From contig JAFUXF010000020.1 of the NCBI GenBank assembly GCA_017477185.1, positions 1,884 through 65,883 of the forward strand: 64,000 bases of DNA, given 5' to 3'. The notes beneath the pieces were generated by a model. It ran no database searches and was not told the DNA's origin. It saw only the letters and a program-made list of their open reading frames with translations. The position numbers and the translations under genes are program-made. Below, one piece after another: positions 1 to 64,000 of the stretch. The stretch's first letter is position 1. Every line of letters starts with the position of its first letter. The stretch is from Alphaproteobacteria bacterium. GTDB taxonomy: Bacteria; Pseudomonadota; Alphaproteobacteria; RF32; CAG-239.

Positions 1-138
1 TACCTCCGGTTTGGCGGTGTCTCCGTCCAAAACAAAATATTCCACCGACCAGCTCTGTTTTTGCCGTCCCCAAGCGACAACCTCGCACTCAATACGGTCT
101 TTTTGAATATCCACTCCGGCCGTTAAGAATAAGCCGCC
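1..138 (-). pseudogene. Lambda-type terminase large subunit (GpA family) fragment, N-terminally truncated, running off the window start
   Basis: Minus-strand translation GGLFLTAGVDIQKDRIECEVVAWGRQKQSWSVEYFVLDGDTAKPEV matches the GpA nuclease-domain motif; an in-frame stop near 202-204 and no upstream start leave the ATPase half missing. Confidence 0.75.
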
Positions 139-192
139 GAAGGGATGATCGGTATTCTCCGCGGTATCGGCGTGCTGGAGAAATAATAAATC

Positions 193-220
193 AAAACCTC
201 TTCACTACGAAGAGGCTTTT
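193..220 (-). terminator. Hairpin terminator after the duplicated tRNA-Ile2 3' end
   Basis: AAAACCTCTTC-ACTAC-GAAGAGGCTTTT inverted repeat with A/T tails. Confidence 0.6.
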
Positions 221-223
221 ATA

Positions 224-400
224 TGGTGGGTCCTGCTACGATTGACGTCGCTTATGCTCCGCCGAAACTGCACTCATCAGCTAACGCTGACCGGTGTGCT
301 CCCGCTCACCTTTCGCTTGTTTTCAAACTTGCTTCTCGCAAGTTCGAGCTGTCATAAACTTACCAATAAAAAATCCTACCGCTAGGGTAGGATTTTTTAT
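224..400 (-). repeat. tRNA-linked palindromic element downstream of tRNA-Ile2
   Basis: 224-236 copies tRNA 3' end 401-413 (12/13); 336-348 is an exact inverted copy of T-arm 418-430; perfect 19-bp inverted repeat 362-380/386-404. Confidence 0.8.
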
Positions 401-477
401 TGGTGGGCCCTGCAAGACTCGAACTTGCGACCAGACCGTTATGAGCGGCCTGCTCTAACCAACTGAGCTAAGGGCCC
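401..477 (-). tRNA. tRNA-Ile2 (CAT anticodon, lysidine type)
   Basis: Reverse complement GGGCCCTTAGCTCAGTTGGTTAGAGCAGGCCGCTCATAACGGTCTGGTCGCAAGTTCGAGTCTTGCAGGGCCCACCA folds as a cloverleaf with CAT and encoded CCA; GGGCCC acceptor stem is of the Ile2 type, not the Met types. Confidence 0.92.
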
Positions 478-511
478 GACACCTAAATTAAGCACATTTT
501 ATTTCTCGTGC

Positions 512-750
512 CACAAACATAATTATTAAGAGCAGGCCTGAGTCGCTTCGTAAAACTCGGTTCCACCTCGTTAACTACGCTCCTGTTGTTCGCTCGTAAC
601 GGTTGTTTCGGTGCGCTGTCGCTTCTTACAACCTAACTGCGCTTCACCTTTCGGTAAAAATTAGTCCGCCGGACTAATTTTTTTGCCTCAAACTAACCAA
701 CTGAGCTAAGGGCCCGACACCTAAATTAAGCACATCTTTATATTTCGTGC
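512..750 (-). repeat. Structured element upstream of tRNA-Ile2 with duplicated leader and 5' tRNA fragment
   Basis: ~455-511 is repeated at ~694-750; 529-538 AGAGCAGGCC is the inverse of tRNA 448-457; hairpin AAAAATTAGTCC-GCC-GGACTAATTTTT at 656-682. Confidence 0.75.
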
Positions 751-845
751 TATTTTCATTCGTCACTGGAAGGTAATTTATTCTTACCCTCAAGTCAAGT
801 ACTTTTTGTATCTTTTCAAACGATAGGAAAAATATTTTAATGTGA

Positions 846-1307
846 CTATTTTTTCGGCTGTGGTTTTAAAATAGCATGATTGACTGTTTGTCCTACTTTG
901 ATTTGATGTTTTTCTACTTCACCGGCATTGAGTTCTACAAATGCTTTGGCCGGTGCAGGGGCAATGATTATTTCTTCAGACATTGGTGTTGTTTTTTCTT
1001 TAATCCAAAATATTTTATTGTCATCGTCTATGAATAAAACATCTAATGAAATTTTTGTGTTTTTCATCCACATAGCCGTAGGACGATCTTGATGGCGAGA
1101 AAGATCAAAAATCATACCGCTTTTTGTATCAAGAGTATCTCTATCCATCAACCCTTTTTCCAATTCTTTATCAGAAATGGCGGTTTCTACATTGTATGTA
1201 AGCTCGCCATTTTCTGTTTGAATACTTAAAGGGGATAAGATAGAATCGGTTTTTTGACAACTGCATAAAATTATGAGCGTCATCAGTAATATGGGCATTT
1301 TATTCAT
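846..1307 (-). CDS. DUF192 family lipoprotein
   Basis: GLMDR...GMIF...MWMKNT..SLDVLFID...VELNAG motifs; lipobox-like N-terminus. Confidence 0.9.
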   Translation of the reverse strand: MNKMPILLMTLIILCSCQKTDSILSPLSIQTENGELTYNVETAISDKELEKGLMDRDTLDTKSGMIFDLSRHQDRPTAMWMKNTKISLDVLFIDDDNKIFWIKEKTTPMSEEIIIAPAPAKAFVELNAGEVEKHQIKVGQTVNHAILKPQPKK

Positions 1308-1860
1308 TGGATAATTCCTTATTTGAGTTGGTTGTTAATTTACGGGGAAGCCATTGTGAAACCAGTACAGGACCATTTTGTGAAACTAACATTTTTTTTC
1401 GAGAGAGGTCATGAGATGATCTATCCTGTGTCGCTTGGACAGTCGTCTTATCAATAAAAGAAGCAGCGGCATTAGTGATCGGGTTGCCATTACGTTGACA
1501 TTGGGTGTAGCATGGCATTCGGGTAATCAGTTGTGAAAATTGGGATAAAGAAAGGTGTCCATACTCTTGCCAGATTTCTTCCAAAAAAGAGGAAATTTGG
1601 TTTTTAAATTTAACGGTAGGGATAAACGGCCGCCCTAATGAAAATATTTTTTTTAAGGTCGGTTCGAAAAAACCCTTATCATCACACAAAAAGACGCAAG
1701 GCATCAGCAATGTATCCGTATGCTGTTTAGCATAACGATTTTGCGCCATAAATAGTAAATGGTGTATCTTTTCTGTTTCAAGATAGATATCATCTCGTTC
1801 TGCTCTATTGAAAAACCAATAAGCAACATCAAGAGATGAATCTGTTGCCGGAGTTGCCAT
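1300..1860 (-). CDS. Stand-alone SocA/Panacea (DUF4065)-like domain protein
   Basis: DVAYWF...KIHHLLFMAQ..Y...FLEEIWQEYGHLS pattern of DUF4065. Confidence 0.6.
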   Translation of the reverse strand: MATPATDSSLDVAYWFFNRAERDDIYLETEKIHHLLFMAQNRYAKQHTDTLLMPCVFLCDDKGFFEPTLKKIFSLGRPFIPTVKFKNQISSFLEEIWQEYGHLSLSQFSQLITRMPCYTQCQRNGNPITNAAASFIDKTTVQATQDRSSHDLSRKKMLVSQNGPVLVSQWLPRKLTTNSNKELSNE

Positions 1861-2016
1861 CTGTTTTCCCTCTATTTTTAGCGTACTATAAAATAAAATT
1901 TAAATAAAGACAATGCAAAATAATAAATTTTCCTGTCAATTTTTTATTTTATGCTTGAGTTATAATCATTCTTAAGATATTTATATAAATGTTAAAAATT
2001 ATTTTTTAAGGGTAAG

Positions 2017-3006
2017 ATGATGTCCGGTATAATTAAAAAAAGTTTTTCTTTGTTCTTGATTATGGCATGTTTTTGTGGCTGTAAGCATTATGCTCCGTTC
2101 CCTGAACTTGATAATGACGGTATATTAAAGGCTGATGCCGAGAATGTTGCATACGATAGTTCTGCACCTATTATCGGTAGTAAAGAAATAAATAAAACTC
2201 AAAGCAAGGTTGTTTCCTCTCAAAAAAATACTGAAGCAAATTCGGTTGTATCTGCCAAAAAAGAAAATACTGCAGTTAAGCCTGTTGTTGCAAAGAAAAC
2301 GCCTCAAAAAGCCTCTGAAACAGTAAAAATAGCTGAAAATAAAAAGGCAGCTGTTGCGGCGTCAGATGATAAGAAAAATTTGAATAACTCGAATCCTCAA
2401 GGTAAAAAGGATTTAAGTAAGCCGAATCCGGAAATTGATGATAGTATTGCTGATGATGCTGTTGTTATTGTTCCTAGCAAGACCACACCTTCTGTTATTA
2501 CCGATATGGATTTAACTGAGATGGATGCACAAGACAAGGTGATTAAAACTAAAATAATTAAACCGGTCAGTAAAACAGCAACAATTGTTCCTGTTAAAAA
2601 GGAAATTAAAGAGGTTATGCCAAAAAAAGATGTTGTTTCAGAACCGAGTATTTTTTATTTAGCTGAGACAATTTATTTTAATAACGGAGGTTCTGTTGTT
2701 GATAGCCGTTATTATAACTCTCTCAAGAAAATAGTAAAAGAAGCAAAAGCTCATAATGGTAAAGTTGTGGTTCAAGGGTTTGCATCCAGCCGGACGCGTA
2801 ATGCAGATATGATGACGCATAAAATGGCAAATTTGAAAGTGTCGGTTGCTCGGGCAGAAAAGGTTGCTGATTTGTTGGTAAAATACGGTATGCCTCGTTC
2901 AAAAATTATTACAGAAGGATTATCAGACAGCCGTCCGGTATATTTGGAGGTTATGCCGGAGGGGGAACGCTTGAATCGTCGCGCAGAAGTTTATATCAGC
3001 TATTAG
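2017..3006 (+). CDS. OmpA-like peptidoglycan-binding lipoprotein
   Basis: Lipobox FCGC; Lys/Ala-rich linker; C-terminal IYFNNG..VVQGFAS..NLKVSVARA..NRRAEV. Confidence 0.85.
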   Translation: MMSGIIKKSFSLFLIMACFCGCKHYAPFPELDNDGILKADAENVAYDSSAPIIGSKEINKTQSKVVSSQKNTEANSVVSAKKENTAVKPVVAKKTPQKASETVKIAENKKAAVAASDDKKNLNNSNPQGKKDLSKPNPEIDDSIADDAVVIVPSKTTPSVITDMDLTEMDAQDKVIKTKIIKPVSKTATIVPVKKEIKEVMPKKDVVSEPSIFYLAETIYFNNGGSVVDSRYYNSLKKIVKEAKAHNGKVVVQGFASSRTRNADMMTHKMANLKVSVARAEKVADLLVKYGMPRSKIITEGLSDSRPVYLEVMPEGERLNRRAEVYISY

Positions 3007-3018
3007 CCATGAAGGGAG

Positions 3019-4794
3019 ATGTTAGTGGCAGGTGCTGATAATGATAAATCTTTGAGTGGTTGTCTGTGGAAAGCGATATCTTATGAAGATCGTTTAGCTG
3101 AAACAATTGCACAGCGCTACCATTTGTCTTTTTTGTTATCTTCTATTTTAGCTGCTCGAGGCGTAAAAGTTGATGAAGTAGATTGTTTTCTTAATCCGAA
3201 ATTACAGCAGTTAATGCCCAATCCGTCGGTGATGAAGGATATGGATAAAGCTGCAACCAAAATCGCTGAAATAATAATGCAGCGTCGAGTAATCGGAGTT
3301 ATTGGAGATTATGATGTTGATGGTGCAACTTCTTCAGCCGTGTTGTGTTTGTTTTTGGAAAGTCTGGGGGTGAAATCAATTGTTCATATTCCGGATCGAG
3401 ATGAAGGTTATGGACCAAGCCGGCAAGCATTTGATGATTTTAAGAATCAGGGCATAAATTTTGTCATTACAACTGATTGCGGAACAACAGCATTCGAGCC
3501 TTTTGAATATGCCGCAGAGCAGGGGTTTGAAGTTATTGTTTTAGATCACCATGAAGCAGAAATTAAATTGCCTCAAGTTTATGCATTAATTAATCCTAAG
3601 CGTCTTGATGAAGAAAATGATTATCCGTATTTGCAGTATATGTCGGCAGTTGGGGTGGTCTTTATGACCGTTGTAGCTGTTAATCGTCAGTTGCGTGAGC
3701 GAGGATTTTACAAAGAACATTCTGAACCCTCTTTGTTACAGTGGTTGGATTTGGTTGCTTTAGGGACGGTTTGTGATGTTGTACCACTTCGGGGTTTGAA
3801 TCGTGCTTTTGTTCGACAAGGTCTTAAGGTTATGGCACAACGTGGCAATATCGGGTTACGAGCCTTGGCAGATAAGGCTGGATTAAATGAAGAACCAACA
3901 GCTTTCCATTTGGGGTATTTGCTTGGTCCGAGAATCAATGCCGGAGGAAGAGTTGGAGATTCGTCTTTGGGAAACAAATTGTTATGTTGCCATGATTCTA
4001 AGCAAGCTGAGCAATTGGCTGCGCAACTGAATGATTTTAATATACAACGCAAAGATATTGAAAATTATGTTTTGCAAGAAGCTATAGAAAAACTTGAAAG
4101 TACCACATCTCAATATCCGATAGCTTTTGTTGCCGGAAAAAATTGGCATCAAGGTGTTGTCGGTATTGTAGCGGGTAAATTGAAAGAGCGGTATAATGTT
4201 CCGGCTTTTGTTATGTCAATTGAAGAAGATGAAGTTAAAGGATCAGCACGGTCTATTCCTCAAGTAGATTTGGGGGCTTTGATTATTGCAGCCAAGGAAA
4301 AGGGGATTATTACTAAAGGCGGTGGACATACTATGGCTGCCGGATATTCTCTGAATGAAGAAAAAATTGATGAATTTCAAAAATTTGTTGGTGAATATGT
4401 CCAGTCGCGTGTCGGAAATGAGGCTATTGTACCGGTTATCGAATATGACGGAATGATTGATTTGTCGGGGGCGACATCTGATCTGGCTGCAAAATTGGCT
4501 TTATTGGAACCATATGGGGTAGGGAATAGTGAACCTAAATTGGTTATTCATAATGTATATTTTAAAAGGGCAGATATCGTCGGAAGCGGTCATGTGCGTT
4601 GTGTTTTAAGTTCTGACAGCGGTGGCAGTGTTAAAGCTATGGCATTTCGTTGTGCCGATAATGAGGTCGGACAGGTTATTTTAAATAATCATCATGAAGT
4701 TTTTGATGTTTTAGGAACATTGCGTCGTGATAATTGGTTAGGGCGAGATAATGTACAATTTATTATTGAAGATGTGAGAAGGGTAACACAATGA
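3019..4794 (+). CDS. recJ: ssDNA-specific exonuclease RecJ
   Basis: GDYDVDG, DHH, LGTVCDVVPL, PRINAGGR, GSARS and GGGHTMAAG motifs. Confidence 0.97.
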   Translation: MLVAGADNDKSLSGCLWKAISYEDRLAETIAQRYHLSFLLSSILAARGVKVDEVDCFLNPKLQQLMPNPSVMKDMDKAATKIAEIIMQRRVIGVIGDYDVDGATSSAVLCLFLESLGVKSIVHIPDRDEGYGPSRQAFDDFKNQGINFVITTDCGTTAFEPFEYAAEQGFEVIVLDHHEAEIKLPQVYALINPKRLDEENDYPYLQYMSAVGVVFMTVVAVNRQLRERGFYKEHSEPSLLQWLDLVALGTVCDVVPLRGLNRAFVRQGLKVMAQRGNIGLRALADKAGLNEEPTAFHLGYLLGPRINAGGRVGDSSLGNKLLCCHDSKQAEQLAAQLNDFNIQRKDIENYVLQEAIEKLESTTSQYPIAFVAGKNWHQGVVGIVAGKLKERYNVPAFVMSIEEDEVKGSARSIPQVDLGALIIAAKEKGIITKGGGHTMAAGYSLNEEKIDEFQKFVGEYVQSRVGNEAIVPVIEYDGMIDLSGATSDLAAKLALLEPYGVGNSEPKLVIHNVYFKRADIVGSGHVRCVLSSDSGGSVKAMAFRCADNEVGQVILNNHHEVFDVLGTLRRDNWLGRDNVQFIIEDVRRVTQ

Positions 4795-5495
4795 AAAGAA
4801 ACAGAAAACAAATTGTGAAACGCGCTAAAAAAATCCAGCATATCCGTTTAGAAAAGGAAAAAGCGGTTTTTATGAAGTTAGGTGCTAAGATCAGGGCGTA
4901 TTTTTTTACGGGAATTTTAGTCACGGCACCGGTAGCAATGACGTTTTATTTGGCGTATAAGCTGATTGCCTGGGTAGATATTTTAGTCGGTAAAATGTTG
5001 CCTCCAAAGTTTTTACCTGATACATATTTGCCATTTACAATTCCGGGGTTGGGGTTTGTGATTCTGGTCGGATTATTGATTCTCATCGGGATGTTTGCAA
5101 CTGGATTTTTAGGTAAATTCTTTCTTAAACTCGGTGAATGGATTGTTTATAAACTTCCTTTTATTTCAAGTGTTTATTCTTTGATAAAACAGGTATTCAG
5201 TACATTTCTTTCTAACAAAAATAATGCCTTTAATAAGGTGGTTATGTTAGAATATCCTCGTAGAGGATTGTGGATTTTAGGGCTCGTCAGTACGGCAACA
5301 GAAGGTGAAATAAAAGAAAAACTTCCTGAAGAGATGTTAAATGTTTTTATTCCGACAACGCCCAATCCGACATCCGGCTTTTTAATTTTTGTCCCAAAAT
5401 CAGAAGTTATTGAAATGGATATGAGTGTCGAAGAAGCAATTAAATTTGTTATCTCCGGTGGTATTGTCAATCCGGAAGAGGAAGAAGATAAATAA
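4791..5495 (+). CDS. DUF502 membrane protein
   Basis: FFTGILVTAP, EYPRRG, VFIPTTPNPTSGF motifs. Confidence 0.92.
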   Translation: MKRNRKQIVKRAKKIQHIRLEKEKAVFMKLGAKIRAYFFTGILVTAPVAMTFYLAYKLIAWVDILVGKMLPPKFLPDTYLPFTIPGLGFVILVGLLILIGMFATGFLGKFFLKLGEWIVYKLPFISSVYSLIKQVFSTFLSNKNNAFNKVVMLEYPRRGLWILGLVSTATEGEIKEKLPEEMLNVFIPTTPNPTSGFLIFVPKSEVIEMDMSVEEAIKFVISGGIVNPEEEEDK

Positions 5496-6880
5496 TGAAA
5501 AATGAAAATTTTAGTAAGTGGGGATTTATTTTAGTTGCTGCAGGTTCTGCTGTCGGACTGGGTAATATTTGGCGTTTCCCTTATCTTTGTGGACAATATG
5601 GCGGGCTCAGTTTTATTTTAGTTTATTTATTAGTTTTATTTTTGATTTGCAATCCGCTAATGGTGGCAGAGATTGCTTTAGGAAGAGCTTCACACAGCAA
5701 TTTTGTTGACGCCTATAAAGTTATTGCTCACAAAGTGGGATTACGCCGAACATGGTTTTGGTCATTATTCGGCGGATGGTCCGCGTTTATCGGCGTGACT
5801 ATGATTATCTCTTTTTATTTTTTAGTTGCTGGTTGGGTGTTGTATTATTTTTTTGAGGCCGTCTCCGGTAAACTTATGGTGATTACGCAAGAGAATTTAG
5901 CGACAGAATTTTCATCTTTGACACACAATTTTTCTATGCAATACAGTTGTGGTTTGATTTTTTTATTTGCGACAGCTCTGGTGGTTGTAGCCGGAGTCAA
6001 ACAAGGAATTGAAAAAACAGGTTTGTATTTGATGCCGATTTTGTTTGTGATGTTTTTGGTTTTGAGCTTCCGTGCTGTTACGTTAGAGGGGGCAAATATC
6101 GGTGTTGATTTTTTATTGCATTTAGATAAGCGTTATTGGGGTGTAACGGAAAACGGGTTTGATTGGCGCATTTTATTTGATATTATAACAGCAGCCTTAG
6201 GACAGGCATTTATCTCTTTATCGTTGGGATTTGGTGTGTTGTTAGTTTACGGTTCGTATTTATCTCCGAAAGATAATTTGTTTGCGGCTGTGCGTCGTGT
6301 TGAAATTTTTGATACATTGGCCGCTTTGCTGAGTGCGGTTATTATTATTCCTGCAATTTTTGCGGCAGGTTTGTCCGCTGATTCCGGACCAGGGCTGACA
6401 TTTATCAGTTTGCCGATTGTTTTCCAGCAATTAGCCGGAGGTAAGATTTGGGCGATTTGTTTTTATTTGTTATTGATGTTAGCGACTATTACTTCAACGA
6501 TATCTGTTTTTGAAGCCTTGACTAATTTATTTATGGATAAACTCAAGTTGAAAAGGTTTGGTGCTGTTTTGATGGTCTTATTGATATCAATTATCGGCGT
6601 TACAATGGTTACAGCATCTTTCAGCGGCGTGTGGAATATTAAAATTTTGGGACGAGATATTTTTACGTTATTTGATTGGTTATCGTCAACTTATTTTGCC
6701 GCGATAACTTCTTTGACAACGGCGTTATTTGTTGGGTATATTGCAATGAAACCGATTATTCATAATATTCGACGCAGCGCAATAGTCACTGAAAATTTTA
6801 TGCGGTATTTTTTAGTGGCATTGCGGGTATTTGCCCCATTTGGTCTGGGGTTGTTATTAGTTTTAGCATTTTATAAATAA
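5495..6880 (+). CDS. Sodium-dependent transporter, NSS/SNF family
   Basis: GSAVGLGNIWRFPY signature; ~12 hydrophobic segments. Confidence 0.93.
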   Translation: MKNENFSKWGFILVAAGSAVGLGNIWRFPYLCGQYGGLSFILVYLLVLFLICNPLMVAEIALGRASHSNFVDAYKVIAHKVGLRRTWFWSLFGGWSAFIGVTMIISFYFLVAGWVLYYFFEAVSGKLMVITQENLATEFSSLTHNFSMQYSCGLIFLFATALVVVAGVKQGIEKTGLYLMPILFVMFLVLSFRAVTLEGANIGVDFLLHLDKRYWGVTENGFDWRILFDIITAALGQAFISLSLGFGVLLVYGSYLSPKDNLFAAVRRVEIFDTLAALLSAVIIIPAIFAAGLSADSGPGLTFISLPIVFQQLAGGKIWAICFYLLLMLATITSTISVFEALTNLFMDKLKLKRFGAVLMVLLISIIGVTMVTASFSGVWNIKILGRDIFTLFDWLSSTYFAAITSLTTALFVGYIAMKPIIHNIRRSAIVTENFMRYFLVALRVFAPFGLGLLLVLAFYK

Positions 6881-6889
6881 AATTAAGTC

Positions 6890-6920
6890 TTGACTTAGAG
6901 GTAACTCTAAAAATTATTAT
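6890..6920 (+). promoter_or_regulatory. MerR-family operator/promoter
   Basis: TTGACT, 19-bp spacer containing dyad TTAGAG-GTAA-CTCTAA, then TATTAT. Confidence 0.8.
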
Positions 6921-6955
6921 ATCGATAAGAAAACGATAAAGAGGGATAATATGCT

Positions 6956-8089
6956 ATGACAATGTGGATTATCATTATGTGGACAACGTTAATCGTAACA
7001 GCGATTGCATTGATTTATTTAAGTACGCGAATTTGTAGATTTGGGTGTATTAAGTGTGTCACAAAAGAAATAGAAACCAGAAAAGCCTTAATAGGTGGTG
7101 GCATTGCAATTGCTTTGTTTATTCTTATCGGATTGGTTCTTAATTTTATCAATGCCATTGTTTGCACTGTTTATTTTGCTTTAATATGGATAGTTTGTGA
7201 GCTGTTTTTTGGTTTTGTTCAAAACATACGCAAAAAATCGTTTAATCATTATTATGCCGGGGTGACAGCAATTATACTTAGTGTTATAGCGTTGTCTGCA
7301 GGATGGTATTTCAATCATCATGTTTGGCAAACTAATTATTCTTTAACAACGGAAAAAGATGTCGGGCAACTTAAAATAGCCATGTTCGCCGACTCTCATA
7401 CCGGAACAACTTTTTCGGCAGAAGGATTTGCCAAACATATGGCTAAAATACAAGAGCAGAATCCGGATATTGTCGTTGTTGTCGGTGATTTTGTGGATGA
7501 CGATACCAGTCGTGAAGATATGGTTGCAACCAGCCGAATTTTAGGTGATTTGAAGACAAAATATGGTGTTTATTTTGTGTTTGGAAATCATGATAAAGGG
7601 TATTATGGCGCAGCACATCGTGGCTTTAGCGGGCAAGATTTGATTGATGAATTGGAAAAAAATAAGGTTAAGGTATTACTTGATGACGGTATTTTGATAA
7701 ATAAGAAGTTTTATCTAATCGGAAGACGGGATTTTTCGGTCGAAAGAGAACAACGTGGTCGCCGCTTATCTATGCAGGAATGGACGCAAAAATTGGATAA
7801 AAATAAGTATACGATTGTATTAGACCACCAACCGACTGATTATAAAAATCAGGCGGATGCAGAAGTCGATTTGGTTTTGTCCGGACATACACACGGCGGA
7901 CAGCTGTTTCCCTTTAACCAAGTCGGTAAGTGGATTGGTGCCAATGATTTGATTTACGGGCATGAAAAAAGAAATAAAACGGATTTTATCGTGACTTCCG
8001 GGTTGTCGGATTGGGCCATTAAATTTAAGACCGGTACGAAATCAGAGTTTGTGATGTTATATATTCGTCAGCAAAATGTTAAAAATTAA
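6956..8089 (+). CDS. Membrane-anchored metallophosphoesterase (YkuE-like)
   Basis: DSH, GDFVD, GNHD, DHQP and GHTHGGQ calcineurin-like motifs; N-terminal TM helices. Confidence 0.92.
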   Translation: MTMWIIIMWTTLIVTAIALIYLSTRICRFGCIKCVTKEIETRKALIGGGIAIALFILIGLVLNFINAIVCTVYFALIWIVCELFFGFVQNIRKKSFNHYYAGVTAIILSVIALSAGWYFNHHVWQTNYSLTTEKDVGQLKIAMFADSHTGTTFSAEGFAKHMAKIQEQNPDIVVVVGDFVDDDTSREDMVATSRILGDLKTKYGVYFVFGNHDKGYYGAAHRGFSGQDLIDELEKNKVKVLLDDGILINKKFYLIGRRDFSVEREQRGRRLSMQEWTQKLDKNKYTIVLDHQPTDYKNQADAEVDLVLSGHTHGGQLFPFNQVGKWIGANDLIYGHEKRNKTDFIVTSGLSDWAIKFKTGTKSEFVMLYIRQQNVKN

Positions 8090-8104
8090 AAAGTCGGAGA
8101 CGTT

Positions 8105-9400
8105 ATGAAGAATAAATTTTTGTTGTATGGCAGATATTTTGTTGCCGGAGTGGTTCTCATTCTCTGTGTGACGGCGTTATGCGGTTATGCTTATCCTCTG
8201 AAAATATTTGATATACAATTTGTTCCGGCGCTTCAAAACGGGCTCATTTCCGGTTTCAGTGTTGCATTTATTCTTTTTGGGGCGGTGATTGTTTTGACAC
8301 TGCTGTTTGGAAGAATCTATTGCTCAACTTTGTGTCCGCTTGGTTTATATCAGGAAATTTTAACTCTTGTTTTTCGGCCTTTTTACAAAAAGCGCCACAG
8401 ACAAATGCTGAAACATTATCGGGTGGCTTATTGGGGGGCTGCGATCTTGTTCGGTACCTTGTGCGGTGGCACGGTCGTCTTGTTACGTATGTTTGATCCG
8501 TATTCCGTTGCCGGAAATGTTTTTAGCGGGGCTTGGTTCGGGATTGGTTTTGCTGTGGCTTTGGGTGTCTTGGTGTTTTTCAAAAAACGCTTTTTCTGTG
8601 TCAACATTTGCCCGGTCGGTGTGATTTTGGGTGTGCTGTCTCGTTTTTCTCCTTATCAAATAAGAATTGATACGGATAAATGTAAAGCATGTGGTTTGTG
8701 TGCCAGAGAATGTCCTTGTGGTTCGATAGATTTTAAGAATCATAAGGTTAATAATGAGACTTGTGTTAAGTGTTTTAAGTGTTTGCCGCATTGTGCGCAT
8801 CAAGCTCTATTCTACGGATTGCCCAAGAAAAAGCCGATTGAGTTTAGTCTCAAACGGCGTCAGTTGATTTTGGCGGGAGCGATGGTTGCTGTGTTTGGGG
8901 CGGCATTTAAGAGCGGTGCGGCTTTGAGCCAGTTGGCGGCGCGAAAAATCAAAAAGGTTATTTTGCCGGCCGGTTCGGAAAATGCGGAGAAATTTGCCAA
9001 TCGTTGTCTTAATTGTAATTTATGTGTGCAAAATTGTCCGATGAAAATTATTAAACCGGCAACAGCTGATGTTCCCTTTGTGCACCTTGATTACGGGGAT
9101 AAGTATTGTGATTTTGATTGTCATAAATGCTCCGAAATTTGTCCCAGTGGCGCAATTAAACGCTTGACATTGGCGCAAAAACAAAGCACAAAGATTGCAA
9201 CGGCGGTTGTTCGTGAAGATGTGTGTATCTCGTGCGGTTTGTGTGTGAGAGAATGCCCGAAACAAATTATTATTAAAGAAGATGGGGAAGTCCCGATTAT
9301 TCGTTTTGATGCGTGCATCGGTTGCGGTAAGTGTGCCTCTGTTTGTCCTGTGAAAGCCATTTCGATTGCAACCGTCGATCAGCAGGTTATTCTTGGTTAA
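8105..9400 (+). CDS. Membrane polyferredoxin (NapH/MauN plus NapG/MauM-like fusion)
   Basis: [13 protein letters not shown] and FCVNICPVG motifs, several CxxCxxCxxxCP clusters, internal twin-arginine KRRQLI. Confidence 0.85.
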
Positions 9401-9410
9401 GGAGAAAATA

Positions 9411-9818
9411 ATGTCGCTAGGTGTTACAGAAATAGTTTTGATTTTGGTTGTGGTTTTAGTTTTATTCGGCGGAAGGAAAATTCCGGAGTTGGCGCGCGGT
9501 TTGGGTCGGGCACAGGCCGAATATAAAAAGGCTAAAGAAGCACTCGAAAATGAAGTTAATGACTTTAAGGTTGAGGTAAAAAAGGCAGCCGGCGAAAATA
9601 AGCCTTCAAAAGCTCCTGTTAAAAAAGCAGCAAAAAAGGTAACTCGTAAAGCAGCAACCAAGAAGGCGGCAGTTCAGGCGACAACTAAAACAGCTGTTGC
9701 CAAGAAACCGGTAGCTAAAAAGACTGTTGCAAAAAAAGCACCCGTTAAAACGGCAGTTGCAAAAAAAGCGACGGCAAAGAAAACAGCCAAAAAAACGCCG
9801 ACTAAATCTAAGAAATAA
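9411..9818 (+). CDS. tatA: TatA subunit with Lys/Ala-rich histone-H1-like tail
   Basis: [19 protein letters not shown] motif; AAGGAG RBS before ATG 9411. Confidence 0.9.
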
Positions 9819-10531
9819 TGACGAGTCAAGATAACGAGACTTTAGTTGAGCACTTGGAAGCATTACGAAAAATGCTTATCAAGTGCTTGTTGTCTTTAGC
9901 AATCGGATTATTGCCGGTTTTTTTGGTAACACCGTATGTGATGGATTTGCTTATTCGTGTCATGATGCGGGATAATGCCGTTACTCTTAATTTTTTCTCA
10001 CCGATGGAAGTGTTTATCCTGCAGATTAAAATGGCAGTGGTTCTGGATATTTTGCTGTGCTTCCCTTATCTTGCAAAACAGGTATGGCTTTTTGTGTTGC
10101 CGGCGTTGTATGAGCATGAACGCCGATTTATTAAATCTATCGTTTTGGTTTCAAGTGTGTTGTTTATATTTGGGGTTCTTTTTTGTTTGTTCTTTATTTT
10201 ACCTTTGGTTATTCGTTTTGGTATGAGCTTTGTAACGGATAATATTCAGCCGGTATTCGGTATAGCCAATATTGTCTCGCTTGCCTTGTGGCTGTCTTTG
10301 GTGTTTGGGATTATGTTTCAATTTCCGTTGGTAACATATGCTTTAATACGTGCGGATATTGTGTCGTATGAGGTGATTAAAAATAAGCGTGCTTATGTGT
10401 TTGTTGGTATTTTGATTTTGTCGGGACTGTTGACTCCTCCTGATATTGTCAGTCAGTTGATGTTAACATTACCGACTTACGGGCTTTTCGAATTGGGTTT
10501 GTTTTTTGCAAAAAAGCAAAAAAAAGATTGA
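9818..10531 (+). CDS. tatC: TatC translocase subunit
   Basis: LVEHLEALR, FVLPALYEHERR, FQFP and LTPPDIVSQ motifs. Confidence 0.95.
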   Translation: MTSQDNETLVEHLEALRKMLIKCLLSLAIGLLPVFLVTPYVMDLLIRVMMRDNAVTLNFFSPMEVFILQIKMAVVLDILLCFPYLAKQVWLFVLPALYEHERRFIKSIVLVSSVLFIFGVLFCLFFILPLVIRFGMSFVTDNIQPVFGIANIVSLALWLSLVFGIMFQFPLVTYALIRADIVSYEVIKNKRAYVFVGILILSGLLTPPDIVSQLMLTLPTYGLFELGLFFAKKQKKD

Positions 10532-10558
10532 CTTAGAGTATACTCTAAAGTTTAAAGT
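10528..10558 (+). promoter_or_regulatory. MerR-family operator/promoter, second copy
   Basis: TTGACT, 19-bp spacer with perfect dyad TTAGAGTATACTCTAA, then TAAAGT. Confidence 0.8.
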
Positions 10559-10593
10559 GGCGTTATCTTGATTATATTAAGGGAGGATTTGTA

Positions 10594-11832
10594 ATGAACA
10601 GACGTGAGTTTTTGATGACAACTTTAGCTACATTTGCTCTTGCGACGTTACCAAAATTAACTATTGCCGATACTATTGCCGTATCGGATAAGGTTAAGGC
10701 GTCTATTGATAACAACAATAAGCTCGGTTTTGGGTTTATGCGGTTGCCGCTTAAAAATCAGGCAGATCAGACCTCGATTGATTATGATACCCTTAATAAA
10801 ATGGTTGATAAGTTTATTGAACGCGGTTTTACCTATTTTGATACAGCGTGGATGTACATGAATTATGAAAGCGAAGTTGCTATTCGCAAGGCTGTCGTGG
10901 AGAGATATCCGAGGGAAAAGTTTACGGTTGCAAGCAAGTTGCCGATTGGATTTATGAAAAGCCAAGATGAATTAGAAAAAACATTTAATAAGCAACTGGA
11001 AAAAACGGGGTTGGATTATTTTGACTACTATCTGGTGCATAATATCAATGCCAATACTATCGGTAATGTTGAGAAATACGATGCCTTTAAGTTTATTAGT
11101 GATAAGAAAAAAGAGGGCAAAATTAAACATATCGGTTTTTCGTTCCATGATTCTCCTGAAATGTTGGAAGGTATTTTGAGCAAGCATCCTGAGGTTGAGT
11201 TTGTGCAGTTGCAAATCAATTATATTGATTGGGATAATGCTTCTATTCAATCACGCAAATGCTATGAAATTGCGCAAAAATATAATTTGCCGGTGGTTGT
11301 GATGGAGCCGGTTAAAGGGGGAAGTTTGGCCCAAGTTCCCGAAAATGTTGAAAAAATATTTAAGTCTGCAGAGCCGGATATGTCGGTTGCTTCATGGGCT
11401 ATACGTTATGCCGCAAGTCTGCCCGGGGTACGGACAGTTTTAAGCGGGATGACAACTATGGCGCAATTGGAAGATAATACAAGCTATATGCAGAATTTTA
11501 AACCTTTGAATGATGCTGAGAATAAAACGATAGAAGAAGCTATCAAAGCGTTGCATGCCTCTATTGCTATTCCGTGCACGGCATGTCGTTATTGTGTGGA
11601 ATTTTGCCCGATGAAGATTGCTATTCCTAATGTGTTTGCCCTTTATAATGCGGAAAAGCAAGAGAGCAGTGATAAATCGTTTACTATTCAGAGAGTTTAT
11701 TACAATAATTTGATTCAAACATCAGGGAAGGCATCACAGTGTATTCATTGTCGTAACTGTGAGAAACATTGTCCGCAACATATCAAGATCAGTGAATGGA
11801 TGGGGAAAATTGCCAAGACTTTTGAAGGGTAG
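10594..11832 (+). CDS. Tat-exported aldo/keto reductase with C-terminal 4Fe-4S domain
   Basis: MNRREFL signal; [24 protein letters not shown]; CTACRYC..CP and [12 protein letters not shown]. Confidence 0.92.
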
Positions 11833-11887
11833 GAAAAGTTTACTATAAGTATTTATAAATTATTGTGTCACTTAATTTAGTAAAAAA

Positions 11888-12277
11888 ATGAAAACAAAAG
11901 AATTATTGTGGGCATATGTAGCGATAGTTATGTATGTTTTGGGAATTTGTGCTTTTGCATCAGCTGAGTATGCTCATGTGTGGCATATTTTGTCTGTTCC
12001 AACTTATCAGGTAACTGCGACGTTTTTTGTTATTGCTAATCTGGCTGTAACGGTGTTGTTTGGTGCTCAGAAAGGTTATGCCTTTATCATGTTAATTCAG
12101 GCTTCGGGGCTTTGGCTCGTGTTGACTGGAGTGAATGTTTTTGTTCCTATTTGTGCCTATATGGCAAAAGGAATGATGTATCCGACATTAGGTATGATTA
12201 GTATAGCAATAACGGGAAAAATTATGTCGAAGGTGCTTTTGGGGAGAAGTGTATCTTATCCGAAAAGTTGGATGTAA
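11888..12277 (+). CDS. Hypothetical membrane protein
   Basis: 129-aa ORF with ~4 hydrophobic segments, followed by a terminator. Confidence 0.65.
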   Translation: MKTKELLWAYVAIVMYVLGICAFASAEYAHVWHILSVPTYQVTATFFVIANLAVTVLFGAQKGYAFIMLIQASGLWLVLTGVNVFVPICAYMAKGMMYPTLGMISIAITGKIMSKVLLGRSVSYPKSWM

Positions 12278-12293
12278 GAGTGTTATTGTTACC

Positions 12294-12328
12294 AAAAAAA
12301 GGAATGCTCAATGTGGCATTCCTTTTTT
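12294..12328. terminator. Bidirectional intrinsic terminator
   Basis: AAAAAAAGGAATGC...GCATTCCTTTTTT between convergent genes. Confidence 0.8.
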
Positions 12329-12347
12329 GTTTGGTGGCAAATTCTGA

Positions 12348-12968
12348 TTATTTTGATAATTTGTTCAGCCAAGCGTTGATTTTGTTAGAAACTTGAGACT
12401 GATACTTTTCATCAATATTATTAAAGTTTTCGCCGGTTAAAACCTGCGCATTTTGAACAGTGTCGGCAAAATCATCAAAAAACTTTCCAAAATTACTTCC
12501 TTGGGTTGAAAATGGAACAACGCGCGTATTGTTAAAGTTTGTGATTCGTAAATAACTGTAGATAGCCGGTGCCATAGTGTACCACCATACCGGACCACCG
12601 ATAAAAATTGTATCATACGCGGATACGTTCGGCAGGTTTTCTTTTTGAATTTCCGGATAGGCTTTATCAGCTAATTCTTTTTTGCTTTTCAGATAAACTG
12701 ACGGAGAAGAATAAGTTTCAAGTGTTTTGATTTCAAAAATATCGGCATTTGTTTTGGCTGCAATTTGCTCAGCAATATCTTTAGTATGACCGGTTAGAGA
12801 ATAGTAAACAACCAATACTTTGCCTAAATTTATGTTAAGCGGAATTTTATTTTCAAAATTGGCCATTTCGGTTTTATTTTTAGCCGCGACTTTGTGAAGG
12901 TGATAAAAAGTTGCTCCACCGATAATTAATGACGCTAATATAATAACATACAAGATAATTTTTAACAT
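12348..12968 (-). CDS. Membrane-anchored flavodoxin (Flavodoxin_4-like)
   Basis: LVVYYSLTGHTK, YDTIFIGGPVWW, VPFSTQG; likely start ATG 12968 after GGAG RBS. Confidence 0.88.
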   Translation of the reverse strand: MLKIILYVIILASLIIGGATFYHLHKVAAKNKTEMANFENKIPLNINLGKVLVVYYSLTGHTKDIAEQIAAKTNADIFEIKTLETYSSPSVYLKSKKELADKAYPEIQKENLPNVSAYDTIFIGGPVWWYTMAPAIYSYLRITNFNNTRVVPFSTQGSNFGKFFDDFADTVQNAQVLTGENFNNIDEKYQSQVSNKINAWLNKLSK

Positions 12969-13111
12969 CTTATTCTCCTGAAAATTTGTTGTTTTTCTAT
13001 ATATAAATTTACATTTAGCACGAGTCAATACGAGATTATGTCTGAAATATTTAATTTTGGTTATTAAATCTGGCCATATTGCAGAATTAAAATGAGTTTT
13101 ATGACGATTAA

Positions 13112-13143
13112 AATAAAAAAGCACCATAAGGTGCTTTTTTTAT
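13112..13143 (-). terminator. Terminator after the duplicated tRNA-fMet 3' end
   Basis: AAAAAAGCACC-ATAA-GGTGCTTTTTT. Confidence 0.7.
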
Positions 13144-13146
13144 GAC

Positions 13147-13320
13147 TGGTTGCGGGGGGAGGATTGTCTCGCCCCTTCAGGGGCTTCGTGCTGCGTCGTC
13201 GCAAGGGCGGCGATACTTCCGTCTCGCCTGCTCCTCCTTGTGAACCTCCTTCTTCGGATGTTCAAATCCTGGCAACTCATATAAAACAAAAACCACCCTA
13301 AAGGGTGGCTTCTGTTTTAT
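13147..13320 (-). repeat. tRNA-linked palindromic element downstream of the original tRNA-fMet 3' end
   Basis: 13147-13165 is identical to 13321-13339 (19/19); inverted T-arm copy at 13254-13270 (16/17); hairpin 13281-13320. Confidence 0.8.
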
Positions 13321-13368
13321 TGGTTGCGGGGGGAGGATTTGAACCTCCGACCTTCAGGTTATGAGCCT
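13321..13368 (-). repeat. att site: displaced original 3' half of tRNA-fMet
   Basis: 48-bp direct repeat of 30105-30152 with 6 mismatches, all in the T-stem. Confidence 0.93.
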
Positions 13369-13481
13369 TTAGAACAAGCATTTTTCGCCCCTTAATTTTC
13401 AATGTGTTTTCAGTAATATCAATAATTTAGTAAAAATACTCATACGCTTAAATACGCTCATTTTCGACCATTTTTGCCCTC

Positions 13482-13640
13482 TCAGGTTGAACATAGGTTG
13501 AACCAAAATGAGCTTTTGTTAACCTTTTTTCATCTTGTAAATTTTTAGCTAATATATTGAATAATTTTGACTTTTTTATTTTTTTAGGATATATTTAATT
13601 CATAAAAGGTTGAACCGAAACGAGTGAAAAGGTTGAACCG
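13482..13640 (+). repeat. Integrase arm-type sites (AGGTTGAAC x4)
   Basis: TCAGGTTGAACATAGGTTGAACC at 13482-13504; AGGTTGAACCG at 13607 and 13630. Confidence 0.75.
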
Positions 13641-13658
13641 CAGAATAAGGAATCGAAG

Positions 13659-14876
13659 TTGAAAAAAGTTATAAATTTTACAAAAAATAAGATAGATCAA
13701 TTAACTATACCGCAAAAACGCACGGAATACTATGATGCTACTGAGGATAAGTTATGCTTACAAATTACCCCAAAAGGATGCAAAACTTTTTATCTGATTA
13801 AGAAAATTGATGGCAAGGTTATCCGTTTGAAAATCGGCAGATATCCGGATATGGCAATCGACAAGGCTCGTGGCAAAGCCAGAGAATTGAAAGCCCAAAT
13901 AGAGCAAGGAATTAACCCGGCTGATAAAAAGCATCAATTAAAAAATGAAATTACATTTTATGAGATGTATGAAAAATTTAAGGAAGATAGCAAATTGTAT
14001 AAAAAAGCATCTTCAATCAGAAATGATGGGTACAATATCAAATATTGTAGAGCCCTATATGATATGAAAATATCAAAAATAACAAGTGATGACATTCAAG
14101 CATTATTCAAAGAAATTAGTCTTAACAATGGTAAATCACAAGCAAGTCATGTATTGGAATTTATAAGAGCTATGTTTAATAGAATGATAAAAACTTATCA
14201 TTGGGAACATATTAATCCAACAATGGGTATAAAAAAATATCCTAAAATAGCAAGAAAAAGATTTGTTCAACCAGAGGAATTTCCTATATTTATTCAGCAA
14301 TTAAGAACGATGCCTCAGTATTTTCAAGATTTCGTTATGTTAAGTATCTATATGGGAGGAAGAAAAAGCAATATTCTTGGTATGTCTTGGAAGAATATTA
14401 GTTTTCGAGCTAAAAAATGGTATATTGATGAAACAGAAGCAAAAAATAATGATAGTGATTATGTAAGCATCAATAATGAAGCATTCAAAATTCTAAAACG
14501 CAGATTTAATGAACGAAAAGAGGGTAATATTTGGGTATTTCCATCGGATAATTCTGAATCAGGTCATATTGTTGAGCCCAAAAGACAATGGAAACAATTG
14601 ATGAATAAATTGAATGAAGCCATTGCTTGTGAAGAAGATAAAATAACGAATTTGAGAATGCACGATTTAAGAAGAACTTTTGGATCTTACCAAGCAATGA
14701 ATGGAGAATCTTTAATCATTATAGGTAAAAATCTAACACACAAATCTTTGCAATCAACAGAAGTATATGCCCGTATAAATGATAATGCTGCAAGAGCAGC
14801 AAGTGAACGAGCCGCAGAATCCATCAATTTAGCAATAAGTGGTGAGTATGGTGAGGAGAACGATGATGAAGAATAA
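13659..14876 (+). CDS. Tyrosine integrase, P4-like, with arm-DNA-binding N-terminal domain
   Basis: N-terminal KIGRYPDMAIDKAR; catalytic R (GGRKSN), K (AKN), HDLRRT, LTH and Y (EVYAR). Confidence 0.95.
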   Translation: MKKVINFTKNKIDQLTIPQKRTEYYDATEDKLCLQITPKGCKTFYLIKKIDGKVIRLKIGRYPDMAIDKARGKARELKAQIEQGINPADKKHQLKNEITFYEMYEKFKEDSKLYKKASSIRNDGYNIKYCRALYDMKISKITSDDIQALFKEISLNNGKSQASHVLEFIRAMFNRMIKTYHWEHINPTMGIKKYPKIARKRFVQPEEFPIFIQQLRTMPQYFQDFVMLSIYMGGRKSNILGMSWKNISFRAKKWYIDETEAKNNDSDYVSINNEAFKILKRRFNERKEGNIWVFPSDNSESGHIVEPKRQWKQLMNKLNEAIACEEDKITNLRMHDLRRTFGSYQAMNGESLIIIGKNLTHKSLQSTEVYARINDNAARAASERAAESINLAISGEYGEENDDEE

Positions 14877-15066
14877 AACTATCACTCCTACATTATTAAG
14901 CACAGAAGATGCTGCTATATATCTTGGAATTTCTGCCAGAACATTGGAGACTTGGCGTTGTAAGCAAAGATACGATATTCCTTATGTAAGAATAGGTTCT
15001 GTTGTCAGATATAAAATTAGCGATTTAGATGATTACATAAGCAAAAATACAATAATAGCCTCATAA
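14863..15066 (+). CDS. Excisionase / HTH_17 DNA-binding protein
   Basis: LLSTEDAAIYLGISARTLETWR..IPYVRIGSVVRYKISDLDDY; GAGGAG RBS. Confidence 0.88.
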   Translation: MMKNKTITPTLLSTEDAAIYLGISARTLETWRCKQRYDIPYVRIGSVVRYKISDLDDYISKNTIIAS

Positions 15067-15093
15067 CATCACCAATCAAAAAGCCTATGGTTA

Positions 15094-15531
15094 TTAGCCA
15101 TGGGCTCTTTTTTTACTCAATATCTCATCAGCTATCTTACACCAATCTCTATAAACTTTGTTCGGCTTATCCAGATTTAATCTTCCTTTTTCCGCAATAA
15201 ATTGCGGATAATATTCTGATTTCATATACAAACGGTTGCCAACGCCCAAATTACAAGACCGCCACTCTGGCTTATGAAGAGTTTCAAAAAACGCATCAAC
15301 TACCTCAGTTGATTCTATACATTCGGCGGTTAACATATATTTTTTGCCATCTTTGGTAAAAAATTGGCTAGCACCAGCCCAACCCATAGCACCGCTTGAA
15401 GCAACTGCCACAAAAGCAATATTATCAAAGTTGATTTTGCTAAATGTTTCCGCCGACAATTTATCAAACAAAAAGTCATTAAACAGATACTTGTTGTCAG
15501 CAGATAATTCAATCAATTCACCCGATGACAT
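15094..15531 (-). CDS. Hypothetical protein overlapping the ARH gene
   Basis: 145-aa ORF overlapping the upstream gene end; AMG-like motif (SGAMGWAG). Confidence 0.7.
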   Translation of the reverse strand: MSSGELIELSADNKYLFNDFLFDKLSAETFSKINFDNIAFVAVASSGAMGWAGASQFFTKDGKKYMLTAECIESTEVVDAFFETLHKPEWRSCNLGVGNRLYMKSEYYPQFIAEKGRLNLDKPNKVYRDWCKIADEILSKKRAHG

Positions 15532-16313
15532 GACAATGCTCCTTCAATTTCTGCCAAATAACCACGCAAATTGTCGTCCAGCTTACCAAGAGCAAACTCT
15601 CTTATCTTATCAGACACACCATAATAAGCCTCTGCAATACTTCCGGTAATCGCAGCAATTGTGTCGGAATCTCCGCCTATGGAGATAGCATTTCTTATAG
15701 CATCCTCAAAATCCGTTGATTCAAAAAAGGCTTCAAGGGCTTGCGGCACGCTTCCCTGACAAGATACCTTGAATTTATAAGTCGGGCGAATTTCATCAAG
15801 TGTAAAATCCATAGGATAGTAATTTTTGACGGTATATTCCCTAATTTCTTCTTTCTTTTTACCCTGTAAAGCCAGATAAATTGCCGCAGCAGTTGCCTCA
15901 GCTCCTTTAATTCCTTCCGGATGATTATGAGAAACCGCACTTACTTGGTAAGATAAATCCTTAACTTCTTCCAAAGACTTTGCAAAATATGCCACAGGAC
16001 TAACTCTCATTGCTGAGCCATTTCCCCAAGAATTATAAGGCAACGGATTTTCTTCATTTAGCCAAGCTCTAAAATTGCCACCATATCCGGCATCAGGGTA
16101 TTTTCTTCCCAATTTTTGCATCCATTTAATCGCTGTCTGGCTTAAATTCTCATAATTCCCCTGACATTCTTTAAGAGCCATAGCAACAGCCAAGGTCATA
16201 ACCGTATCATCTGTAAAAAAAGCATGGTCATCGAAAAAATTAAAATCCTTAGTTTTAATGTTGTCCCACTCATAAATCGAGCCGACAATATCCCCGACAA
16301 TTGCTCCAATCAT
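15513..16313 (-). CDS. ADP-ribosylglycohydrolase (ARH/DraG family)
   Basis: GAIVGDIVG, FTDDT, GNGSAMR, SHNHPEG, GGDSDTIAAITG. Confidence 0.95.
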   Translation of the reverse strand: MIGAIVGDIVGSIYEWDNIKTKDFNFFDDHAFFTDDTVMTLAVAMALKECQGNYENLSQTAIKWMQKLGRKYPDAGYGGNFRAWLNEENPLPYNSWGNGSAMRVSPVAYFAKSLEEVKDLSYQVSAVSHNHPEGIKGAEATAAAIYLALQGKKKEEIREYTVKNYYPMDFTLDEIRPTYKFKVSCQGSVPQALEAFFESTDFEDAIRNAISIGGDSDTIAAITGSIAEAYYGVSDKIREFALGKLDDNLRGYLAEIEGALSCHRVN

Positions 16314-17776
16314 TTATTTCCCTCCGCATATCTGTAAAGCACACCCATCAACAGCACCATAGCATAGGTATCTTGTCCGCAGTATTTGAGTAATGCCTCA
16401 AACATTTGCTGACTTTCGGTTTTGGTCTGTTTACCTTCAAGAAAGGCTTTATATTGGCTCATCGCCTCGCCACCATTGGCAATTGCCATGCCTTTATACG
16501 AGAGGTCACAGAAAGACGGCAAAACATACTTAATTGAAGCCGAACTTTTTTGCTTGTAGCTATACAGAGCTCTCTGACGGAAGGGTATCAGCTGGTCAAC
16601 CACTCGCTCGTTAATAGCCAACAAATCATCTGCTAAATCAGGAAATAAAACTGCTAACTCCTTATTTCTGGTCATTTCAAATGCCTGATTATAAACCACG
16701 ACCGAACCTTGTTTACCACAATACTTAACTAAACATTCTGCTAAGGCACGACGAGGATCAGAGCGTTCTTGATGCAAGAACTCATAATGTTTTAACTCTC
16801 CGCCGCGTTGTTCCTGAACATGCAAAGAGAATTGGAACGGAATCTGGCTATAAGGTTTTGAGCTATCAAACATCGGAATGGGGCATTGGACAGTTTCGTA
16901 ATCAAGGTAATATAAAGGATATTCCAACGTATCGAGCCATTCCTTGATATGTTCAGGCTCAACGTGCTCTGCCTGATTAACATAACAATCTCTGTCGATG
17001 AGTTGCCTATCTGTTGAGCAAAGGTCTATCGGCACATCTTCGACTTTTGTGGAATGGGTTTGATTATAAAACAAATCGGCAGCCTGAGCGGAAAGCAGGT
17101 CGAACACAGAGTATTCGGGCACATCTTTACCGCAATAACCCCAAAACGGACAATCTTGACAGTTGGCGTGAAGCGTTGTTTCTGGCTCATTTTTTTCTTG
17201 CTGAGCGGAAAGCATACCTTTGACATACATTTCAACATCTTTACAGGCTTCCGCAACACGCTCGGAAACATCTTCCTCTCTGAACATTTGAGAAATATCA
17301 AGCTCTCCATGTCTGACATAGTCATTATTGACATACAGCACACGGCATTGTTTAACCGGATATCCGGCATTTTCAAAAACATATTTTTGGAACGAGAGGT
17401 CATCAATGTAATAGTCCTTAACCGATGTCGCAGACTTAATCTCAATCAGATTCCAAGCATCGCCGTTTCGCTCCAAAATATCAATCCGACAGAAACAGCC
17501 GTTATCAAGTTTAGCCGTCGCTTCAAACAAGATATCATTGGTTTCAGCCAAAGCCTTAGTTTTGACGGCACCACCGATTACATCCCACGATTCTGAATCA
17601 ACGAGAACGCCGTTAGGATACCATTTTCTGGCGAGGTCTTGAATTTCATTCCCGTCCTCAAAAGATTGCAACGTGCGTGCATCATATTCGGGCACGAGGT
17701 CTTTTCGATTCTTTTTAAGCCATAACGCCTTCACACAATCGAGAGCCATGATATAGTCAGATTTAGAGAGAAACAT
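16310..17776 (-). CDS. DUF2779-type protein: Cas4/RecB-like PD-(D/E)XK nuclease plus DEDD RNase-H-like domain
   Basis: LSKS..C; RIDIL..LIEIKS; CQDCPFWGYC; YLDYET, IPFQFSLH, VYNQAFE, YCGQD. Confidence 0.85.
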   Translation of the reverse strand: MFLSKSDYIMALDCVKALWLKKNRKDLVPEYDARTLQSFEDGNEIQDLARKWYPNGVLVDSESWDVIGGAVKTKALAETNDILFEATAKLDNGCFCRIDILERNGDAWNLIEIKSATSVKDYYIDDLSFQKYVFENAGYPVKQCRVLYVNNDYVRHGELDISQMFREEDVSERVAEACKDVEMYVKGMLSAQQEKNEPETTLHANCQDCPFWGYCGKDVPEYSVFDLLSAQAADLFYNQTHSTKVEDVPIDLCSTDRQLIDRDCYVNQAEHVEPEHIKEWLDTLEYPLYYLDYETVQCPIPMFDSSKPYSQIPFQFSLHVQEQRGGELKHYEFLHQERSDPRRALAECLVKYCGKQGSVVVYNQAFEMTRNKELAVLFPDLADDLLAINERVVDQLIPFRQRALYSYKQKSSASIKYVLPSFCDLSYKGMAIANGGEAMSQYKAFLEGKQTKTESQQMFEALLKYCGQDTYAMVLLMGVLYRYAEGNK

Positions 17777-17788
17777 TGTTAAAAGTCC

Positions 17789-18556
17789 TTATTTTATCAT
17801 ATTGCGAATTAAAAATTGTGTCATCGGCACGGCATTCCATCCGGCAGAGTTGAAACCATAAGTGATTTTAAGCGGTTTCGGCTCATCCAAAACGGTAATA
17901 ATCGCGTAGTTCTTGCCGTTTAAGGCAAAATCAGCCAGAAAAACATTTGTTCTTTGAGCATTTTCTTTATGGTCTGTGCTTGAAATTCCTGAAACCTGTA
18001 CGCCTTCAACCTGTGCTTTTCGCGATATCCCGTTCTGGACATTATTGAGCAAAGCGGCTCTGAGAATATCAAGCTGTTCGGATGTTAATAGGTTGTTTTT
18101 GTTATTTAGGAGAGACGTATAAGCGGTTAGAAGTTGTCTGGGCGTAAGTGTATCCGTCAAATTCAATGCTTCATAGACAGGCTTCTTAGCCTCATCTGTG
18201 ATGGTTTTATAGGCTTCTTTATCTTTTTCAAACGAAACATTTTCTGCGGTAATTTCACCGTTTTTCAGCCCTGCGGCATAGAGAAAAAGTTTATTAATGT
18301 TATGTGGCGTGAGGGCAAAATTCTCATCCATATTGATGAAAGAAGTATCGACTGTCTCGCCTGTATCGCGGTCAATGAGGATATAAGCCCCACCGCGAGC
18401 ATTAAATTTAAGCATGAACTCTTTAAGAATATTTAGATTAGCTTGCCTCAACACTTCTTCATCAGAGGACAAAACAGAATGCCTGCCGTAAAAATATGCT
18501 CCGATAACACTACCAAGAACGATAAGGGCAACAAACAAAAATTTGAGTATTTTCAT
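17789..18556 (-). CDS. Truncated, catalytically degenerate PBP transpeptidase-like membrane protein
   Basis: N-terminal TM; C-terminus resembles FtsI (AQVEGVQVSG..YAIITVLDEPK..TYGFNSAGWNAVP), with KTG replaced by ISS. Confidence 0.65.
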   Translation of the reverse strand: MKILKFLFVALIVLGSVIGAYFYGRHSVLSSDEEVLRQANLNILKEFMLKFNARGGAYILIDRDTGETVDTSFINMDENFALTPHNINKLFLYAAGLKNGEITAENVSFEKDKEAYKTITDEAKKPVYEALNLTDTLTPRQLLTAYTSLLNNKNNLLTSEQLDILRAALLNNVQNGISRKAQVEGVQVSGISSTDHKENAQRTNVFLADFALNGKNYAIITVLDEPKPLKITYGFNSAGWNAVPMTQFLIRNMIK

Positions 18557-18693
18557 CAACAATCTCCGGTTTAGTTAATTATTTTTCGTGGCTAACAAGT
18601 TGGTTAAATAACCACATCCGGAAATATTGTTAACACACCTTATCCGTTATTGCAAGCCCCCTAACTTATAGTTATGTCAGATTCTGACAGAGG

Positions 18694-21531
18694 TTATTCT
18701 TTTAGTAAGTCATTTATGATATTGCTAATGCTTTGGTCTGATTGTATTTCTCGCCATTCTATTTTCTCATTTTTCATCTTCTCAAAGAATTTCTTTTGAG
18801 ATATTATAATATCCTCATCTGACACTCGTTTATTTGTATCATTTGGCTTTGCTTCTACAAATAAGTTAATTTTAATATTATTCCCTTTTTTAATGGCATA
18901 AATAAAATCAGGAGATGTTGTTCCTCCGGTATATTTAGGAACTTGAATACATCTTTTAGGAAGTTTACCAAATACTATAATCTCGTTAGGTGGGGTTGTC
19001 TGTAATATCTCTTTTTCTGGCTCACTATCATAAACTTTTTTATCATAAAGATAATTTGGCTCAATTTTGAAAGAATTATCTTCGCTAGTCCCCAATTCGT
19101 TTTGAGGTATATCATCAACAAATTCACCATCTTTCATCAAAGATGTATTTGCTGAAAAATCCAAAGAATCATAATCAAATTTTTGAGCATAATTCTCGTG
19201 AAACTCGGACTTAAACTTGTTTACAATATTTTGCAGACTTGCAGTATTGAATTTTTCCTTATTTAAACCTGTGGCATAAACCTTACATAAAGCTTTATGC
19301 CATAAATTAACACCTACACAGGTTAGTTTTGAAAGTTCTGTTAAAAACTTCCCATAAGGAATAATATCAACGGGGATATTTGTTGATTTTTTCTCTATTT
19401 CAAGACACAATCCTCCTGTTATTTCATTTCTGACCAGTTTATTGATTATTATTTCACCCACATTAGATGTAAAAGCATCTTTGACAGCACTGATTAAAAT
19501 ATTTTCCAAGTCAGACAAAGAAATGCTATCATATTTAATCATATAGCGTTTAACAACCTGCTGCCATAGGTCTTTAAGCTGATTCCAGTTAGGTTTATTT
19601 AATTTAACTCTATTATCCAATTTTTTATTAACTGTAATGGCTCTGGGATTAAGTTTACCCCAACCATTTGGTAATAATTCTTCAAGTTTGGAAAGTTCTA
19701 TAATATTATCTTCTTCATCAATAATATCATCTAATAGTAATTTACCTTTTGCTTTTGCGATATTTATTGCATAATTGCTTTTTACTAATGCATCTAAAAT
19801 ATCAGGAGTTAATTTCATTATGCCTGAGTTATCAATATTAGCATTGATTTCACCGAGCAATTTAGCGGCAAATCCCTTTTCTGACCAATCAATAATGAAA
19901 TTAAGTCTAAATTCTTGATTTGATATTCTTCTACCATTCTCATCTACCGGCAATCGCAAGCCACGACCAACTTCTTGAATTTTACTGATTTCGCTGCCTG
20001 ATGTTCGTAATTTTGTGATAGTAAATACATTAGGGTTATCCCAACCTTCTTTCAAAGTCCATTTGGAAAATAAGAATCTGCAAAGTTCCCATTTACCATT
20101 TTCGTCCTTAAAAGAAAGTAATTTATCTTTACCATTTAATATTTTATCAACTTCATCTTGAAATTCTTTATCATCTTTATCACCGGAAAAATATCCTGCG
20201 TGTGTCTTTGATATGTTATCTAAACTTTCCTCTAAGAATTTTTTATAGTCAGGTAAAGTTTCAATTTGTATCAACTGTTTTAATTTTTCTTTGAGCAATT
20301 TTTCAAAAGTATCTTTAAGCCAAGTCTCGGCTCCTTCTTTTTCGGGGCGATATGATTTAATATCATCGATAAAAAATAAAGCTAATGTCTTTATTTTTGC
20401 AGGATTCTCACCACAACTTTCTCTAATCCAATTAGCTCGTTCTGCCTCAAAATGTGCATCTATTGCCTGCTTCAACAATAACTCTTGATAAGATTTTGTA
20501 TAGACTTCTGGAATTAACTCCATACCTTCATACACTTCTAACCCATTTGACAATTGTTTCATTCCGTCATAAAGTAATCCATCGTCAAAATCAGAAGGCA
20601 ACATATCGCCAACATTAAGTACTATACTGTTATTTTGATGATTTTTACGAAGAGTAAGTTGCCTATTTGTTAATCCTACAACCTTATATCTATTTTGAGA
20701 TTGTTTGTCTGAAATATTTTCCGGATATTGAACATCTATAAATTTTACCAATCCTTTATTAAAAGCATCAACCGCATTTAAGTCATATACCAAGTTTTTA
20801 TAATCTATTTTCTGCGTTCTATTTCTACCAGCTCCTATTGTTCTTACAGGAAAAGTAGCCCCAAATCTCAAAATTATTTGCGGCTCTAATTCCGTAATTT
20901 TCTCCCAAGCCTTTGTATTTTCATGAAAACGGTGAGGTTCGTCAATGATGATAACAGGATGCACCATTTTAATTGCTTCAATCGGACAAGAACTTGAAAA
21001 TAAAAGTGTTTGGTCATAATCATTTCTCGCCATTGAAGAACTTGTAAGCATATCATCATTTAGCAACAGGCATTTAATAGTCCTTTTATCGTTTCTTGTT
21101 GCTTCCAAAAATTCCATCAGTTTAGCAGGGATTGTTTTTCTTCCTTTTTTTGTGCTAAAATCACCTGCATTGATATAACACAAATCTATACGAGTATTTT
21201 CATATTCAGGTATATCTGCAAAATGTTGACGAGCATAATCTGATTGAATAAAACTCTTTGTTCCTTCTTTAATTGCTAACGATGGAACAAATATTATAAA
21301 TTTATTGATACCAAAACGCGTAAATAATTCATACATTGTTCGTGTATATACATAAGTCTTTCCTGTTCCTGTTTCCATCTTAACATCAATATAAAAAGGC
21401 TCAGATATTTTTTTATCAAGTATCGGATTTGCATAAACATCACCTTTTTCAAAATGACAGTTATCCAAAGCCTTTATTATTGCTTTTAATGCTGATTGTT
21501 GATGAGCCAATTCTTCTAAAACAAGTTTCAT
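18694..21531 (-). CDS. res: Type III restriction endonuclease Res subunit
   Basis: METGTGKT, IIDEPH, LKEGWDNPNVF, QEVGRGLRL, SPDF...FVEAK. Confidence 0.95.
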   Translation of the reverse strand: MKLVLEELAHQQSALKAIIKALDNCHFEKGDVYANPILDKKISEPFYIDVKMETGTGKTYVYTRTMYELFTRFGINKFIIFVPSLAIKEGTKSFIQSDYARQHFADIPEYENTRIDLCYINAGDFSTKKGRKTIPAKLMEFLEATRNDKRTIKCLLLNDDMLTSSSMARNDYDQTLLFSSSCPIEAIKMVHPVIIIDEPHRFHENTKAWEKITELEPQIILRFGATFPVRTIGAGRNRTQKIDYKNLVYDLNAVDAFNKGLVKFIDVQYPENISDKQSQNRYKVVGLTNRQLTLRKNHQNNSIVLNVGDMLPSDFDDGLLYDGMKQLSNGLEVYEGMELIPEVYTKSYQELLLKQAIDAHFEAERANWIRESCGENPAKIKTLALFFIDDIKSYRPEKEGAETWLKDTFEKLLKEKLKQLIQIETLPDYKKFLEESLDNISKTHAGYFSGDKDDKEFQDEVDKILNGKDKLLSFKDENGKWELCRFLFSKWTLKEGWDNPNVFTITKLRTSGSEISKIQEVGRGLRLPVDENGRRISNQEFRLNFIIDWSEKGFAAKLLGEINANIDNSGIMKLTPDILDALVKSNYAINIAKAKGKLLLDDIIDEEDNIIELSKLEELLPNGWGKLNPRAITVNKKLDNRVKLNKPNWNQLKDLWQQVVKRYMIKYDSISLSDLENILISAVKDAFTSNVGEIIINKLVRNEITGGLCLEIEKKSTNIPVDIIPYGKFLTELSKLTCVGVNLWHKALCKVYATGLNKEKFNTASLQNIVNKFKSEFHENYAQKFDYDSLDFSANTSLMKDGEFVDDIPQNELGTSEDNSFKIEPNYLYDKKVYDSEPEKEILQTTPPNEIIVFGKLPKRCIQVPKYTGGTTSPDFIYAIKKGNNIKINLFVEAKPNDTNKRVSDEDIIISQKKFFEKMKNEKIEWREIQSDQSISNIINDLLKE

Positions 21532-23390
21532 TAAAACCTCTCAATCAACTTTATATCATTACTCAAAACAGATTTTAGGTTATTTTTTAGTTCTGTCAGA
21601 GATGTAAAATCAAATGAATGGCTATATACCACAATGCTTTGAACTATTAGTTCATTTTTACCAATTTTATTGAGCAAATCCTTCGTCGCATCACTGTTCC
21701 ATCCGGTATCAATTAAATACAACCGACGAGATTCCTTTGGTGTGTACGCAGTATAACTACCGAATTTTTTCTCTTCAACTGACGTTGTGAGGGCATATCC
21801 GTCATCAACTAACCAGGTTGTCAGCAGTGTTTGCATGCCAGAAGCTTTTAATGTTGTATTTAAGTTTTTACCAGAAAAAGATTCAACCATGTTATCACAA
21901 ATAAGTGTTTTATCATTAGGATTAAATTCATCAATTTTTTCTAATATCTTTGTATCATTAATTTTAGCCAATTTATAATGCTTGAATCCTGAGAAATCAC
22001 CAAGTTGTTTCGCTGCTTTTTTTATTCTATCACGAGCAATTTGGTCTATGGTTCTGTACCCCGCCTTTCTGGCTTCTCCATCTTCTTTGGTCGGCTCATC
22101 TAATTGAACCATAATATATTTACGATGACCATTATCTTTACTATTTAGAGCCATTACAGCGTGTGCAGTAGTAGCGGAACCTGCAAAAAAATCTAACACA
22201 ATAGAATCGTGATTGCTTCCCATTTCAATAATATCACAAATCATATCTACTGGCTTAGGAAAAGGAAATACTTTGGCTCCCATTAAATTTTTTAATTCCA
22301 GAGTTCCCTTTTCCGTATTTACTTCTTTTGTATTCCAAATGGAACGAGCCATATGATTTTTTTCTCTATATTTTTCAATTATTTGATAGCCGCCATCTTT
22401 CATTTTTTTTGCTAATATATTAATATTTAAATTATTTTTTGATTTTTCCTTTCCCCACCGCCAAACAGTTTTATAACCCTGCGATTCCTTAGGATATAAT
22501 TCAATCCAATTTTCTTTTTTTTCTAATGATATTTCATAAAATTCATTATCTATAATTTTATTGGGATTAATATAAAATGGGTAGTACAAATTAGGACGAT
22601 TTTCTGAGGTAAAGGCAATATTTCTATTTCTTAATTCTCTTATTTCAAATCCGCCCATATTATCTTCAAATGGAAATTTCTTATCTTCATCTCTAATATT
22701 ATTAATTTCAGCTTCGGAAGTCTTCTTATACACTAACAAATAATCATGCATTCTTGCTATACCACCATAGTCTCGTCCACGAGGATTACTGGCTACTGTA
22801 ATTTGCCCGACAAAATTGCTTTCACCAAATAATGAAATATCATTACATAACGCTCTCAAATTCGTTTGTTCATTATCATCTATCGATATAAAAATTATAC
22901 CATTTTCAGCTAATAAATATTTCGCTAAAATTAACCGAGGAAGTATAAAAGTTAACCAAGCAGAATGTGATGATTTTCCTTGTAATGCTTTAATACGAGC
23001 AACTTCCATTTCTGATAAACCTAATTTAACCTTTAATTCATCTGATGAAAACTCAAATTTGTCTGGATACTCAAACCCATCAGAACCCGTATTATAGGGT
23101 GGGTCTATATAAATCATCTTAATCCGCCCCACATAAGCGTTCAATAGATGTTTTAAGGCATCAAGATTATTACCCGTAATAAAAATGTTTTCACTATTTC
23201 TATTTTGTTCTTGATTATTCCACTCGGTATCTGGAACTAAAACTGTTTCTGTGGGTAGCCCTGTAATAAATTTGGCATAATCTTTACCAACAAAACGCAA
23301 TTGGTAGCCATCGTGTATTTCTTCTTTATCCGGATTCTCTAATTTTGCTTCCTTTAATTCTTTACGAATAGCTTGTAGTCCTTCAAACAT
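21531..23390 (-). CDS. mod: Type III adenine methyltransferase Mod subunit
   Basis: IYIDPPYNTG, FPKP, VLDFFAGSATT; likely ATG at 23390 after GGAG; TAATG-coupled to res. Confidence 0.95.
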   Translation of the reverse strand: MFEGLQAIRKELKEAKLENPDKEEIHDGYQLRFVGKDYAKFITGLPTETVLVPDTEWNNQEQNRNSENIFITGNNLDALKHLLNAYVGRIKMIYIDPPYNTGSDGFEYPDKFEFSSDELKVKLGLSEMEVARIKALQGKSSHSAWLTFILPRLILAKYLLAENGIIFISIDDNEQTNLRALCNDISLFGESNFVGQITVASNPRGRDYGGIARMHDYLLVYKKTSEAEINNIRDEDKKFPFEDNMGGFEIRELRNRNIAFTSENRPNLYYPFYINPNKIIDNEFYEISLEKKENWIELYPKESQGYKTVWRWGKEKSKNNLNINILAKKMKDGGYQIIEKYREKNHMARSIWNTKEVNTEKGTLELKNLMGAKVFPFPKPVDMICDIIEMGSNHDSIVLDFFAGSATTAHAVMALNSKDNGHRKYIMVQLDEPTKEDGEARKAGYRTIDQIARDRIKKAAKQLGDFSGFKHYKLAKINDTKILEKIDEFNPNDKTLICDNMVESFSGKNLNTTLKASGMQTLLTTWLVDDGYALTTSVEEKKFGSYTAYTPKESRRLYLIDTGWNSDATKDLLNKIGKNELIVQSIVVYSHSFDFTSLTELKNNLKSVLSNDIKLIERF

Positions 23391-23635
23391 CACAGTCTCC
23401 CAAATGAACAATCCAATGAACTTTAAATTGTTCATTTTTTAAGACATTCAGAGAAAGCAATTTAACACATAAAAAACATTGGCATTTCAAGACATTCACA
23501 ATAATTTTGAAATTGTTATTGCAAAATTTAAAAGTGAATTGTATGTTTTTTTAATAAGTTCTTTAATTTTCAACATATTCCCCATAATATTTCTGATTTT
23601 TTTATAAATAATATTAGAAATAACAGGGGGATAAA

Positions 23636-24253
23636 ATGACGATATATGCCTATGTCAGGGTGAGTTCTGCTGTTCAAAATGAAGAAAATCAGCATTACGA
23701 GATAGAACAATTTGCTACTGCCAACAGCCTAATCATTAACGAATGGATTGAAGAAACAATAAGTTCCGGTAAAGACCTCAAAAAGCGGAAGTTTAACTCT
23801 TTACTCAAAAAAATGAAAAAAGATGATATCCTGATTACCACAGAACTATCCAGAATCGGTCGAAAATCATTTGAAATTATGGGAATTCTGTACGAATGCC
23901 TGAATAAAGGTTGTCAGGTTTGGACAACCAAGGAACATTACCGGCTCGGAAATGACCTTAATTCGCAGATTTTAGCTTTTGCCTTTTCTATCTCAGCAAC
24001 CATAGAAAAGGAACTTATTGCCGCCAGAACTCGCGAAACTTTGGCAAGGTTAAAAAGTGCGGGAGTTAAATTAGGTCGTCCGTTTGGTTCAAAAAATAAA
24101 TCCTATAAGTTAGAAGGTAAGGAAAAAGAGATTAAAGACCTGCTTGATAAAGGAATATCAAAAGCTAATATTTGTAAAATGTATGGTGTGCATCGCAGTA
24201 GTTTGTACCACTTTATAAAGAGGTCTATTTCATCATCTCAGCCAGTTCAATAA
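23636..24253 (+). CDS. Serine recombinase, Mpi-like DNA invertase/resolvase
   Basis: YAYVRVSS, ELSRIGR, KLGRP, C-terminal HTH. Confidence 0.93.
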   Translation: MTIYAYVRVSSAVQNEENQHYEIEQFATANSLIINEWIEETISSGKDLKKRKFNSLLKKMKKDDILITTELSRIGRKSFEIMGILYECLNKGCQVWTTKEHYRLGNDLNSQILAFAFSISATIEKELIAARTRETLARLKSAGVKLGRPFGSKNKSYKLEGKEKEIKDLLDKGISKANICKMYGVHRSSLYHFIKRSISSSQPVQ

Positions 24254-24674
24254 CCGTTGCTCCTTGGTTTTGGGCTCGTTTGCAAAAGCCATAAGCCCGA
24301 CCTTGATATTTATTATAGGCTATGACGAAATCCGTGTTATCTGCTATCCAGTTATTTCTCTTAGAAATACACCAACGTTTGGCATTTTCGGCTTCCGGAG
24401 GATAATAGAACTCATCAAAATACTCTGTATGATTGTTGAGGTCTTGCATATTGGCTATTACAAGAATGATATGAATGTCTGGAAATTCCTTGTTTTTTAG
24501 GTTGATAATAGTGTGGTAAGTATCAATCTCATAGCTTCCTTTTTCACCGACCAGAAAGGTATCAACACCTTCATCGGTAATAAGCCTACGGATTTGTTTA
24601 ACAACTTTATCCATCAGACCTATCGGTTGCCCCAGACCGTAGTCATTACCTAAAAAAGCACAGGTTTTTCCCAT
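24225..24674 (-). CDS. SLOG-family (YpsA/DUF1273-like) protein
   Basis: TCAFLGN, GVDTFLVG, ISKRNNWIADNTDFVIAY, G.TVIEL. Confidence 0.75.
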   Translation of the reverse strand: MGKTCAFLGNDYGLGQPIGLMDKVVKQIRRLITDEGVDTFLVGEKGSYEIDTYHTIINLKNKEFPDIHIILVIANMQDLNNHTEYFDEFYYPPEAENAKRWCISKRNNWIADNTDFVIAYNKYQGRAYGFCKRAQNQGATVIELAEMMK

Positions 24675-24953
24675 TACAAGTATCCAAAATTATACCTGAA
24701 CTGGGTTTAACAGAAATGAACATTTTTGTTAGGTGTCGGCTATTGAAAAAAACAGAGAAACAGAAATTACCATTAAATCTGCTGATACTCCTTATTTTCC
24801 TGAGGTTTTGCTTATATATATGTCTTGTTTGGGCAGATGGAATATCCGCCTCAAAAAGCGAAAAAATTAGTTGATTTTATCGTTGGTTAAAATTGCAGAA
24901 CATTATCATCATAAATCTTTGATTCTCCGATAAATATATAAAAGGAGAATTTT

Positions 24954-25550
24954 ATGATTTATGGATATATCCGCAAAAGCACAGAAAAACAGTCATTTGA
25001 GCATATGGAGTATGAAATTAACGAATATGCTGCCAAGCATAATATGAAAATTGATGTCTGGATTGAGGAAACAATATCTTCTCGCAAGCCATTAAACAAA
25101 AGAAAACTCGGTGCATTACTTGAAGAAATAAAGGATGGTGATACCTTGATATGCTCGGAACTATCAAGGATTTCTAGGTCTGTTCCAGAAACTTTCTCCA
25201 TTCTGCAAACCTGTTTGAACAAGAATTGCCAAGTCATCACAATCAAAGAGAACTATCATTTAGGAAATGATCTACAATCACAGGTATTAGCCTTTGCTTT
25301 TGGGCTTGCCAGTCAAATAGAAAGAGACCTTATCAGCCAAAGAACCAAATGCTCACTTGCTTCCAAGAAAGAACAAGGAATCAAGCTCGGAAGACCTGTT
25401 GGAGCAGAATCCAAGAGGTTAAAACTCAGCAAAAATCTTAAACGCATTCAAGATTTACTGGATAAAGGTGTTTCCAAGAACCAAATATCAAAAATAATGG
25501 GTGTTCAGTATATGACGCTTTCAAGATTTATAAAGAGAATGGGGTTATAA
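24954..25550 (+). CDS. Serine recombinase, Mpi-like DNA invertase/resolvase
   Basis: IYGYIRKST, ELSRISRS, ERDLISQRT, KLGRP, HTH. Confidence 0.93.
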   Translation: MIYGYIRKSTEKQSFEHMEYEINEYAAKHNMKIDVWIEETISSRKPLNKRKLGALLEEIKDGDTLICSELSRISRSVPETFSILQTCLNKNCQVITIKENYHLGNDLQSQVLAFAFGLASQIERDLISQRTKCSLASKKEQGIKLGRPVGAESKRLKLSKNLKRIQDLLDKGVSKNQISKIMGVQYMTLSRFIKRMGL

Positions 25551-25847
25551 AAAAATTTCCCTAAACTTCTTTACTAAATCCGGATTTTTTGCCCAACCTT
25601 GCAGGATTTTATCGCCGTCGGAGTGGTCAATCATGAAGCCGAAGAACTCATCAGAAAAGCCAAGTTTACGGCGAATTGTCTGATGATCTGCCATATCTGC
25701 CTGCCAAGCGTATGCTTCCGAGCCATTGTATAGAACACGTACGGCTTTATGCCTATCTAGCAAGGCATTTAGCTCGTTTCTTGATGATAAAAGGTAGATA
25801 TCAACCGAAGATGACGGGCTTACAGCAATTTCCTTTAACAGAGGCAT
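25545..25847 (-). CDS. Hypothetical protein, phage-like
   Basis: 100-aa ORF with AGGAG RBS. Confidence 0.65.
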   Translation of the reverse strand: MPLLKEIAVSPSSSVDIYLLSSRNELNALLDRHKAVRVLYNGSEAYAWQADMADHQTIRRKLGFSDEFFGFMIDHSDGDKILQGWAKNPDLVKKFREIFL

Positions 25848-26069
25848 GGTTTTCTCCTTAATTTATATATAGGCTATCGCTCTGATAGAAATTTTTCAAC
25901 CTAATATTTTATTGAATGCCATAAAATGACATCACTAAGGCATGCCACATATTGACTTTTTGAGCGGAATTTGTTATACGTCAACTATAAGAGATCATAA
26001 TAACATCTCTTAAAAGTGAATTTATGAACCAACTTGTCCCACTTCTGAGCGGACTAAAAGGAGATTACA

Positions 26070-26678
26070 ATGACTTTATCTGACTATCGTCAGCATTATG
26101 CTGACTTATATAGTAAAATCCAAACAGCACAAAGTGATTTAGACGACTATCTTTATGAAACCCGTGATAGTTTTAGCCGTCTTTACAAAAAACAGCAAGA
26201 GATTGATAAACGCTGGTTTGTAGCTCATTTGGACTATATCCTGAGACACGCGGATGAATTTAAGGAAAGCAAACAACTTAACAATATAGTGATTGATTTT
26301 TTGCTTCCTTATCGCAGTGCCGGAATGGTTGCAGGGTTTGCTTGGAATTCCTCTGAGGAATACAAAATCTACCTGAAAGACTTGATAAATCTTTGGGATA
26401 GCGGATTTTGCTATAAAGACAATCCAATCATCTCATATCAGGTTATCTGCCATTATGGGCGAAAAATAATTCTCGAATATGTTCAAAACGGGCGTATCAA
26501 ACAGATTACAGAAGAATACAAAAATGGTTCCAATCCTCTTGAACTCTCGAAAGAGCTGATTTCCCAAGTAAATGCCTACGACATTTCAGATCAATATCCT
26601 GACTGGAAGATTTACAAAACCATAGATGTGGTAAGGAAGATTTTGGATAAAAGGGAGAAAAACGATGAGATGGTATAA
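26070..26678 (+). CDS. Hypothetical protein
   Basis: 202-aa ORF, AAGGAG RBS, upstream TTGACT-17-TATACG promoter-like sequence. Confidence 0.75.
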   Translation: MTLSDYRQHYADLYSKIQTAQSDLDDYLYETRDSFSRLYKKQQEIDKRWFVAHLDYILRHADEFKESKQLNNIVIDFLLPYRSAGMVAGFAWNSSEEYKIYLKDLINLWDSGFCYKDNPIISYQVICHYGRKIILEYVQNGRIKQITEEYKNGSNPLELSKELISQVNAYDISDQYPDWKIYKTIDVVRKILDKREKNDEMV

Positions 26679-27333
26679 ATATAGCCGTATTGGCAAGCAA
26701 ATAGTTCTATGGCTGCTAAACAATCGTATTTTCTTCTTTTATCAGCCGTTTGAAAAAGGATATGAGTTTGAATTGCGATTTTATATTACCAAACGCCATG
26801 AGATAGCTCTTTATGGCTATGGCGATTTTGAGTGGAAGCACCCCTTTTCGGCAGCAGTTAAATTCAAGCGGACACGAATGAAGGCTAGTATAGCTCTGTT
26901 CGGCTGGGAGATCTCGTTTAGAGTTGGCAAAGTCTTTTGTGATGAGTATGATGCTCACCGAGATATTTATTTTCCATATGGTGAATTAGTTGATGGTAAT
27001 TGGCACGCCTATTTGGATAAAAAAATGACAATACCCGAAAACTATGTGAAGCCGCAACCGCAGCGAAAAAAGAATTTTTATAAATCAAAACGCATCAAAA
27101 TTTATAATAAAGATTATCAGAACTGCCCGTTCGGACGCGTTGTTGAGATTGCTCTGCCGTTTCATCATTACCTTAAATTTGATTTTCAAAAGCCTTTTGA
27201 ATACTGGGAATGGCTGGGATTTATGTTTGATATCGATTTTTCCAAAGGTTTTGATGTATTTGGCAAAATTATGCTTTGTAAATTGGAATTTATCGCCGAG
27301 ATAGCTCCAAAGAAAGGAGGTAAAAATGACTAA
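26665..27333 (+). CDS. Hypothetical aromatic-rich protein
   Basis: 222-aa ORF overlapping both neighbours, GGGAG RBS. Confidence 0.72.
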   Translation: MRWYKYSRIGKQIVLWLLNNRIFFFYQPFEKGYEFELRFYITKRHEIALYGYGDFEWKHPFSAAVKFKRTRMKASIALFGWEISFRVGKVFCDEYDAHRDIYFPYGELVDGNWHAYLDKKMTIPENYVKPQPQRKKNFYKSKRIKIYNKDYQNCPFGRVVEIALPFHHYLKFDFQKPFEYWEWLGFMFDIDFSKGFDVFGKIMLCKLEFIAEIAPKKGGKND

Positions 27334-27823
27334 ACAACTTTTCTGGCAACGATGGTTAAGAGGTGAAACGAAAAAAAGTCTAAGAGAATGGCTTGAAAGT
27401 CAAGGGGTAGATATTTCACTTTCTGGTGATAAACTCACCTTGTATCAACTTCAATGGATGGCTTTTGAAGAAGATTACGCTTTTTTCTGGGCTTATCTAT
27501 ATAAAAAATATACAGGACTCCCTGTTGACCTTAGACTTGATGAATTAGGTTGCCAACGCGGACGTAAGCTGGTTCACTTATCCAGACCTCTTTTAACTTT
27601 TCAAAATACATATGATGACAGAATTTGGGTTCCTTTGCCGATGAGTATCTCAAAAAATCCAAAGGTCTTGGAAGATGAAAAATATATCAAAATCAAGCCC
27701 GAAGATGTTGAAGCCGTGAGACAGTTTGTCATCAATCACTACGATTTACTGATGAAACACTGGAATCACGAGATTGATACGATGGAATTATGTGAAATTT
27801 TAGAAGAGGTAAACAATTCTTGA
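27326..27823 (+). CDS. Hypothetical protein with DUF4160-like C-terminal domain
   Basis: TGLPVDL...SISKNPKVL...VEAVRQFVINHYDLLMKHWN pattern; AGGAGG RBS. Confidence 0.6.
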   Translation: MTKQLFWQRWLRGETKKSLREWLESQGVDISLSGDKLTLYQLQWMAFEEDYAFFWAYLYKKYTGLPVDLRLDELGCQRGRKLVHLSRPLLTFQNTYDDRIWVPLPMSISKNPKVLEDEKYIKIKPEDVEAVRQFVINHYDLLMKHWNHEIDTMELCEILEEVNNS

Positions 27824-27846
27824 CAGCATCCAAAAAAATTTATAAT
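27820..27846 (+). promoter_or_regulatory. Sigma70-like promoter for the ArfA-like ORF
   Basis: TTGACA (27820) and TATAAT (27841) with a short 15-bp spacer. Confidence 0.5.
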
Positions 27847-27878
27847 TAAAAATCCCAATTAAAATGAAAGGAAATAAA

Positions 27879-28064
27879 ATGAGAAAACAAAAACAAAAAC
27901 GATTTAGGACAGGCGAAGAGCGAGCATTGCTTTTTGACCTATTTCATAATGGGCTATACCGCCAGAAAGTCATAGCCAATAAGAAGAAAAAGAATGACAG
28001 AAAGTTGTGGCGAGCAAAAAGAGAGGGCTATCCTTTAATTACGTTTTATTTTGAATGTGCTTAA
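27879..28064 (+). CDS. ArfA-like alternative ribosome-rescue factor
   Basis: Basic 61-aa protein; ALLFDLFHNGLYRQKVIANKKKK aligns with E. coli ArfA ALLHDPLFRQRVEKNKKGK; hydrophobic tail; AAAGGA RBS. Confidence 0.6.
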   Translation: MRKQKQKRFRTGEERALLFDLFHNGLYRQKVIANKKKKNDRKLWRAKREGYPLITFYFECA

Positions 28065-28082
28065 ACGATAGCCTTCTTTTTT
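28016..28082. terminator. ~30-bp hairpin spanning the ArfA-like stop codon (RNase III site and/or bidirectional terminator)
   Basis: AAAAAGAGAGGGCTATCCTTTAATTACGTTT pairs with GAATGTGCTTAAACGATAGCCTTCTTTTTT. Confidence 0.75.
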
Positions 28083-28635
28083 ACTTACTTTTATTGAGAT
28101 AAGAATAAACAGTAGGACGACTGATATGTAGCTCTTTTGCTATTTTAGTTAATGAGTAATGTTTAGCATACATGTCATTCAATATTTTTACTTGCTCCGC
28201 CGATAATTTCTTTTTACCCCCTTTATATTTTCCTTTTTCCTTTGCCAGAGCAACACCTTCACGAACACGAGAAGCAATCAACTCTCTTTCCATTTCGGCA
28301 ACTGCTCCGATTATGGTGAGCATCAATTTCTGAACAGGGTCGTTCGTATTGCTATTAAAAGTTAGGTTTTCCTTTTTGAAACGGATTGTGGCACCTTTTT
28401 GGGTAATTGTATCCACTAATTCCAATAAATCACGAGTATTACGAGCAAGCCTGTCCATCGAGTGAACTTCTATCTGGTCATCAGGTCTAATAATATCCAA
28501 CATTAACTTTAATTGAGGTCTATCAGTGTTCTTACCAGATAATTTATCCTCGAAAATTCTGTCGTAATCTGCATCAACTAATTGTCTTTCATCATTCTGA
28601 TGGGCTGTTGATGTTCTCACATATAAAATCTTCAT
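28081..28635 (-). CDS. Serine resolvase (Tn3/Pin family)
   Basis: YVRTST, SGK..DRPQL, SMDRLARN, KYKGGKK, ISRPTVYSY. Confidence 0.95.
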   Translation of the reverse strand: MKILYVRTSTAHQNDERQLVDADYDRIFEDKLSGKNTDRPQLKLMLDIIRPDDQIEVHSMDRLARNTRDLLELVDTITQKGATIRFKKENLTFNSNTNDPVQKLMLTIIGAVAEMERELIASRVREGVALAKEKGKYKGGKKKLSAEQVKILNDMYAKHYSLTKIAKELHISRPTVYSYLNKSK

Positions 28636-28654
28636 TATAATACCCCTTTAAATA

Positions 28655-28745
28655 TGTAAAGTTATTATTACTATACTTTACAATTTGTAAAAAGTCAATC
28701 ATTTTATATGTAGATTTTACAAAATATCTATGTTGTTTTTACATT
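28655..28745. promoter_or_regulatory. Probable res site upstream of the resolvase
   Basis: TGTAAAGT-N12-ACTTTACA followed by further TGTAAA/TTTACA half-sites. Confidence 0.55.
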
Positions 28746-28816
28746 CATAAAGAAGCAAATCTGACATTAGTTTGATTTTATAAAGTAAAAGATTTTTAAT
28801 TTGATGCCTGACCATA

Positions 28817-29077
28817 TTATGCAAAAGTTCGTTGATATATCAGTCTACTTAGCTGTTTCTGTATGTCAGGATAAATTTCTTCTTTATTTAGCCGTAAATA
28901 TAGTGCCAATAACATAGGTATACTCGGTTTGATATTTTTATATTTGATAACACAGAGTATATTTGGATTTTTATTTAAATAACGCAAAGAAAAATCGCGT
29001 AAACTTTTGACATGCCCCTCAGCTATAAGCATCTGAGCCACAGTTAAAATAAAATCAGTTTCAGAATCGAGTTTCAT
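28817..29077 (-). CDS. Small HTH-like DNA-binding protein (DUF6626-like)
   Basis: GHVKSLRDFSLRYLNK...KPSIPMLLALYLRL pattern. Confidence 0.5.
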   Translation of the reverse strand: MKLDSETDFILTVAQMLIAEGHVKSLRDFSLRYLNKNPNILCVIKYKNIKPSIPMLLALYLRLNKEEIYPDIQKQLSRLIYQRTFA

Positions 29078-29104
29078 TGAAATATTATAGGTAATCTGCT
29101 ATAT

Positions 29105-29755
29105 TTATTTATCAAAAATATTCGGAGAAGAAATAAATCGATTTTCAAAACCTCGTTCTTTGGTGATATAATAGAACCATTTATTATCAGTAATTGACTC
29201 AACATATACCGAACCACTACTTTGAACACATTTCCAAAGTGTTTTGACAATTTGCTCTTCATCATAAACATATTCATCTGTTATATCCGCATGTCTTTGA
29301 GTCGTATGAACCGCTAAATGTGCATGAATATTGGTATATGGATGTTCAATGAACCCAATATAACACATTTGTTGGTAATTTCTGGCATTTCTCCCTAGGT
29401 GATAAGAACAAAACAACTTCCACCATTCGTCAATTCGGTTTTGAACAGATTGCAGATTTAATGGATATGATAATTTCTCGTTGTTAAAGTTGAGAGATAT
29501 AGCCAAATTAAACCGAGATTGAAAATGCATTTGTTTTATTGCCTCAATCCAGTATTTTCTTATTGCTTCAACTTCTTTGGTTAGTTGCTCTTCTGTAAAG
29601 TGCTGAACATCAGTAATATTTTTCAGTTCACGCATCAATTCAACCTGTTTGTTTTTTAATTGAGACATCTGCTCATATATATTTTGCCGTTTTATTTCAT
29701 TAGTTTCTACACATTCAGTATTGAATTGTTTAATAAAATCAGTCATTTGTTCCAT
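29105..29755 (-). CDS. HUH endonuclease, rolling-circle Rep-like
   Basis: Motif II GFIE..NIHAHLAV and motif III WFYYITKE. Confidence 0.72.
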   Translation of the reverse strand: MEQMTDFIKQFNTECVETNEIKRQNIYEQMSQLKNKQVELMRELKNITDVQHFTEEQLTKEVEAIRKYWIEAIKQMHFQSRFNLAISLNFNNEKLSYPLNLQSVQNRIDEWWKLFCSYHLGRNARNYQQMCYIGFIEHPYTNIHAHLAVHTTQRHADITDEYVYDEEQIVKTLWKCVQSSGSVYVESITDNKWFYYITKERGFENRFISSPNIFDK

Positions 29756-30025
29756 GTAATCAAGTCCTGTATTTAGATATTATTATAGAAATGCCGTCTT
29801 CTTATCAGCAGATGGCTTAAAATTTTTACGGTGAAGGTCTAAAAGTCCGCTTCACATTATTATTTATTGAAATCTTACTATAAAAATTTAGCACAGCATT
29901 TTAATTACGACAAAATTATTATTTTATGCTGATATATAAAATAATTTTGACTTTTTAAAATTTTGGGAGAATAGCATTTAACACATTGATTTTGAAGGAT
30001 TAAACTGACGTACGTGTTTTTTATG

Positions 30026-30048
30026 TCAGGTTGAACATAGGTTGAACC
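30026..30048 (+). repeat. Integrase arm-type site at the tRNA-proximal end
   Basis: Identical 23-mer TCAGGTTGAACATAGGTTGAACC to 13482-13504. Confidence 0.8.
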
Positions 30049-30068
30049 GAGAGAAATTTTAAAAGAAA

Positions 30069-30096
30069 AATGGGTTAGAGAATCGTCTAACCCATT
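30069..30096 (-). terminator. Island-supplied hairpin downstream of the reconstituted tRNA-fMet
   Basis: AATGGGTTAGA-GAATCG-TCTAACCCATT, followed by a T-tract on the minus strand. Confidence 0.7.
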
Positions 30097-30104
30097 GATT
30101 TTAC

Positions 30105-30181
<77 letters not shown>

Positions 30182-30446
30182 ATACAAAACAGGGGTATTG
30201 TTACGCCTTTTTCTTTTTCTTGTCAACCCCTATTTAGAAAAAAAGTGAAATTGTTATGGCAAACAGAAAAAATACTAAAATTATCCAATGTTTGAGGTTC
30301 ATTTTGTTCCCTGTGTGTTTATATTATCAATATATTTTTATATAGTTATCTTTTTTTATTTAACTATAGAAATTTTTAATATATTATGCTAACACTATTG
30401 CATAGTGTGACAATGTCATTTTTGTTTTGATAAGGGTGTTGTTCTT

Positions 30447-31409
30447 ATGGTTAAAATTAATGAAGTTTATTTTTCGGATATTTATATAACACCGGAAAAA
30501 ATTGCTTATATTCCTGATAATCAGACTGCAAACGGTTTGGAAATTTTTGCTCCGGAAGATTTTGAGCGCTTTTTCCATATGTTGGAAACGACGTATGATG
30601 GTAAAAACAGCAGTTATTCAATTTTGTATGATAAAATCTTATATCGTGTGGAAAGAACAGTCAGTATTTATGGAGTTCAGTATTGTGCACGCAAAATGCC
30701 GAAATCTGTGCCGCCGTTTGCAACATTGGGGTATCCGATAGAAGTTATGCGACACTTATTATCGCTCGCAAATGCTGCAGGTATGATTTTATTGGGCGGA
30801 GCAACGGGTTCCGGTAAAACTACTACAATTTCCAGTTTGTTAAAAGAATATTTGAATATGGAAGGTGGTTTCGCTTATACGATTGAAGATCCGACAGAAA
30901 TGCCTCTTGATGGTGTTTACCATGCGCGTGCCGGTGGTTTGGGACTATGCAAGCAAACAATACCAATCAATAGTGACTGGGGGGCGTCGTTGCGTTCTGC
31001 TTTACGTTCAAAACCTCGTTTTATTATGGTAGGTGAGATTCGTACACCGGAGTGCGCTAATGAGGTCTTGCGTGCCGCGACTTCAGGTCACCTTGTGCTG
31101 GCAACTATTCACGCTAATAATGTGACAGATGCCATTAACTCTGTGGTCAAGTATGCTGCGGCATTTGCAATGTCGGAAGATTTGGCTTTTGACCTGTTTT
31201 CTCGCGGAATGTTGGGAGTTATACACCAATCTTTGGTAGGGGTCACTAAAAAGAGACCACAAATTTCTTATTTGTTTACGAATCCAGATACCACTAAGGG
31301 TGATCAGGTTCGCGGTATTATTAAGAGCGGTAAGCTGAATTTAGGCACATCAATTGAACAACAGATGACCCGTATGGCAAGAGGAATGAATATTTTCCCT
31401 GAGGTTTAG
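30447..31409 (+). CDS. PilT/DotB-like secretion ATPase
   Basis: GATGSGKTT, TIEDPTE, ALRSKPRFIMVGEIR, GHLVLATIHA. Confidence 0.88.
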   Translation: MVKINEVYFSDIYITPEKIAYIPDNQTANGLEIFAPEDFERFFHMLETTYDGKNSSYSILYDKILYRVERTVSIYGVQYCARKMPKSVPPFATLGYPIEVMRHLLSLANAAGMILLGGATGSGKTTTISSLLKEYLNMEGGFAYTIEDPTEMPLDGVYHARAGGLGLCKQTIPINSDWGASLRSALRSKPRFIMVGEIRTPECANEVLRAATSGHLVLATIHANNVTDAINSVVKYAAAFAMSEDLAFDLFSRGMLGVIHQSLVGVTKKRPQISYLFTNPDTTKGDQVRGIIKSGKLNLGTSIEQQMTRMARGMNIFPEV

Positions 31410-31473
31410 TTGATTTTAATATAAATGTAACCTATATTATGACTGAATATAATAGATAGTAAGGAGAGAATAA

Positions 31474-32205
31474 ATGTTAACAAATAGAGAAATAAGCCAG
31501 AGCTCATCGGCTGTTTATGTTGATGAAGGATTGCGTCAATATATGATGCGTGTCTATAATTATATGGCAGGTGGTCTATGTATAACCGGATTGGTGGCGT
31601 TTTTGATTAGAAGTAATCCGACACTGGCAGGTTTGTTTTTTACACTTTCTCCGACGGGAGCGTTTGGCTTATCTGCTTTAGGGTGGTTAGCCTTGTTTTC
31701 TCCGTTTATTATGGTTTTTGCCTTTGGTTGGGTGATTGCACGCGGGTCTTTACGCCAAGTACAAGGGACATTTTGGTTGTTTGCCGCGGTTATGGGAATC
31801 GCGATTATGCCGACGGTGTTTGCTTATACAGGGGCTAGCGTTACGCGAATCTTTTTGATTACGGCAGCGATGTTTGGTGGGATGAGTTTGTATGGTTATA
31901 CAACGCATCGTGATTTGACTTCTATGGGATCTTTTCTGCGCATGGGTGTGTGGGGGATTATTATTGCCATGTTGGTTAATTTCTTTTTGAAAAGCCCAGG
32001 GTTGTATTATGCTTTATCTTTCTTGAGTGTTATTGCATTTACCGGTTTAACAGCTTATGACACACAAACCATTCGGAATATTTATGCTGAGAGTGATACC
32101 GCAGATTCAGCAGGACGAAAAGCTGTTGCAGGTGCGTTGTCTTTATATATGGATTTTATCAATATCTTTCTTGCTTTGTTAAATCTGTTTGGTGATAGAC
32201 GATAG
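31474..32205 (+). CDS. Bax inhibitor-1/YccA family membrane protein
   Basis: DEGLRQYMMRVYNYM, GLTAYDTQ, ALSLYMDFINIF. Confidence 0.93.
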   Translation: MLTNREISQSSSAVYVDEGLRQYMMRVYNYMAGGLCITGLVAFLIRSNPTLAGLFFTLSPTGAFGLSALGWLALFSPFIMVFAFGWVIARGSLRQVQGTFWLFAAVMGIAIMPTVFAYTGASVTRIFLITAAMFGGMSLYGYTTHRDLTSMGSFLRMGVWGIIIAMLVNFFLKSPGLYYALSFLSVIAFTGLTAYDTQTIRNIYAESDTADSAGRKAVAGALSLYMDFINIFLALLNLFGDRR

Positions 32206-32219
32206 AATCGACATTCAGA

Positions 32220-32254
32220 TAAAAGCCTCTTTCGTAAAGAAAGAGGCTTTTTTT
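32220..32254 (+). terminator. Intrinsic terminator
   Basis: AAAAGCCTCTTTC-GTAAA-GAAAGAGGCTTTTTTT. Confidence 0.85.
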
Positions 32255-32346
32255 GTATTACCTAAAAAAAACTCTTGCAAAAAAGATAAATAATATTATA
32301 AAATTTTTTCAAATTATAATAATCGTCAATAAAATTTGTGTCTACT

Positions 32347-32904
32347 ATGATTTACGGACTACTCAAAAATAAAACAACATCAAAAGCTATTTTGAAATAT
32401 ACGGATGTTGTTGTCGATAAATATCTCTTTGGTGAAATGGTTTCGTCGCAATTGTTAAAAAGACTAAAGCCGCATGATACGTTAGTTGTTGCAAATGTTC
32501 AGTATTTAGGAACATCCGTCCATGAGATTATTGAGAGTATGAATATGGCAGCGCAATACGGGGTTAACCTTTATTTAGCAGATGAAAATTTGTCTTTTAA
32601 GGCTGAGAAGTTGCAAGAGATTTCTTCGTCTTTATTACTCGTGTTCAGGTTGTATCAATCGCTTGTTTCCACACGTTCTAAAACCGCTTTGCAAGAAAGG
32701 AAAGCACAAGGCGTTAAACTCGGTCGCCCATTTGGGGCAAATCCGAAATTAAAATTAGATGATTATAGAGAGGATATTAGTCAGATGTGTCTTTCTGGCG
32801 TTTCTATCAAGAAAATAGCTGACAAATATCATGTTTGTTCAGCAACTATCTATAACCTGATGCACAAGTATCCCGAGTTACTTGCCGTAAGGAGAATGTC
32901 ATGA
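32347..32904 (+). CDS. Catalytically degenerate serine-recombinase homolog
   Basis: LKPHDTLVV, RSKTALQERKAQGVKLGRPFG and HTH retained; YxRxS motif replaced by YGLLKN. Confidence 0.75.
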   Translation: MIYGLLKNKTTSKAILKYTDVVVDKYLFGEMVSSQLLKRLKPHDTLVVANVQYLGTSVHEIIESMNMAAQYGVNLYLADENLSFKAEKLQEISSSLLLVFRLYQSLVSTRSKTALQERKAQGVKLGRPFGANPKLKLDDYREDISQMCLSGVSIKKIADKYHVCSATIYNLMHKYPELLAVRRMS

Positions 32905-33914
32905 CTGAACAAAGCAGAAAGCCCCAAATATCTGTGATTATGCCGGTATATAATACTAAGGAAGAGTATTTTAGAGAAGCTATTGAGAGTATTCTTAGGC
33001 AGACATTCAAAAATTTTGAGCTTTTAATTGTTGATGATTGTTCAAAGCCTTATATTGCAGATATTGTTAAATCATATTCAGATCAGAGAATAAAATATTT
33101 TAGATTAAAAGAAAATTCAGGAGCAGCAGAAACCAGGAATTTTGCACTGAAAAAAGCGATGTCACCTTATATCGCATTTATGGATTCAGATGATATTTCT
33201 TATCCGGAACGTTTGCAAAAACAGTATGACTACTTGGAAAAACATCCCGAAATCGGCTGTTTAGGGACAAAGGTTGAAATTGTAGGAGATTCAGCTTTCA
33301 ATATGTGTTTTCCAAAACCAACAAATCATAAAGATATAGAATTGTGGCTTTTATTTGACGGTTGTGTCTTTTGTCAATCGAGCGTTATGGTGAGGAAGGA
33401 GATATTGGATAAAAATAAAATTCAATACAACTCTTATTATGTTCCAACAGAAGATTATGCTTTGTGGTTGGATTTAGTTGGGTTAACTAAATTTGCAGTT
33501 TTAGATGAATGTCTAGGAAAATATCGTTTTTATTCAGAAAATATATCAAACAGGCAAAAAGATAAACAAATTAAAAAAGGAAATGAAGCTAGAATCAAAG
33601 CTATAATCAAATATTTAAGTGTGCATGACTTAAACGAAAATATATGGGATAGATTTTTACAAGAACAAAACCTGACCATTGAGGAGATTAAACATATAAA
33701 TTATATTTTGCCCAAAGTATACAATAAACTTCTTAGTAAAACATATTCCTCACAAGAAATCGGTAAACTATTCAAAAACCATTTTCGTAAACTTTTTTTA
33801 CATACCCATACATTGTATGGACATTTTCTGCTGATAAAGTCGCCTCTTAATAAATATTTTAACATACCATTGAGGTGGCGTTTGTTCTGTTTTATTACAC
33901 GGGGAATATTTTAA
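32901..33914 (+). CDS. Glycosyltransferase family 2
   Basis: [28 protein letters not shown]. Confidence 0.93.
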
Positions 33915-34885
33915 TGAAAACGATATTAGTTACCGGAGGAACGGGTTTTTTAGGTTCCAATTTATGCACGCGCTTAATTAATGAGGGGAACAGAGTTATC
34001 TGCGTTGATAACAACTACACCGGTCGGTTGAGCAATATAAGCGGGATAATGAATCATCCGAATTTCCGCTTTATTCAGCACGATATTTGCGAGCCGTTAA
34101 ACGTTAACGATGAGAAAATTGATCAGATTTACAATATGGCTTGTCCGGCTTCTCCTCCGGCATATCAGGGAAGTTACTCGATTAAAACCACTAAAACTTG
34201 CGTGTTCGGGGCAATCAATTTATTGGATTTAGCCAAGAAGCACGGTGCGACAATTTTACAAACCTCAACGTCAGAGATTTATGGTGAGCCGTTAGTTCAT
34301 CCGCAAGTTGAAACCTATCGCGGTAATGTCAATCCAATCGGTATCAGAGCTTGCTATGATGAGGGCAAGCGTTGTGCGGAGAGTTTGTTCTTTGATTATC
34401 ATCGTCATGAGGGTGTTGATATTAAAGTTGTGCGTATTTTTAACACTTATGGTCCGAATATGGACCCGAATGATGGTCGCGTGGTTTCAAATTTTATCTG
34501 CCAAGCATTATCCGGGCAAGATATTACCATTTATGGCGACGGTCATCAAACACGGTCATTCTGTTTTGTAGATGACTTGATAGAAGTTTTAATCCGTATG
34601 ATGAATTCCGAAAAAGGCTTTACTGGACCGGTTAATATCGGTAATCCGGGGGAATTTACCATTAAAGAGTTAGCAGAAATGGTTGTCGCTAAAATCGGCG
34701 GTAGTTCAAAAGTGGTTTATAAAGATTTGCCATCAGATGATCCGACACAGAGAAGGCCGGACATCACTTTGGCAAAAACAAAATTCGGTTGGGAGCCGAA
34801 AATCAAACTCAGTGAGGGTTTAGATAAGACAATCGCATATTTCAAAACACAATTAGATGGAGGTAATTATGGGAGTGCAGCCTAA
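33914..34885 (+). CDS. uxs: UDP-glucuronate decarboxylase (UDP-xylose synthase)
   Basis: [48 protein letters not shown]. Confidence 0.92.
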
Positions 34886-36758
34886 ATTTTCAATTATTAT
34901 TCCTGTCTATAATGCAGAAAAGTATTTACCAAAGTGTATAGATTCTTTAATTAAGCAAACATTTAAAAAGTTTGAAATTATTTGTATAAATGACGGGTCT
35001 AGCGATAAATCTTTAAATATTCTCAAAAGATATGCTACTAATGATACAAGGATAAAAATTTTTACACAAAAAAATTCCGGTCCTGCTGTGGCGAGAAATT
35101 TAGGCTTAGAAAAAGCTCAAGGTAAATATCTTTGGTTTATAGATGCTGATGATTGGATAGAAGAAAAGGCATGTGAAATTTTAAATAATATCATAAATAA
35201 AAATTCTCCAGACATTACAATATTTGCATCTAATGTTTATAATACGCAATCAAAGGAATTTATACATGATAAAAATAGAAGCCTTATGGATATCTCAGAT
35301 AAATATATAGAAAAGAAAATAAATCTTGATTCTTTTCCTAATATTTTTGACTATATACCGACTGAAGCATGGAATAAAATATATAAGAGTGATTTTATAA
35401 AAAATAATGAAATCTTATTTAATAAAAACATATATGGAATGGATGATGGATTATTTACTGAAGAAACTGTAATAAAGTCATCTTCATTATATATAACGAA
35501 GAATGCATTATATAACTATAGAGTCTCAAATGCAAATAGTATTGTGCACTATCTTCTTAATTTAAATTTGAAGAATTACAATACAACAATAGAATATTCT
35601 AAATTAACATTTAAAATGATAAAGCCTTTGTCATTAAGTATAGATGTTATAAATTCTTTGTGTTTTAAAAATATATGCAGGATGTTATACTACGCAAGTA
35701 GAGCTCATGGATATGTTAGAATCCTTTATATATATCATATGAAAAAACATGTAAAAGCAATGCTAAAATGCTATCCATTTTTAAAAGACAATAAAGAATT
35801 AATGATTAAAATAAAAAAAATTTTTGACAGTAAAATAAATTTACTTAGTAATATCAAATGGTTCCTCTATAGAAAGGAAAATATTTCACAGTTAGTTGAT
35901 TTTTATAACGTTTCCAAAACTAAATATTATTTTATGGGAAAATGCTTTTTGAAAAAAAGTAAACGGGAAATAAATTTAATAGCTTTTCAGAATTCAATTA
36001 TTACCAAATGCCAAAGATCAATAAATGCAGCTTATACAAATAACCAAACATTTTCTGAATTTAAAAATTGTCACAATAAAAAAACAATAGTTCTTGTGGG
36101 GGCGGGACCAACGGTAGGTCAGTTTTCTCCAATAAAGAATTCAATTTATGTTGCTTGTAATCGTGCAATTTTATTAGATTCCGTTACGTTTGATTATATT
36201 TTTGCCATAGATAAAATAGGTTTAGATGCAATTAGCAAAGAGCTAATTCATTATAAGAATGAAAAATGTATAAAATTCATTGGTGATATTAATTATGGTA
36301 TTAAGTATCAAATTCCAGAAGATTTTCGGTTGTTATGCAATTCTCGTCCTTATAAAACAACTTGTGGAATGGTGTCATCAAAATTTTCCCTAGATATAGA
36401 CAAAGAACCATTAGGATCTTTTCATAGTGTTGCATTTCAAGCAATGCAGTTTATTTTATTTACCAATCCTCAAAAAGTATATCTTGTTGGAATGGATTGT
36501 TCTTCTAACGGAGCTCATTTTGCAGGAAAAGAACATTTTGTATCAGATAGAGGTGAAGATATAAAAAATTTAGAAAAATTACAAATTAATGATTGGAAGT
36601 TATTAAAACAATTTCAAGAAACCTATTATCCCAATGTAGAAATCATTTCAGTAAATCCTGTTGGACTAAGAGGAGTATTTAAGGATGTATATACAAAAGC
36701 TTATTTAAGAGAACATCCGGAAATGAATAAAAATACAGTAGAAATTTTAAAGGAATAA
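34869..36758 (+). CDS. GT2 fused to a Maf/DUF115-like (ulosonic-acid-transferase-like) domain
   Basis: N-terminal [15 protein letters not shown]; C-terminal [29 protein letters not shown]. Confidence 0.8.
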
Positions 36759-36762
36759 TAAA

Positions 36763-38079
36763 ATGAAAGTTTATGCATTCGTTCCAGCAAAAGGGACTAG
36801 TGAGCGAGTTGAAAATAAAAATATGCGTTTTTTAGATGGAGAACGCTTATTTATACGGGCTTTAAAAACATTATTGAAGTGCAAGGAAATAGATAGAGTT
36901 TTCCTAGATACAGAATCAGAAGAAATGTATAAGCTAGCAGATTATCTGCCTATTACATTTATGAAAAGAGATGCTTCATTAGCAAATAATAAAACGGATG
37001 GACATAAAATGTTTATGAATGAAGTTAATTCATTTCCTGAAGCAGATATTTATGTTCAATTGTTATGTACATCTCCTTTTATACATCCAAAAACAATTGA
37101 TAATGCTATTAAAGAATTAAAAAATAATTCAGAATATGATTCTGCTATTTTGATGAAAAAAGATAAGTATTATTTTTGGAAAGATGGGCGACCAACTTAT
37201 GATATTAGCCATATTCCAAACTCTAAAGATTTGTCTGAGACAATTATTGAGTCTATGGGTTTGTATATACATAAAAAAGAAAGTGCTTTAAAATTAAATC
37301 GTCGTTATGGTAATAACCCTTTATTAGTTTATGGTAATTTGGAAGAGTTAATAGATGTAAATACTCCAGAGGATTTGCAATTTGCTGAAGTATATGCCAA
37401 GGGTAAAAGAAATGAAGAAAATAAAAAATTACGATTAATAAAGCATTTTGTTTCTTCTCCAGCCTTATCTGATTTATTAGATGATATGAAATTAGAAAAA
37501 GGAAAAGTTTGTGGAGCTGTGCTAAATAAATTTGTTTGCAATCTTACAGGTTGTAAATTATTGGGGCGTGCTAATACTTTAAAATTGCGAAAATTGAATG
37601 AAAATGAGGATTTTAGAGGCATTTATGGGGCTTTATCTTCCTATGAAGGAATTGCGGAAAATGATATTATTATCGTTGAAAATGAAGTTGGTGATTATGC
37701 TTATTTTGGAGATTTGAATACAAGGTTAGCTATTCAAAGTGGAGCTTCTGGTGCTATTATAAATGGTGCAACTAGAGATAAAAATGCTACAAAAGAACTA
37801 AATTTTCCCGTTTTTGCTAAAGGTTATAATGCTACAGATGTTAGAAGAAGAGCAACTTTAGAATATATTAATAAACCTATAAAAATAGATGGAGTAATTA
37901 TAAATCCTGGAGATTTAATTTTTGCTGATGAATGTGCCGTTGTTGTTATTTACCAAAAGTATGAAGATGAGGTTATTTCAAGGGTGCTAGATATATTTAA
38001 GAATGAAAAAGATATTGTAAATGATATATTGCAAAAAAAACATATTAAGCGAATAATAGAAGAAAGAGGAAATTTTTAG
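36763..38079 (+). CDS. CMP-ulosonate cytidylyltransferase fused to an RraA/HMG-aldolase-like domain
   Basis: PAKGTSERVENKN, CTSPF, IDVNTPED; SPALSDLL, AYFGDL, INGATRD, INPGDLIFADE. Confidence 0.85.
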   Translation: MKVYAFVPAKGTSERVENKNMRFLDGERLFIRALKTLLKCKEIDRVFLDTESEEMYKLADYLPITFMKRDASLANNKTDGHKMFMNEVNSFPEADIYVQLLCTSPFIHPKTIDNAIKELKNNSEYDSAILMKKDKYYFWKDGRPTYDISHIPNSKDLSETIIESMGLYIHKKESALKLNRRYGNNPLLVYGNLEELIDVNTPEDLQFAEVYAKGKRNEENKKLRLIKHFVSSPALSDLLDDMKLEKGKVCGAVLNKFVCNLTGCKLLGRANTLKLRKLNENEDFRGIYGALSSYEGIAENDIIIVENEVGDYAYFGDLNTRLAIQSGASGAIINGATRDKNATKELNFPVFAKGYNATDVRRRATLEYINKPIKIDGVIINPGDLIFADECAVVVIYQKYEDEVISRVLDIFKNEKDIVNDILQKKHIKRIIEERGNF

Positions 38080-38277
38080 GGGTTAGTTTTTATTATGGCA
38101 TTAATTTTTTCTATAATAGCACTTAAGTTTCTGTCATTTTAATAAGATTTATTGCTATAGAAGTATTTTTATGGTTTTATATTTTTTCCAAAATAAATCT
38201 GTTCTTAGTAACTAAACCTTAATTTATTTTTTTTATACTCGAGGTAAATGAGAAATTTAAATGGAGTATAAGTAATC

Positions 38278-39984
38278 ATGTCAATCAAAATAGCCATTCC
38301 GGAAAGTAATGTTATGCATCTTAAACCAAGAATCTCGGTTATTGGTGTCGGTGGCGGCGGTGGTAATGCCGTTAATAATATGATTGAACAGAACCTCGAA
38401 GGGGTTGATTTTATTGTTGCAAATACGGATGCTCAGGCGTTGGCTAATTCTAAAGCATCTCGAAAAATTCAGCTCGGTTTGGAAACAACGCAAGGCTTGG
38501 GTGCCGGTGCCAGACCGGAAGTCGGACGTATGGCAGCAGAAGAGGCTGAGGCTGAGATTGAAAAAGAATTAGAAGGTGCCAATATGGTGTTTATTACTGC
38601 CGGAATGGGCGGCGGTACGGGATCCGGCGCTGCACCTGTCGTCGCCAGAATTGCAAAATCTAAAGGGATTTTAACAGTCGGTGTCGTTACTAAGCCGTTT
38701 CAATTTGAAGGTAAAAAACGGATGGAAACGGCTAATTGTGCCGTTGAGGATTTTACAAATTCAGTTGACAGTATCATCATTATTCCTAACCAAAATTTGT
38801 TTCGGGTGGCTGATAAGCAAACGACATTGGCAGATGCTTTTATCATGGCGGATAACGTGCTTTATGCCGGTGTTCGTTCTATCACTGATTTGATGCTAAT
38901 GCCGGGGCTGATAAACCTTGATTTTGCTGATATCAAAAGCATTATGGAAGATAAGGGAAAAGCTATCATGGGAACAGGGGAGGCTGAAGGCGAAAATCGT
39001 GCTGTTAAAGCCGCCGAGCAGGCCTTGTCCAACCCGCTTTTAGATGATTGTTCAATGCATGGCGCAAAAGGGGTGCTGATTAATATTACCGGTGGTTCAG
39101 ATATTACCTTGTTTGAAATTGATGAAGCTGCAAGCCGCATTAAAGAAGAAGTTGATGATGATGCAAATATTATTTTCGGTTCCAGCTTTGATGAATCTCT
39201 TGCCGAAAAAATTCGTGTTTCTATTGTTGCAACCGGAATCGGAGCTGCTGTTCGTCCGGCAATTAAGGCTCCGGAGAAAAAAGTTCATGTCGATTATATT
39301 GAGGAAAGTTTTGCTCCGGAATCTGAAAATTCAGATACTCAACCTTTAAGTGTCGCAGCAGAGAGCGTTGCTCCTGTTGTCGTTGCTGAGGATATTAAGT
39401 TTGAAGAGGCTGAATCAGAGACATCAGAAGCAAAAGATGTTGTGGAAGATAAAAATGAAACAGAAGAAAGTGCAGAACAAGATATTCCGCAGGAGCAACC
39501 GGTTTTACAAGCCGCTGCCGGAGATGAAATGTTTACAGAAGTTGAGAATGTCGATAATTCTACCATTATTGGCGAATTACCGCAAGCATCTTCTTTGTTT
39601 AAGGCTATTCTGGATAAAAATGCGGATATTAATGTAGAAGCACAAATGCAGGATATTTTATCTGCAAATTCTAATTCTTTTAGTGCTAAAACCAGTGTAA
39701 AGCATGTAGAGGAAGAGCCGGAATTGTTCCCAAACCATAATCCGCATCCGTCTGTGTTTGCACCGCGCCGTGTTGAAGAACCCGAGCAGTTAATTGTTGA
39801 AAAAAATGAAGAATACAGGCCGACTTTAATTGAGCGAGTTACCGGTATTTCGATTGCTAAAAGAGCTCGGAAAAAAGCAGAGAAGGAAGAAACCATGCGT
39901 CAGGCAGAAACGCCTTCTTTTGATAATAATTATGAGGATGAAAAGCTGAATTTGGATATTCCTTCTTTCTTAAGACGCAAATAA
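38278..39984 (+). CDS. ftsZ: Cell division protein FtsZ (long acidic linker)
   Basis: [29 protein letters not shown]-terminal LDIPSFLRR. Confidence 0.98.
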
Positions 39985-40002
39985 ATAAGAATTTAGTCGA
40001 TG

Positions 40003-40032
40003 AAAAATCCCCGCAATTGCGGGGATTTTTTT
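40003..40032 (+). terminator. Intrinsic terminator
   Basis: AAAAATCCCCGC-AATT-GCGGGGATTTTTTT. Confidence 0.88.
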
Positions 40033-40134
40033 GATAGAAAAGATGTTTTTTTATTTAACAAGAAAAGTTGACAAAAAAATGAAATTATGTCATAATAAAA
40101 CATATTTTGAAACTTATAATTTAGGAGAAATTTT

Positions 40135-40899
40135 ATGTCTGAAACGTGTGTTTGTGAAACAGTTTCTCTATATGAAATTTTGAAAGCAAATTTTGGACAC
40201 GATTTTACAACGGCTTCTTTAAATTATTTAAATGAAAATTATCCAGATTTTTCTTCACCAAAGGTGAAAAATCAGTTTGCTAAATTATTACAGAAACCTC
40301 AGAAAGATAGACGTCTTCTCAATAAGTATTCGGCGAAAGATAAACAATTTGTGATGCTTTCAGCTGCTCTAAAAATTGCGGGTATTAAAAAATTTTTGGC
40401 CAGAGAGCATGATAATTTTGAGCATAAAGAAATATATAACAATTTTGATAGAGTCGTAGTTGCTCTTCCTGAATTAAAAAAAATAGCAGATAGTATGGAT
40501 GCAGATATTGATTTACTCGGTAATGAGGCTTTGTTGGAAAAGCAAGGAAAGTCTCCGCTTGATGTTGTAGATCGCATGTCAGGAAAAGATGGCGTCGCAA
40601 GAATAATTTTTTATAATGATATAGCCTTACAATATGATATAGGAAAGAAACCTGTAAATGATATTATTAAAGCTATTACAGAAAGTGTTGGAGGAATGGA
40701 TGGAGTTATAAAATTTCAAGAGTTATGTTCAGATATTGCCGTATTATCTGGAGAAAAAGCTAGATTGGTTGTCGAAAAAGGTAAAAATATGCCTGATATA
40801 TTGCGTCCGGCTACAGCTATGGATCGCAGACAAAGAATGCTTGATAATATGAATCAAGACAATGATGTAATAAATTCAAATAATGTGAAAGAGATGTAA
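40135..40899 (+). CDS. Hypothetical protein
   Basis: 254-aa ORF with AGGAG RBS and upstream TTGACA-17-CATAAT. Confidence 0.75.
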   Translation: MSETCVCETVSLYEILKANFGHDFTTASLNYLNENYPDFSSPKVKNQFAKLLQKPQKDRRLLNKYSAKDKQFVMLSAALKIAGIKKFLAREHDNFEHKEIYNNFDRVVVALPELKKIADSMDADIDLLGNEALLEKQGKSPLDVVDRMSGKDGVARIIFYNDIALQYDIGKKPVNDIIKAITESVGGMDGVIKFQELCSDIAVLSGEKARLVVEKGKNMPDILRPATAMDRRQRMLDNMNQDNDVINSNNVKEM

Positions 40900-40900
40900 T

Positions 40901-41305
40901 ATGGCTAAGCAAGAACCTATTTTTAATGATGTTATGTTTTGGTTAAATAAGGTTTGTATTTTACCTTATACAGATGAAGAATTAGATGGTTTGGGGTGTT
41001 TGGGATTTGATATTAAAAAATATCCTGAGTTCGGTAAGAAATATATGGAAAAGTTGCTCGAAAAATGTTCTTCTGATGCTAACCATCAAAGGATGGCTTT
41101 TTCTAATTTAAATCTTCAGTTGTACAGAAGGGTTCTGGAACAATCTGATTTGCAACAAATTCCAGACTGGATTGTTATGCCTCAACAAACGATTCAAAAT
41201 CCGTTAAAAGCAAGAATTGTGAAAATGTACAGCAATTTAACTACCAAACAAAACAATTTGGTTGCAGTCAGTTCGAAAAACATGGATGGTGATATTACAA
41301 AATAA
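40901..41305 (+). CDS. Hypothetical protein
   Basis: 134-aa ORF 1 bp after the previous stop; overlaps the hslU end. Confidence 0.65.
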
Positions 41306-42611
41306 ATTTAGATAAGTCACTGCTATGGGTGAATTTTTCGAGTTTTTCGATAACCATGTCCGGTGTGACTTCTAATTCTTCGCCACTACGCTCTGAGGCG
41401 GTAAAACTGATTTCTTCCAATAAAATTTCTAAAACAGTATGAAGTCGGCGTGCCCCGATATTTTCAACGTTTTCGTTGATATGAACCGCAACGTCAGCGA
41501 TTTTATCTATCGCTTCTTTGGAAAAGCTCAGTTTAAAATTTTCGGTGCCGAGTAGGGCAATATATTGCTCAATCAGGTTTGCTTCCGGTTCGGTCAAAAT
41601 ACGGACAAAGTCATCATGGGTCAGAGCTTTAAGTTCTACCCGAATCGGGAGACGACCTTGTAATTCCGGTAACAAATCTGATGGTTTGGCTAAATGAAAA
41701 GCACCAGAGCATATGAATAAGATGTGGTCAGTTTTGACACTGCCATATTTTGTATTGACGGTTGTTCCTTCAATTAAAGGTAATAAATCTCTTTGGACAC
41801 CTTCTCGTGAAACGTCTCCGCCACGGCGCTCATCTTTACCGGTTATTTTATCAATCTCATCAATAAAAACGATACCATCGTTTTCTACAGCTTTAATGGC
41901 TGTTTGTGTAATGGTATCGTTATCCAATAATTTATCACATTCTTCATCCATCAGAACTTGATAAGCATCGCCAACAGTCATCTTTTTGGTTTTATATTTA
42001 TCGCCGAACGGTTTACCAATCAGCTCACCTAAACTAATCATGCCCATTTGCGCCCCCGGCATTCCCGGAATATCAATGGTGGGCATGCTGGCATTGCTGT
42101 TGTCTATGATTTTGACTTCAATTTCCTTATCATTTAATTGATTTTCTCTCAGCATTTTGCGAAATTTTTGTTTGGTTTCTTCAGAAGAGTCTTCGCCGAC
42201 AAGAGCATTTAAAACACGATTTTCCGCAGCAAGCTCAGCTTTTGAGCGAACCGCTTTACTCATTTCTTTTTTTGTATCGTTAATGGCGATTTCTACCAAA
42301 TCACGAATAATGGATTCAACATCTCTACCGACATAGCCAATCTCGGTAAATTTTGTTGCTTCTACTTTGATAAACGGGGCTTTTGCCAGTTTTGCTAAAC
42401 GACGGGAAATTTCGGTTTTACCAACACCGGTCGGACCAACCATTAAGATGTTTTTAGGAACAATTTCTTCTTTGAGGTGGTCTGATAACTGCATACGACG
42501 CCAACGGTTGCGCAGAGCAATGGCAACAGCTTTTTTAGCCTCTTCCTGACCAATAATATAGCGATCTAACTCAGAGACAATTTCACGAGGGCTAAAGTTG
42601 GTGTCACTCAT
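41295..42611 (-). CDS. hslU: ATP-dependent protease ATPase HslU
   Basis: [33 protein letters not shown]. Confidence 0.98.
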
Positions 42612-42614
42612 TTT

Positions 42615-43136
42615 CTAAACCTTTTCTATAATCACATTATGATTTGTATAAACATCTATGTCTCCGGCAATTTTCATCGCTTTTTGCGCAATATCTTCTA
42701 AAGACAGATCCTCAATATCATAAAGGGCTTTGGCAGCTGCCATGGCATAATTGCCTCCACTGCCAATTCCAATAATACCATCATCAGGTTCCATTACTTC
42801 ACCGGTACCGGAAATAACCAGAGAAACATCCTTGTCTGCCACAATCATAAAGGCTTCAAGTTGCCGCAAATATTTATCCATGCGCCAATCCTTAGCTAAT
42901 TCGACAGCGGCTCGTTTAAGCTGATTGGCGTGTTTTTCCAGCTTAGCCTCTAAACGTTCAATTAAGGTTATACCATCTGCCGCAGCACCGGCGAATCCGG
43001 CAATTATATTACCATTACCAATACGGCGGACTTTAACGGATTTAGATTTGAAAACAATTGCTTGTCCTAGCGTTGCTTGTCCGTCACCTGCCATTAAGAC
43101 ATTTTTTCCTTTGCGAATACATAAGATTGTGGTCAT
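42615..43136 (-). CDS. hslV: ATP-dependent protease subunit HslV
   Basis: [27 protein letters not shown]. Confidence 0.97.
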
Positions 43137-43240
43137 CAAAATTTCCTATCAGATTGGTTATATATTTGTATGTAGGAAAATTTTAGGCATAATGCAAGTC
43201 TTTTTAGCAAGAAAACATTTTTTACAGAGTGTTTTTTTGA

Positions 43241-45799
43241 TTATTTGCGTTTTCCCTTATTCATGACGGCCGGTTCTTTAGAACCTTTGTAATCATCAAT
43301 GGCACTTGAAATCGGTTTAACAACCGCTTTTGGTACCTGAACAAATGGTTCAGCCTGACCGCAAACCTCTAGTCCGACACTGTTAATTGCATCTTGAATC
43401 GGTAAGAATAAATCACCCTTATCATCAAATTTTTGATTGTGCGAAGCAATACCGTTTACAACTCCCTTACTGTCAATCAAGGCTCCACCGGAGCTGACCG
43501 TTTGGACAAATGTGTCAGTAATAATCTCTGTTCCCATTTGATCTGTAAAGCGGTAACCTTTAATCTTACCCTTATCATCAAGATAATTTTCGCCCTCGGC
43601 ATTGTTTAATAACCCAAGCGACATATAGCCGGTGCTGCCGACGGGAGGTAATTCCATATTCAAAGATAACGGACGGAAGTACATCTTTTGATCTGTCTGC
43701 AGAAGGGCGATGTTCTTTTTGACGTTAATGCGAACAACTTTAGCTTTAGCTTTAACTCCGTTTATGGTTTCAACATCATACCAAGTGATGCTTTCATCAA
43801 CAGCATCTGCGGAGGTTAAAATTAAATCATCTGCAATTAACAGACCGGCACTTTGCCGTTTGTCTCTTCCGCGAACAGACAGCATAGATGCACGAACGCG
43901 ATAAAGGTTTTCCGGACGCATATCCGGATATGGGGCAATGTTTTCAATGCAGAAATGATTAGCTGTTTTATAATTTCCTTCTTCTTTTAATTCTACTTCA
44001 GGTAACTGGTTTTCGGTTATACCCGAATCTTCAACAATACTTTCAGGCTGTCTTTGTTCCGTTTCTTCTTCATAAGGTTGCCAATCTTTGGTCGGGCGCG
44101 TATCATTAACAGGTGTTAACTCTTCTGTTTCAGGAATATAGAAGCCACTGTCTTTACTGATTCCGCCGCTTTCTTCCGGTTCAGGCGTAATTAAGCATTC
44201 TTGTGGCTCCGGATCAAAGATTTGCTCTATTTGTTGAGGCAAAGTATCTGCTTGCAAATAGCTTAACAGAGAGGGATCACAATCTTGATTTTCTTGTCCG
44301 AATAATGGATTTTCACAAGCGTTTTCTTCCGGTTCCAGATAAGTTATAATCGGAGGTGTACTTGCAGGTATTAATTCTTGCATTGGCTGTCCGTAGCAGA
44401 TATTTTCAGCATATGGGATATAATTGCTTGTTTGCTCCAACGGAATTGTCTCTAATACGACCGGTTGTTGTTGTACAGGGATGTATTCAATAATTTCAGC
44501 CGGCATAGTGCATTGTTGCGGTTGAGCATACGGAATTGTGTTAATCGATTCAACCATTGTCGGTGCTGTCTCAAAAGTTTCAGGAACAGGACAGCTGGTT
44601 GCTTGAGGAACTTCTAAACGGCATTTAACCGGATCAGAGGCTTGTTCAATGGCTAACAAAGTAGTTTTTTGTTGTTCCAAAACGTTCTTAGGAACGCGAA
44701 TCGCTAATTGATTTTCGAATTCAGGTAATCCCTTTAAGTTGAGAGTGGCATCAGCGAAGGCTTGTTCAATTAGATCAATTTCGCCATCATAGCTACCTTC
44801 ATCTAATTCACTGTAACCGGTTGTTTGCCCTTTCCACATGACTTTGGTTTTGGTTAAATCAAGTAATCTCCAAGTTACAGTCATTTCAGCAGAGCCCGTA
44901 CGTTTATCGGCTTTTTGGGCATTATCCCAGTCATAACCGTCACAAATATTCATAAAATAATCGGTTATTTCTGCAGTTAAAATATATTCCGGTGCTTCAT
45001 AATCTTGATCTCGTAAGCAAAGATCATTTGGAACTTTAAGAATGTTGTAGCAATCATCAACCAAATTTTCAAAAATATCAATAAATTGCATGTCTTTCTG
45101 GATGATGCGCCCCTCATTCAACATGGCTTTTTTTGAAAAACGGCGACAACCGAAAAGACGGAATCTGTAATTACCCAGTTTTTTAGAAAAACTTTCAGAA
45201 TTGCCGTCATTGATTCTGAAATCAACCCATTCTAATTGAAACGGGGCTAACTCAGAACATTTATGAATGCGCTCAAATGGTGTGTTATCCGGCACGATTT
45301 TGTAGTTTTGGATGAAAGCACGACGTGGAGTTTTGGGTGTGGGAGCCGCTTTTTTACAACTTCCGCAAGGTAAATCCGGTTTGGCGCAGGTTTGCGGGCC
45401 AAACATTGCACCGCCACATTTGCGCTTTGTACAAGTGTTTGGACCAAACATCGGCCCGCTATTGGCATAAGAACAATCATCATCGCCAAATATCGGGCCG
45501 CTGTTGCGTGAACAATCGTCATCACCAAATATCGGGCCGGAAGCAATTTTGCGTAAGTCATGCGAATCGTCAGCACTGTCAATACTACCGATAATGCCTC
45601 TTTGGCGCGTTACGGTGACGCGTGGACGAGTTCCGTCAAACACAGTGCGTCTTGGGGTGGATGTTGTCGCAACAAGGTGTTCATCCGTCTGTTTTTGGCC
45701 GCAACTTGAGCAAGCTGCAAAAGTATTTGTTGATAAAGCAGTGCTGCCCGCCAGCAAAACAGATAAAACAGCAATTGGTGCGGATTTTAGTGATTTCAT
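43241..45799 (-). CDS. Secreted Cys-rich protein with C-terminal degenerate trypsin-like domain
   Basis: Signal peptide from ATG 45799; SGPIFGDDDC repeats; SAGLLI..ILTSAD..NIALL..SSGGALIDSKGVVNGI. Confidence 0.75.
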   Translation of the reverse strand: MKSLKSAPIAVLSVLLAGSTALSTNTFAACSSCGQKQTDEHLVATTSTPRRTVFDGTRPRVTVTRQRGIIGSIDSADDSHDLRKIASGPIFGDDDCSRNSGPIFGDDDCSYANSGPMFGPNTCTKRKCGGAMFGPQTCAKPDLPCGSCKKAAPTPKTPRRAFIQNYKIVPDNTPFERIHKCSELAPFQLEWVDFRINDGNSESFSKKLGNYRFRLFGCRRFSKKAMLNEGRIIQKDMQFIDIFENLVDDCYNILKVPNDLCLRDQDYEAPEYILTAEITDYFMNICDGYDWDNAQKADKRTGSAEMTVTWRLLDLTKTKVMWKGQTTGYSELDEGSYDGEIDLIEQAFADATLNLKGLPEFENQLAIRVPKNVLEQQKTTLLAIEQASDPVKCRLEVPQATSCPVPETFETAPTMVESINTIPYAQPQQCTMPAEIIEYIPVQQQPVVLETIPLEQTSNYIPYAENICYGQPMQELIPASTPPIITYLEPEENACENPLFGQENQDCDPSLLSYLQADTLPQQIEQIFDPEPQECLITPEPEESGGISKDSGFYIPETEELTPVNDTRPTKDWQPYEEETEQRQPESIVEDSGITENQLPEVELKEEGNYKTANHFCIENIAPYPDMRPENLYRVRASMLSVRGRDKRQSAGLLIADDLILTSADAVDESITWYDVETINGVKAKAKVVRINVKKNIALLQTDQKMYFRPLSLNMELPPVGSTGYMSLGLLNNAEGENYLDDKGKIKGYRFTDQMGTEIITDTFVQTVSSGGALIDSKGVVNGIASHNQKFDDKGDLFLPIQDAINSVGLEVCGQAEPFVQVPKAVVKPISSAIDDYKGSKEPAVMNKGKRK

Positions 45800-45821
45800 T
45801 CTTAAAAAACTCCCGTTTCCC

Positions 45822-47339
45822 TTATGATTCAGGCACTGTATGACGATATGACAGAGCCTCAGCAATATGCATTTTAAGAATGTTTGGTTTATTTTGCAAG
45901 TCCGCAATTGTTCTTGCTAACCGTAAAGTGCGATGATAGGCGCGTGCGGAGAGATGATTTTTATCAGCAAACGCCACAAGTAAGTTTTTTGCGTCATCTT
46001 CGAGTTGAGTTAATTCTTCTAATAATTGTCCTTTTAGTTCTGCATTTGTGGATAAATTGGTAATTCCGTGTTTTATAAAGCGATTTTTTTGAATTTGGCG
46101 AGCCGCAATGACTCTTTTTCTAATTGTATCTGAGGTTTCGCCTGTGCGTTCTTGACTCAATTGCCATGGGCTGACGGCAGGTACTTCAATATGGATATCA
46201 ATTCTATCAAGCAAGGGACCGGAGATTTTTGACTGATATTCCAGTGCGCATTTAGGAGCGCGAGGGCAAGCCAGTTCCGGAATACCTAAATTTCCGCAAC
46301 GGCAAGGGTTCATAGCAGCGATTAACTGAAATTTTGCAGGGTAAACAGCATGTGTGTTGACGCGTGCAATGCTGATTTGTCCGTTTTCAAGAGGTTGACG
46401 CAAGGCTTCCAGAGCAGAACGATCAAATTCAGGCAATTCATCTAAAAACAAAACACCATTATGTGCCAGAGATATTTCCCCCGGTTTGGCTTTGCGACCG
46501 CCACCGACTAAAGATGGCGTAGATGCATTATGATGAGGATCACGAAACGGACGCTCCAAACACAAACCGTCTTCTTTCAGAATGCCGGCGACAGAGTGTA
46601 TCATGCTTGTTTCCAGAGCTTCTTGCGGTGACATGGGCGGCAAAATACTTGGCATACGCGCCGCGAGCATGGATTTTCCGGATCCGGGAGGACCAACCAT
46701 CAGTAAATTGTGCCCACCGGCTGCGGCAATTTCTAATGCACGTTTGGCACTCTCTTGTCCTTTAACGTCAGACATATCCAGATGTTTACTTGAGGCGACG
46801 GGTGGTTTGGGAACAGGCGGCAATAAACGGCATTCTCCTTTAAAATGGTTAATCAGAGAAGTTAAATCAGGGGCAGCGACAATGTCTTTTAAACCGGACC
46901 ATGCGGCTTCACTGCCTTGATTAAAAGGACAGATTAAACCTTTACCTTGGCGATTGGCATAAATAGCTACCGGTAAAACACCATTAACTGAAACAATTGA
47001 GCCGTCTAAGCCAAGTTCGCCGAGTGCAATATATCCGCTCAGCTCTTCGACAGGGATAATTCCCATGCAACACAAAATACCCAAAGCGACGGGTAAATCA
47101 AAATGAGAACCTTCTTTAAGCAAGTCAGCAGGAGATAAGTTGATGGTAATTCTTTTGGCCGGTAAACTCAACCCTAAGGACTGAATGGCAGCGCGGACAC
47201 GTTCTCGGCTTTCGGCGATAGCTTTATCAGGGAGACCAACAATCGTAAAATTGGGCATGCCGGAAGCAATCTGAATTTGTAAATCAACGGCTAAGGTTTC
47301 TAATCCGTTAAAAGTTATAGTGTTAATTCTTGCCAGCAT
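45822..47339 (-). CDS. comM: YifB/ComM Mg-chelatase-like AAA ATPase
   Basis: IVGLPD..ESRERV, GPPGSGKS, PGEISLAHNGVLFLDE, ARTIADL. Confidence 0.93.
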   Translation of the reverse strand: MLARINTITFNGLETLAVDLQIQIASGMPNFTIVGLPDKAIAESRERVRAAIQSLGLSLPAKRITINLSPADLLKEGSHFDLPVALGILCCMGIIPVEELSGYIALGELGLDGSIVSVNGVLPVAIYANRQGKGLICPFNQGSEAAWSGLKDIVAAPDLTSLINHFKGECRLLPPVPKPPVASSKHLDMSDVKGQESAKRALEIAAAGGHNLLMVGPPGSGKSMLAARMPSILPPMSPQEALETSMIHSVAGILKEDGLCLERPFRDPHHNASTPSLVGGGRKAKPGEISLAHNGVLFLDELPEFDRSALEALRQPLENGQISIARVNTHAVYPAKFQLIAAMNPCRCGNLGIPELACPRAPKCALEYQSKISGPLLDRIDIHIEVPAVSPWQLSQERTGETSDTIRKRVIAARQIQKNRFIKHGITNLSTNAELKGQLLEELTQLEDDAKNLLVAFADKNHLSARAYHRTLRLARTIADLQNKPNILKMHIAEALSYRHTVPES

Positions 47340-47356
47340 TTATGACCTCGCCAGTT

Positions 47357-47719
47357 TTACCAACGAGGCGTTTTTTCGTGTTCACGCCAACGGCGGGTGG
47401 GGTAGGTATCTTTTTTCAAAAAATCGTATTTGGCTGTTTTGTACGGAATATTACGGAATCGTACATAACCTTTTTGCTCGAAAGTTTCGGCGCAGGCATT
47501 TGTGGCATATTCCGTTGAGGCATAGCAACGTGCAATAACTCGGGTAAATGGGTGTTGCAAATAAATTTCTGTTGTTGTGCTGATTCCATGATATTCAAAA
47601 TTTGCATCATTAAAAGCGGTTGATGCACCGCAAGTTGTGCAGGTTTGCTGTTGCATTGAACCGCAAGCTGTTAATGCTCCTGTTAAAATCAAAATAGTGG
47701 CTGTTTTTATTAGCTTCAT
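47357..47719 (-). CDS. Hypothetical lipoprotein
   Basis: Lipobox LTAC; GAGAGG RBS. Confidence 0.75.
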   Translation of the reverse strand: MKLIKTATILILTGALTACGSMQQQTCTTCGASTAFNDANFEYHGISTTTEIYLQHPFTRVIARCYASTEYATNACAETFEQKGYVRFRNIPYKTAKYDFLKKDTYPTRRWREHEKTPRW

Positions 47720-47916
47720 TGTTTATGCCCTCTCTTACTTATTTTACCATAGTTGAAAAAGATTAAAATTATCTTTATTTTGCTGAAGAAAATGCTTGAA
47801 TTTTGGGAAAAATGGGGTATAGTGCTCATCGTCCCTTGCCGGAGAGATAATCTTTTCGGCTATACATTAACCGAGGCAATTGCCTCATTTGTTGAGAATC
47901 CATAAGGAGATTTTAT

Positions 47917-48246
47917 ATGGCTAATTATGAAAGCGTGCTGATTGCACGTCAGGATCTCGGCGCTTCTCAGGTTAACAGCATTGTTGAAGATTTGAGCAGT
48001 GTTATTAAAAAAGAAGGCGGTGAGATTGTTCGCGTTGATAACTGGGGTTTGAAAAACCTAGCTTATCGTATCAAGAAAAACCGTAAAGGTCACTATGTTA
48101 TTTTGAATATTGCCGCTCCGGCTTCTGCTATTGCAGAGTATGAGCGTGTTATGCGTGTTAACGAAGATATTATTCGCTATATGACAATTAAGGTTGAAGA
48201 GTTTTCAACTCTCAATAGCGATAAAGAATCTGCTGTTGAAGAATAA
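47917..48246 (+). CDS. rpsF: 30S ribosomal protein S6
   Basis: [22 protein letters not shown]. Confidence 0.97.
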
Positions 48247-48257
48247 GGAGTAACATA

Positions 48258-48485
48258 ATGGCTAAACAAGTTTTCTTTAAAAGAAAAAAATCTTGCCCGT
48301 TCTCAGGCGAAGATGCTTTGAAAATCGACTACAAAGATGTTAAGCTGTTGTCACGCTACATCTCTGAAAAAGGAAAAATTATTCCGAGCCGTATCACTTC
48401 TGTTTCAGCTAAAAAACAAAGAGAGCTCGCCCGCGCTATTAAACGCGCTCGTTATATCGGCCTGCTTCCTTATGTTGCTATGTAA
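48258..48485 (+). CDS. rpsR: 30S ribosomal protein S18
   Basis: [20 protein letters not shown]. Confidence 0.97.
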
Positions 48486-48503
48486 TTAAGAGGAGAGAAA
48501 GTT

Positions 48504-48983
48504 ATGGAAGTTATCCTTTTAGAGCATGTTGAAAAACTCGGCAAAATGGGTGATATCGTTAATGTTAAGAACGGTTTTGCCCGTAACTATTTATTGCCGC
48601 AAAATAAAGCTTTGCGTGCCACAGATGCTAACAAAGCTGTTTATGAAAAACAAAAGGCTGAATTAGAAGCTCACAACAAAGCTTTGTTTGAAGAAGCTTC
48701 TAAAAAAGCTGAAGCTTTGCAAGGTTTCAGTGCCGTTTTGATTCGTCAAGCCGCTGAAACAGGTCAGTTGTACGGTTCTGTTACCATTCGTGACATTGCT
48801 GCTGCTGTTAAAGAAGCCGGCTTTGATGTTGAACGTCGTTGTGTTTATTTGGAAAAACCGATTAAAGACCTCGGTGTTTATGAAGTTCGCTTAAACTTGC
48901 ATCCGGAAGTTTCTCAGAAGATTACGGTTAACGTAGCTAGAACTGAGGATGAGGCTCGCAAGCAAGCAAAATCAGCTGAATAA
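48504..48983 (+). CDS. rplI: 50S ribosomal protein L9
   Basis: VKNGFARNYLLP, GQLYGSVT, LHPEV. Confidence 0.97.
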   Translation: MEVILLEHVEKLGKMGDIVNVKNGFARNYLLPQNKALRATDANKAVYEKQKAELEAHNKALFEEASKKAEALQGFSAVLIRQAAETGQLYGSVTIRDIAAAVKEAGFDVERRCVYLEKPIKDLGVYEVRLNLHPEVSQKITVNVARTEDEARKQAKSAE

Positions 48984-49106
48984 AAACGCGCAAAATGCGT
49001 TTCTAGTGCAGATGCCCGAAAAATTGCTAAGTCATGTACGTCTATGTACACTCCTGTCGCAATTTTTCGGGTATCTTACTATAAACAACATTTATCGCGT
49101 TTTTAT
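48980..49106. repeat. RPE-like palindromic element 1
   Basis: ~127-bp imperfect hairpin with central TGTAC-GTCTAT-GTACA. Confidence 0.75.
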
Positions 49107-49146
49107 GTTGTTTTTTTGTACACCGCGCTCAAAAGTAACGTCGTAG

Positions 49147-49359
49147 CACGAGGGTTTCTTGTGTTTTTGAGGATGATTTTATGGAAAACTAGGGCAGATT
49201 TTGCAAGCTGAAAAAATGCTCACGTAGGTCTATCTACGTTGCGCTTTTTTCACTCTTAAATCTTACTATTTTTCTCGTATAATAGTTTAATTACTCATGA
49301 ATTTAAACCCTCGTGTGAAAGTACGAGGGTTTTTAATGTTTTTGAAGATGATTTTTAGG
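49147..49359. repeat. RPE-like palindromic element 2 with flanking duplication
   Basis: Central ACGTAG-GTCTAT-CTACGT; outer inverted repeat CACGAGGGTTT/AAACCCTCGTG; 49148-49184 is repeated at 49323-49359. Confidence 0.7.
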
Positions 49360-49360
49360 T

Positions 49361-49398
49361 AAAAAAAAGACGGTGCTTTGGGGGGCATCGTCTTTTTT
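49361..49398. terminator. Bidirectional terminator
   Basis: AAAAAAAAGACGGTGC...GCATCGTCTTTTTT. Confidence 0.75.
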
Positions 49399-49440
49399 AT
49401 AAGCGTTTAACAAAGTCAGTTTCGGTGGCTTGTGAGGGAG

Positions 49441-49950
49441 CTAAGTGCTCTTCAATTTCTCGAGCATCTCAGGGGTGAACATGTCACCGAGAGATTGGGC
49501 GTGCTCTTTCACATAGCGGGGGCGTGGATACTTTTTTATCAGTTTTCCCAGTCCTGCTGTTCGAGCAACCTCTTCGACAGCCTTGGTACTGAAGAAGCGG
49601 CTGTCTTCGGGTTTGGCGGCGAGGTACTCTTCTACGAGTTCCGGATAATTCCGGATGAGGAGTTTCTCATTGCCTTCGCTCAGGGAGTTTCCGATGACGG
49701 CGGCACGGATGAGGGTGAGGTCGTATTTACCCTTTTTGGTTCCAAGTAGCATAGCTACTGGTTGGGGCCCGAGTTTACGGAGGCTCATATAGAGCTCCAG
49801 TATGGGGCGCATCTCTGGGGTCTTGATCAGGAGATTCTGTGTTTCCTGATCAAAGGCGAAAGCCTTGATTTCAGACTTAACGAACTCCATGTTACCTGTC
49901 TCAATTACTGCGATGTCGCGAACCTTGTTTGTTTGTTTTGTCTTGCTCAT
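49441..49950 (-). CDS. Hypothetical protein, higher GC than flanks
   Basis: Open frame to 50004; MSKTKQ start chosen tentatively; upstream promoter-like TTGACA. Confidence 0.65.
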   Translation of the reverse strand: MSKTKQTNKVRDIAVIETGNMEFVKSEIKAFAFDQETQNLLIKTPEMRPILELYMSLRKLGPQPVAMLLGTKKGKYDLTLIRAAVIGNSLSEGNEKLLIRNYPELVEEYLAAKPEDSRFFSTKAVEEVARTAGLGKLIKKYPRPRYVKEHAQSLGDMFTPEMLEKLKST

Positions 49951-50169
49951 ATGTGAGAGTTTTTTTAATTTGTTAATAATCATTTTATGGATTGAATATA
50001 TCACATTTTTACAGGAGTGTCAATAGACAAAATTGTTTTTTTGTAAAAATTTTGTAAAAAATTTGATTCCTTTAATAGTAGACTCCAGCTTGGAGGCCGG
50101 AGTGACCGAGAAGGGGATAGAGGAGGCCTGAGTGACTGAGAAGAAGAGGAGAGAGACAATATAGGAAAC

Positions 50170-50703
50170 TTACAATTTTTTTATCATCAACACATCAATC
50201 ATCCCTAAAGGGTGGGTGTCATAGGTTTCGGTTAAGATGCAGCCCATTTTTTGATAAAAACCGATAGAAGGACCAGATTTGGCAACCCCATTTGAATCGG
50301 GAACGCCTTTATACATGGTGTGAATTTCCAGTTTATGCTTGTTATGTTTTTTCATTTCTTCAGCAAATCTTAAAAACAAGGCTTTGCCGATACCGAAACC
50401 TTGATAATCAGGTAGAACATATAAAGTATTTAGAAGGCAGTCAAAGTTTTCGTTTGTTCCGTGCAAACATCCCGTTGTTTCACCGACAATTTGACCGTTG
50501 ATTTCTGCCACAAATCCGATTTTTTCGTGCCAAGAGGCTTGCCATTTTTGTACTCGGTTATCAAAGGTTTTATGACGTTCTTCGAGAATTTTATCAGGAA
50601 TACATCCTTGATAGGAAATATCCCATGTAATTTGGTTGACTTTTAATATTTCGGCAATATCCTCAAAGCGGGCAGGGCGAATTATTAAATTTTTTGACTT
50701 CAT
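50170..50703 (-). CDS. GNAT N-acetyltransferase
   Basis: LYVLPDYQGFGIGKALF, IGFYQKMG. Confidence 0.9.
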   Translation of the reverse strand: MKSKNLIIRPARFEDIAEILKVNQITWDISYQGCIPDKILEERHKTFDNRVQKWQASWHEKIGFVAEINGQIVGETTGCLHGTNENFDCLLNTLYVLPDYQGFGIGKALFLRFAEEMKKHNKHKLEIHTMYKGVPDSNGVAKSGPSIGFYQKMGCILTETYDTHPLGMIDVLMIKKL

Positions 50704-53195
50704 CGTTGTTCCTGATTGGTATAGTGATTGTTGAGCTGTTTGATATTGGTGTAGGCTTTTGTTGTCGGTTGAGGTTCAGAAATCGCGTGCCCTTGTGAAC
50801 TGAGATAAAATGCTCCTTTTGGCATAATATCATGATATTTACCATCGTCTCCCAAAATTTGCAGACTTTCAAAGTAAACTGTATCTCCGGCGCATAAATC
50901 TTTTTGCCCGCGACGGGTATAACCTGTTGGCGTTTTGACACAATAAGGCGGTATCATATCTGTTCCCTCAACAGTGCCTAAGTGATGAAATTGGTGCCAA
51001 TCTTCCTGCCATTGTTGAGCTTGGGTTGAGGTTATTAAAGTGTTATTATAAGCAGCAGGGTCGTTGGAAAATATAGCGTATTTTAGAGGTTTTTGGTGGT
51101 GCTTGGTGCATTCGTTTAATTTTCCTTCAACCAGAGCATTTAAGACAATCTTTTCTGTTTTCTTGTTTAGGGCAGTAAAGTCTTGATAAATTTCTTCAGA
51201 AATTTGCTTGTTTTGTTTTTTGAAACCTTCCCAGTCGCAGATTATTTTCAGTTTTTTTATGGCTTCTTTATTTGTCGGGGATATATGTTGCTTAAAATAA
51301 AGTTGCATATAGCAGGTGAATAAATAATCATCTGTATCCCATTGTCTTTGCTCAGAGTCAGGACAAGAACGTTTGAGAGATTCATTAAAATCAATATTTT
51401 TTGCCATTTCCGGATGCAGAGCAGCCATTAACCCGATTTTTATATTATGTTTTTGATAAGAGGTTATGTCCAAAGCTGTTTCTGATTTGTTGTGGGTTAA
51501 AACTTGACCGACTAATGATTCATAATTTTTTTCAGATTTGAAAAGTGTTGCCAATTCCGGTGCGTGTTTTTTTATGCGTGTTCTGTCTTCGTCAGATAAA
51601 ACAGATAAATCCAATTTATGACCATCTGCCAGACAACGCATGACAGAAGTTAATTCCCGAGAAGTTGTTTCATGTTTACTTTCGACGGCAACAGGTGTCA
51701 GACTGATTTGGAAACCGCATGTTTTTAGAACATTATTCGTTTTTTCCGGATCCGGTTCTCGATTAGCGTCGCCCATACCATAGGTGATAATGGCGCGAGC
51801 CAAAACTTTTTTTGCCAAATCAGGGGATAGTTGGGTAGAAACTTCTTCTAAAACTTCTTTTGTTTTTTTATGATTGTCAAATAGTTGTTTGGCGCGAGTT
51901 TGATAAAAATTGTCTTGAGCACATTCTTTGATAAGGTCATAGTAAGGCTGATTATATTCTTTCCATAAAATATCATCACTTCTGAGCGAGGTTAGCATTT
52001 TCTGACGCGCTTGATTGAGGGTATTGGGTGGACAGACTAAACTTATCAATTTTTTAAATTGTTCTCTGTGTTGAGCCATATCTTGGTTTTGTCCGGCATT
52101 GGGCGCAGATAAATTAAGAAGGGCATCAGGGGAAATACTTGATATTGTTTGTTTCAAAATTTTACTGGTTTTATCTGTCGTCATTTGCAAATTTTGAGTT
52201 ATTTGAGAGAGCTTGTCTGATAAGGTTTGCATTTGTTGCTCTTGGGTTAATGCGGTATACTTATCTTTTAATTTTTGCTTGAGCTCTTCCGCCGCTAAAG
52301 GATTTTGTGAGAGTAGAGTGTTATAGGCAGAAAGCTCTTTGGCCAAATCCGGTGCTTGTGTTTTTGTTAATTTGATGTTTAATTCTTTGCAAAAATCTTG
52401 AGAGGTGTAGCCTTTTTCTTTCTTTTTTGCAGGTGTTGGAGAGCTTGCAAAAGAGAAAGAATTATCGCCTTTAAGCAGAGAATATAATTCTGCCAAACCT
52501 TTTATGGTGGTGGTATCGTTGCCCAACATTTCTTTCTTTTTAGAGGCATATATTCTATAAGAAACAGATTGTTTTTTATTATCTGTCATCACAACCTTTT
52601 TTATACCGTTTTCTTCTTGTATTTCGACTTTAGTTAAGTTTACAGCCTCTGCAGGTAAGTTCTGCTTTTTAGCAAAAGCGGTTTGCAGAAATGATTTTAC
52701 TTTAGCAACTGTTTTATCTGAAGGGGTTTCTTTGATTGCTGATTTTTCTTTATTGATTATTCTGGTAGCTTTTTTGAGTAAATCATCGACTCCTGCTGTA
52801 TCAACCGGAATTTTTTTTGCTTTTAATTGGGTAAGGTTATCCGAAATTTGCTGTGCTATTTTTGCTCCCTGAGTTAGAAGTTCAATCCCATTTTGTAGGG
52901 CTGGTGAGAAGATGTTTTCTTGCTGGAGTTCCTGTGAGGATAAGATTTTTTGCAGTTCCTCGATGCGTTGTGTGGTTTCAGGAAGATTGTTAAAATCAGC
53001 AGGGATAGAAATTTGACCAGCTAAATAATCTTGAAGTGGGGCAATATGGGCTTGTTTGGCTCTAAGTTGAAGATATGCATCAAAGAGATTTTCAAGTGCT
53101 TTGTTTTTTTTATCTTTGGGCAAATCCTTATCATCAAGTAATTGCATACTTGTGCGTATTTGGTGCATGGATTCTAATTTTTCATCGTTTGTCAT
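50700..53195 (-). CDS. Large hypothetical helical protein
   Basis: 831-aa ORF, GAGG RBS, ATGA-coupled to the GNAT gene; no recognisable motif. Confidence 0.8.
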   Translation of the reverse strand: MTNDEKLESMHQIRTSMQLLDDKDLPKDKKNKALENLFDAYLQLRAKQAHIAPLQDYLAGQISIPADFNNLPETTQRIEELQKILSSQELQQENIFSPALQNGIELLTQGAKIAQQISDNLTQLKAKKIPVDTAGVDDLLKKATRIINKEKSAIKETPSDKTVAKVKSFLQTAFAKKQNLPAEAVNLTKVEIQEENGIKKVVMTDNKKQSVSYRIYASKKKEMLGNDTTTIKGLAELYSLLKGDNSFSFASSPTPAKKKEKGYTSQDFCKELNIKLTKTQAPDLAKELSAYNTLLSQNPLAAEELKQKLKDKYTALTQEQQMQTLSDKLSQITQNLQMTTDKTSKILKQTISSISPDALLNLSAPNAGQNQDMAQHREQFKKLISLVCPPNTLNQARQKMLTSLRSDDILWKEYNQPYYDLIKECAQDNFYQTRAKQLFDNHKKTKEVLEEVSTQLSPDLAKKVLARAIITYGMGDANREPDPEKTNNVLKTCGFQISLTPVAVESKHETTSRELTSVMRCLADGHKLDLSVLSDEDRTRIKKHAPELATLFKSEKNYESLVGQVLTHNKSETALDITSYQKHNIKIGLMAALHPEMAKNIDFNESLKRSCPDSEQRQWDTDDYLFTCYMQLYFKQHISPTNKEAIKKLKIICDWEGFKKQNKQISEEIYQDFTALNKKTEKIVLNALVEGKLNECTKHHQKPLKYAIFSNDPAAYNNTLITSTQAQQWQEDWHQFHHLGTVEGTDMIPPYCVKTPTGYTRRGQKDLCAGDTVYFESLQILGDDGKYHDIMPKGAFYLSSQGHAISEPQPTTKAYTNIKQLNNHYTNQEQR

Positions 53196-53330
53196 TTTTA
53201 CCTCTTTATTATATTATACAATAAAACTTAAAATATTTAAAACAATTTTTGACAAAATTTATGAAAATTTTTCTTGCATTCGGTTTTGAAGTGTGATATA
53301 CAGGAATCCGCTAAAGTATATTAAGATATT

Positions 53331-53690
53331 ATGAAAGATGAAAAGACTTCCTTGATGCGTGGTGAGATGCCATCCATTATGGACTTGGAATTTTTTTCCA
53401 AGAGATTTAACATCCGTCGCGAATTGATGGGATGGGGTTTGCAAAAAATTACTACAGAGGAGCGTATAAGCTACATTCCGGTAGTAATCATAAGAGGAGG
53501 TCAGGTGTTTATTGACATCAAAAAAGACTGTTTCGAGACCCGTCAGTCAATTTATGGCCGCAAAGCCGAGCTTCTGCCCGCCGTCATGACGGAAATGAAT
53601 GATTCGTACAAGTTCTCTGCTCAGGAGGCTGAATATATCTTTACCAAAGATGATGTTCTGACTTTGTACGAGCGGAAACTTATGTTCTAA
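53331..53690 (+). CDS. Hypothetical protein
   Basis: 119-aa ORF followed by a hairpin terminator at ~53694-53731. Confidence 0.6.
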   Translation: MKDEKTSLMRGEMPSIMDLEFFSKRFNIRRELMGWGLQKITTEERISYIPVVIIRGGQVFIDIKKDCFETRQSIYGRKAELLPAVMTEMNDSYKFSAQEAEYIFTKDDVLTLYERKLMF

Positions 53691-53790
53691 ACGAAGCCGT
53701 TGGTTTGCTTTTGGGCAACCGACGGTTTTTTGTTGGAAAAATGCAAAAGAGAGATTATATTGCAGATATTAAGTAATAGAGGAGATTAAA

Positions 53791-54351
53791 ATGAGCGTTT
53801 TATTTATTAATGCTTGTGTGCGGTCCGAATCACGGACACATCGTTTGGCAGAAAAAGTTTTGCAAAAATTAGGCGGTGAATTTACGGAAGTTAATTTAGA
53901 GGTGGAAAATATTGCACCTCTGAACAGCAAAACCTTAGAAAAGCGCTCAAAATTGGTGGCGGAGAAAAAATATGATGATGATTTTTTTCGCTATGCCAGA
54001 CAATTTGCTGAGGCAGAAACAATTGTTGTGGCGGCACCGTTTTGGGATTTTTCGTTTCCGGCAGTGTTGAAATGTTATGTTGAAGCAATCAGCATTTCCG
54101 GCATTACTTTTTCCTATACCGAGCACGGGGTTCAGGGGTTATGCAAAGCCAAAAAATTGATTTATGTTGCAACTTCGGGTGGCTTTATTCCTGAAAATAA
54201 CTCAGGATACGGCTATTTCAAGGATCTTGCCACGCAGTTATACGGCATTAAACAGACACAATTTTTTAAGGCTGAGGGCTTGGATATTGTCGGTAATGAT
54301 GTTGAAGCAATTATGCAAAAAGCCCTGCAAGAAATTGATCAATCCTTATAA
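53791..54351 (+). CDS. azoR: FMN-dependent NADH-azoreductase (AzoR/AcpD-like)
   Basis: VVAAPFWDFSFPAVLK, GITFSYT..G..GL, ATSGG, AEGLD. Confidence 0.85.
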   Translation: MSVLFINACVRSESRTHRLAEKVLQKLGGEFTEVNLEVENIAPLNSKTLEKRSKLVAEKKYDDDFFRYARQFAEAETIVVAAPFWDFSFPAVLKCYVEAISISGITFSYTEHGVQGLCKAKKLIYVATSGGFIPENNSGYGYFKDLATQLYGIKQTQFFKAEGLDIVGNDVEAIMQKALQEIDQSL

Positions 54352-55326
54352 ATTGCATTGTGAACAGCATTTATCATTTTCAATTTGAATATTGCAATGA
54401 TTGATTGCAAATTCCTCTTTGAGTAATTTTGTTATTTTAGAGGTCAGGTTGAGGTCATCGGCTTCAATGTGGCACTCCAAAGAAACATCATGCTCATTAA
54501 TACACCATAAGTGAATATGGTGTACACCTTTTACGCCTTTTATTTTAAGAATGGCTTTTTGGATTTCTTCCATATCCATGTCATCAGGGGCGGCATTCAT
54601 CAGAATATTAACAATTTTCGGGAAGGAAATAACCGCCTGAAAAATCATATAAAAAGCGATGAGCAGGGCAACAATGCCATCTACACGGTACACCTCAAAC
54701 CACACAACGCATAGGCCGGAAATAATGACACCGACGGAGCCCAGGGCATCTGCCAGATTATGAATGAAAACCATTTTCATGTTGGTGTTGTGGTGGGCGT
54801 CGTGATGCGAGATTTTGGCGGTGGCTGTATCAATAATTAATGCTAAAACCGAAATCCAAATAATAACCATGCCGTCGATTTGTTCGGGCTTAATGAGGCG
54901 CTCAATACCTTCGATGAATAAGTAAATACCGGAAATAAAGAGCAAAATCAGGTTGACAAAGCCGCCGATAATTTCCGCGCGTTTGAAACCATAGGTGTAT
55001 TTGGGTGAAGCTTTTTTATGCCCGATTTTGAAGGCGATAACGGCAATCAGGATAGACAAGGCATCAGAGGTGTTGTGGAGGGCATCGCCAATCAGAGAGA
55101 CACTGCCGGCGATGAGACCGCCGATAATTTCTGCCACGGAGAGGATCATGTTAATCGCAAAAGACAGTAGTAGCAAGTGTACGGATTTTTCGCTGACTTC
55201 CCCGTGGTGGTGATGACATAAACCATGGTGGTGCTCGTGCCGGTGTTCTTGCTTGTGAGGCGGAAGGGGGGTAATATGGGGTTCAAAGTGCGGGTGTTTA
55301 TGTTTGTGTTTTATTTCTTTTGACAT
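54346..55326 (-). CDS. Cation diffusion facilitator (CzcD/ZitB-like) with His-rich N-terminus
   Basis: GDALHNTSD, YTYGFKRAE, HNLADALGS, VHHIHLW. Confidence 0.93.
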   Translation of the reverse strand: MSKEIKHKHKHPHFEPHITPLPPHKQEHRHEHHHGLCHHHHGEVSEKSVHLLLLSFAINMILSVAEIIGGLIAGSVSLIGDALHNTSDALSILIAVIAFKIGHKKASPKYTYGFKRAEIIGGFVNLILLFISGIYLFIEGIERLIKPEQIDGMVIIWISVLALIIDTATAKISHHDAHHNTNMKMVFIHNLADALGSVGVIISGLCVVWFEVYRVDGIVALLIAFYMIFQAVISFPKIVNILMNAAPDDMDMEEIQKAILKIKGVKGVHHIHLWCINEHDVSLECHIEADDLNLTSKITKLLKEEFAINHCNIQIENDKCCSQCNL

Positions 55327-55411
55327 TTTTGCTCTCTTAAAAGATATTTCTTGCTTTTAGATTTAAGCAAAATAAGTCAGGAGTCAAGAGGCATCAGCGG
55401 ATTATAGAACA

Positions 55412-55442
55412 CAAAAAAAAGACCGCCAAACAGCGGTCTTTC
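55412..55442 (-). terminator. Terminator of rplM-rpsI
   Basis: AAAAAAAAGACCGC-CAAACA-GCGGTCTTT. Confidence 0.8.
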
Positions 55443-55463
55443 GTAAAAACGTAACGTAATTGA

Positions 55464-55982
55464 TTAACGTTTTGAGAATTGGTAAGAGCGTCTTGCTTTT
55501 GCTTTACCGAATTTCTTACGTTCAACAACACGATCATCACGCGTTAAGAAACCAGCCTTTTTCAGAACAGCTCTCAACTCCGGCTCGTATTCGTTCAAAG
55601 CCTTTGAAATACCGTGTTTGATAGCACCGGCTTGACCAGATAATCCGCCGCCTTTAACGGTGCAGATAACGTCAAATTCATTAACACGGTTGGTAATTTC
55701 AAAAGGTTGATTGATAATCATTTTCAAAACCGGACGAGCAAAGTATTGATCAACAGATTTCTCGTTAATGGTAATGTTACCTTTACCCGGCTTAATCCAT
55801 ACGCGTGCAACAGCGTCTTTTCTTTTACCTGTGGCATAAGAACGACCTTGTTTGTCGCGATTAGGTTTGCGAGCAGCTGTTTCAGTCTCAGAAGCAGTAG
55901 CGGCTTTGTTGGCAGTTGCTTTAGCTGTTTTAGCTTTTGCAGCGCTTTTAATATCTTTTAAAGATTCAATTTTTTCAGCCAT
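55464..55982 (-). CDS. rpsI: 30S ribosomal protein S9
   Basis: [27 protein letters not shown]. Confidence 0.98.
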
Positions 55983-56452
55983 TATAACTCGCTCCTTTTA
56001 TTCTTTTCATTTTTAGCGGCAATATCAAAAACCTCAGGGTTTTGTGCTGTATGTGGGTGTTCAGCTCCGGCATAAACTTTTAATTTTGTCATTTGCTGAC
56101 GCCCCAGAGGATTACGGCTAATCATACGTTCAACAGCTTTGATAATAACTCTTTCAGGGAAACGACCAGCCAAAATTTTGCCGGCAGTTGTCTCTTTAAT
56201 ACCGCCAATCCAGCCGGTATGTTTGAAATACTTTTTATCAGTTAATTTTTTGCCTGTTAATTTAACTTTATCAGCATTGATAACGATAACATAGTCGCCG
56301 CAGTCTAAGTTCGGGCTGTAGCTCGGTTTGTGTTTACCGCGCAAAAGTTTAGAAACCTCTGCAGCGAGACGACCGAGAACAACACCTTCAGCGTCGAGAA
56401 CATACCATTTTCTCTCAATATCTGATGCTTTTGTTGCATAAGTTTGGTTCAT
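55982..56452 (-). CDS. rplM: 50S ribosomal protein L13
   Basis: [30 protein letters not shown]. Confidence 0.98.
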
Positions 56453-56614
56453 ATTTTCTCTCTTTACTCAAAAGATTGTTAATTTATTCGTGTGTGAATA
56501 TACTTGAAAATTTTTTAATGTCAATAAGAAAAAATCAATATTTTTCAATAAATTGAATAATGGTATTATTATACCTCTTGTTAATTGATTGATTTTTAAA
56601 CATAATGACTGTTT

Positions 56615-58174
56615 TTACTTTTTACATCCATCAAAAACATCTAATTCTTTTTGATAATTTTTGCTTTGAATACTGACTAAGCCAAGTAAGCTGTGAAAAA
56701 TGTTATCATGGCTATGGTGATTTTGTTTTGCATTTTGCTTGAGGCACTCCATATCATAGCCGTATTCATTGTTTTTAGGCATCCAAACCAACATTGGGAC
56801 TTGTTTTTGCTCAATTGGGGCTGTTTTATAGGGGGCAGCATGCAGAAAAATGTCATTTTCTTTCAGCGATTCTCCGTGATCTGAGGTATACATCAGGGCG
56901 ACATTATATTGATTTTGTACGCTTTGCAAAATATCTATGGTACGGGCGATGAATTTGGAAACATAGTGAATAGTGTTATCGTATACATTAATCAGTTCTT
57001 CTTGTGTACAATCTTTCAAATTTTGAGTGGTACAAATCGGTTGATAGATGTTACTGGATTCATCATAATGGAGATGATATGACGGACCGTGGCTTCCTCG
57101 AGTATGTAATACAATCAACTGATTATCATTATACTTTTCAATCTTTTGTTTAAGATTTTGCAGTAATACATCATCAAGACAGCTCTTGGCATCACATGGT
57201 TCTTCATATAAAACGCGTTTACAAACATCTTTGCAACCGCCGTCGTTATCTAACCAACGAATTTTGTAGCCGGCGGCTTTATAGATATCCAAAATATTTT
57301 CCATGTACTCCTCGCTTCCGGCCTTGAAATGTTTGCGGTCATAAATTGAGAACATACAAGGGACGGAAATGGCCGTTGATGTGCCACAACTTTGAACGTC
57401 AGGATAATAAACAATATTTTCTAAATAAGGCGTTAAGGCCTGATTGGTCGGGCGGTGGTAGCCGTTGAGCGAGAAATTTGCGGCACGAGAGGTTTCTCCC
57501 AAGATAAAAACAATCAGATTTGGTTTGCCGGTGACGGGAATTTTTTTGATATCTTCGGTTATTTTTTGTAGCGGTGGACGAGGCGTTAATTTATCAATCA
57601 AAACCTCTGTCCCTCCGGCTAAATAATTGATTGGCGGCAAATAATTCATCAAATATTTGAAGCGGTGTAGCATTAAATTTGTGCTTTGGTAAAATAAGCC
57701 ACCTAAAAGCAGGATAATTGCCAGGCTTTGTCCGCAATATTTGAAAATTTTACTGTATGGGGCGCGACGGATTGAGCACAGATAAATGATGATTGCTGGC
57801 ACAATTCCTAAAAACAAAAGACATATCAACAATTTGATGTTTAGCAATTCGGAGACCTCGCCGGTGTCTGTTTGTAAGGCATTCATTATCATGACATTAT
57901 CAACCGGGGTGTGATAGGTATACATAAAATAAAAGACGAAGGCGTTACAAATGACCAAGATAATACTGCATTGTTTAATCAGGCGTCTTGGAAACAGTAG
58001 GCGAAAGCAAATAAATAAGGTTTGCCAGATAATCATAAAGGCAACCGGTATATAATACAGCGGTAAATTGTCTAAGTAAGCTTCTTTAAAGAAATAAAAT
58101 CCGTATAAAATGACAGTCAAAAAACTGTAAATTTGTAAAAAAGTGCTGGATTGCATAGATTTTATATTGAGCAT
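56615..58174 (-). CDS. eptA: Lipid A phosphoethanolamine transferase (EptA/MCR family)
   Basis: 5 N-terminal TMs; ILGETSRA, SCGTSTAISVPCMFS, GSHGPSY, YDNTI, SDHGESL, SHDNIFH. Confidence 0.9.
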   Translation of the reverse strand: MLNIKSMQSSTFLQIYSFLTVILYGFYFFKEAYLDNLPLYYIPVAFMIIWQTLFICFRLLFPRRLIKQCSIILVICNAFVFYFMYTYHTPVDNVMIMNALQTDTGEVSELLNIKLLICLLFLGIVPAIIIYLCSIRRAPYSKIFKYCGQSLAIILLLGGLFYQSTNLMLHRFKYLMNYLPPINYLAGGTEVLIDKLTPRPPLQKITEDIKKIPVTGKPNLIVFILGETSRAANFSLNGYHRPTNQALTPYLENIVYYPDVQSCGTSTAISVPCMFSIYDRKHFKAGSEEYMENILDIYKAAGYKIRWLDNDGGCKDVCKRVLYEEPCDAKSCLDDVLLQNLKQKIEKYNDNQLIVLHTRGSHGPSYHLHYDESSNIYQPICTTQNLKDCTQEELINVYDNTIHYVSKFIARTIDILQSVQNQYNVALMYTSDHGESLKENDIFLHAAPYKTAPIEQKQVPMLVWMPKNNEYGYDMECLKQNAKQNHHSHDNIFHSLLGLVSIQSKNYQKELDVFDGCKK

Positions 58175-58893
58175 TAAAATAGTTCTCCTTGTATTGTCTC
58201 ATTAAGATTCGCCAGAGCTTCTTTGATAATCGGCAGAGAAACTGCTCGTTTGCGGATAAGAGAAATGGTATCAATTTCGGCTACTAATCGGTTGCAAAAG
58301 CTGAAGGAACGTTGCATATTTTTGACCATATAGCTGATAAGGTCCGGCGTTATTATGAGTTGCCTATCGGCAAACAGTTTAACAATCAGAGCTGACAGCA
58401 TTTCATCATCGGGTTCACCAATCGCAACTGATGGGACAATATTTAAACGTGATTGCAGATCAGGTAATTTGAAGTGCCAACGGGCAGGTGCTTGTTCAGA
58501 AGTCAGCAGGATAAATCCGTTTTCGTTGCGATACAAATTATACAAATGGAAGAGAGCTTCTTCATCAATATTATTATTTAAATCTTCTATTACCAGGCAT
58601 TTATGTTTTTCAAAAGAATCATAAACAGAATCCATTTTGATGTTTTGGGCTTTAAGGTATGGAATATGATACGGATAATTAGTTTGTTTGGACACATTGT
58701 CGGCAAAAATACGGCTTAAGTGTGTTTTTCCACAACCGCTCGGTCCGTATAAACAGATTGCAAAAAATGGCCATTGTGGCCATGCGTCAATTATTTTGAC
58801 AGCTTCATAATTGCATTTGGCTACCATGAAATCTTCACGTCCGAAGTAGGGGTGTGGTGCAAAATCAAAGGTATATTGTGTATTTTTGACCAT
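58174..58893 (-). CDS. hda: DnaA regulatory inactivator HdaA
   Basis: QYTFDF clamp-binding motif, GPSGCGKTHL, ALFHLYN, PDLQSRL. Confidence 0.88.
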   Translation of the reverse strand: MVKNTQYTFDFAPHPYFGREDFMVAKCNYEAVKIIDAWPQWPFFAICLYGPSGCGKTHLSRIFADNVSKQTNYPYHIPYLKAQNIKMDSVYDSFEKHKCLVIEDLNNNIDEEALFHLYNLYRNENGFILLTSEQAPARWHFKLPDLQSRLNIVPSVAIGEPDDEMLSALIVKLFADRQLIITPDLISYMVKNMQRSFSFCNRLVAEIDTISLIRKRAVSLPIIKEALANLNETIQGELF

Positions 58894-61547
58894 TATTGTG
58901 CCTGTTTTTTATTGAGTATATCAAAAACCTTACGAGTCAAGTCGCCAAGACTGAATGGTTTAGTCATAAATTCAAAATCCTGTGAATTAGCTAACTCTTT
59001 ACGGATAATTTCTTCAGAGTAGCCGGAGGCCAAAATGATTTCAATATTCGGAATTTTTTGGCGCACAATACCTGCTAATTCGGCTCCGTTCATGCCGGGC
59101 ATAACCATATCGGTTATCAGTAAATTAAAGTTTATGTCTGTTTCCAGTTTTTCTAATGCATTTTCTGCAGAATTGCAACTGATAACTTCATATCCTTTTT
59201 TCTTTAGGGCTCGCACTGCAAATGCTCTCACAGAATCCTCATCTTCTACGAACAAAATTCTAACGCTTTTGTCGGCGGAATTACTGGGAGCAGTGTTTCG
59301 ATCTAAGGCCGAAACATTAAGGCCAAAAATCATTTTTTGGTTGAGAGTTATCGGAGAGGCATTTCGTTCTTGAACGGTTAAAATTGGGGAACCGTCGCGA
59401 TCTGTGATGATTTCTTTGGTTTCGGGTTGAGAATCCGAAAGTACTTCTTTTTGTTGCTCAAAACGAGGGAGGTGGATCGAAAACGTTGTTCCTTTATTTA
59501 TCTTACTTTCAACTTTGATGAAACCTTCAGTTTGACGGACAATCCCGTAGACCATGGCTAATCCCAAGCCGGTTCCGGAGCCGACAACATTTTGTTTGGT
59601 GGAGAAAAACGGTTCAAAAATGCGGCTCAGATTTTCTGATGAAATTCCGCATCCTGTATCCTTGACATCAATAACCACAAAATCTCCGGGCTTGATGATA
59701 TCTGCTCCGAATTGATAAGGCGTGGAAAGATTTTCTACACGCGTTGTAATGGTCAGCGTTCCTTTTCCATTCATAGCATCTTTGGCATTAACAGCTAAGT
59801 TCAACATGACTTGAGCAAATTGAACGGGATCAACCTTAATATAGCCTAAATCGCTGCTGTGGTTGAATTTTAAGATTATTTGTTCTCCGAGTGTTCGGCG
59901 CAAAAGTTGTGTTAGGTCAACCAGACTTTCGGTCACATCAATCAATTTTGGTTTTAAGGATTGTTTACGAGAGAAAGCAAGTAACTGTCTGACCAAACCG
60001 GCAGCTCTGGTGGCATTGTTTTTGATTTGCATTAAGTCTGAAAATGACGGATCTCCCACACCATGACGTTGCAGAAGCAAATCACAAAAACCGAGCATTG
60101 CCGTCAAGAGATTATTAAAGTCATGGGCGACGCCGCCGGCCATTTGTCCCATTGCTTGCATCTTTTGGGCTTGTGCATATTGTAATTCGAGTTTTTTATG
60201 CTGAGTATTGTCAATCAGATAAAAAACATAACCTTCCAGATGGGGAGTTATATTTCGAAGGCTGCGCATGGGTTGCAAGTATAAAATGACAATTTTTTCG
60301 TTTTCAGGAGTCTTGAGATGAAGTTCTAAAGCGGTATCTCCGGAAATTTGTGCTGAATTATCGGAGATATATTTTAGAAATTGTTCTTGATCAGCTTCTT
60401 CAATAAATTCTAAAAAATCATGATGAATAATTTCTTCGCGCGGACAGGAAAAATAATTGCTGATGTGTGTATTGCAGTCAATAATTATGTGTTGTGTATC
60501 CATAAATCCGATACCGACGGGGGCGTTATTAAATAACCAAGTGATTTCATCAAGGGATTTATCTAGATGGTGTTTTAAATCAGTGTCATTAGGAATGTTG
60601 TTGAGGGCTACACAGTGAAATTTGATATCTTTGTTATCACGGAAACTATCTTGTGTTACAAAGAATTCGCAAATTTCTTGATTGGCATTTTTTAAATATA
60701 CATTACCATTCCAACGTGATTGCAAAGGTGGCAGTGTTGTCTGTGGTGCTATAAATTCTTTGAGATTGCGATTGATTAATTCTTCGCGCTTCGTTCCTAG
60801 TTGATTGGCAAAGGTATGGTTGCAATATTCAAGCTCATAATCGTTTCTGTATGTAAATAAACCAACGGGGAGATAATCCAAAAAATCGTGAAGTGATTTG
60901 CGCTCTTCTTGGAACATTTGTTCCATATTATGGTGAGCAGAGATGTCTTTTAGTCGCCATAATATGTAGCAGGATTTTTTGATGGCTTTGACCGAAAATC
61001 GACCACTGAAAATATCTGTTTTTTTGAGATATATAGGTTTGACTGTGATTTCAAAAAAACTTTCAGGGGTAAACACCATCTCATCATGATGAATATCTAA
61101 ATTAAGGACAACGGTGTCAGTTGTCAGATGTAATAAGGCTGTTTTAAGACGATTGATGGCTACCTGATTGACAGATGTCTGATTTAAATGTTGCTCTAAA
61201 AAGGTAATGATTGGCGCGTTCTTAAAAAAATCTCGTGCTAAGTCATTTTGAATGACAGGTTCTAATTTGGCGTTATCTATTCGCATGATTTCAAAATCAT
61301 TTTTCATCAATTCATTGGCAAATCCGCCATAGCTGATAGCTTCTTCAGCAGTACTTAGGGTCTTGATAGCCATGCTTAGGCTGTAGACCGTGATGATAAT
61401 GAAAGCAAAAACAAGTAATAAACGATAGTCTGGATATAATAAAAACAACACTAAAGCCAAGGTTAGGGCTATGAGTGAATAGGCTAACGCAATCAAGCGT
61501 TTTTGAAGAAGTTTATCAGGTCTGGGGGTTTTTAAGTTGCATAACAT
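58893..61547 (-). CDS. cckA: Hybrid PAS histidine kinase/receiver CckA (start uncertain)
   Basis: GGVAHDFNNLL, NLAVNAKDAM, FEPFFSTK, GTGLGL, receiver TDMVMP; lies directly after flhB. Confidence 0.9.
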   Translation of the reverse strand: MLCNLKTPRPDKLLQKRLIALAYSLIALTLALVLFLLYPDYRLLLVFAFIIITVYSLSMAIKTLSTAEEAISYGGFANELMKNDFEIMRIDNAKLEPVIQNDLARDFFKNAPIITFLEQHLNQTSVNQVAINRLKTALLHLTTDTVVLNLDIHHDEMVFTPESFFEITVKPIYLKKTDIFSGRFSVKAIKKSCYILWRLKDISAHHNMEQMFQEERKSLHDFLDYLPVGLFTYRNDYELEYCNHTFANQLGTKREELINRNLKEFIAPQTTLPPLQSRWNGNVYLKNANQEICEFFVTQDSFRDNKDIKFHCVALNNIPNDTDLKHHLDKSLDEITWLFNNAPVGIGFMDTQHIIIDCNTHISNYFSCPREEIIHHDFLEFIEEADQEQFLKYISDNSAQISGDTALELHLKTPENEKIVILYLQPMRSLRNITPHLEGYVFYLIDNTQHKKLELQYAQAQKMQAMGQMAGGVAHDFNNLLTAMLGFCDLLLQRHGVGDPSFSDLMQIKNNATRAAGLVRQLLAFSRKQSLKPKLIDVTESLVDLTQLLRRTLGEQIILKFNHSSDLGYIKVDPVQFAQVMLNLAVNAKDAMNGKGTLTITTRVENLSTPYQFGADIIKPGDFVVIDVKDTGCGISSENLSRIFEPFFSTKQNVVGSGTGLGLAMVYGIVRQTEGFIKVESKINKGTTFSIHLPRFEQQKEVLSDSQPETKEIITDRDGSPILTVQERNASPITLNQKMIFGLNVSALDRNTAPSNSADKSVRILFVEDEDSVRAFAVRALKKKGYEVISCNSAENALEKLETDINFNLLITDMVMPGMNGAELAGIVRQKIPNIEIILASGYSEEIIRKELANSQDFEFMTKPFSLGDLTRKVFDILNKKQAQ

Positions 61548-62592
61548 ATCCTATTACCTCTGCTACAGCTTTAAAGTGTTCACTCGGAATCGGCTCATCA
61601 ATATCAACACTGGCATATAATGCACGAGCCAAGGGTGGGTTCTCAACTATCGGAATATCATCTTCCTTAGCAATTTCTTTTATTTTTAGCGCAATATGAT
61701 CGACACCTTTAGCAACAACAACCGGAACATCCATTGTTTCTATTTTATATTCCAGAGCAACTGCAAAGTGTGTCGGGTTAACAATAACGACGTCGGCTTT
61801 ATGGACGTTATCCATCATGCGGCGGCGTGCGCGTTCCGTGCGAATTTGTCGAATCTTAGATTTGATAAGCGGATCACCTTCCATTTGTTTATATTCATCT
61901 TTAACTTCCTGTTTGGTCATTCTTAATTTCTTGAGGTGACTATACTTCTGATATGCAAAATCGGCAAGTGCAATAATGAGTGTCGCACAGGCAACTGTGA
62001 ATATTAATAAAACAATTATTTTATGTATAAGTTTGAGAATACCGCCGACAGACATATCCGGTAACAAATCTGCTTCAGGAAGGTAGGGGGTAAGAACTAA
62101 AATTCCAATAACACCGATAACAGATATTTTAGCAATTCCTTTTAAGCTATCAAAAATTTTTTGCTTGGTAATCAGTTTAGGTAAATTGGCAAAGAAATTG
62201 AGTTTATCCCATTTAGCTTCTAGGCGTTTGGGGGCAAATATAAAACCGGTTTGACCGATACTGGCAAAAACACCTAAAATCATAAATATACCCAAAGGAA
62301 TCGCCATGATTTTGAAAAAAGAAAGGGCTATTTGCATAAATAAATGTTGTAAATGTCTGTCATCTGTCGGAATATTTGCCGAATCGGAAATAAAAATAGA
62401 ATAATCTTGAATGTACCAATGGCATAAAAGTGGCAAAATCAGCCAGACAACCGCCAACATTCCTATAAGCATAATAAAACTTTTGGCATCTTGGGAAAGA
62501 GCAACATTACCTTCTTCTTTAGCTTTTTGTTTTTTGTGTTCGGAGGCTTCTTCGGTTTTGGAGGATTCGTCTTCTTCTTCTGGGGCTGTCAT
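61516..62592 (-). CDS. flhB: Flagellar export substrate-switch protein FlhB
   Basis: KTEEAS, MTKQEVKDEYKQMEGDP, NPTH autocleavage motif. Confidence 0.96.
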   Translation of the reverse strand: MTAPEEEDESSKTEEASEHKKQKAKEEGNVALSQDAKSFIMLIGMLAVVWLILPLLCHWYIQDYSIFISDSANIPTDDRHLQHLFMQIALSFFKIMAIPLGIFMILGVFASIGQTGFIFAPKRLEAKWDKLNFFANLPKLITKQKIFDSLKGIAKISVIGVIGILVLTPYLPEADLLPDMSVGGILKLIHKIIVLLIFTVACATLIIALADFAYQKYSHLKKLRMTKQEVKDEYKQMEGDPLIKSKIRQIRTERARRRMMDNVHKADVVIVNPTHFAVALEYKIETMDVPVVVAKGVDHIALKIKEIAKEDDIPIVENPPLARALYASVDIDEPIPSEHFKAVAEVIGYVMQLKNPQT

Positions 62593-62602
62593 CGGCTATC
62601 CT

Positions 62603-63358
62603 CTAACGTATAAATTGCATTAAACCGTCTTCATAATAGTGGCAAAACCACATAATCATGACCGGACAAGTGATAAATAGCAGCCCTAAACCTAAATATA
62701 TTTGTAAGGGCAGAGATAAGAAAAAAATGTTTAGTTGTGGCATTAACCGCGAGAGTAATCCCATGCCGGTATAAAAAATCAGGGTGAAGGCAATAAAGGG
62801 AGAGCCTATTTTGAACCCAATAATAAAAGATTTATTCATGGTAGTTGTTAAAAATTTGCTCATATCATCAGTCGGAAAAATTCCTCCAACAGGCCAAACT
62901 TCATAGCTGTCAATAACCGCACTCAACATTAAATGGTGTAAGTCTGCCGCAAAAAGAACTGTTACGGCGATAATACTCAAAAAAGTTTCAGTAACAATAG
63001 ACTGATTTTGTGATGTCGGGTCAAACATTTGGGCGTTTGCAAATCCGGATGATTGTCCTACAAAATTACCACACAAGTTAACCGCAAAGTACATGAATTG
63101 CATCATCGTTCCTAAGCAAATACCATACATTGTTTCTAGCAATAGCATACGAATATTTTCGGCTGTATTCGATGTCGGTTCGGGAAGATAGTCGTTTAAA
63201 AACGGAATTAAAATTACTGAAACCATCAGAGCAATAGATAGGCGAAAACGCATATTTACATAAGAACTGCTGTATCCCGGCATGAGCATTAGAGCTCCGC
63301 CGATGCGCAAAAAGATAAAAGCAAATTTATAAATTTCAGCAAAGAGTAATTCTTGCAT
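62603..63358 (-). CDS. fliR: Flagellar export protein FliR
   Basis: FLRIGG, GFANAQMFDP, LSRLMPQLNIF. Confidence 0.94.
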   Translation of the reverse strand: MQELLFAEIYKFAFIFLRIGGALMLMPGYSSSYVNMRFRLSIALMVSVILIPFLNDYLPEPTSNTAENIRMLLLETMYGICLGTMMQFMYFAVNLCGNFVGQSSGFANAQMFDPTSQNQSIVTETFLSIIAVTVLFAADLHHLMLSAVIDSYEVWPVGGIFPTDDMSKFLTTTMNKSFIIGFKIGSPFIAFTLIFYTGMGLLSRLMPQLNIFFLSLPLQIYLGLGLLFITCPVMIMWFCHYYEDGLMQFIR

Positions 63359-63360
63359 TA

Positions 63361-63627
63361 TCAGCCGCCATTGACAATTTTATCAAACAGGGTTGTACTC
63401 AATGTACGCATTTGATTTAACATAAAAGGAAACATTAAAATCAAAGTTACAAAAACGCATAAAATTTTAGGAACAAAAGCTAATGTCATTTCCTGAATTT
63501 GAGTTAATGCCTGAAAAATACCGATAACTAAACCAATAAACAAAGCAACCAAGAGGATAGGCGTTACAACCTTTAATAACGTAAAAATTGCATCTCGTGA
63601 AATATCCAAAATCTCAACTTCGTTCAT
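63361..63627 (-). CDS. fliQ: Flagellar export protein FliQ
   Basis: FQALTQIQEMTLAFVPK. Confidence 0.96.
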   Translation of the reverse strand: MNEVEILDISRDAIFTLLKVVTPILLVALFIGLVIGIFQALTQIQEMTLAFVPKILCVFVTLILMFPFMLNQMRTLSTTLFDKIVNGG

Positions 63628-63638
63628 TATGCTCTCCT

Positions 63639-64000
63639 TTATTCAAGCGGTTTGTTTTCTTCAAAAATCAAATGATTTTCAAGACCTGTGATAAAAGCCC
63701 CATCATAGCCGCTGTCAACAATACCTTTAAAATAGCGACTGGCGATTTGCTTCCATTCCGGTGTCCAATATTTAACAATGTAAGATTGAATATTTGTCGG
63801 TGATTTTTCTGCAATCCAAGAAGGGAGTTTTTTGATCCATTTTTTTTGCCAAAAATAATCTTGTTCAGATGTTTCACTTATATTGTACAGAGCCAGAATC
63901 AACCTTCTTCCTCCATTTTTTTTGAACTTCATTGCATGAACTTCTTCCTTAGTATAAGGGGTTTTATTGTGAAAAAACGGATTGATAATGATGACATCAT
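63639..64000 (-). CDS. C-terminal part of a TM1410/MJ1477 (GH114-like) protein, running off the window end
   Basis: Frame open to the window edge: DVIIINP..YTKEEV..K.K.NGGRRLILA..YFW..YIVKYWTPEWK..GYDG. Confidence 0.7.
   Translation of the reverse strand, partial: DVIIINPFFHNKTPYTKEEVHAMKFKKNGGRRLILALYNISETSEQDYFWQKKWIKKLPSWIAEKSPTNIQSYIVKYWTPEWKQIASRYFKGIVDSGYDGAFITGLENHLIFEENKPLE

Follow-up and report, generated by a model that had tools for sequence, protein, structure and literature searches.

A gene-less module behind a tRNA(CAT) gene of an uncultured gut alphaproteobacterium is probably a tRNA-linked repeat tailored to its own tRNA

What kind of element stands directly behind a tRNA gene and carries both a direct and an inverse copy of parts of that same tRNA? 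The question is raised near the start of the stretch of DNA analyzed here (64,000 nucleotides, positions 1-64000; the window), where a first reading made from the letters, hereafter the sequence-only reading, had described a tRNA gene followed by a hairpin that takes in the CCA, an antisense copy of the T-arm, a GC-rich core, a second copy of the tRNA 3' end and a terminator. We consider the element to be, with a probability of roughly 0.7, a tRNA-linked repeat (TLR), that is, a gene-less module of ~175 bp that directly follows a tRNA gene and is flanked by two terminator-type hairpins. Its parts and their neighbors are the following:

193-222, no strand: t2, second hairpin of terminator type, at the end of the module
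224-236, minus strand: B, the tRNA 3' end (acceptor 3' strand with ACCA) repeated directly, 12/13 bases
237-321, minus strand: GC-rich core of type A1 (nhmmer family; covariance model R1)
322-348, minus strand: hp1 hairpin (inverted repeat, 13/13; present in the minimum-energy structure)
349-361, minus strand: A/T-rich spacer of 13 nt
362-404, no strand: t1, palindromic terminator-type hairpin (inverted repeat, 100% complementary)
401-477, minus strand: tRNA(CAT) gene (ARAGORN; Rfam tRNA model, 67.6 bits)
478-738, minus strand: upstream module with a core of type B (direct and inverted repeats)

Every part that had been named behind this tRNA gene, labeled Ile2 by the sequence-only reading and Met(CAT) by ARAGORN, was found where it had been placed. 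The CCA does lie within a 19-bp hairpin: the arms of t1 (362-380 and 386-404) are perfectly paired around a loop of 5 nt, and in the outer 4 bp TGGT pairs with the ACCA of the tRNA. A t1-type hairpin also opens modules at other tRNAs, with the stem TCCCTC..GAGGGA at Thr-TGT in this genome (G000) and at Val-GAC in G002, a sister species. The antisense copy of the T-arm at 336-348 is exact, as claimed (13/13 bases against tRNA bases 418-430); within it, 338-348 form the 5' arm of hp1, the inverse of the T-stem 5' strand and T-loop, followed by the loop GAGAA (333-337) and by a 3' arm (322-332) that is a direct T-stem copy plus GTTTGAA. The type A1 core folds into the hairpins P2 (293-310) and P3 (277-290), and R1 matches the module over 224-360 with 107.8 bits. 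The second copy of the tRNA 3' end has the position described and the spacing of 177 bp from the tRNA end (401-413), but not the exactness, with 12 of 13 bases matching. The terminator reported at the module end is seen as a terminator-like hairpin at 193-219, within t2. Only ~160 bp of non-coding, folded DNA lie between the two tRNA 3'-end repeats; the ORFs of at least 20 aa in 190-400 are short, and we take them for chance frames. The GC content of the module is 53% versus 37.8% for the genome. The spacer equals in length the tRNA segment opposite, which consists of the 3' strands of T-stem and acceptor, and shows little similarity to the complement of that segment. A near-intact inverted copy occupies this position in the His module of genome G024 and in the Ser module of genome G174, and the spacer at tRNA(CAT) may be a decayed copy of the same kind. 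In the upstream module, tRNA bases 1-23 recur together with 23 nt of leader as a 46-nt direct repeat (693-738 equals 455-500); a terminator-type hairpin stands at 656-682, the core is purine-rich, and bases 22-31 of the tRNA are present as an inverse copy. This upstream module is found in G000 and G024 and is absent from G002, G011 and G005.

The tailoring to a particular tRNA is not confined to this locus. A hairpin made from the tRNA's own T-stem lies 48-68 nt 3' of the tRNA at 11 of the 40 tRNAs in this genome and at 26 of 104 in three genomes, whereas shuffling of the T-stems among the tRNAs gives a mean of 2.06 and a maximum of 8 (200 shuffles). The element is thus fitted to its own tRNA and recurs at others, as had been proposed, and a scan of tRNA flanks for self-copies finds the layout genome-wide. 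At Ile2, the T-stem and its inverse copy read GTTGG/CCAAC in G024 and GCAAG/CTTGC in G000. Roughly one in four to one in three tRNA genes of this uncultured gut alphaproteobacterium has a module behind it. The covariance model R1, built from 18 modules that all come from this alphaproteobacterial family, has 13 type A matches for the 40 tRNAs of this genome; 10 are directly behind an intact tRNA, one is behind a tRNA fragment, one lies beyond an island, 5.3 kb from its own tRNA, and one is at a contig end. Among other genomes of the same family, 39 of 40 are positive, with 1 to 19 type A copies per genome. Outside the family, R1 finds matches in 5 of 150 others in the class sample and in 4 of 150 in the phylum sample, and all 12 matches inspected from these two samples are directly behind a tRNA and have the same plan. 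The copy of the tRNA 3' end is longer elsewhere than at tRNA(CAT), reaching 19/19 at an fMet fragment and at Lys-CTT, and 17 at Ala-GGC.

The fMet fragment belongs to a second locus in the window, with these features:

13147-13278, minus strand: second module, core type A2 (R1, 72.5 bits)
13321-~13371, minus strand: 3' part of tRNA-fMet, from the anticodon loop to CCA, without an ARAGORN or Rfam tRNA call
13659-14876: tyrosine integrase gene, adjoining the fMet fragment
30105-30181, minus strand: intact tRNA-fMet gene (ARAGORN)

In this module, B is 13147-13165, hp1 is 13240-13273 and the inverted T-arm is 13256-13273; B and the end of the fragment form a direct repeat (13147-13165 and 13321-13339, 19/19) with a period of 174. 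The sequence-only reading had reported the same layout here at a tRNA-fMet gene. The layout and the self-tailoring are real, but what adjoins the module is a 3' fragment and not an intact tRNA gene. The T-stems differ between the intact gene (GTTAG/CTAGC) and the fragment (GGAGG/CCTCC), and it is the fragment that the arms of the module match. The fragment marks the far edge of an integrase island of 16.7 kb that also contains three resolvase genes, and we read the fragment as the displaced end of the original gene, left behind when the island integrated.

Duplicated tRNA 3' ends are found at integrated genomic islands (attL/attR). The 3'-end copies might be att sites left by, or offered to, tRNA-targeting integrases, and the module might be what remains of a tiny integrative element. 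The tRNA genes of this genome are hot spots of integration, nine of the 40 having exact 14-nt copies of their 3' end on another contig or at a distance of more than 1 kb; integrase and resolvase genes are at hand in the fMet island, and comparison of the two states, where possible, shows a filled site that resembles a [t1 ... core ... 3'-end copy] inserted before the old terminator. We nevertheless judge this explanation very improbable. No recombinase gene was seen inside or adjoining the examined modules; at tRNA(CAT), there is neither a recombinase nor cargo between the repeats, and the repeats are not the ends of an island. A single core family serves at least 12 different tRNAs, the E. 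coli class is also found behind 5S rRNA, and the inverse T-arm, hp1 and the covarying core are left unexplained. Moreover, the islands at fMet and Pro-GGG sit between the live tRNA and the module, which indicates that the live gene was used for integration. This also speaks against the suggestion that the duplicate serves as a spare or decoy attB, for neither island lies at the duplicate.

The direct and inverted self-copies are two strands of one fold-back structure, in agreement with the fold-back design suggested earlier: the partner of the inverse copy is only 5 nt away, and in the minimum-energy fold of a 295-nt read-through transcript the two pair as hp1 and the tRNA keeps its cloverleaf. 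A covariance model of the cores, also proposed by the sequence-only reading, reveals a shared structure in which P2 and P3 covary. Among 49 distinct sequences, in an alignment fitted to the model and with copies related by descent, 89.1% of cells pair versus 71.8% after shuffling, and none of 500 shuffles reaches the observed share; 157 versus 54 cells are changed on both sides, and the model helices contain 49 G.U versus 16 A.C. The P3 helix, which is not derived from the tRNA, shows compensatory changes at 4 of 4 pairs, and hp1 positions 7-8 have 16 G.U versus 3 A.C. In the better-kept members, the inverse copy also forms a closing helix with the 3'-end copy of its module. Such cognate pairing is stronger than non-cognate pairing (mean -9.4 versus -7.9 kcal/mol; permutation p = 0.018); the cognate pair ranks 1-3 of 17 in six modules, and the tRNA(CAT) module is weak (5 of 17). 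The minimum free energy is lower for the sense than for the antisense strand in 10 of 14 (mean 2.3 kcal/mol), with no clear separation.

The same pairing capacity could be used differently. The inverse copy, all 13 bases of which are complementary to the T-arm, might pair with the T-arm of its own tRNA in a read-through transcript and block folding or processing, with the adjacent direct copy as competitor; the module would then be a cis switch on tRNA maturation. When the 295-nt transcript is folded into its centroid structure, the 5' half of the T-arm does pair with the inverse copy across the terminator hairpin; to this extent the maturation control proposed by the sequence-only reading stays conceivable, but the minimum-energy fold forms hp1 instead. 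The design is also retained in modules that lie 5-17 kb from their own tRNA with an island between, and the later units of tandem arrays have no tRNA next to them. A switch of this kind is therefore quite unlikely.

How the modules change was examined in related species. The elongator tRNA-Met modules have the same arms with a type C core in G000 and a type A2 core in G002, and the core of the fMet module is A2 in G000 and A1-like in G011. Cores are swapped, duplicated or deleted between sister species with the arms still matched to the tRNA. Where a difference could be resolved, an old resident module had undergone deletion or truncation or had received another core, with truncated or internally deleted remnants at Gly-CCC in G000 and at Arg-ACG in G002. 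A comparison of empty and filled alleles had been put forward as a check. When an empty site was looked for in G002, no clean gain event was found; the best case for a recent insertion, Arg-ACG, is an internal deletion that retains ~19 nt of the module 3' part. These results do not support a mobile process that copies its target at each insertion, as had been envisaged. At the DNA level, the modules are old residents of the lineage that undergo tandem duplication, core replacement between conserved junction motifs, truncation and deletion, and the arms stay matched to the tRNA throughout.

Such changes could also be all that there is to the element, and we give this explanation somewhat less than an even chance. 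Tandem inversion duplications and quasi-palindrome template switches are replication errors at imperfect palindromes. A snap-back of this type at the terminator palindrome would copy the tRNA 3' arm inversely, a second switch would restore the direct strand, and unequal crossing-over with gene conversion would spread and homogenize the units as a selfish or neutral repeat, the RNA being a by-product. The order of tRNA 3' arm, palindrome, inverse arm, loop and direct arm fits this, as do the length of the spacer (13 nt, equal to the segment faced), the partial units that end tandem arrays (Arg-CCG, Thr-GGT, Ile2 in G011 and His in G024), the [3' end + terminator] repeats that can be identical over ~52 nt (Lys-CTT), the truncated remnants, and the smaller palindromes nested within modules. 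Furthermore, type B cores can point either way relative to the tRNA and are also found on its upstream side, for which a DNA-level process is a better fit than a single RNA function. However, E. coli and other families sampled from the class and phylum carry the same plan behind their tRNAs, the helices of the core covary, and on the tRNA-sense strand G.U is more frequent than A.C. The inverse T-arm is also perfect beside a decayed spacer, which requires selection or continuing correction. The DNA-level process accounts for the origin of the modules and can be compatible with a role of the RNA.

For the TLR that we favor, the order on the tRNA strand is an inverse copy of the tRNA 3' arm and a short loop, a direct copy of the T-stem 5' strand with GTTYGAC, an exchangeable hairpin core, and CAATC with a direct copy of the tRNA 3' end through CCA. 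By analogy with RtT and RrA/RrB/RrF of E. coli, the module is most likely an RNA co-transcribed with the tRNA and would fold on the tRNA-sense strand; its 3' end, identical to that of the tRNA, would be trimmed by the same RNases to leave a stable small RNA. In metatranscriptomes, 14 runs contain small shares of a 1400-base stretch, and none of the contigs compared from four of them covers 193-400. The RNA contig pieces from these four runs are mostly the generic tRNA part 438-477 from other organisms, and two low-depth contigs cover the upstream module and the 5' half of the tRNA, showing neither strand nor ends. A promoter scan of 100-900 was uninformative, returning no sigma-70-like site, not even the tRNA's own promoter. 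A more far-reaching proposal, which we hold to be unlikely, is that TLRs are a self-tailoring class across bacteria in which snap-back copying over the terminator palindrome rewrites both arms to match whichever stable-RNA gene precedes the cassette, the RNA being an NCCA-ending mimic of the cognate acceptor and T-stem towards tRNA-processing or charging enzymes.

Several other functions were considered and rejected. The Ile2 core contains CUGAUGA and GAAA in a hammerhead-like manner, but CUGAUGA is not conserved in the other copies. A small protein analogous to E. coli tpr, which starts at the ATG of the GGATGAGAA motif, was rejected as a general feature: the tRNA strand of the tRNA(CAT) module has no ORF of at least 40 aa, and the frame relative to TTCGAC differs by eye between E. 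coli and a G011 module. Hfq is present in this genome. No CsrA (PF02599) match was found in the genome, which is 100% complete, and the module RNA therefore cannot be a CsrA sponge of the RrB kind here. Group II introns, IS200/IS605, IS110 bridge RNAs, CAST guides and integron attC sites were considered for the tailored segments and dropped, because there is no partner gene nearby and the arms pair with each other.

Compared with E. coli, the lineage offers dozens of small genomes, several core types on one junction design, and pairs of sister species set apart by swapped cores, by truncations and by deletions. Such material allows comparative genomics and the mapping of metatranscriptome reads to address how the arms stay matched to the tRNAs and whether selection acts on the RNA. 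There is also a practical side: the tRNA-like fragments and 3'-end copies of the modules can be mistaken for island borders or pseudo-tRNAs, and the modules are missed by the current Rfam RtT model.

According to PMC8144298, the TLRs of E. coli number 22 at ten loci, and each ends in 18-19 bp identical to the 3' terminus of the tRNA or 5S gene that precedes it. As defined there, a TLR belongs to a tRNA or rRNA operon, stands immediately behind the stable-RNA gene, and is transcribed within the primary transcript of that operon and processed. TLRs have been in the literature since 1978 with no accepted origin or function, and only 3 of the 22 have been studied as small RNAs (PMC8144298). RrA, RrB and RrF (rrnA/B/D) lie between T1 and T2, are transcribed via read-through and bind Hfq and CsrA in vitro, and the archetype of the class is the set of 178-bp repeats in the tyrT-tyrV operon (Egan & Landy 1978 and Rudd 1999, both as cited in PMC8144298). 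The module at tRNA(CAT) likewise starts at the CCA, immediately 3' of a stable-RNA gene; a 3' end identical over 18-19 bp is found at the fMet fragment (19/19) and at Lys-CTT, and is shorter and imperfect at tRNA(CAT). The known but mechanistically unexplained class of tRNA-linked repeats invoked by the sequence-only reading is thus the right one, under the name TLR and not "tRIP"; a literature search did not find the phrase "tRNA-associated palindromic".

The modules are related to the RtT family. The tyrT/tyrV units begin with GAAGG-ATGAGAA-GCTTC, an inverse T-arm (14/17 bases), followed by GACC, AAGGTTCGAC, CCAGCGAGAG, a hairpin and GCGAAGCGC..GAGTAATCC, after which come 19 nt from the 3' end of tRNA-Tyr, and the closing pair of the Rfam RtT consensus, GGGGAAGGAU with AUCCUUCCCC, is the inverse copy with the 3'-end copy. 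R1 recovers 4 of 4 E. coli RtT units in full length (model positions 1-135; 25-33.6 bits; E from 4e-9 to 1e-6 in 2.7 kb), a score owed partly to T-loop and CCA letters common to any tRNA-derived sequence. In the reverse direction, RF00391 (gathering threshold 45 bits) has no match in the window at gathering, none in 1-1000 at E <=10 and none in 10 other module loci at E <=1, with the four E. coli units scoring 133-137 bits in the same run as these 10 loci. A search with all of Rfam (window at gathering, bases 1-1000 at E <=10) gave only tRNA and chance-level matches; an nhmmer profile from 32 modules missed RtT, and one from six reached only E = 0.022. We read the modules here as an addition to the known TLR class.

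Set against RtT (RF00391; RtT RNA or rttR), the modules have the same place directly behind a tRNA gene and end in a copy of that tRNA's 3' end; they share the inverse T-arm, the T-stem with GTTCGAC, the hairpin core and (C/T)AATC ahead of the 3'-end copy, the possibility of tandem units, and a similar unit length (174-177 bp here, 178 bp in E. coli), and the motifs CCAGCGAGAG and GCGAAGCGC..GAGTAATCC are common to type A1 cores. They differ in that each unit here opens with its own CCA-including terminator-type palindrome, of which there is none between the tyrT units, in the shorter 3'-end copy at tRNA(CAT) (13 nt, 12/13, versus 18-19), in having several unrelated core types with the same junctions, in their much higher density (13 type A matches per 40 tRNAs), and in receiving no score from RF00391. 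RrA, RrB and RrF show the same succession of stable-RNA gene, terminator 1, module with a copy of the gene's 3' end, and terminator 2, and the rrnB spacer contains an hp1-like hairpin (AAATCCGC-CGGGA-GCGGATTTGAAC) and a P2-like GGCGGGC..GCCCGCC; unlike the modules here, they stand behind 5S rRNA, and in vitro they bind Hfq and CsrA, of which this genome has only Hfq. The attL/attR duplications also repeat the tRNA 3' end directly, and a true fMet island lies in the same window, but the module has no integrase or cargo and has an inverse T-arm, a conserved folded core and one core family for many tRNAs. Similarly, tandem inversion duplications and quasi-palindrome switches share the direct-inverse-direct order, the turning points at hairpins and the arms kept complementary; those are sporadic mutations, whereas the modules form a conserved family with a core that extends across a phylum.

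The tRNA-flanking layout, a gene-less folded module behind the tRNA gene, is a real, non-random feature and a genome-wide property that extends beyond two loci. Exact self-copies of at least 10 nt lie beside many of the 40 tRNAs in the genome of the window (G000). In a strict test, we searched 20-140 nt downstream of each tRNA for the inverse of its own 5-nt T-stem, a loop of 3-9 nt and a repeat of the T-stem, one mismatch being tolerated. This arrangement was found at 11/40 tRNAs in G000, 9/36 sampled in a genome of the same genus (G011) and 6/28 sampled in one of another genus (G024), a total of 26/104, compared with a mean of 2.06 and a maximum of 8 when T-stems were shuffled among tRNAs (200 shuffles). 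The recurrence of direct plus inverted self-copies at tRNA flanks, which the sequence-only reading had proposed to scan for, is thus borne out in three genomes. Local alignment, which was applied to the 99 tRNAs whose flanks were long enough and is conservative because the T-loop is common to tRNAs, found 19 inverse 3'-arm copies and 26 direct 3'-end copies, with both at 12 tRNAs. It is also evident that the tailoring to the tRNA is maintained across genera: at the Ile2-type tRNA, the T-stem is GTTGG and the module reads CCAAC in G024, compared with GCAAG and CTTGC in G000, and the G011 acceptor GGATCC is repeated in its own 3'-end copy. At tRNA-Arg ACG (G000 contig C39:145212-145288; also locus L052 in G011), the T-stem GTGAG / CCCGC is read with an A-C mismatch, and both arms of the module hairpin formed by the inverse and direct T-stem copies (hp1) carry the GTGAG version.

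Units at tRNA(CAT), with module parts in order on the tRNA's strand, reading on from the gene
401-477, minus strand: tRNA with anticodon CAT
362-380 and 386-404: arms of terminator-type hairpin t1, 19 bp and perfect, the outer pairs being the tRNA's ACCA with TGGT
349-361: A/T-rich spacer, 13 nt
336-348: inverse copy of tRNA bases 48-60, 13/13 match
between 336-348 and 322-332: loop GAGAA
322-332: direct copy of the T-stem 5' strand, then GTTTGAA
293-310 and 277-290: the two hairpins of the core
224-236: copy of the tRNA's last 13 bases, 12/13 match
193-219: second terminator-type hairpin, t2
478-738: type B module, upstream of the tRNA

At tRNA(CAT), called Ile2 in the sequence-only reading, the parts are as described there, except that the 3'-end copy carries one mismatch (12/13). 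The module has a GC content of 53% vs 37.8% for the genome, and is a partly decayed example of the general design. A 46-nt direct repeat (693-738 = 455-500, 98% identical), comprising tRNA bases 1-23 and 23 nt of leader, frames the type B module upstream. This module contains a terminator-type hairpin (656-682), tRNA bases 22-31 copied in inverse and a core rich in purines on the tRNA strand; G000 and G024 have it, and the sister species (G002), G011 and another compared genome (G005) lack it. Two low-depth contigs from RNA libraries, which can contain DNA, cover 434-691 and 449-710.

A covariance model (R1) was built solely from 18 modules in five genomes of the family CAG-239 (alignment A2). 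RNAalifold on this alignment gives a 4-bp closing helix (GGAU:AUCC), hp1 and two core hairpins, P2 and P3, with double-sided changes at 14 of the 18 pairs. Among 49 distinct matches aligned to R1, 89.1% of pairing cells are paired vs 71.8% after shuffling, and 157 cells vs 54 show both-side changes, counts that come from a model-fitted alignment of copies related by descent; none of 500 shuffles reached either value, and sliding the partner column lowered pairing to 29-54%. The core hairpins covary, and P3, which has no tRNA-derived part, shows compensatory change at all four pairs. G.U outnumbers A.C in the module helices (49 vs 16, again in the model-fitted alignment of related copies) and at two T-loop positions of 26 hp1 hairpins that nearly always carry one wobble (16 vs 3). 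This excess favours an RNA read in the same sense as the tRNA; the two strands are not told apart by the folding energies of whole modules. The segment upstream of hp1 pairs with its own 3'-end copy at a mean of -9.4 kcal/mol vs -7.9 with copies of other modules (permutation p = 0.018), the own copy ranking 1-3 in 6/17 modules and fifth for the module behind tRNA(CAT). In the well-kept His module of G024 and Ser module of G174, another compared genome, the last ~28 tRNA bases are present almost completely in inverse. From the covariation, the own-copy pairing and these well-kept members, we conclude that modules are in general built as a fold-back of the tRNA 3' arm, with a core inserted at the T-loop.

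Cores fall into several types. Type A (A1, A2) has 12 copies in G000 by nhmmer and 13 by covariance model; of the latter, 10 immediately follow an intact tRNA, one follows the fMet fragment, one is beyond the Pro(GGG) island and one at a contig end. Other tRNAs have modules with the same junctions and unrelated cores (types B, C and D). R1 finds matches in 39/40 other family genomes (1-19 per genome), in 5/150 other genomes of a one-per-family sample of the class (four from other families) and in 4/150 of a phylum sample. All 12 inspected matches outside G000 lie directly behind a tRNA and follow the same plan, one of these tRNAs being a tRNA-Ser(GGA) at a locus of enterobacterial appearance. 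Plain BLAST with the module behind tRNA(CAT) found relatives in 18/24 family genomes and in 0/16 genomes outside the family.

The sequence-only reading had supposed a mobile or fold-back process that copies its own target. Comparison of 30 tRNAs between G000 and G002 gave no clean gain event and lends the idea of copying at insertion no support; swaps, truncations and deletions were seen instead. Behind elongator tRNA-Met, identical arms hold cores of type C (G000) and type A2 (G002); Gly(GCC) and Val(GAC) keep the same arms around variant cores with compensated P2 stems; and the fMet core is A2 in G000 and A1-like in G011. At Gly(CCC), G000 is reduced to t1 and an inverse T-arm (14/14) and G002 has a full module, and Arg(ACG) in G002 has an internal deletion whose remnant, flanked by two terminators, aligns with the module 3' part at 15/19 bases by our count. 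Tandem module arrays finish in partial units with varying end points, and the opening terminator-type hairpin TCCCTC..GAGGGA is common to Thr(TGT) of G000 and Val(GAC) of G002. Modules thus appear to be long resident and subject to duplication, remodelling and loss, with cores exchangeable between the conserved junctions GGTTCGAC and CAATC. The Val(GAC) module (L011:313-408, G000 contig C30) carries in its 3'-end copy a still smaller insert, the palindrome AACGAGTAAAT..ATTTACGAGTT, accompanied there by another hairpin, GGAATGCTTC..GAAGCATTGG. The insert separates ..CCTGCCA from ACTCCCACCA; it is also listed for the Leu-TAA module (L018, same contig). The Val(GAC) insert is shared with G002 and is therefore older than the species split.

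The second example of the sequence-only reading, at tRNA-fMet, has a real repeat (19/19, 13147-13165 vs 13321-13339, period 174), but the supposed tRNA is a 3' fragment from the anticodon loop on (13321-~13371) and no gene; the live gene lies elsewhere, at 30105-30181, with a different T-stem, and the module at 13147 matches the old displaced end.

Features between the fMet fragment and the live gene
13371-30104: 16.7-kb island
13659-14876: tyrosine integrase gene
18694-23435: type III restriction-modification pair
23636-24253, 24954-25550 and 28081-28635: three small resolvase genes
within the island: ADP-ribosylglycohydrolase gene and DUF2779 gene

In our reading, integration of an island into tRNA-fMet displaced the old 3' end of the tRNA, and its module, by 16.7 kb. 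A like situation, with a 5.3-kb insert, is seen at tRNA-Pro(GGG) on another contig. Both islands sit between live tRNA and module, and the idea of the duplicate as a decoy attB is not supported. Exact 14-nt tRNA 3'-end copies lie more than 1 kb off or on other contigs for 9/40 G000 tRNAs (Gln-TTG, Asn, Asp, Thr-CGT, Gly-GCC, Glu-CTC, Val-TAC, Pro-GGG and Arg-TCT), which suggests many tRNA-gene island integrations or contig breaks within module arrays.

Beside the observed anatomy, tailoring, class relation, covariation and modes of change, a mechanism may be sketched. By analogy with E. coli members, the module would be transcribed with the tRNA by read-through of t1, the transcript would stop at t2, and its 3' end could be matured by the tRNA-maturing enzymes, since module and tRNA agree in their final 13-19 nt and often in the trailer too. 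Our preferred idea is that the arms are kept matched by templated correction across palindromes, based on quasi-palindrome template switching, with gene conversion or unequal crossing-over between direct repeats acting alongside; hp1 may be retained through RNA-level selection.

According to PMC8144298, tRNA-linked repeats (TLRs) were first described in 1978 and number 22, spread over ten loci, in E. coli K-12; they have no known function except for RrA/B/F, read-through products from between rrn terminators T1 and T2 that bind Hfq and CsrA in vitro. For G000, a 100% complete genome with Hfq and no CsrA match, the role of a CsrA sponge is excluded. The rrnB T1-T2 spacer (RrB; L155:258-560, 5S gene to murB) has a hairpin AAATCCGC-CGGGA-GCGGATTTGAAC whose right arm resembles an inverse tRNA T-arm, though the upstream gene is 5S rRNA; the 5S 3'-end repeat there is only 13 nt plus about 8 nt of trailer. 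[quoted passage not shown] Type A1 cores and RtT have GTTCGAC-(TA)CCAGCGAGAGG and GCGAAGCGCAGAGTAATCC in common, and the Rfam consensus structure is closed by GGGGAAGGAU paired with AUCCUUCCCC, that is, inverse copy with 3'-end copy. RF00391 scores 133-137 bits on four E. coli units and has no match in 10 module loci (E up to 1) or in window 1-1000 (E up to 10). An nhmmer profile of 32 modules fails to detect RtT, and one of six A1 modules finds one RtT unit full-length (E = 0.022 in 1.6 Mb). R1, however, detects 4/4 RtT units over model positions 1-135 (25-33.6 bits, E 4e-9 to 1e-6 for 2.7 kb), the score coming partly from T-loop- and CCA-derived letters. Because the membership tests are split, we file the element in the TLR class, by defining features and architecture, and outside the Rfam family as now modelled. 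Nothing is overturned, and the family CAG-239 provides uncommonly abundant natural material for a TLR question that has been open since 1978.
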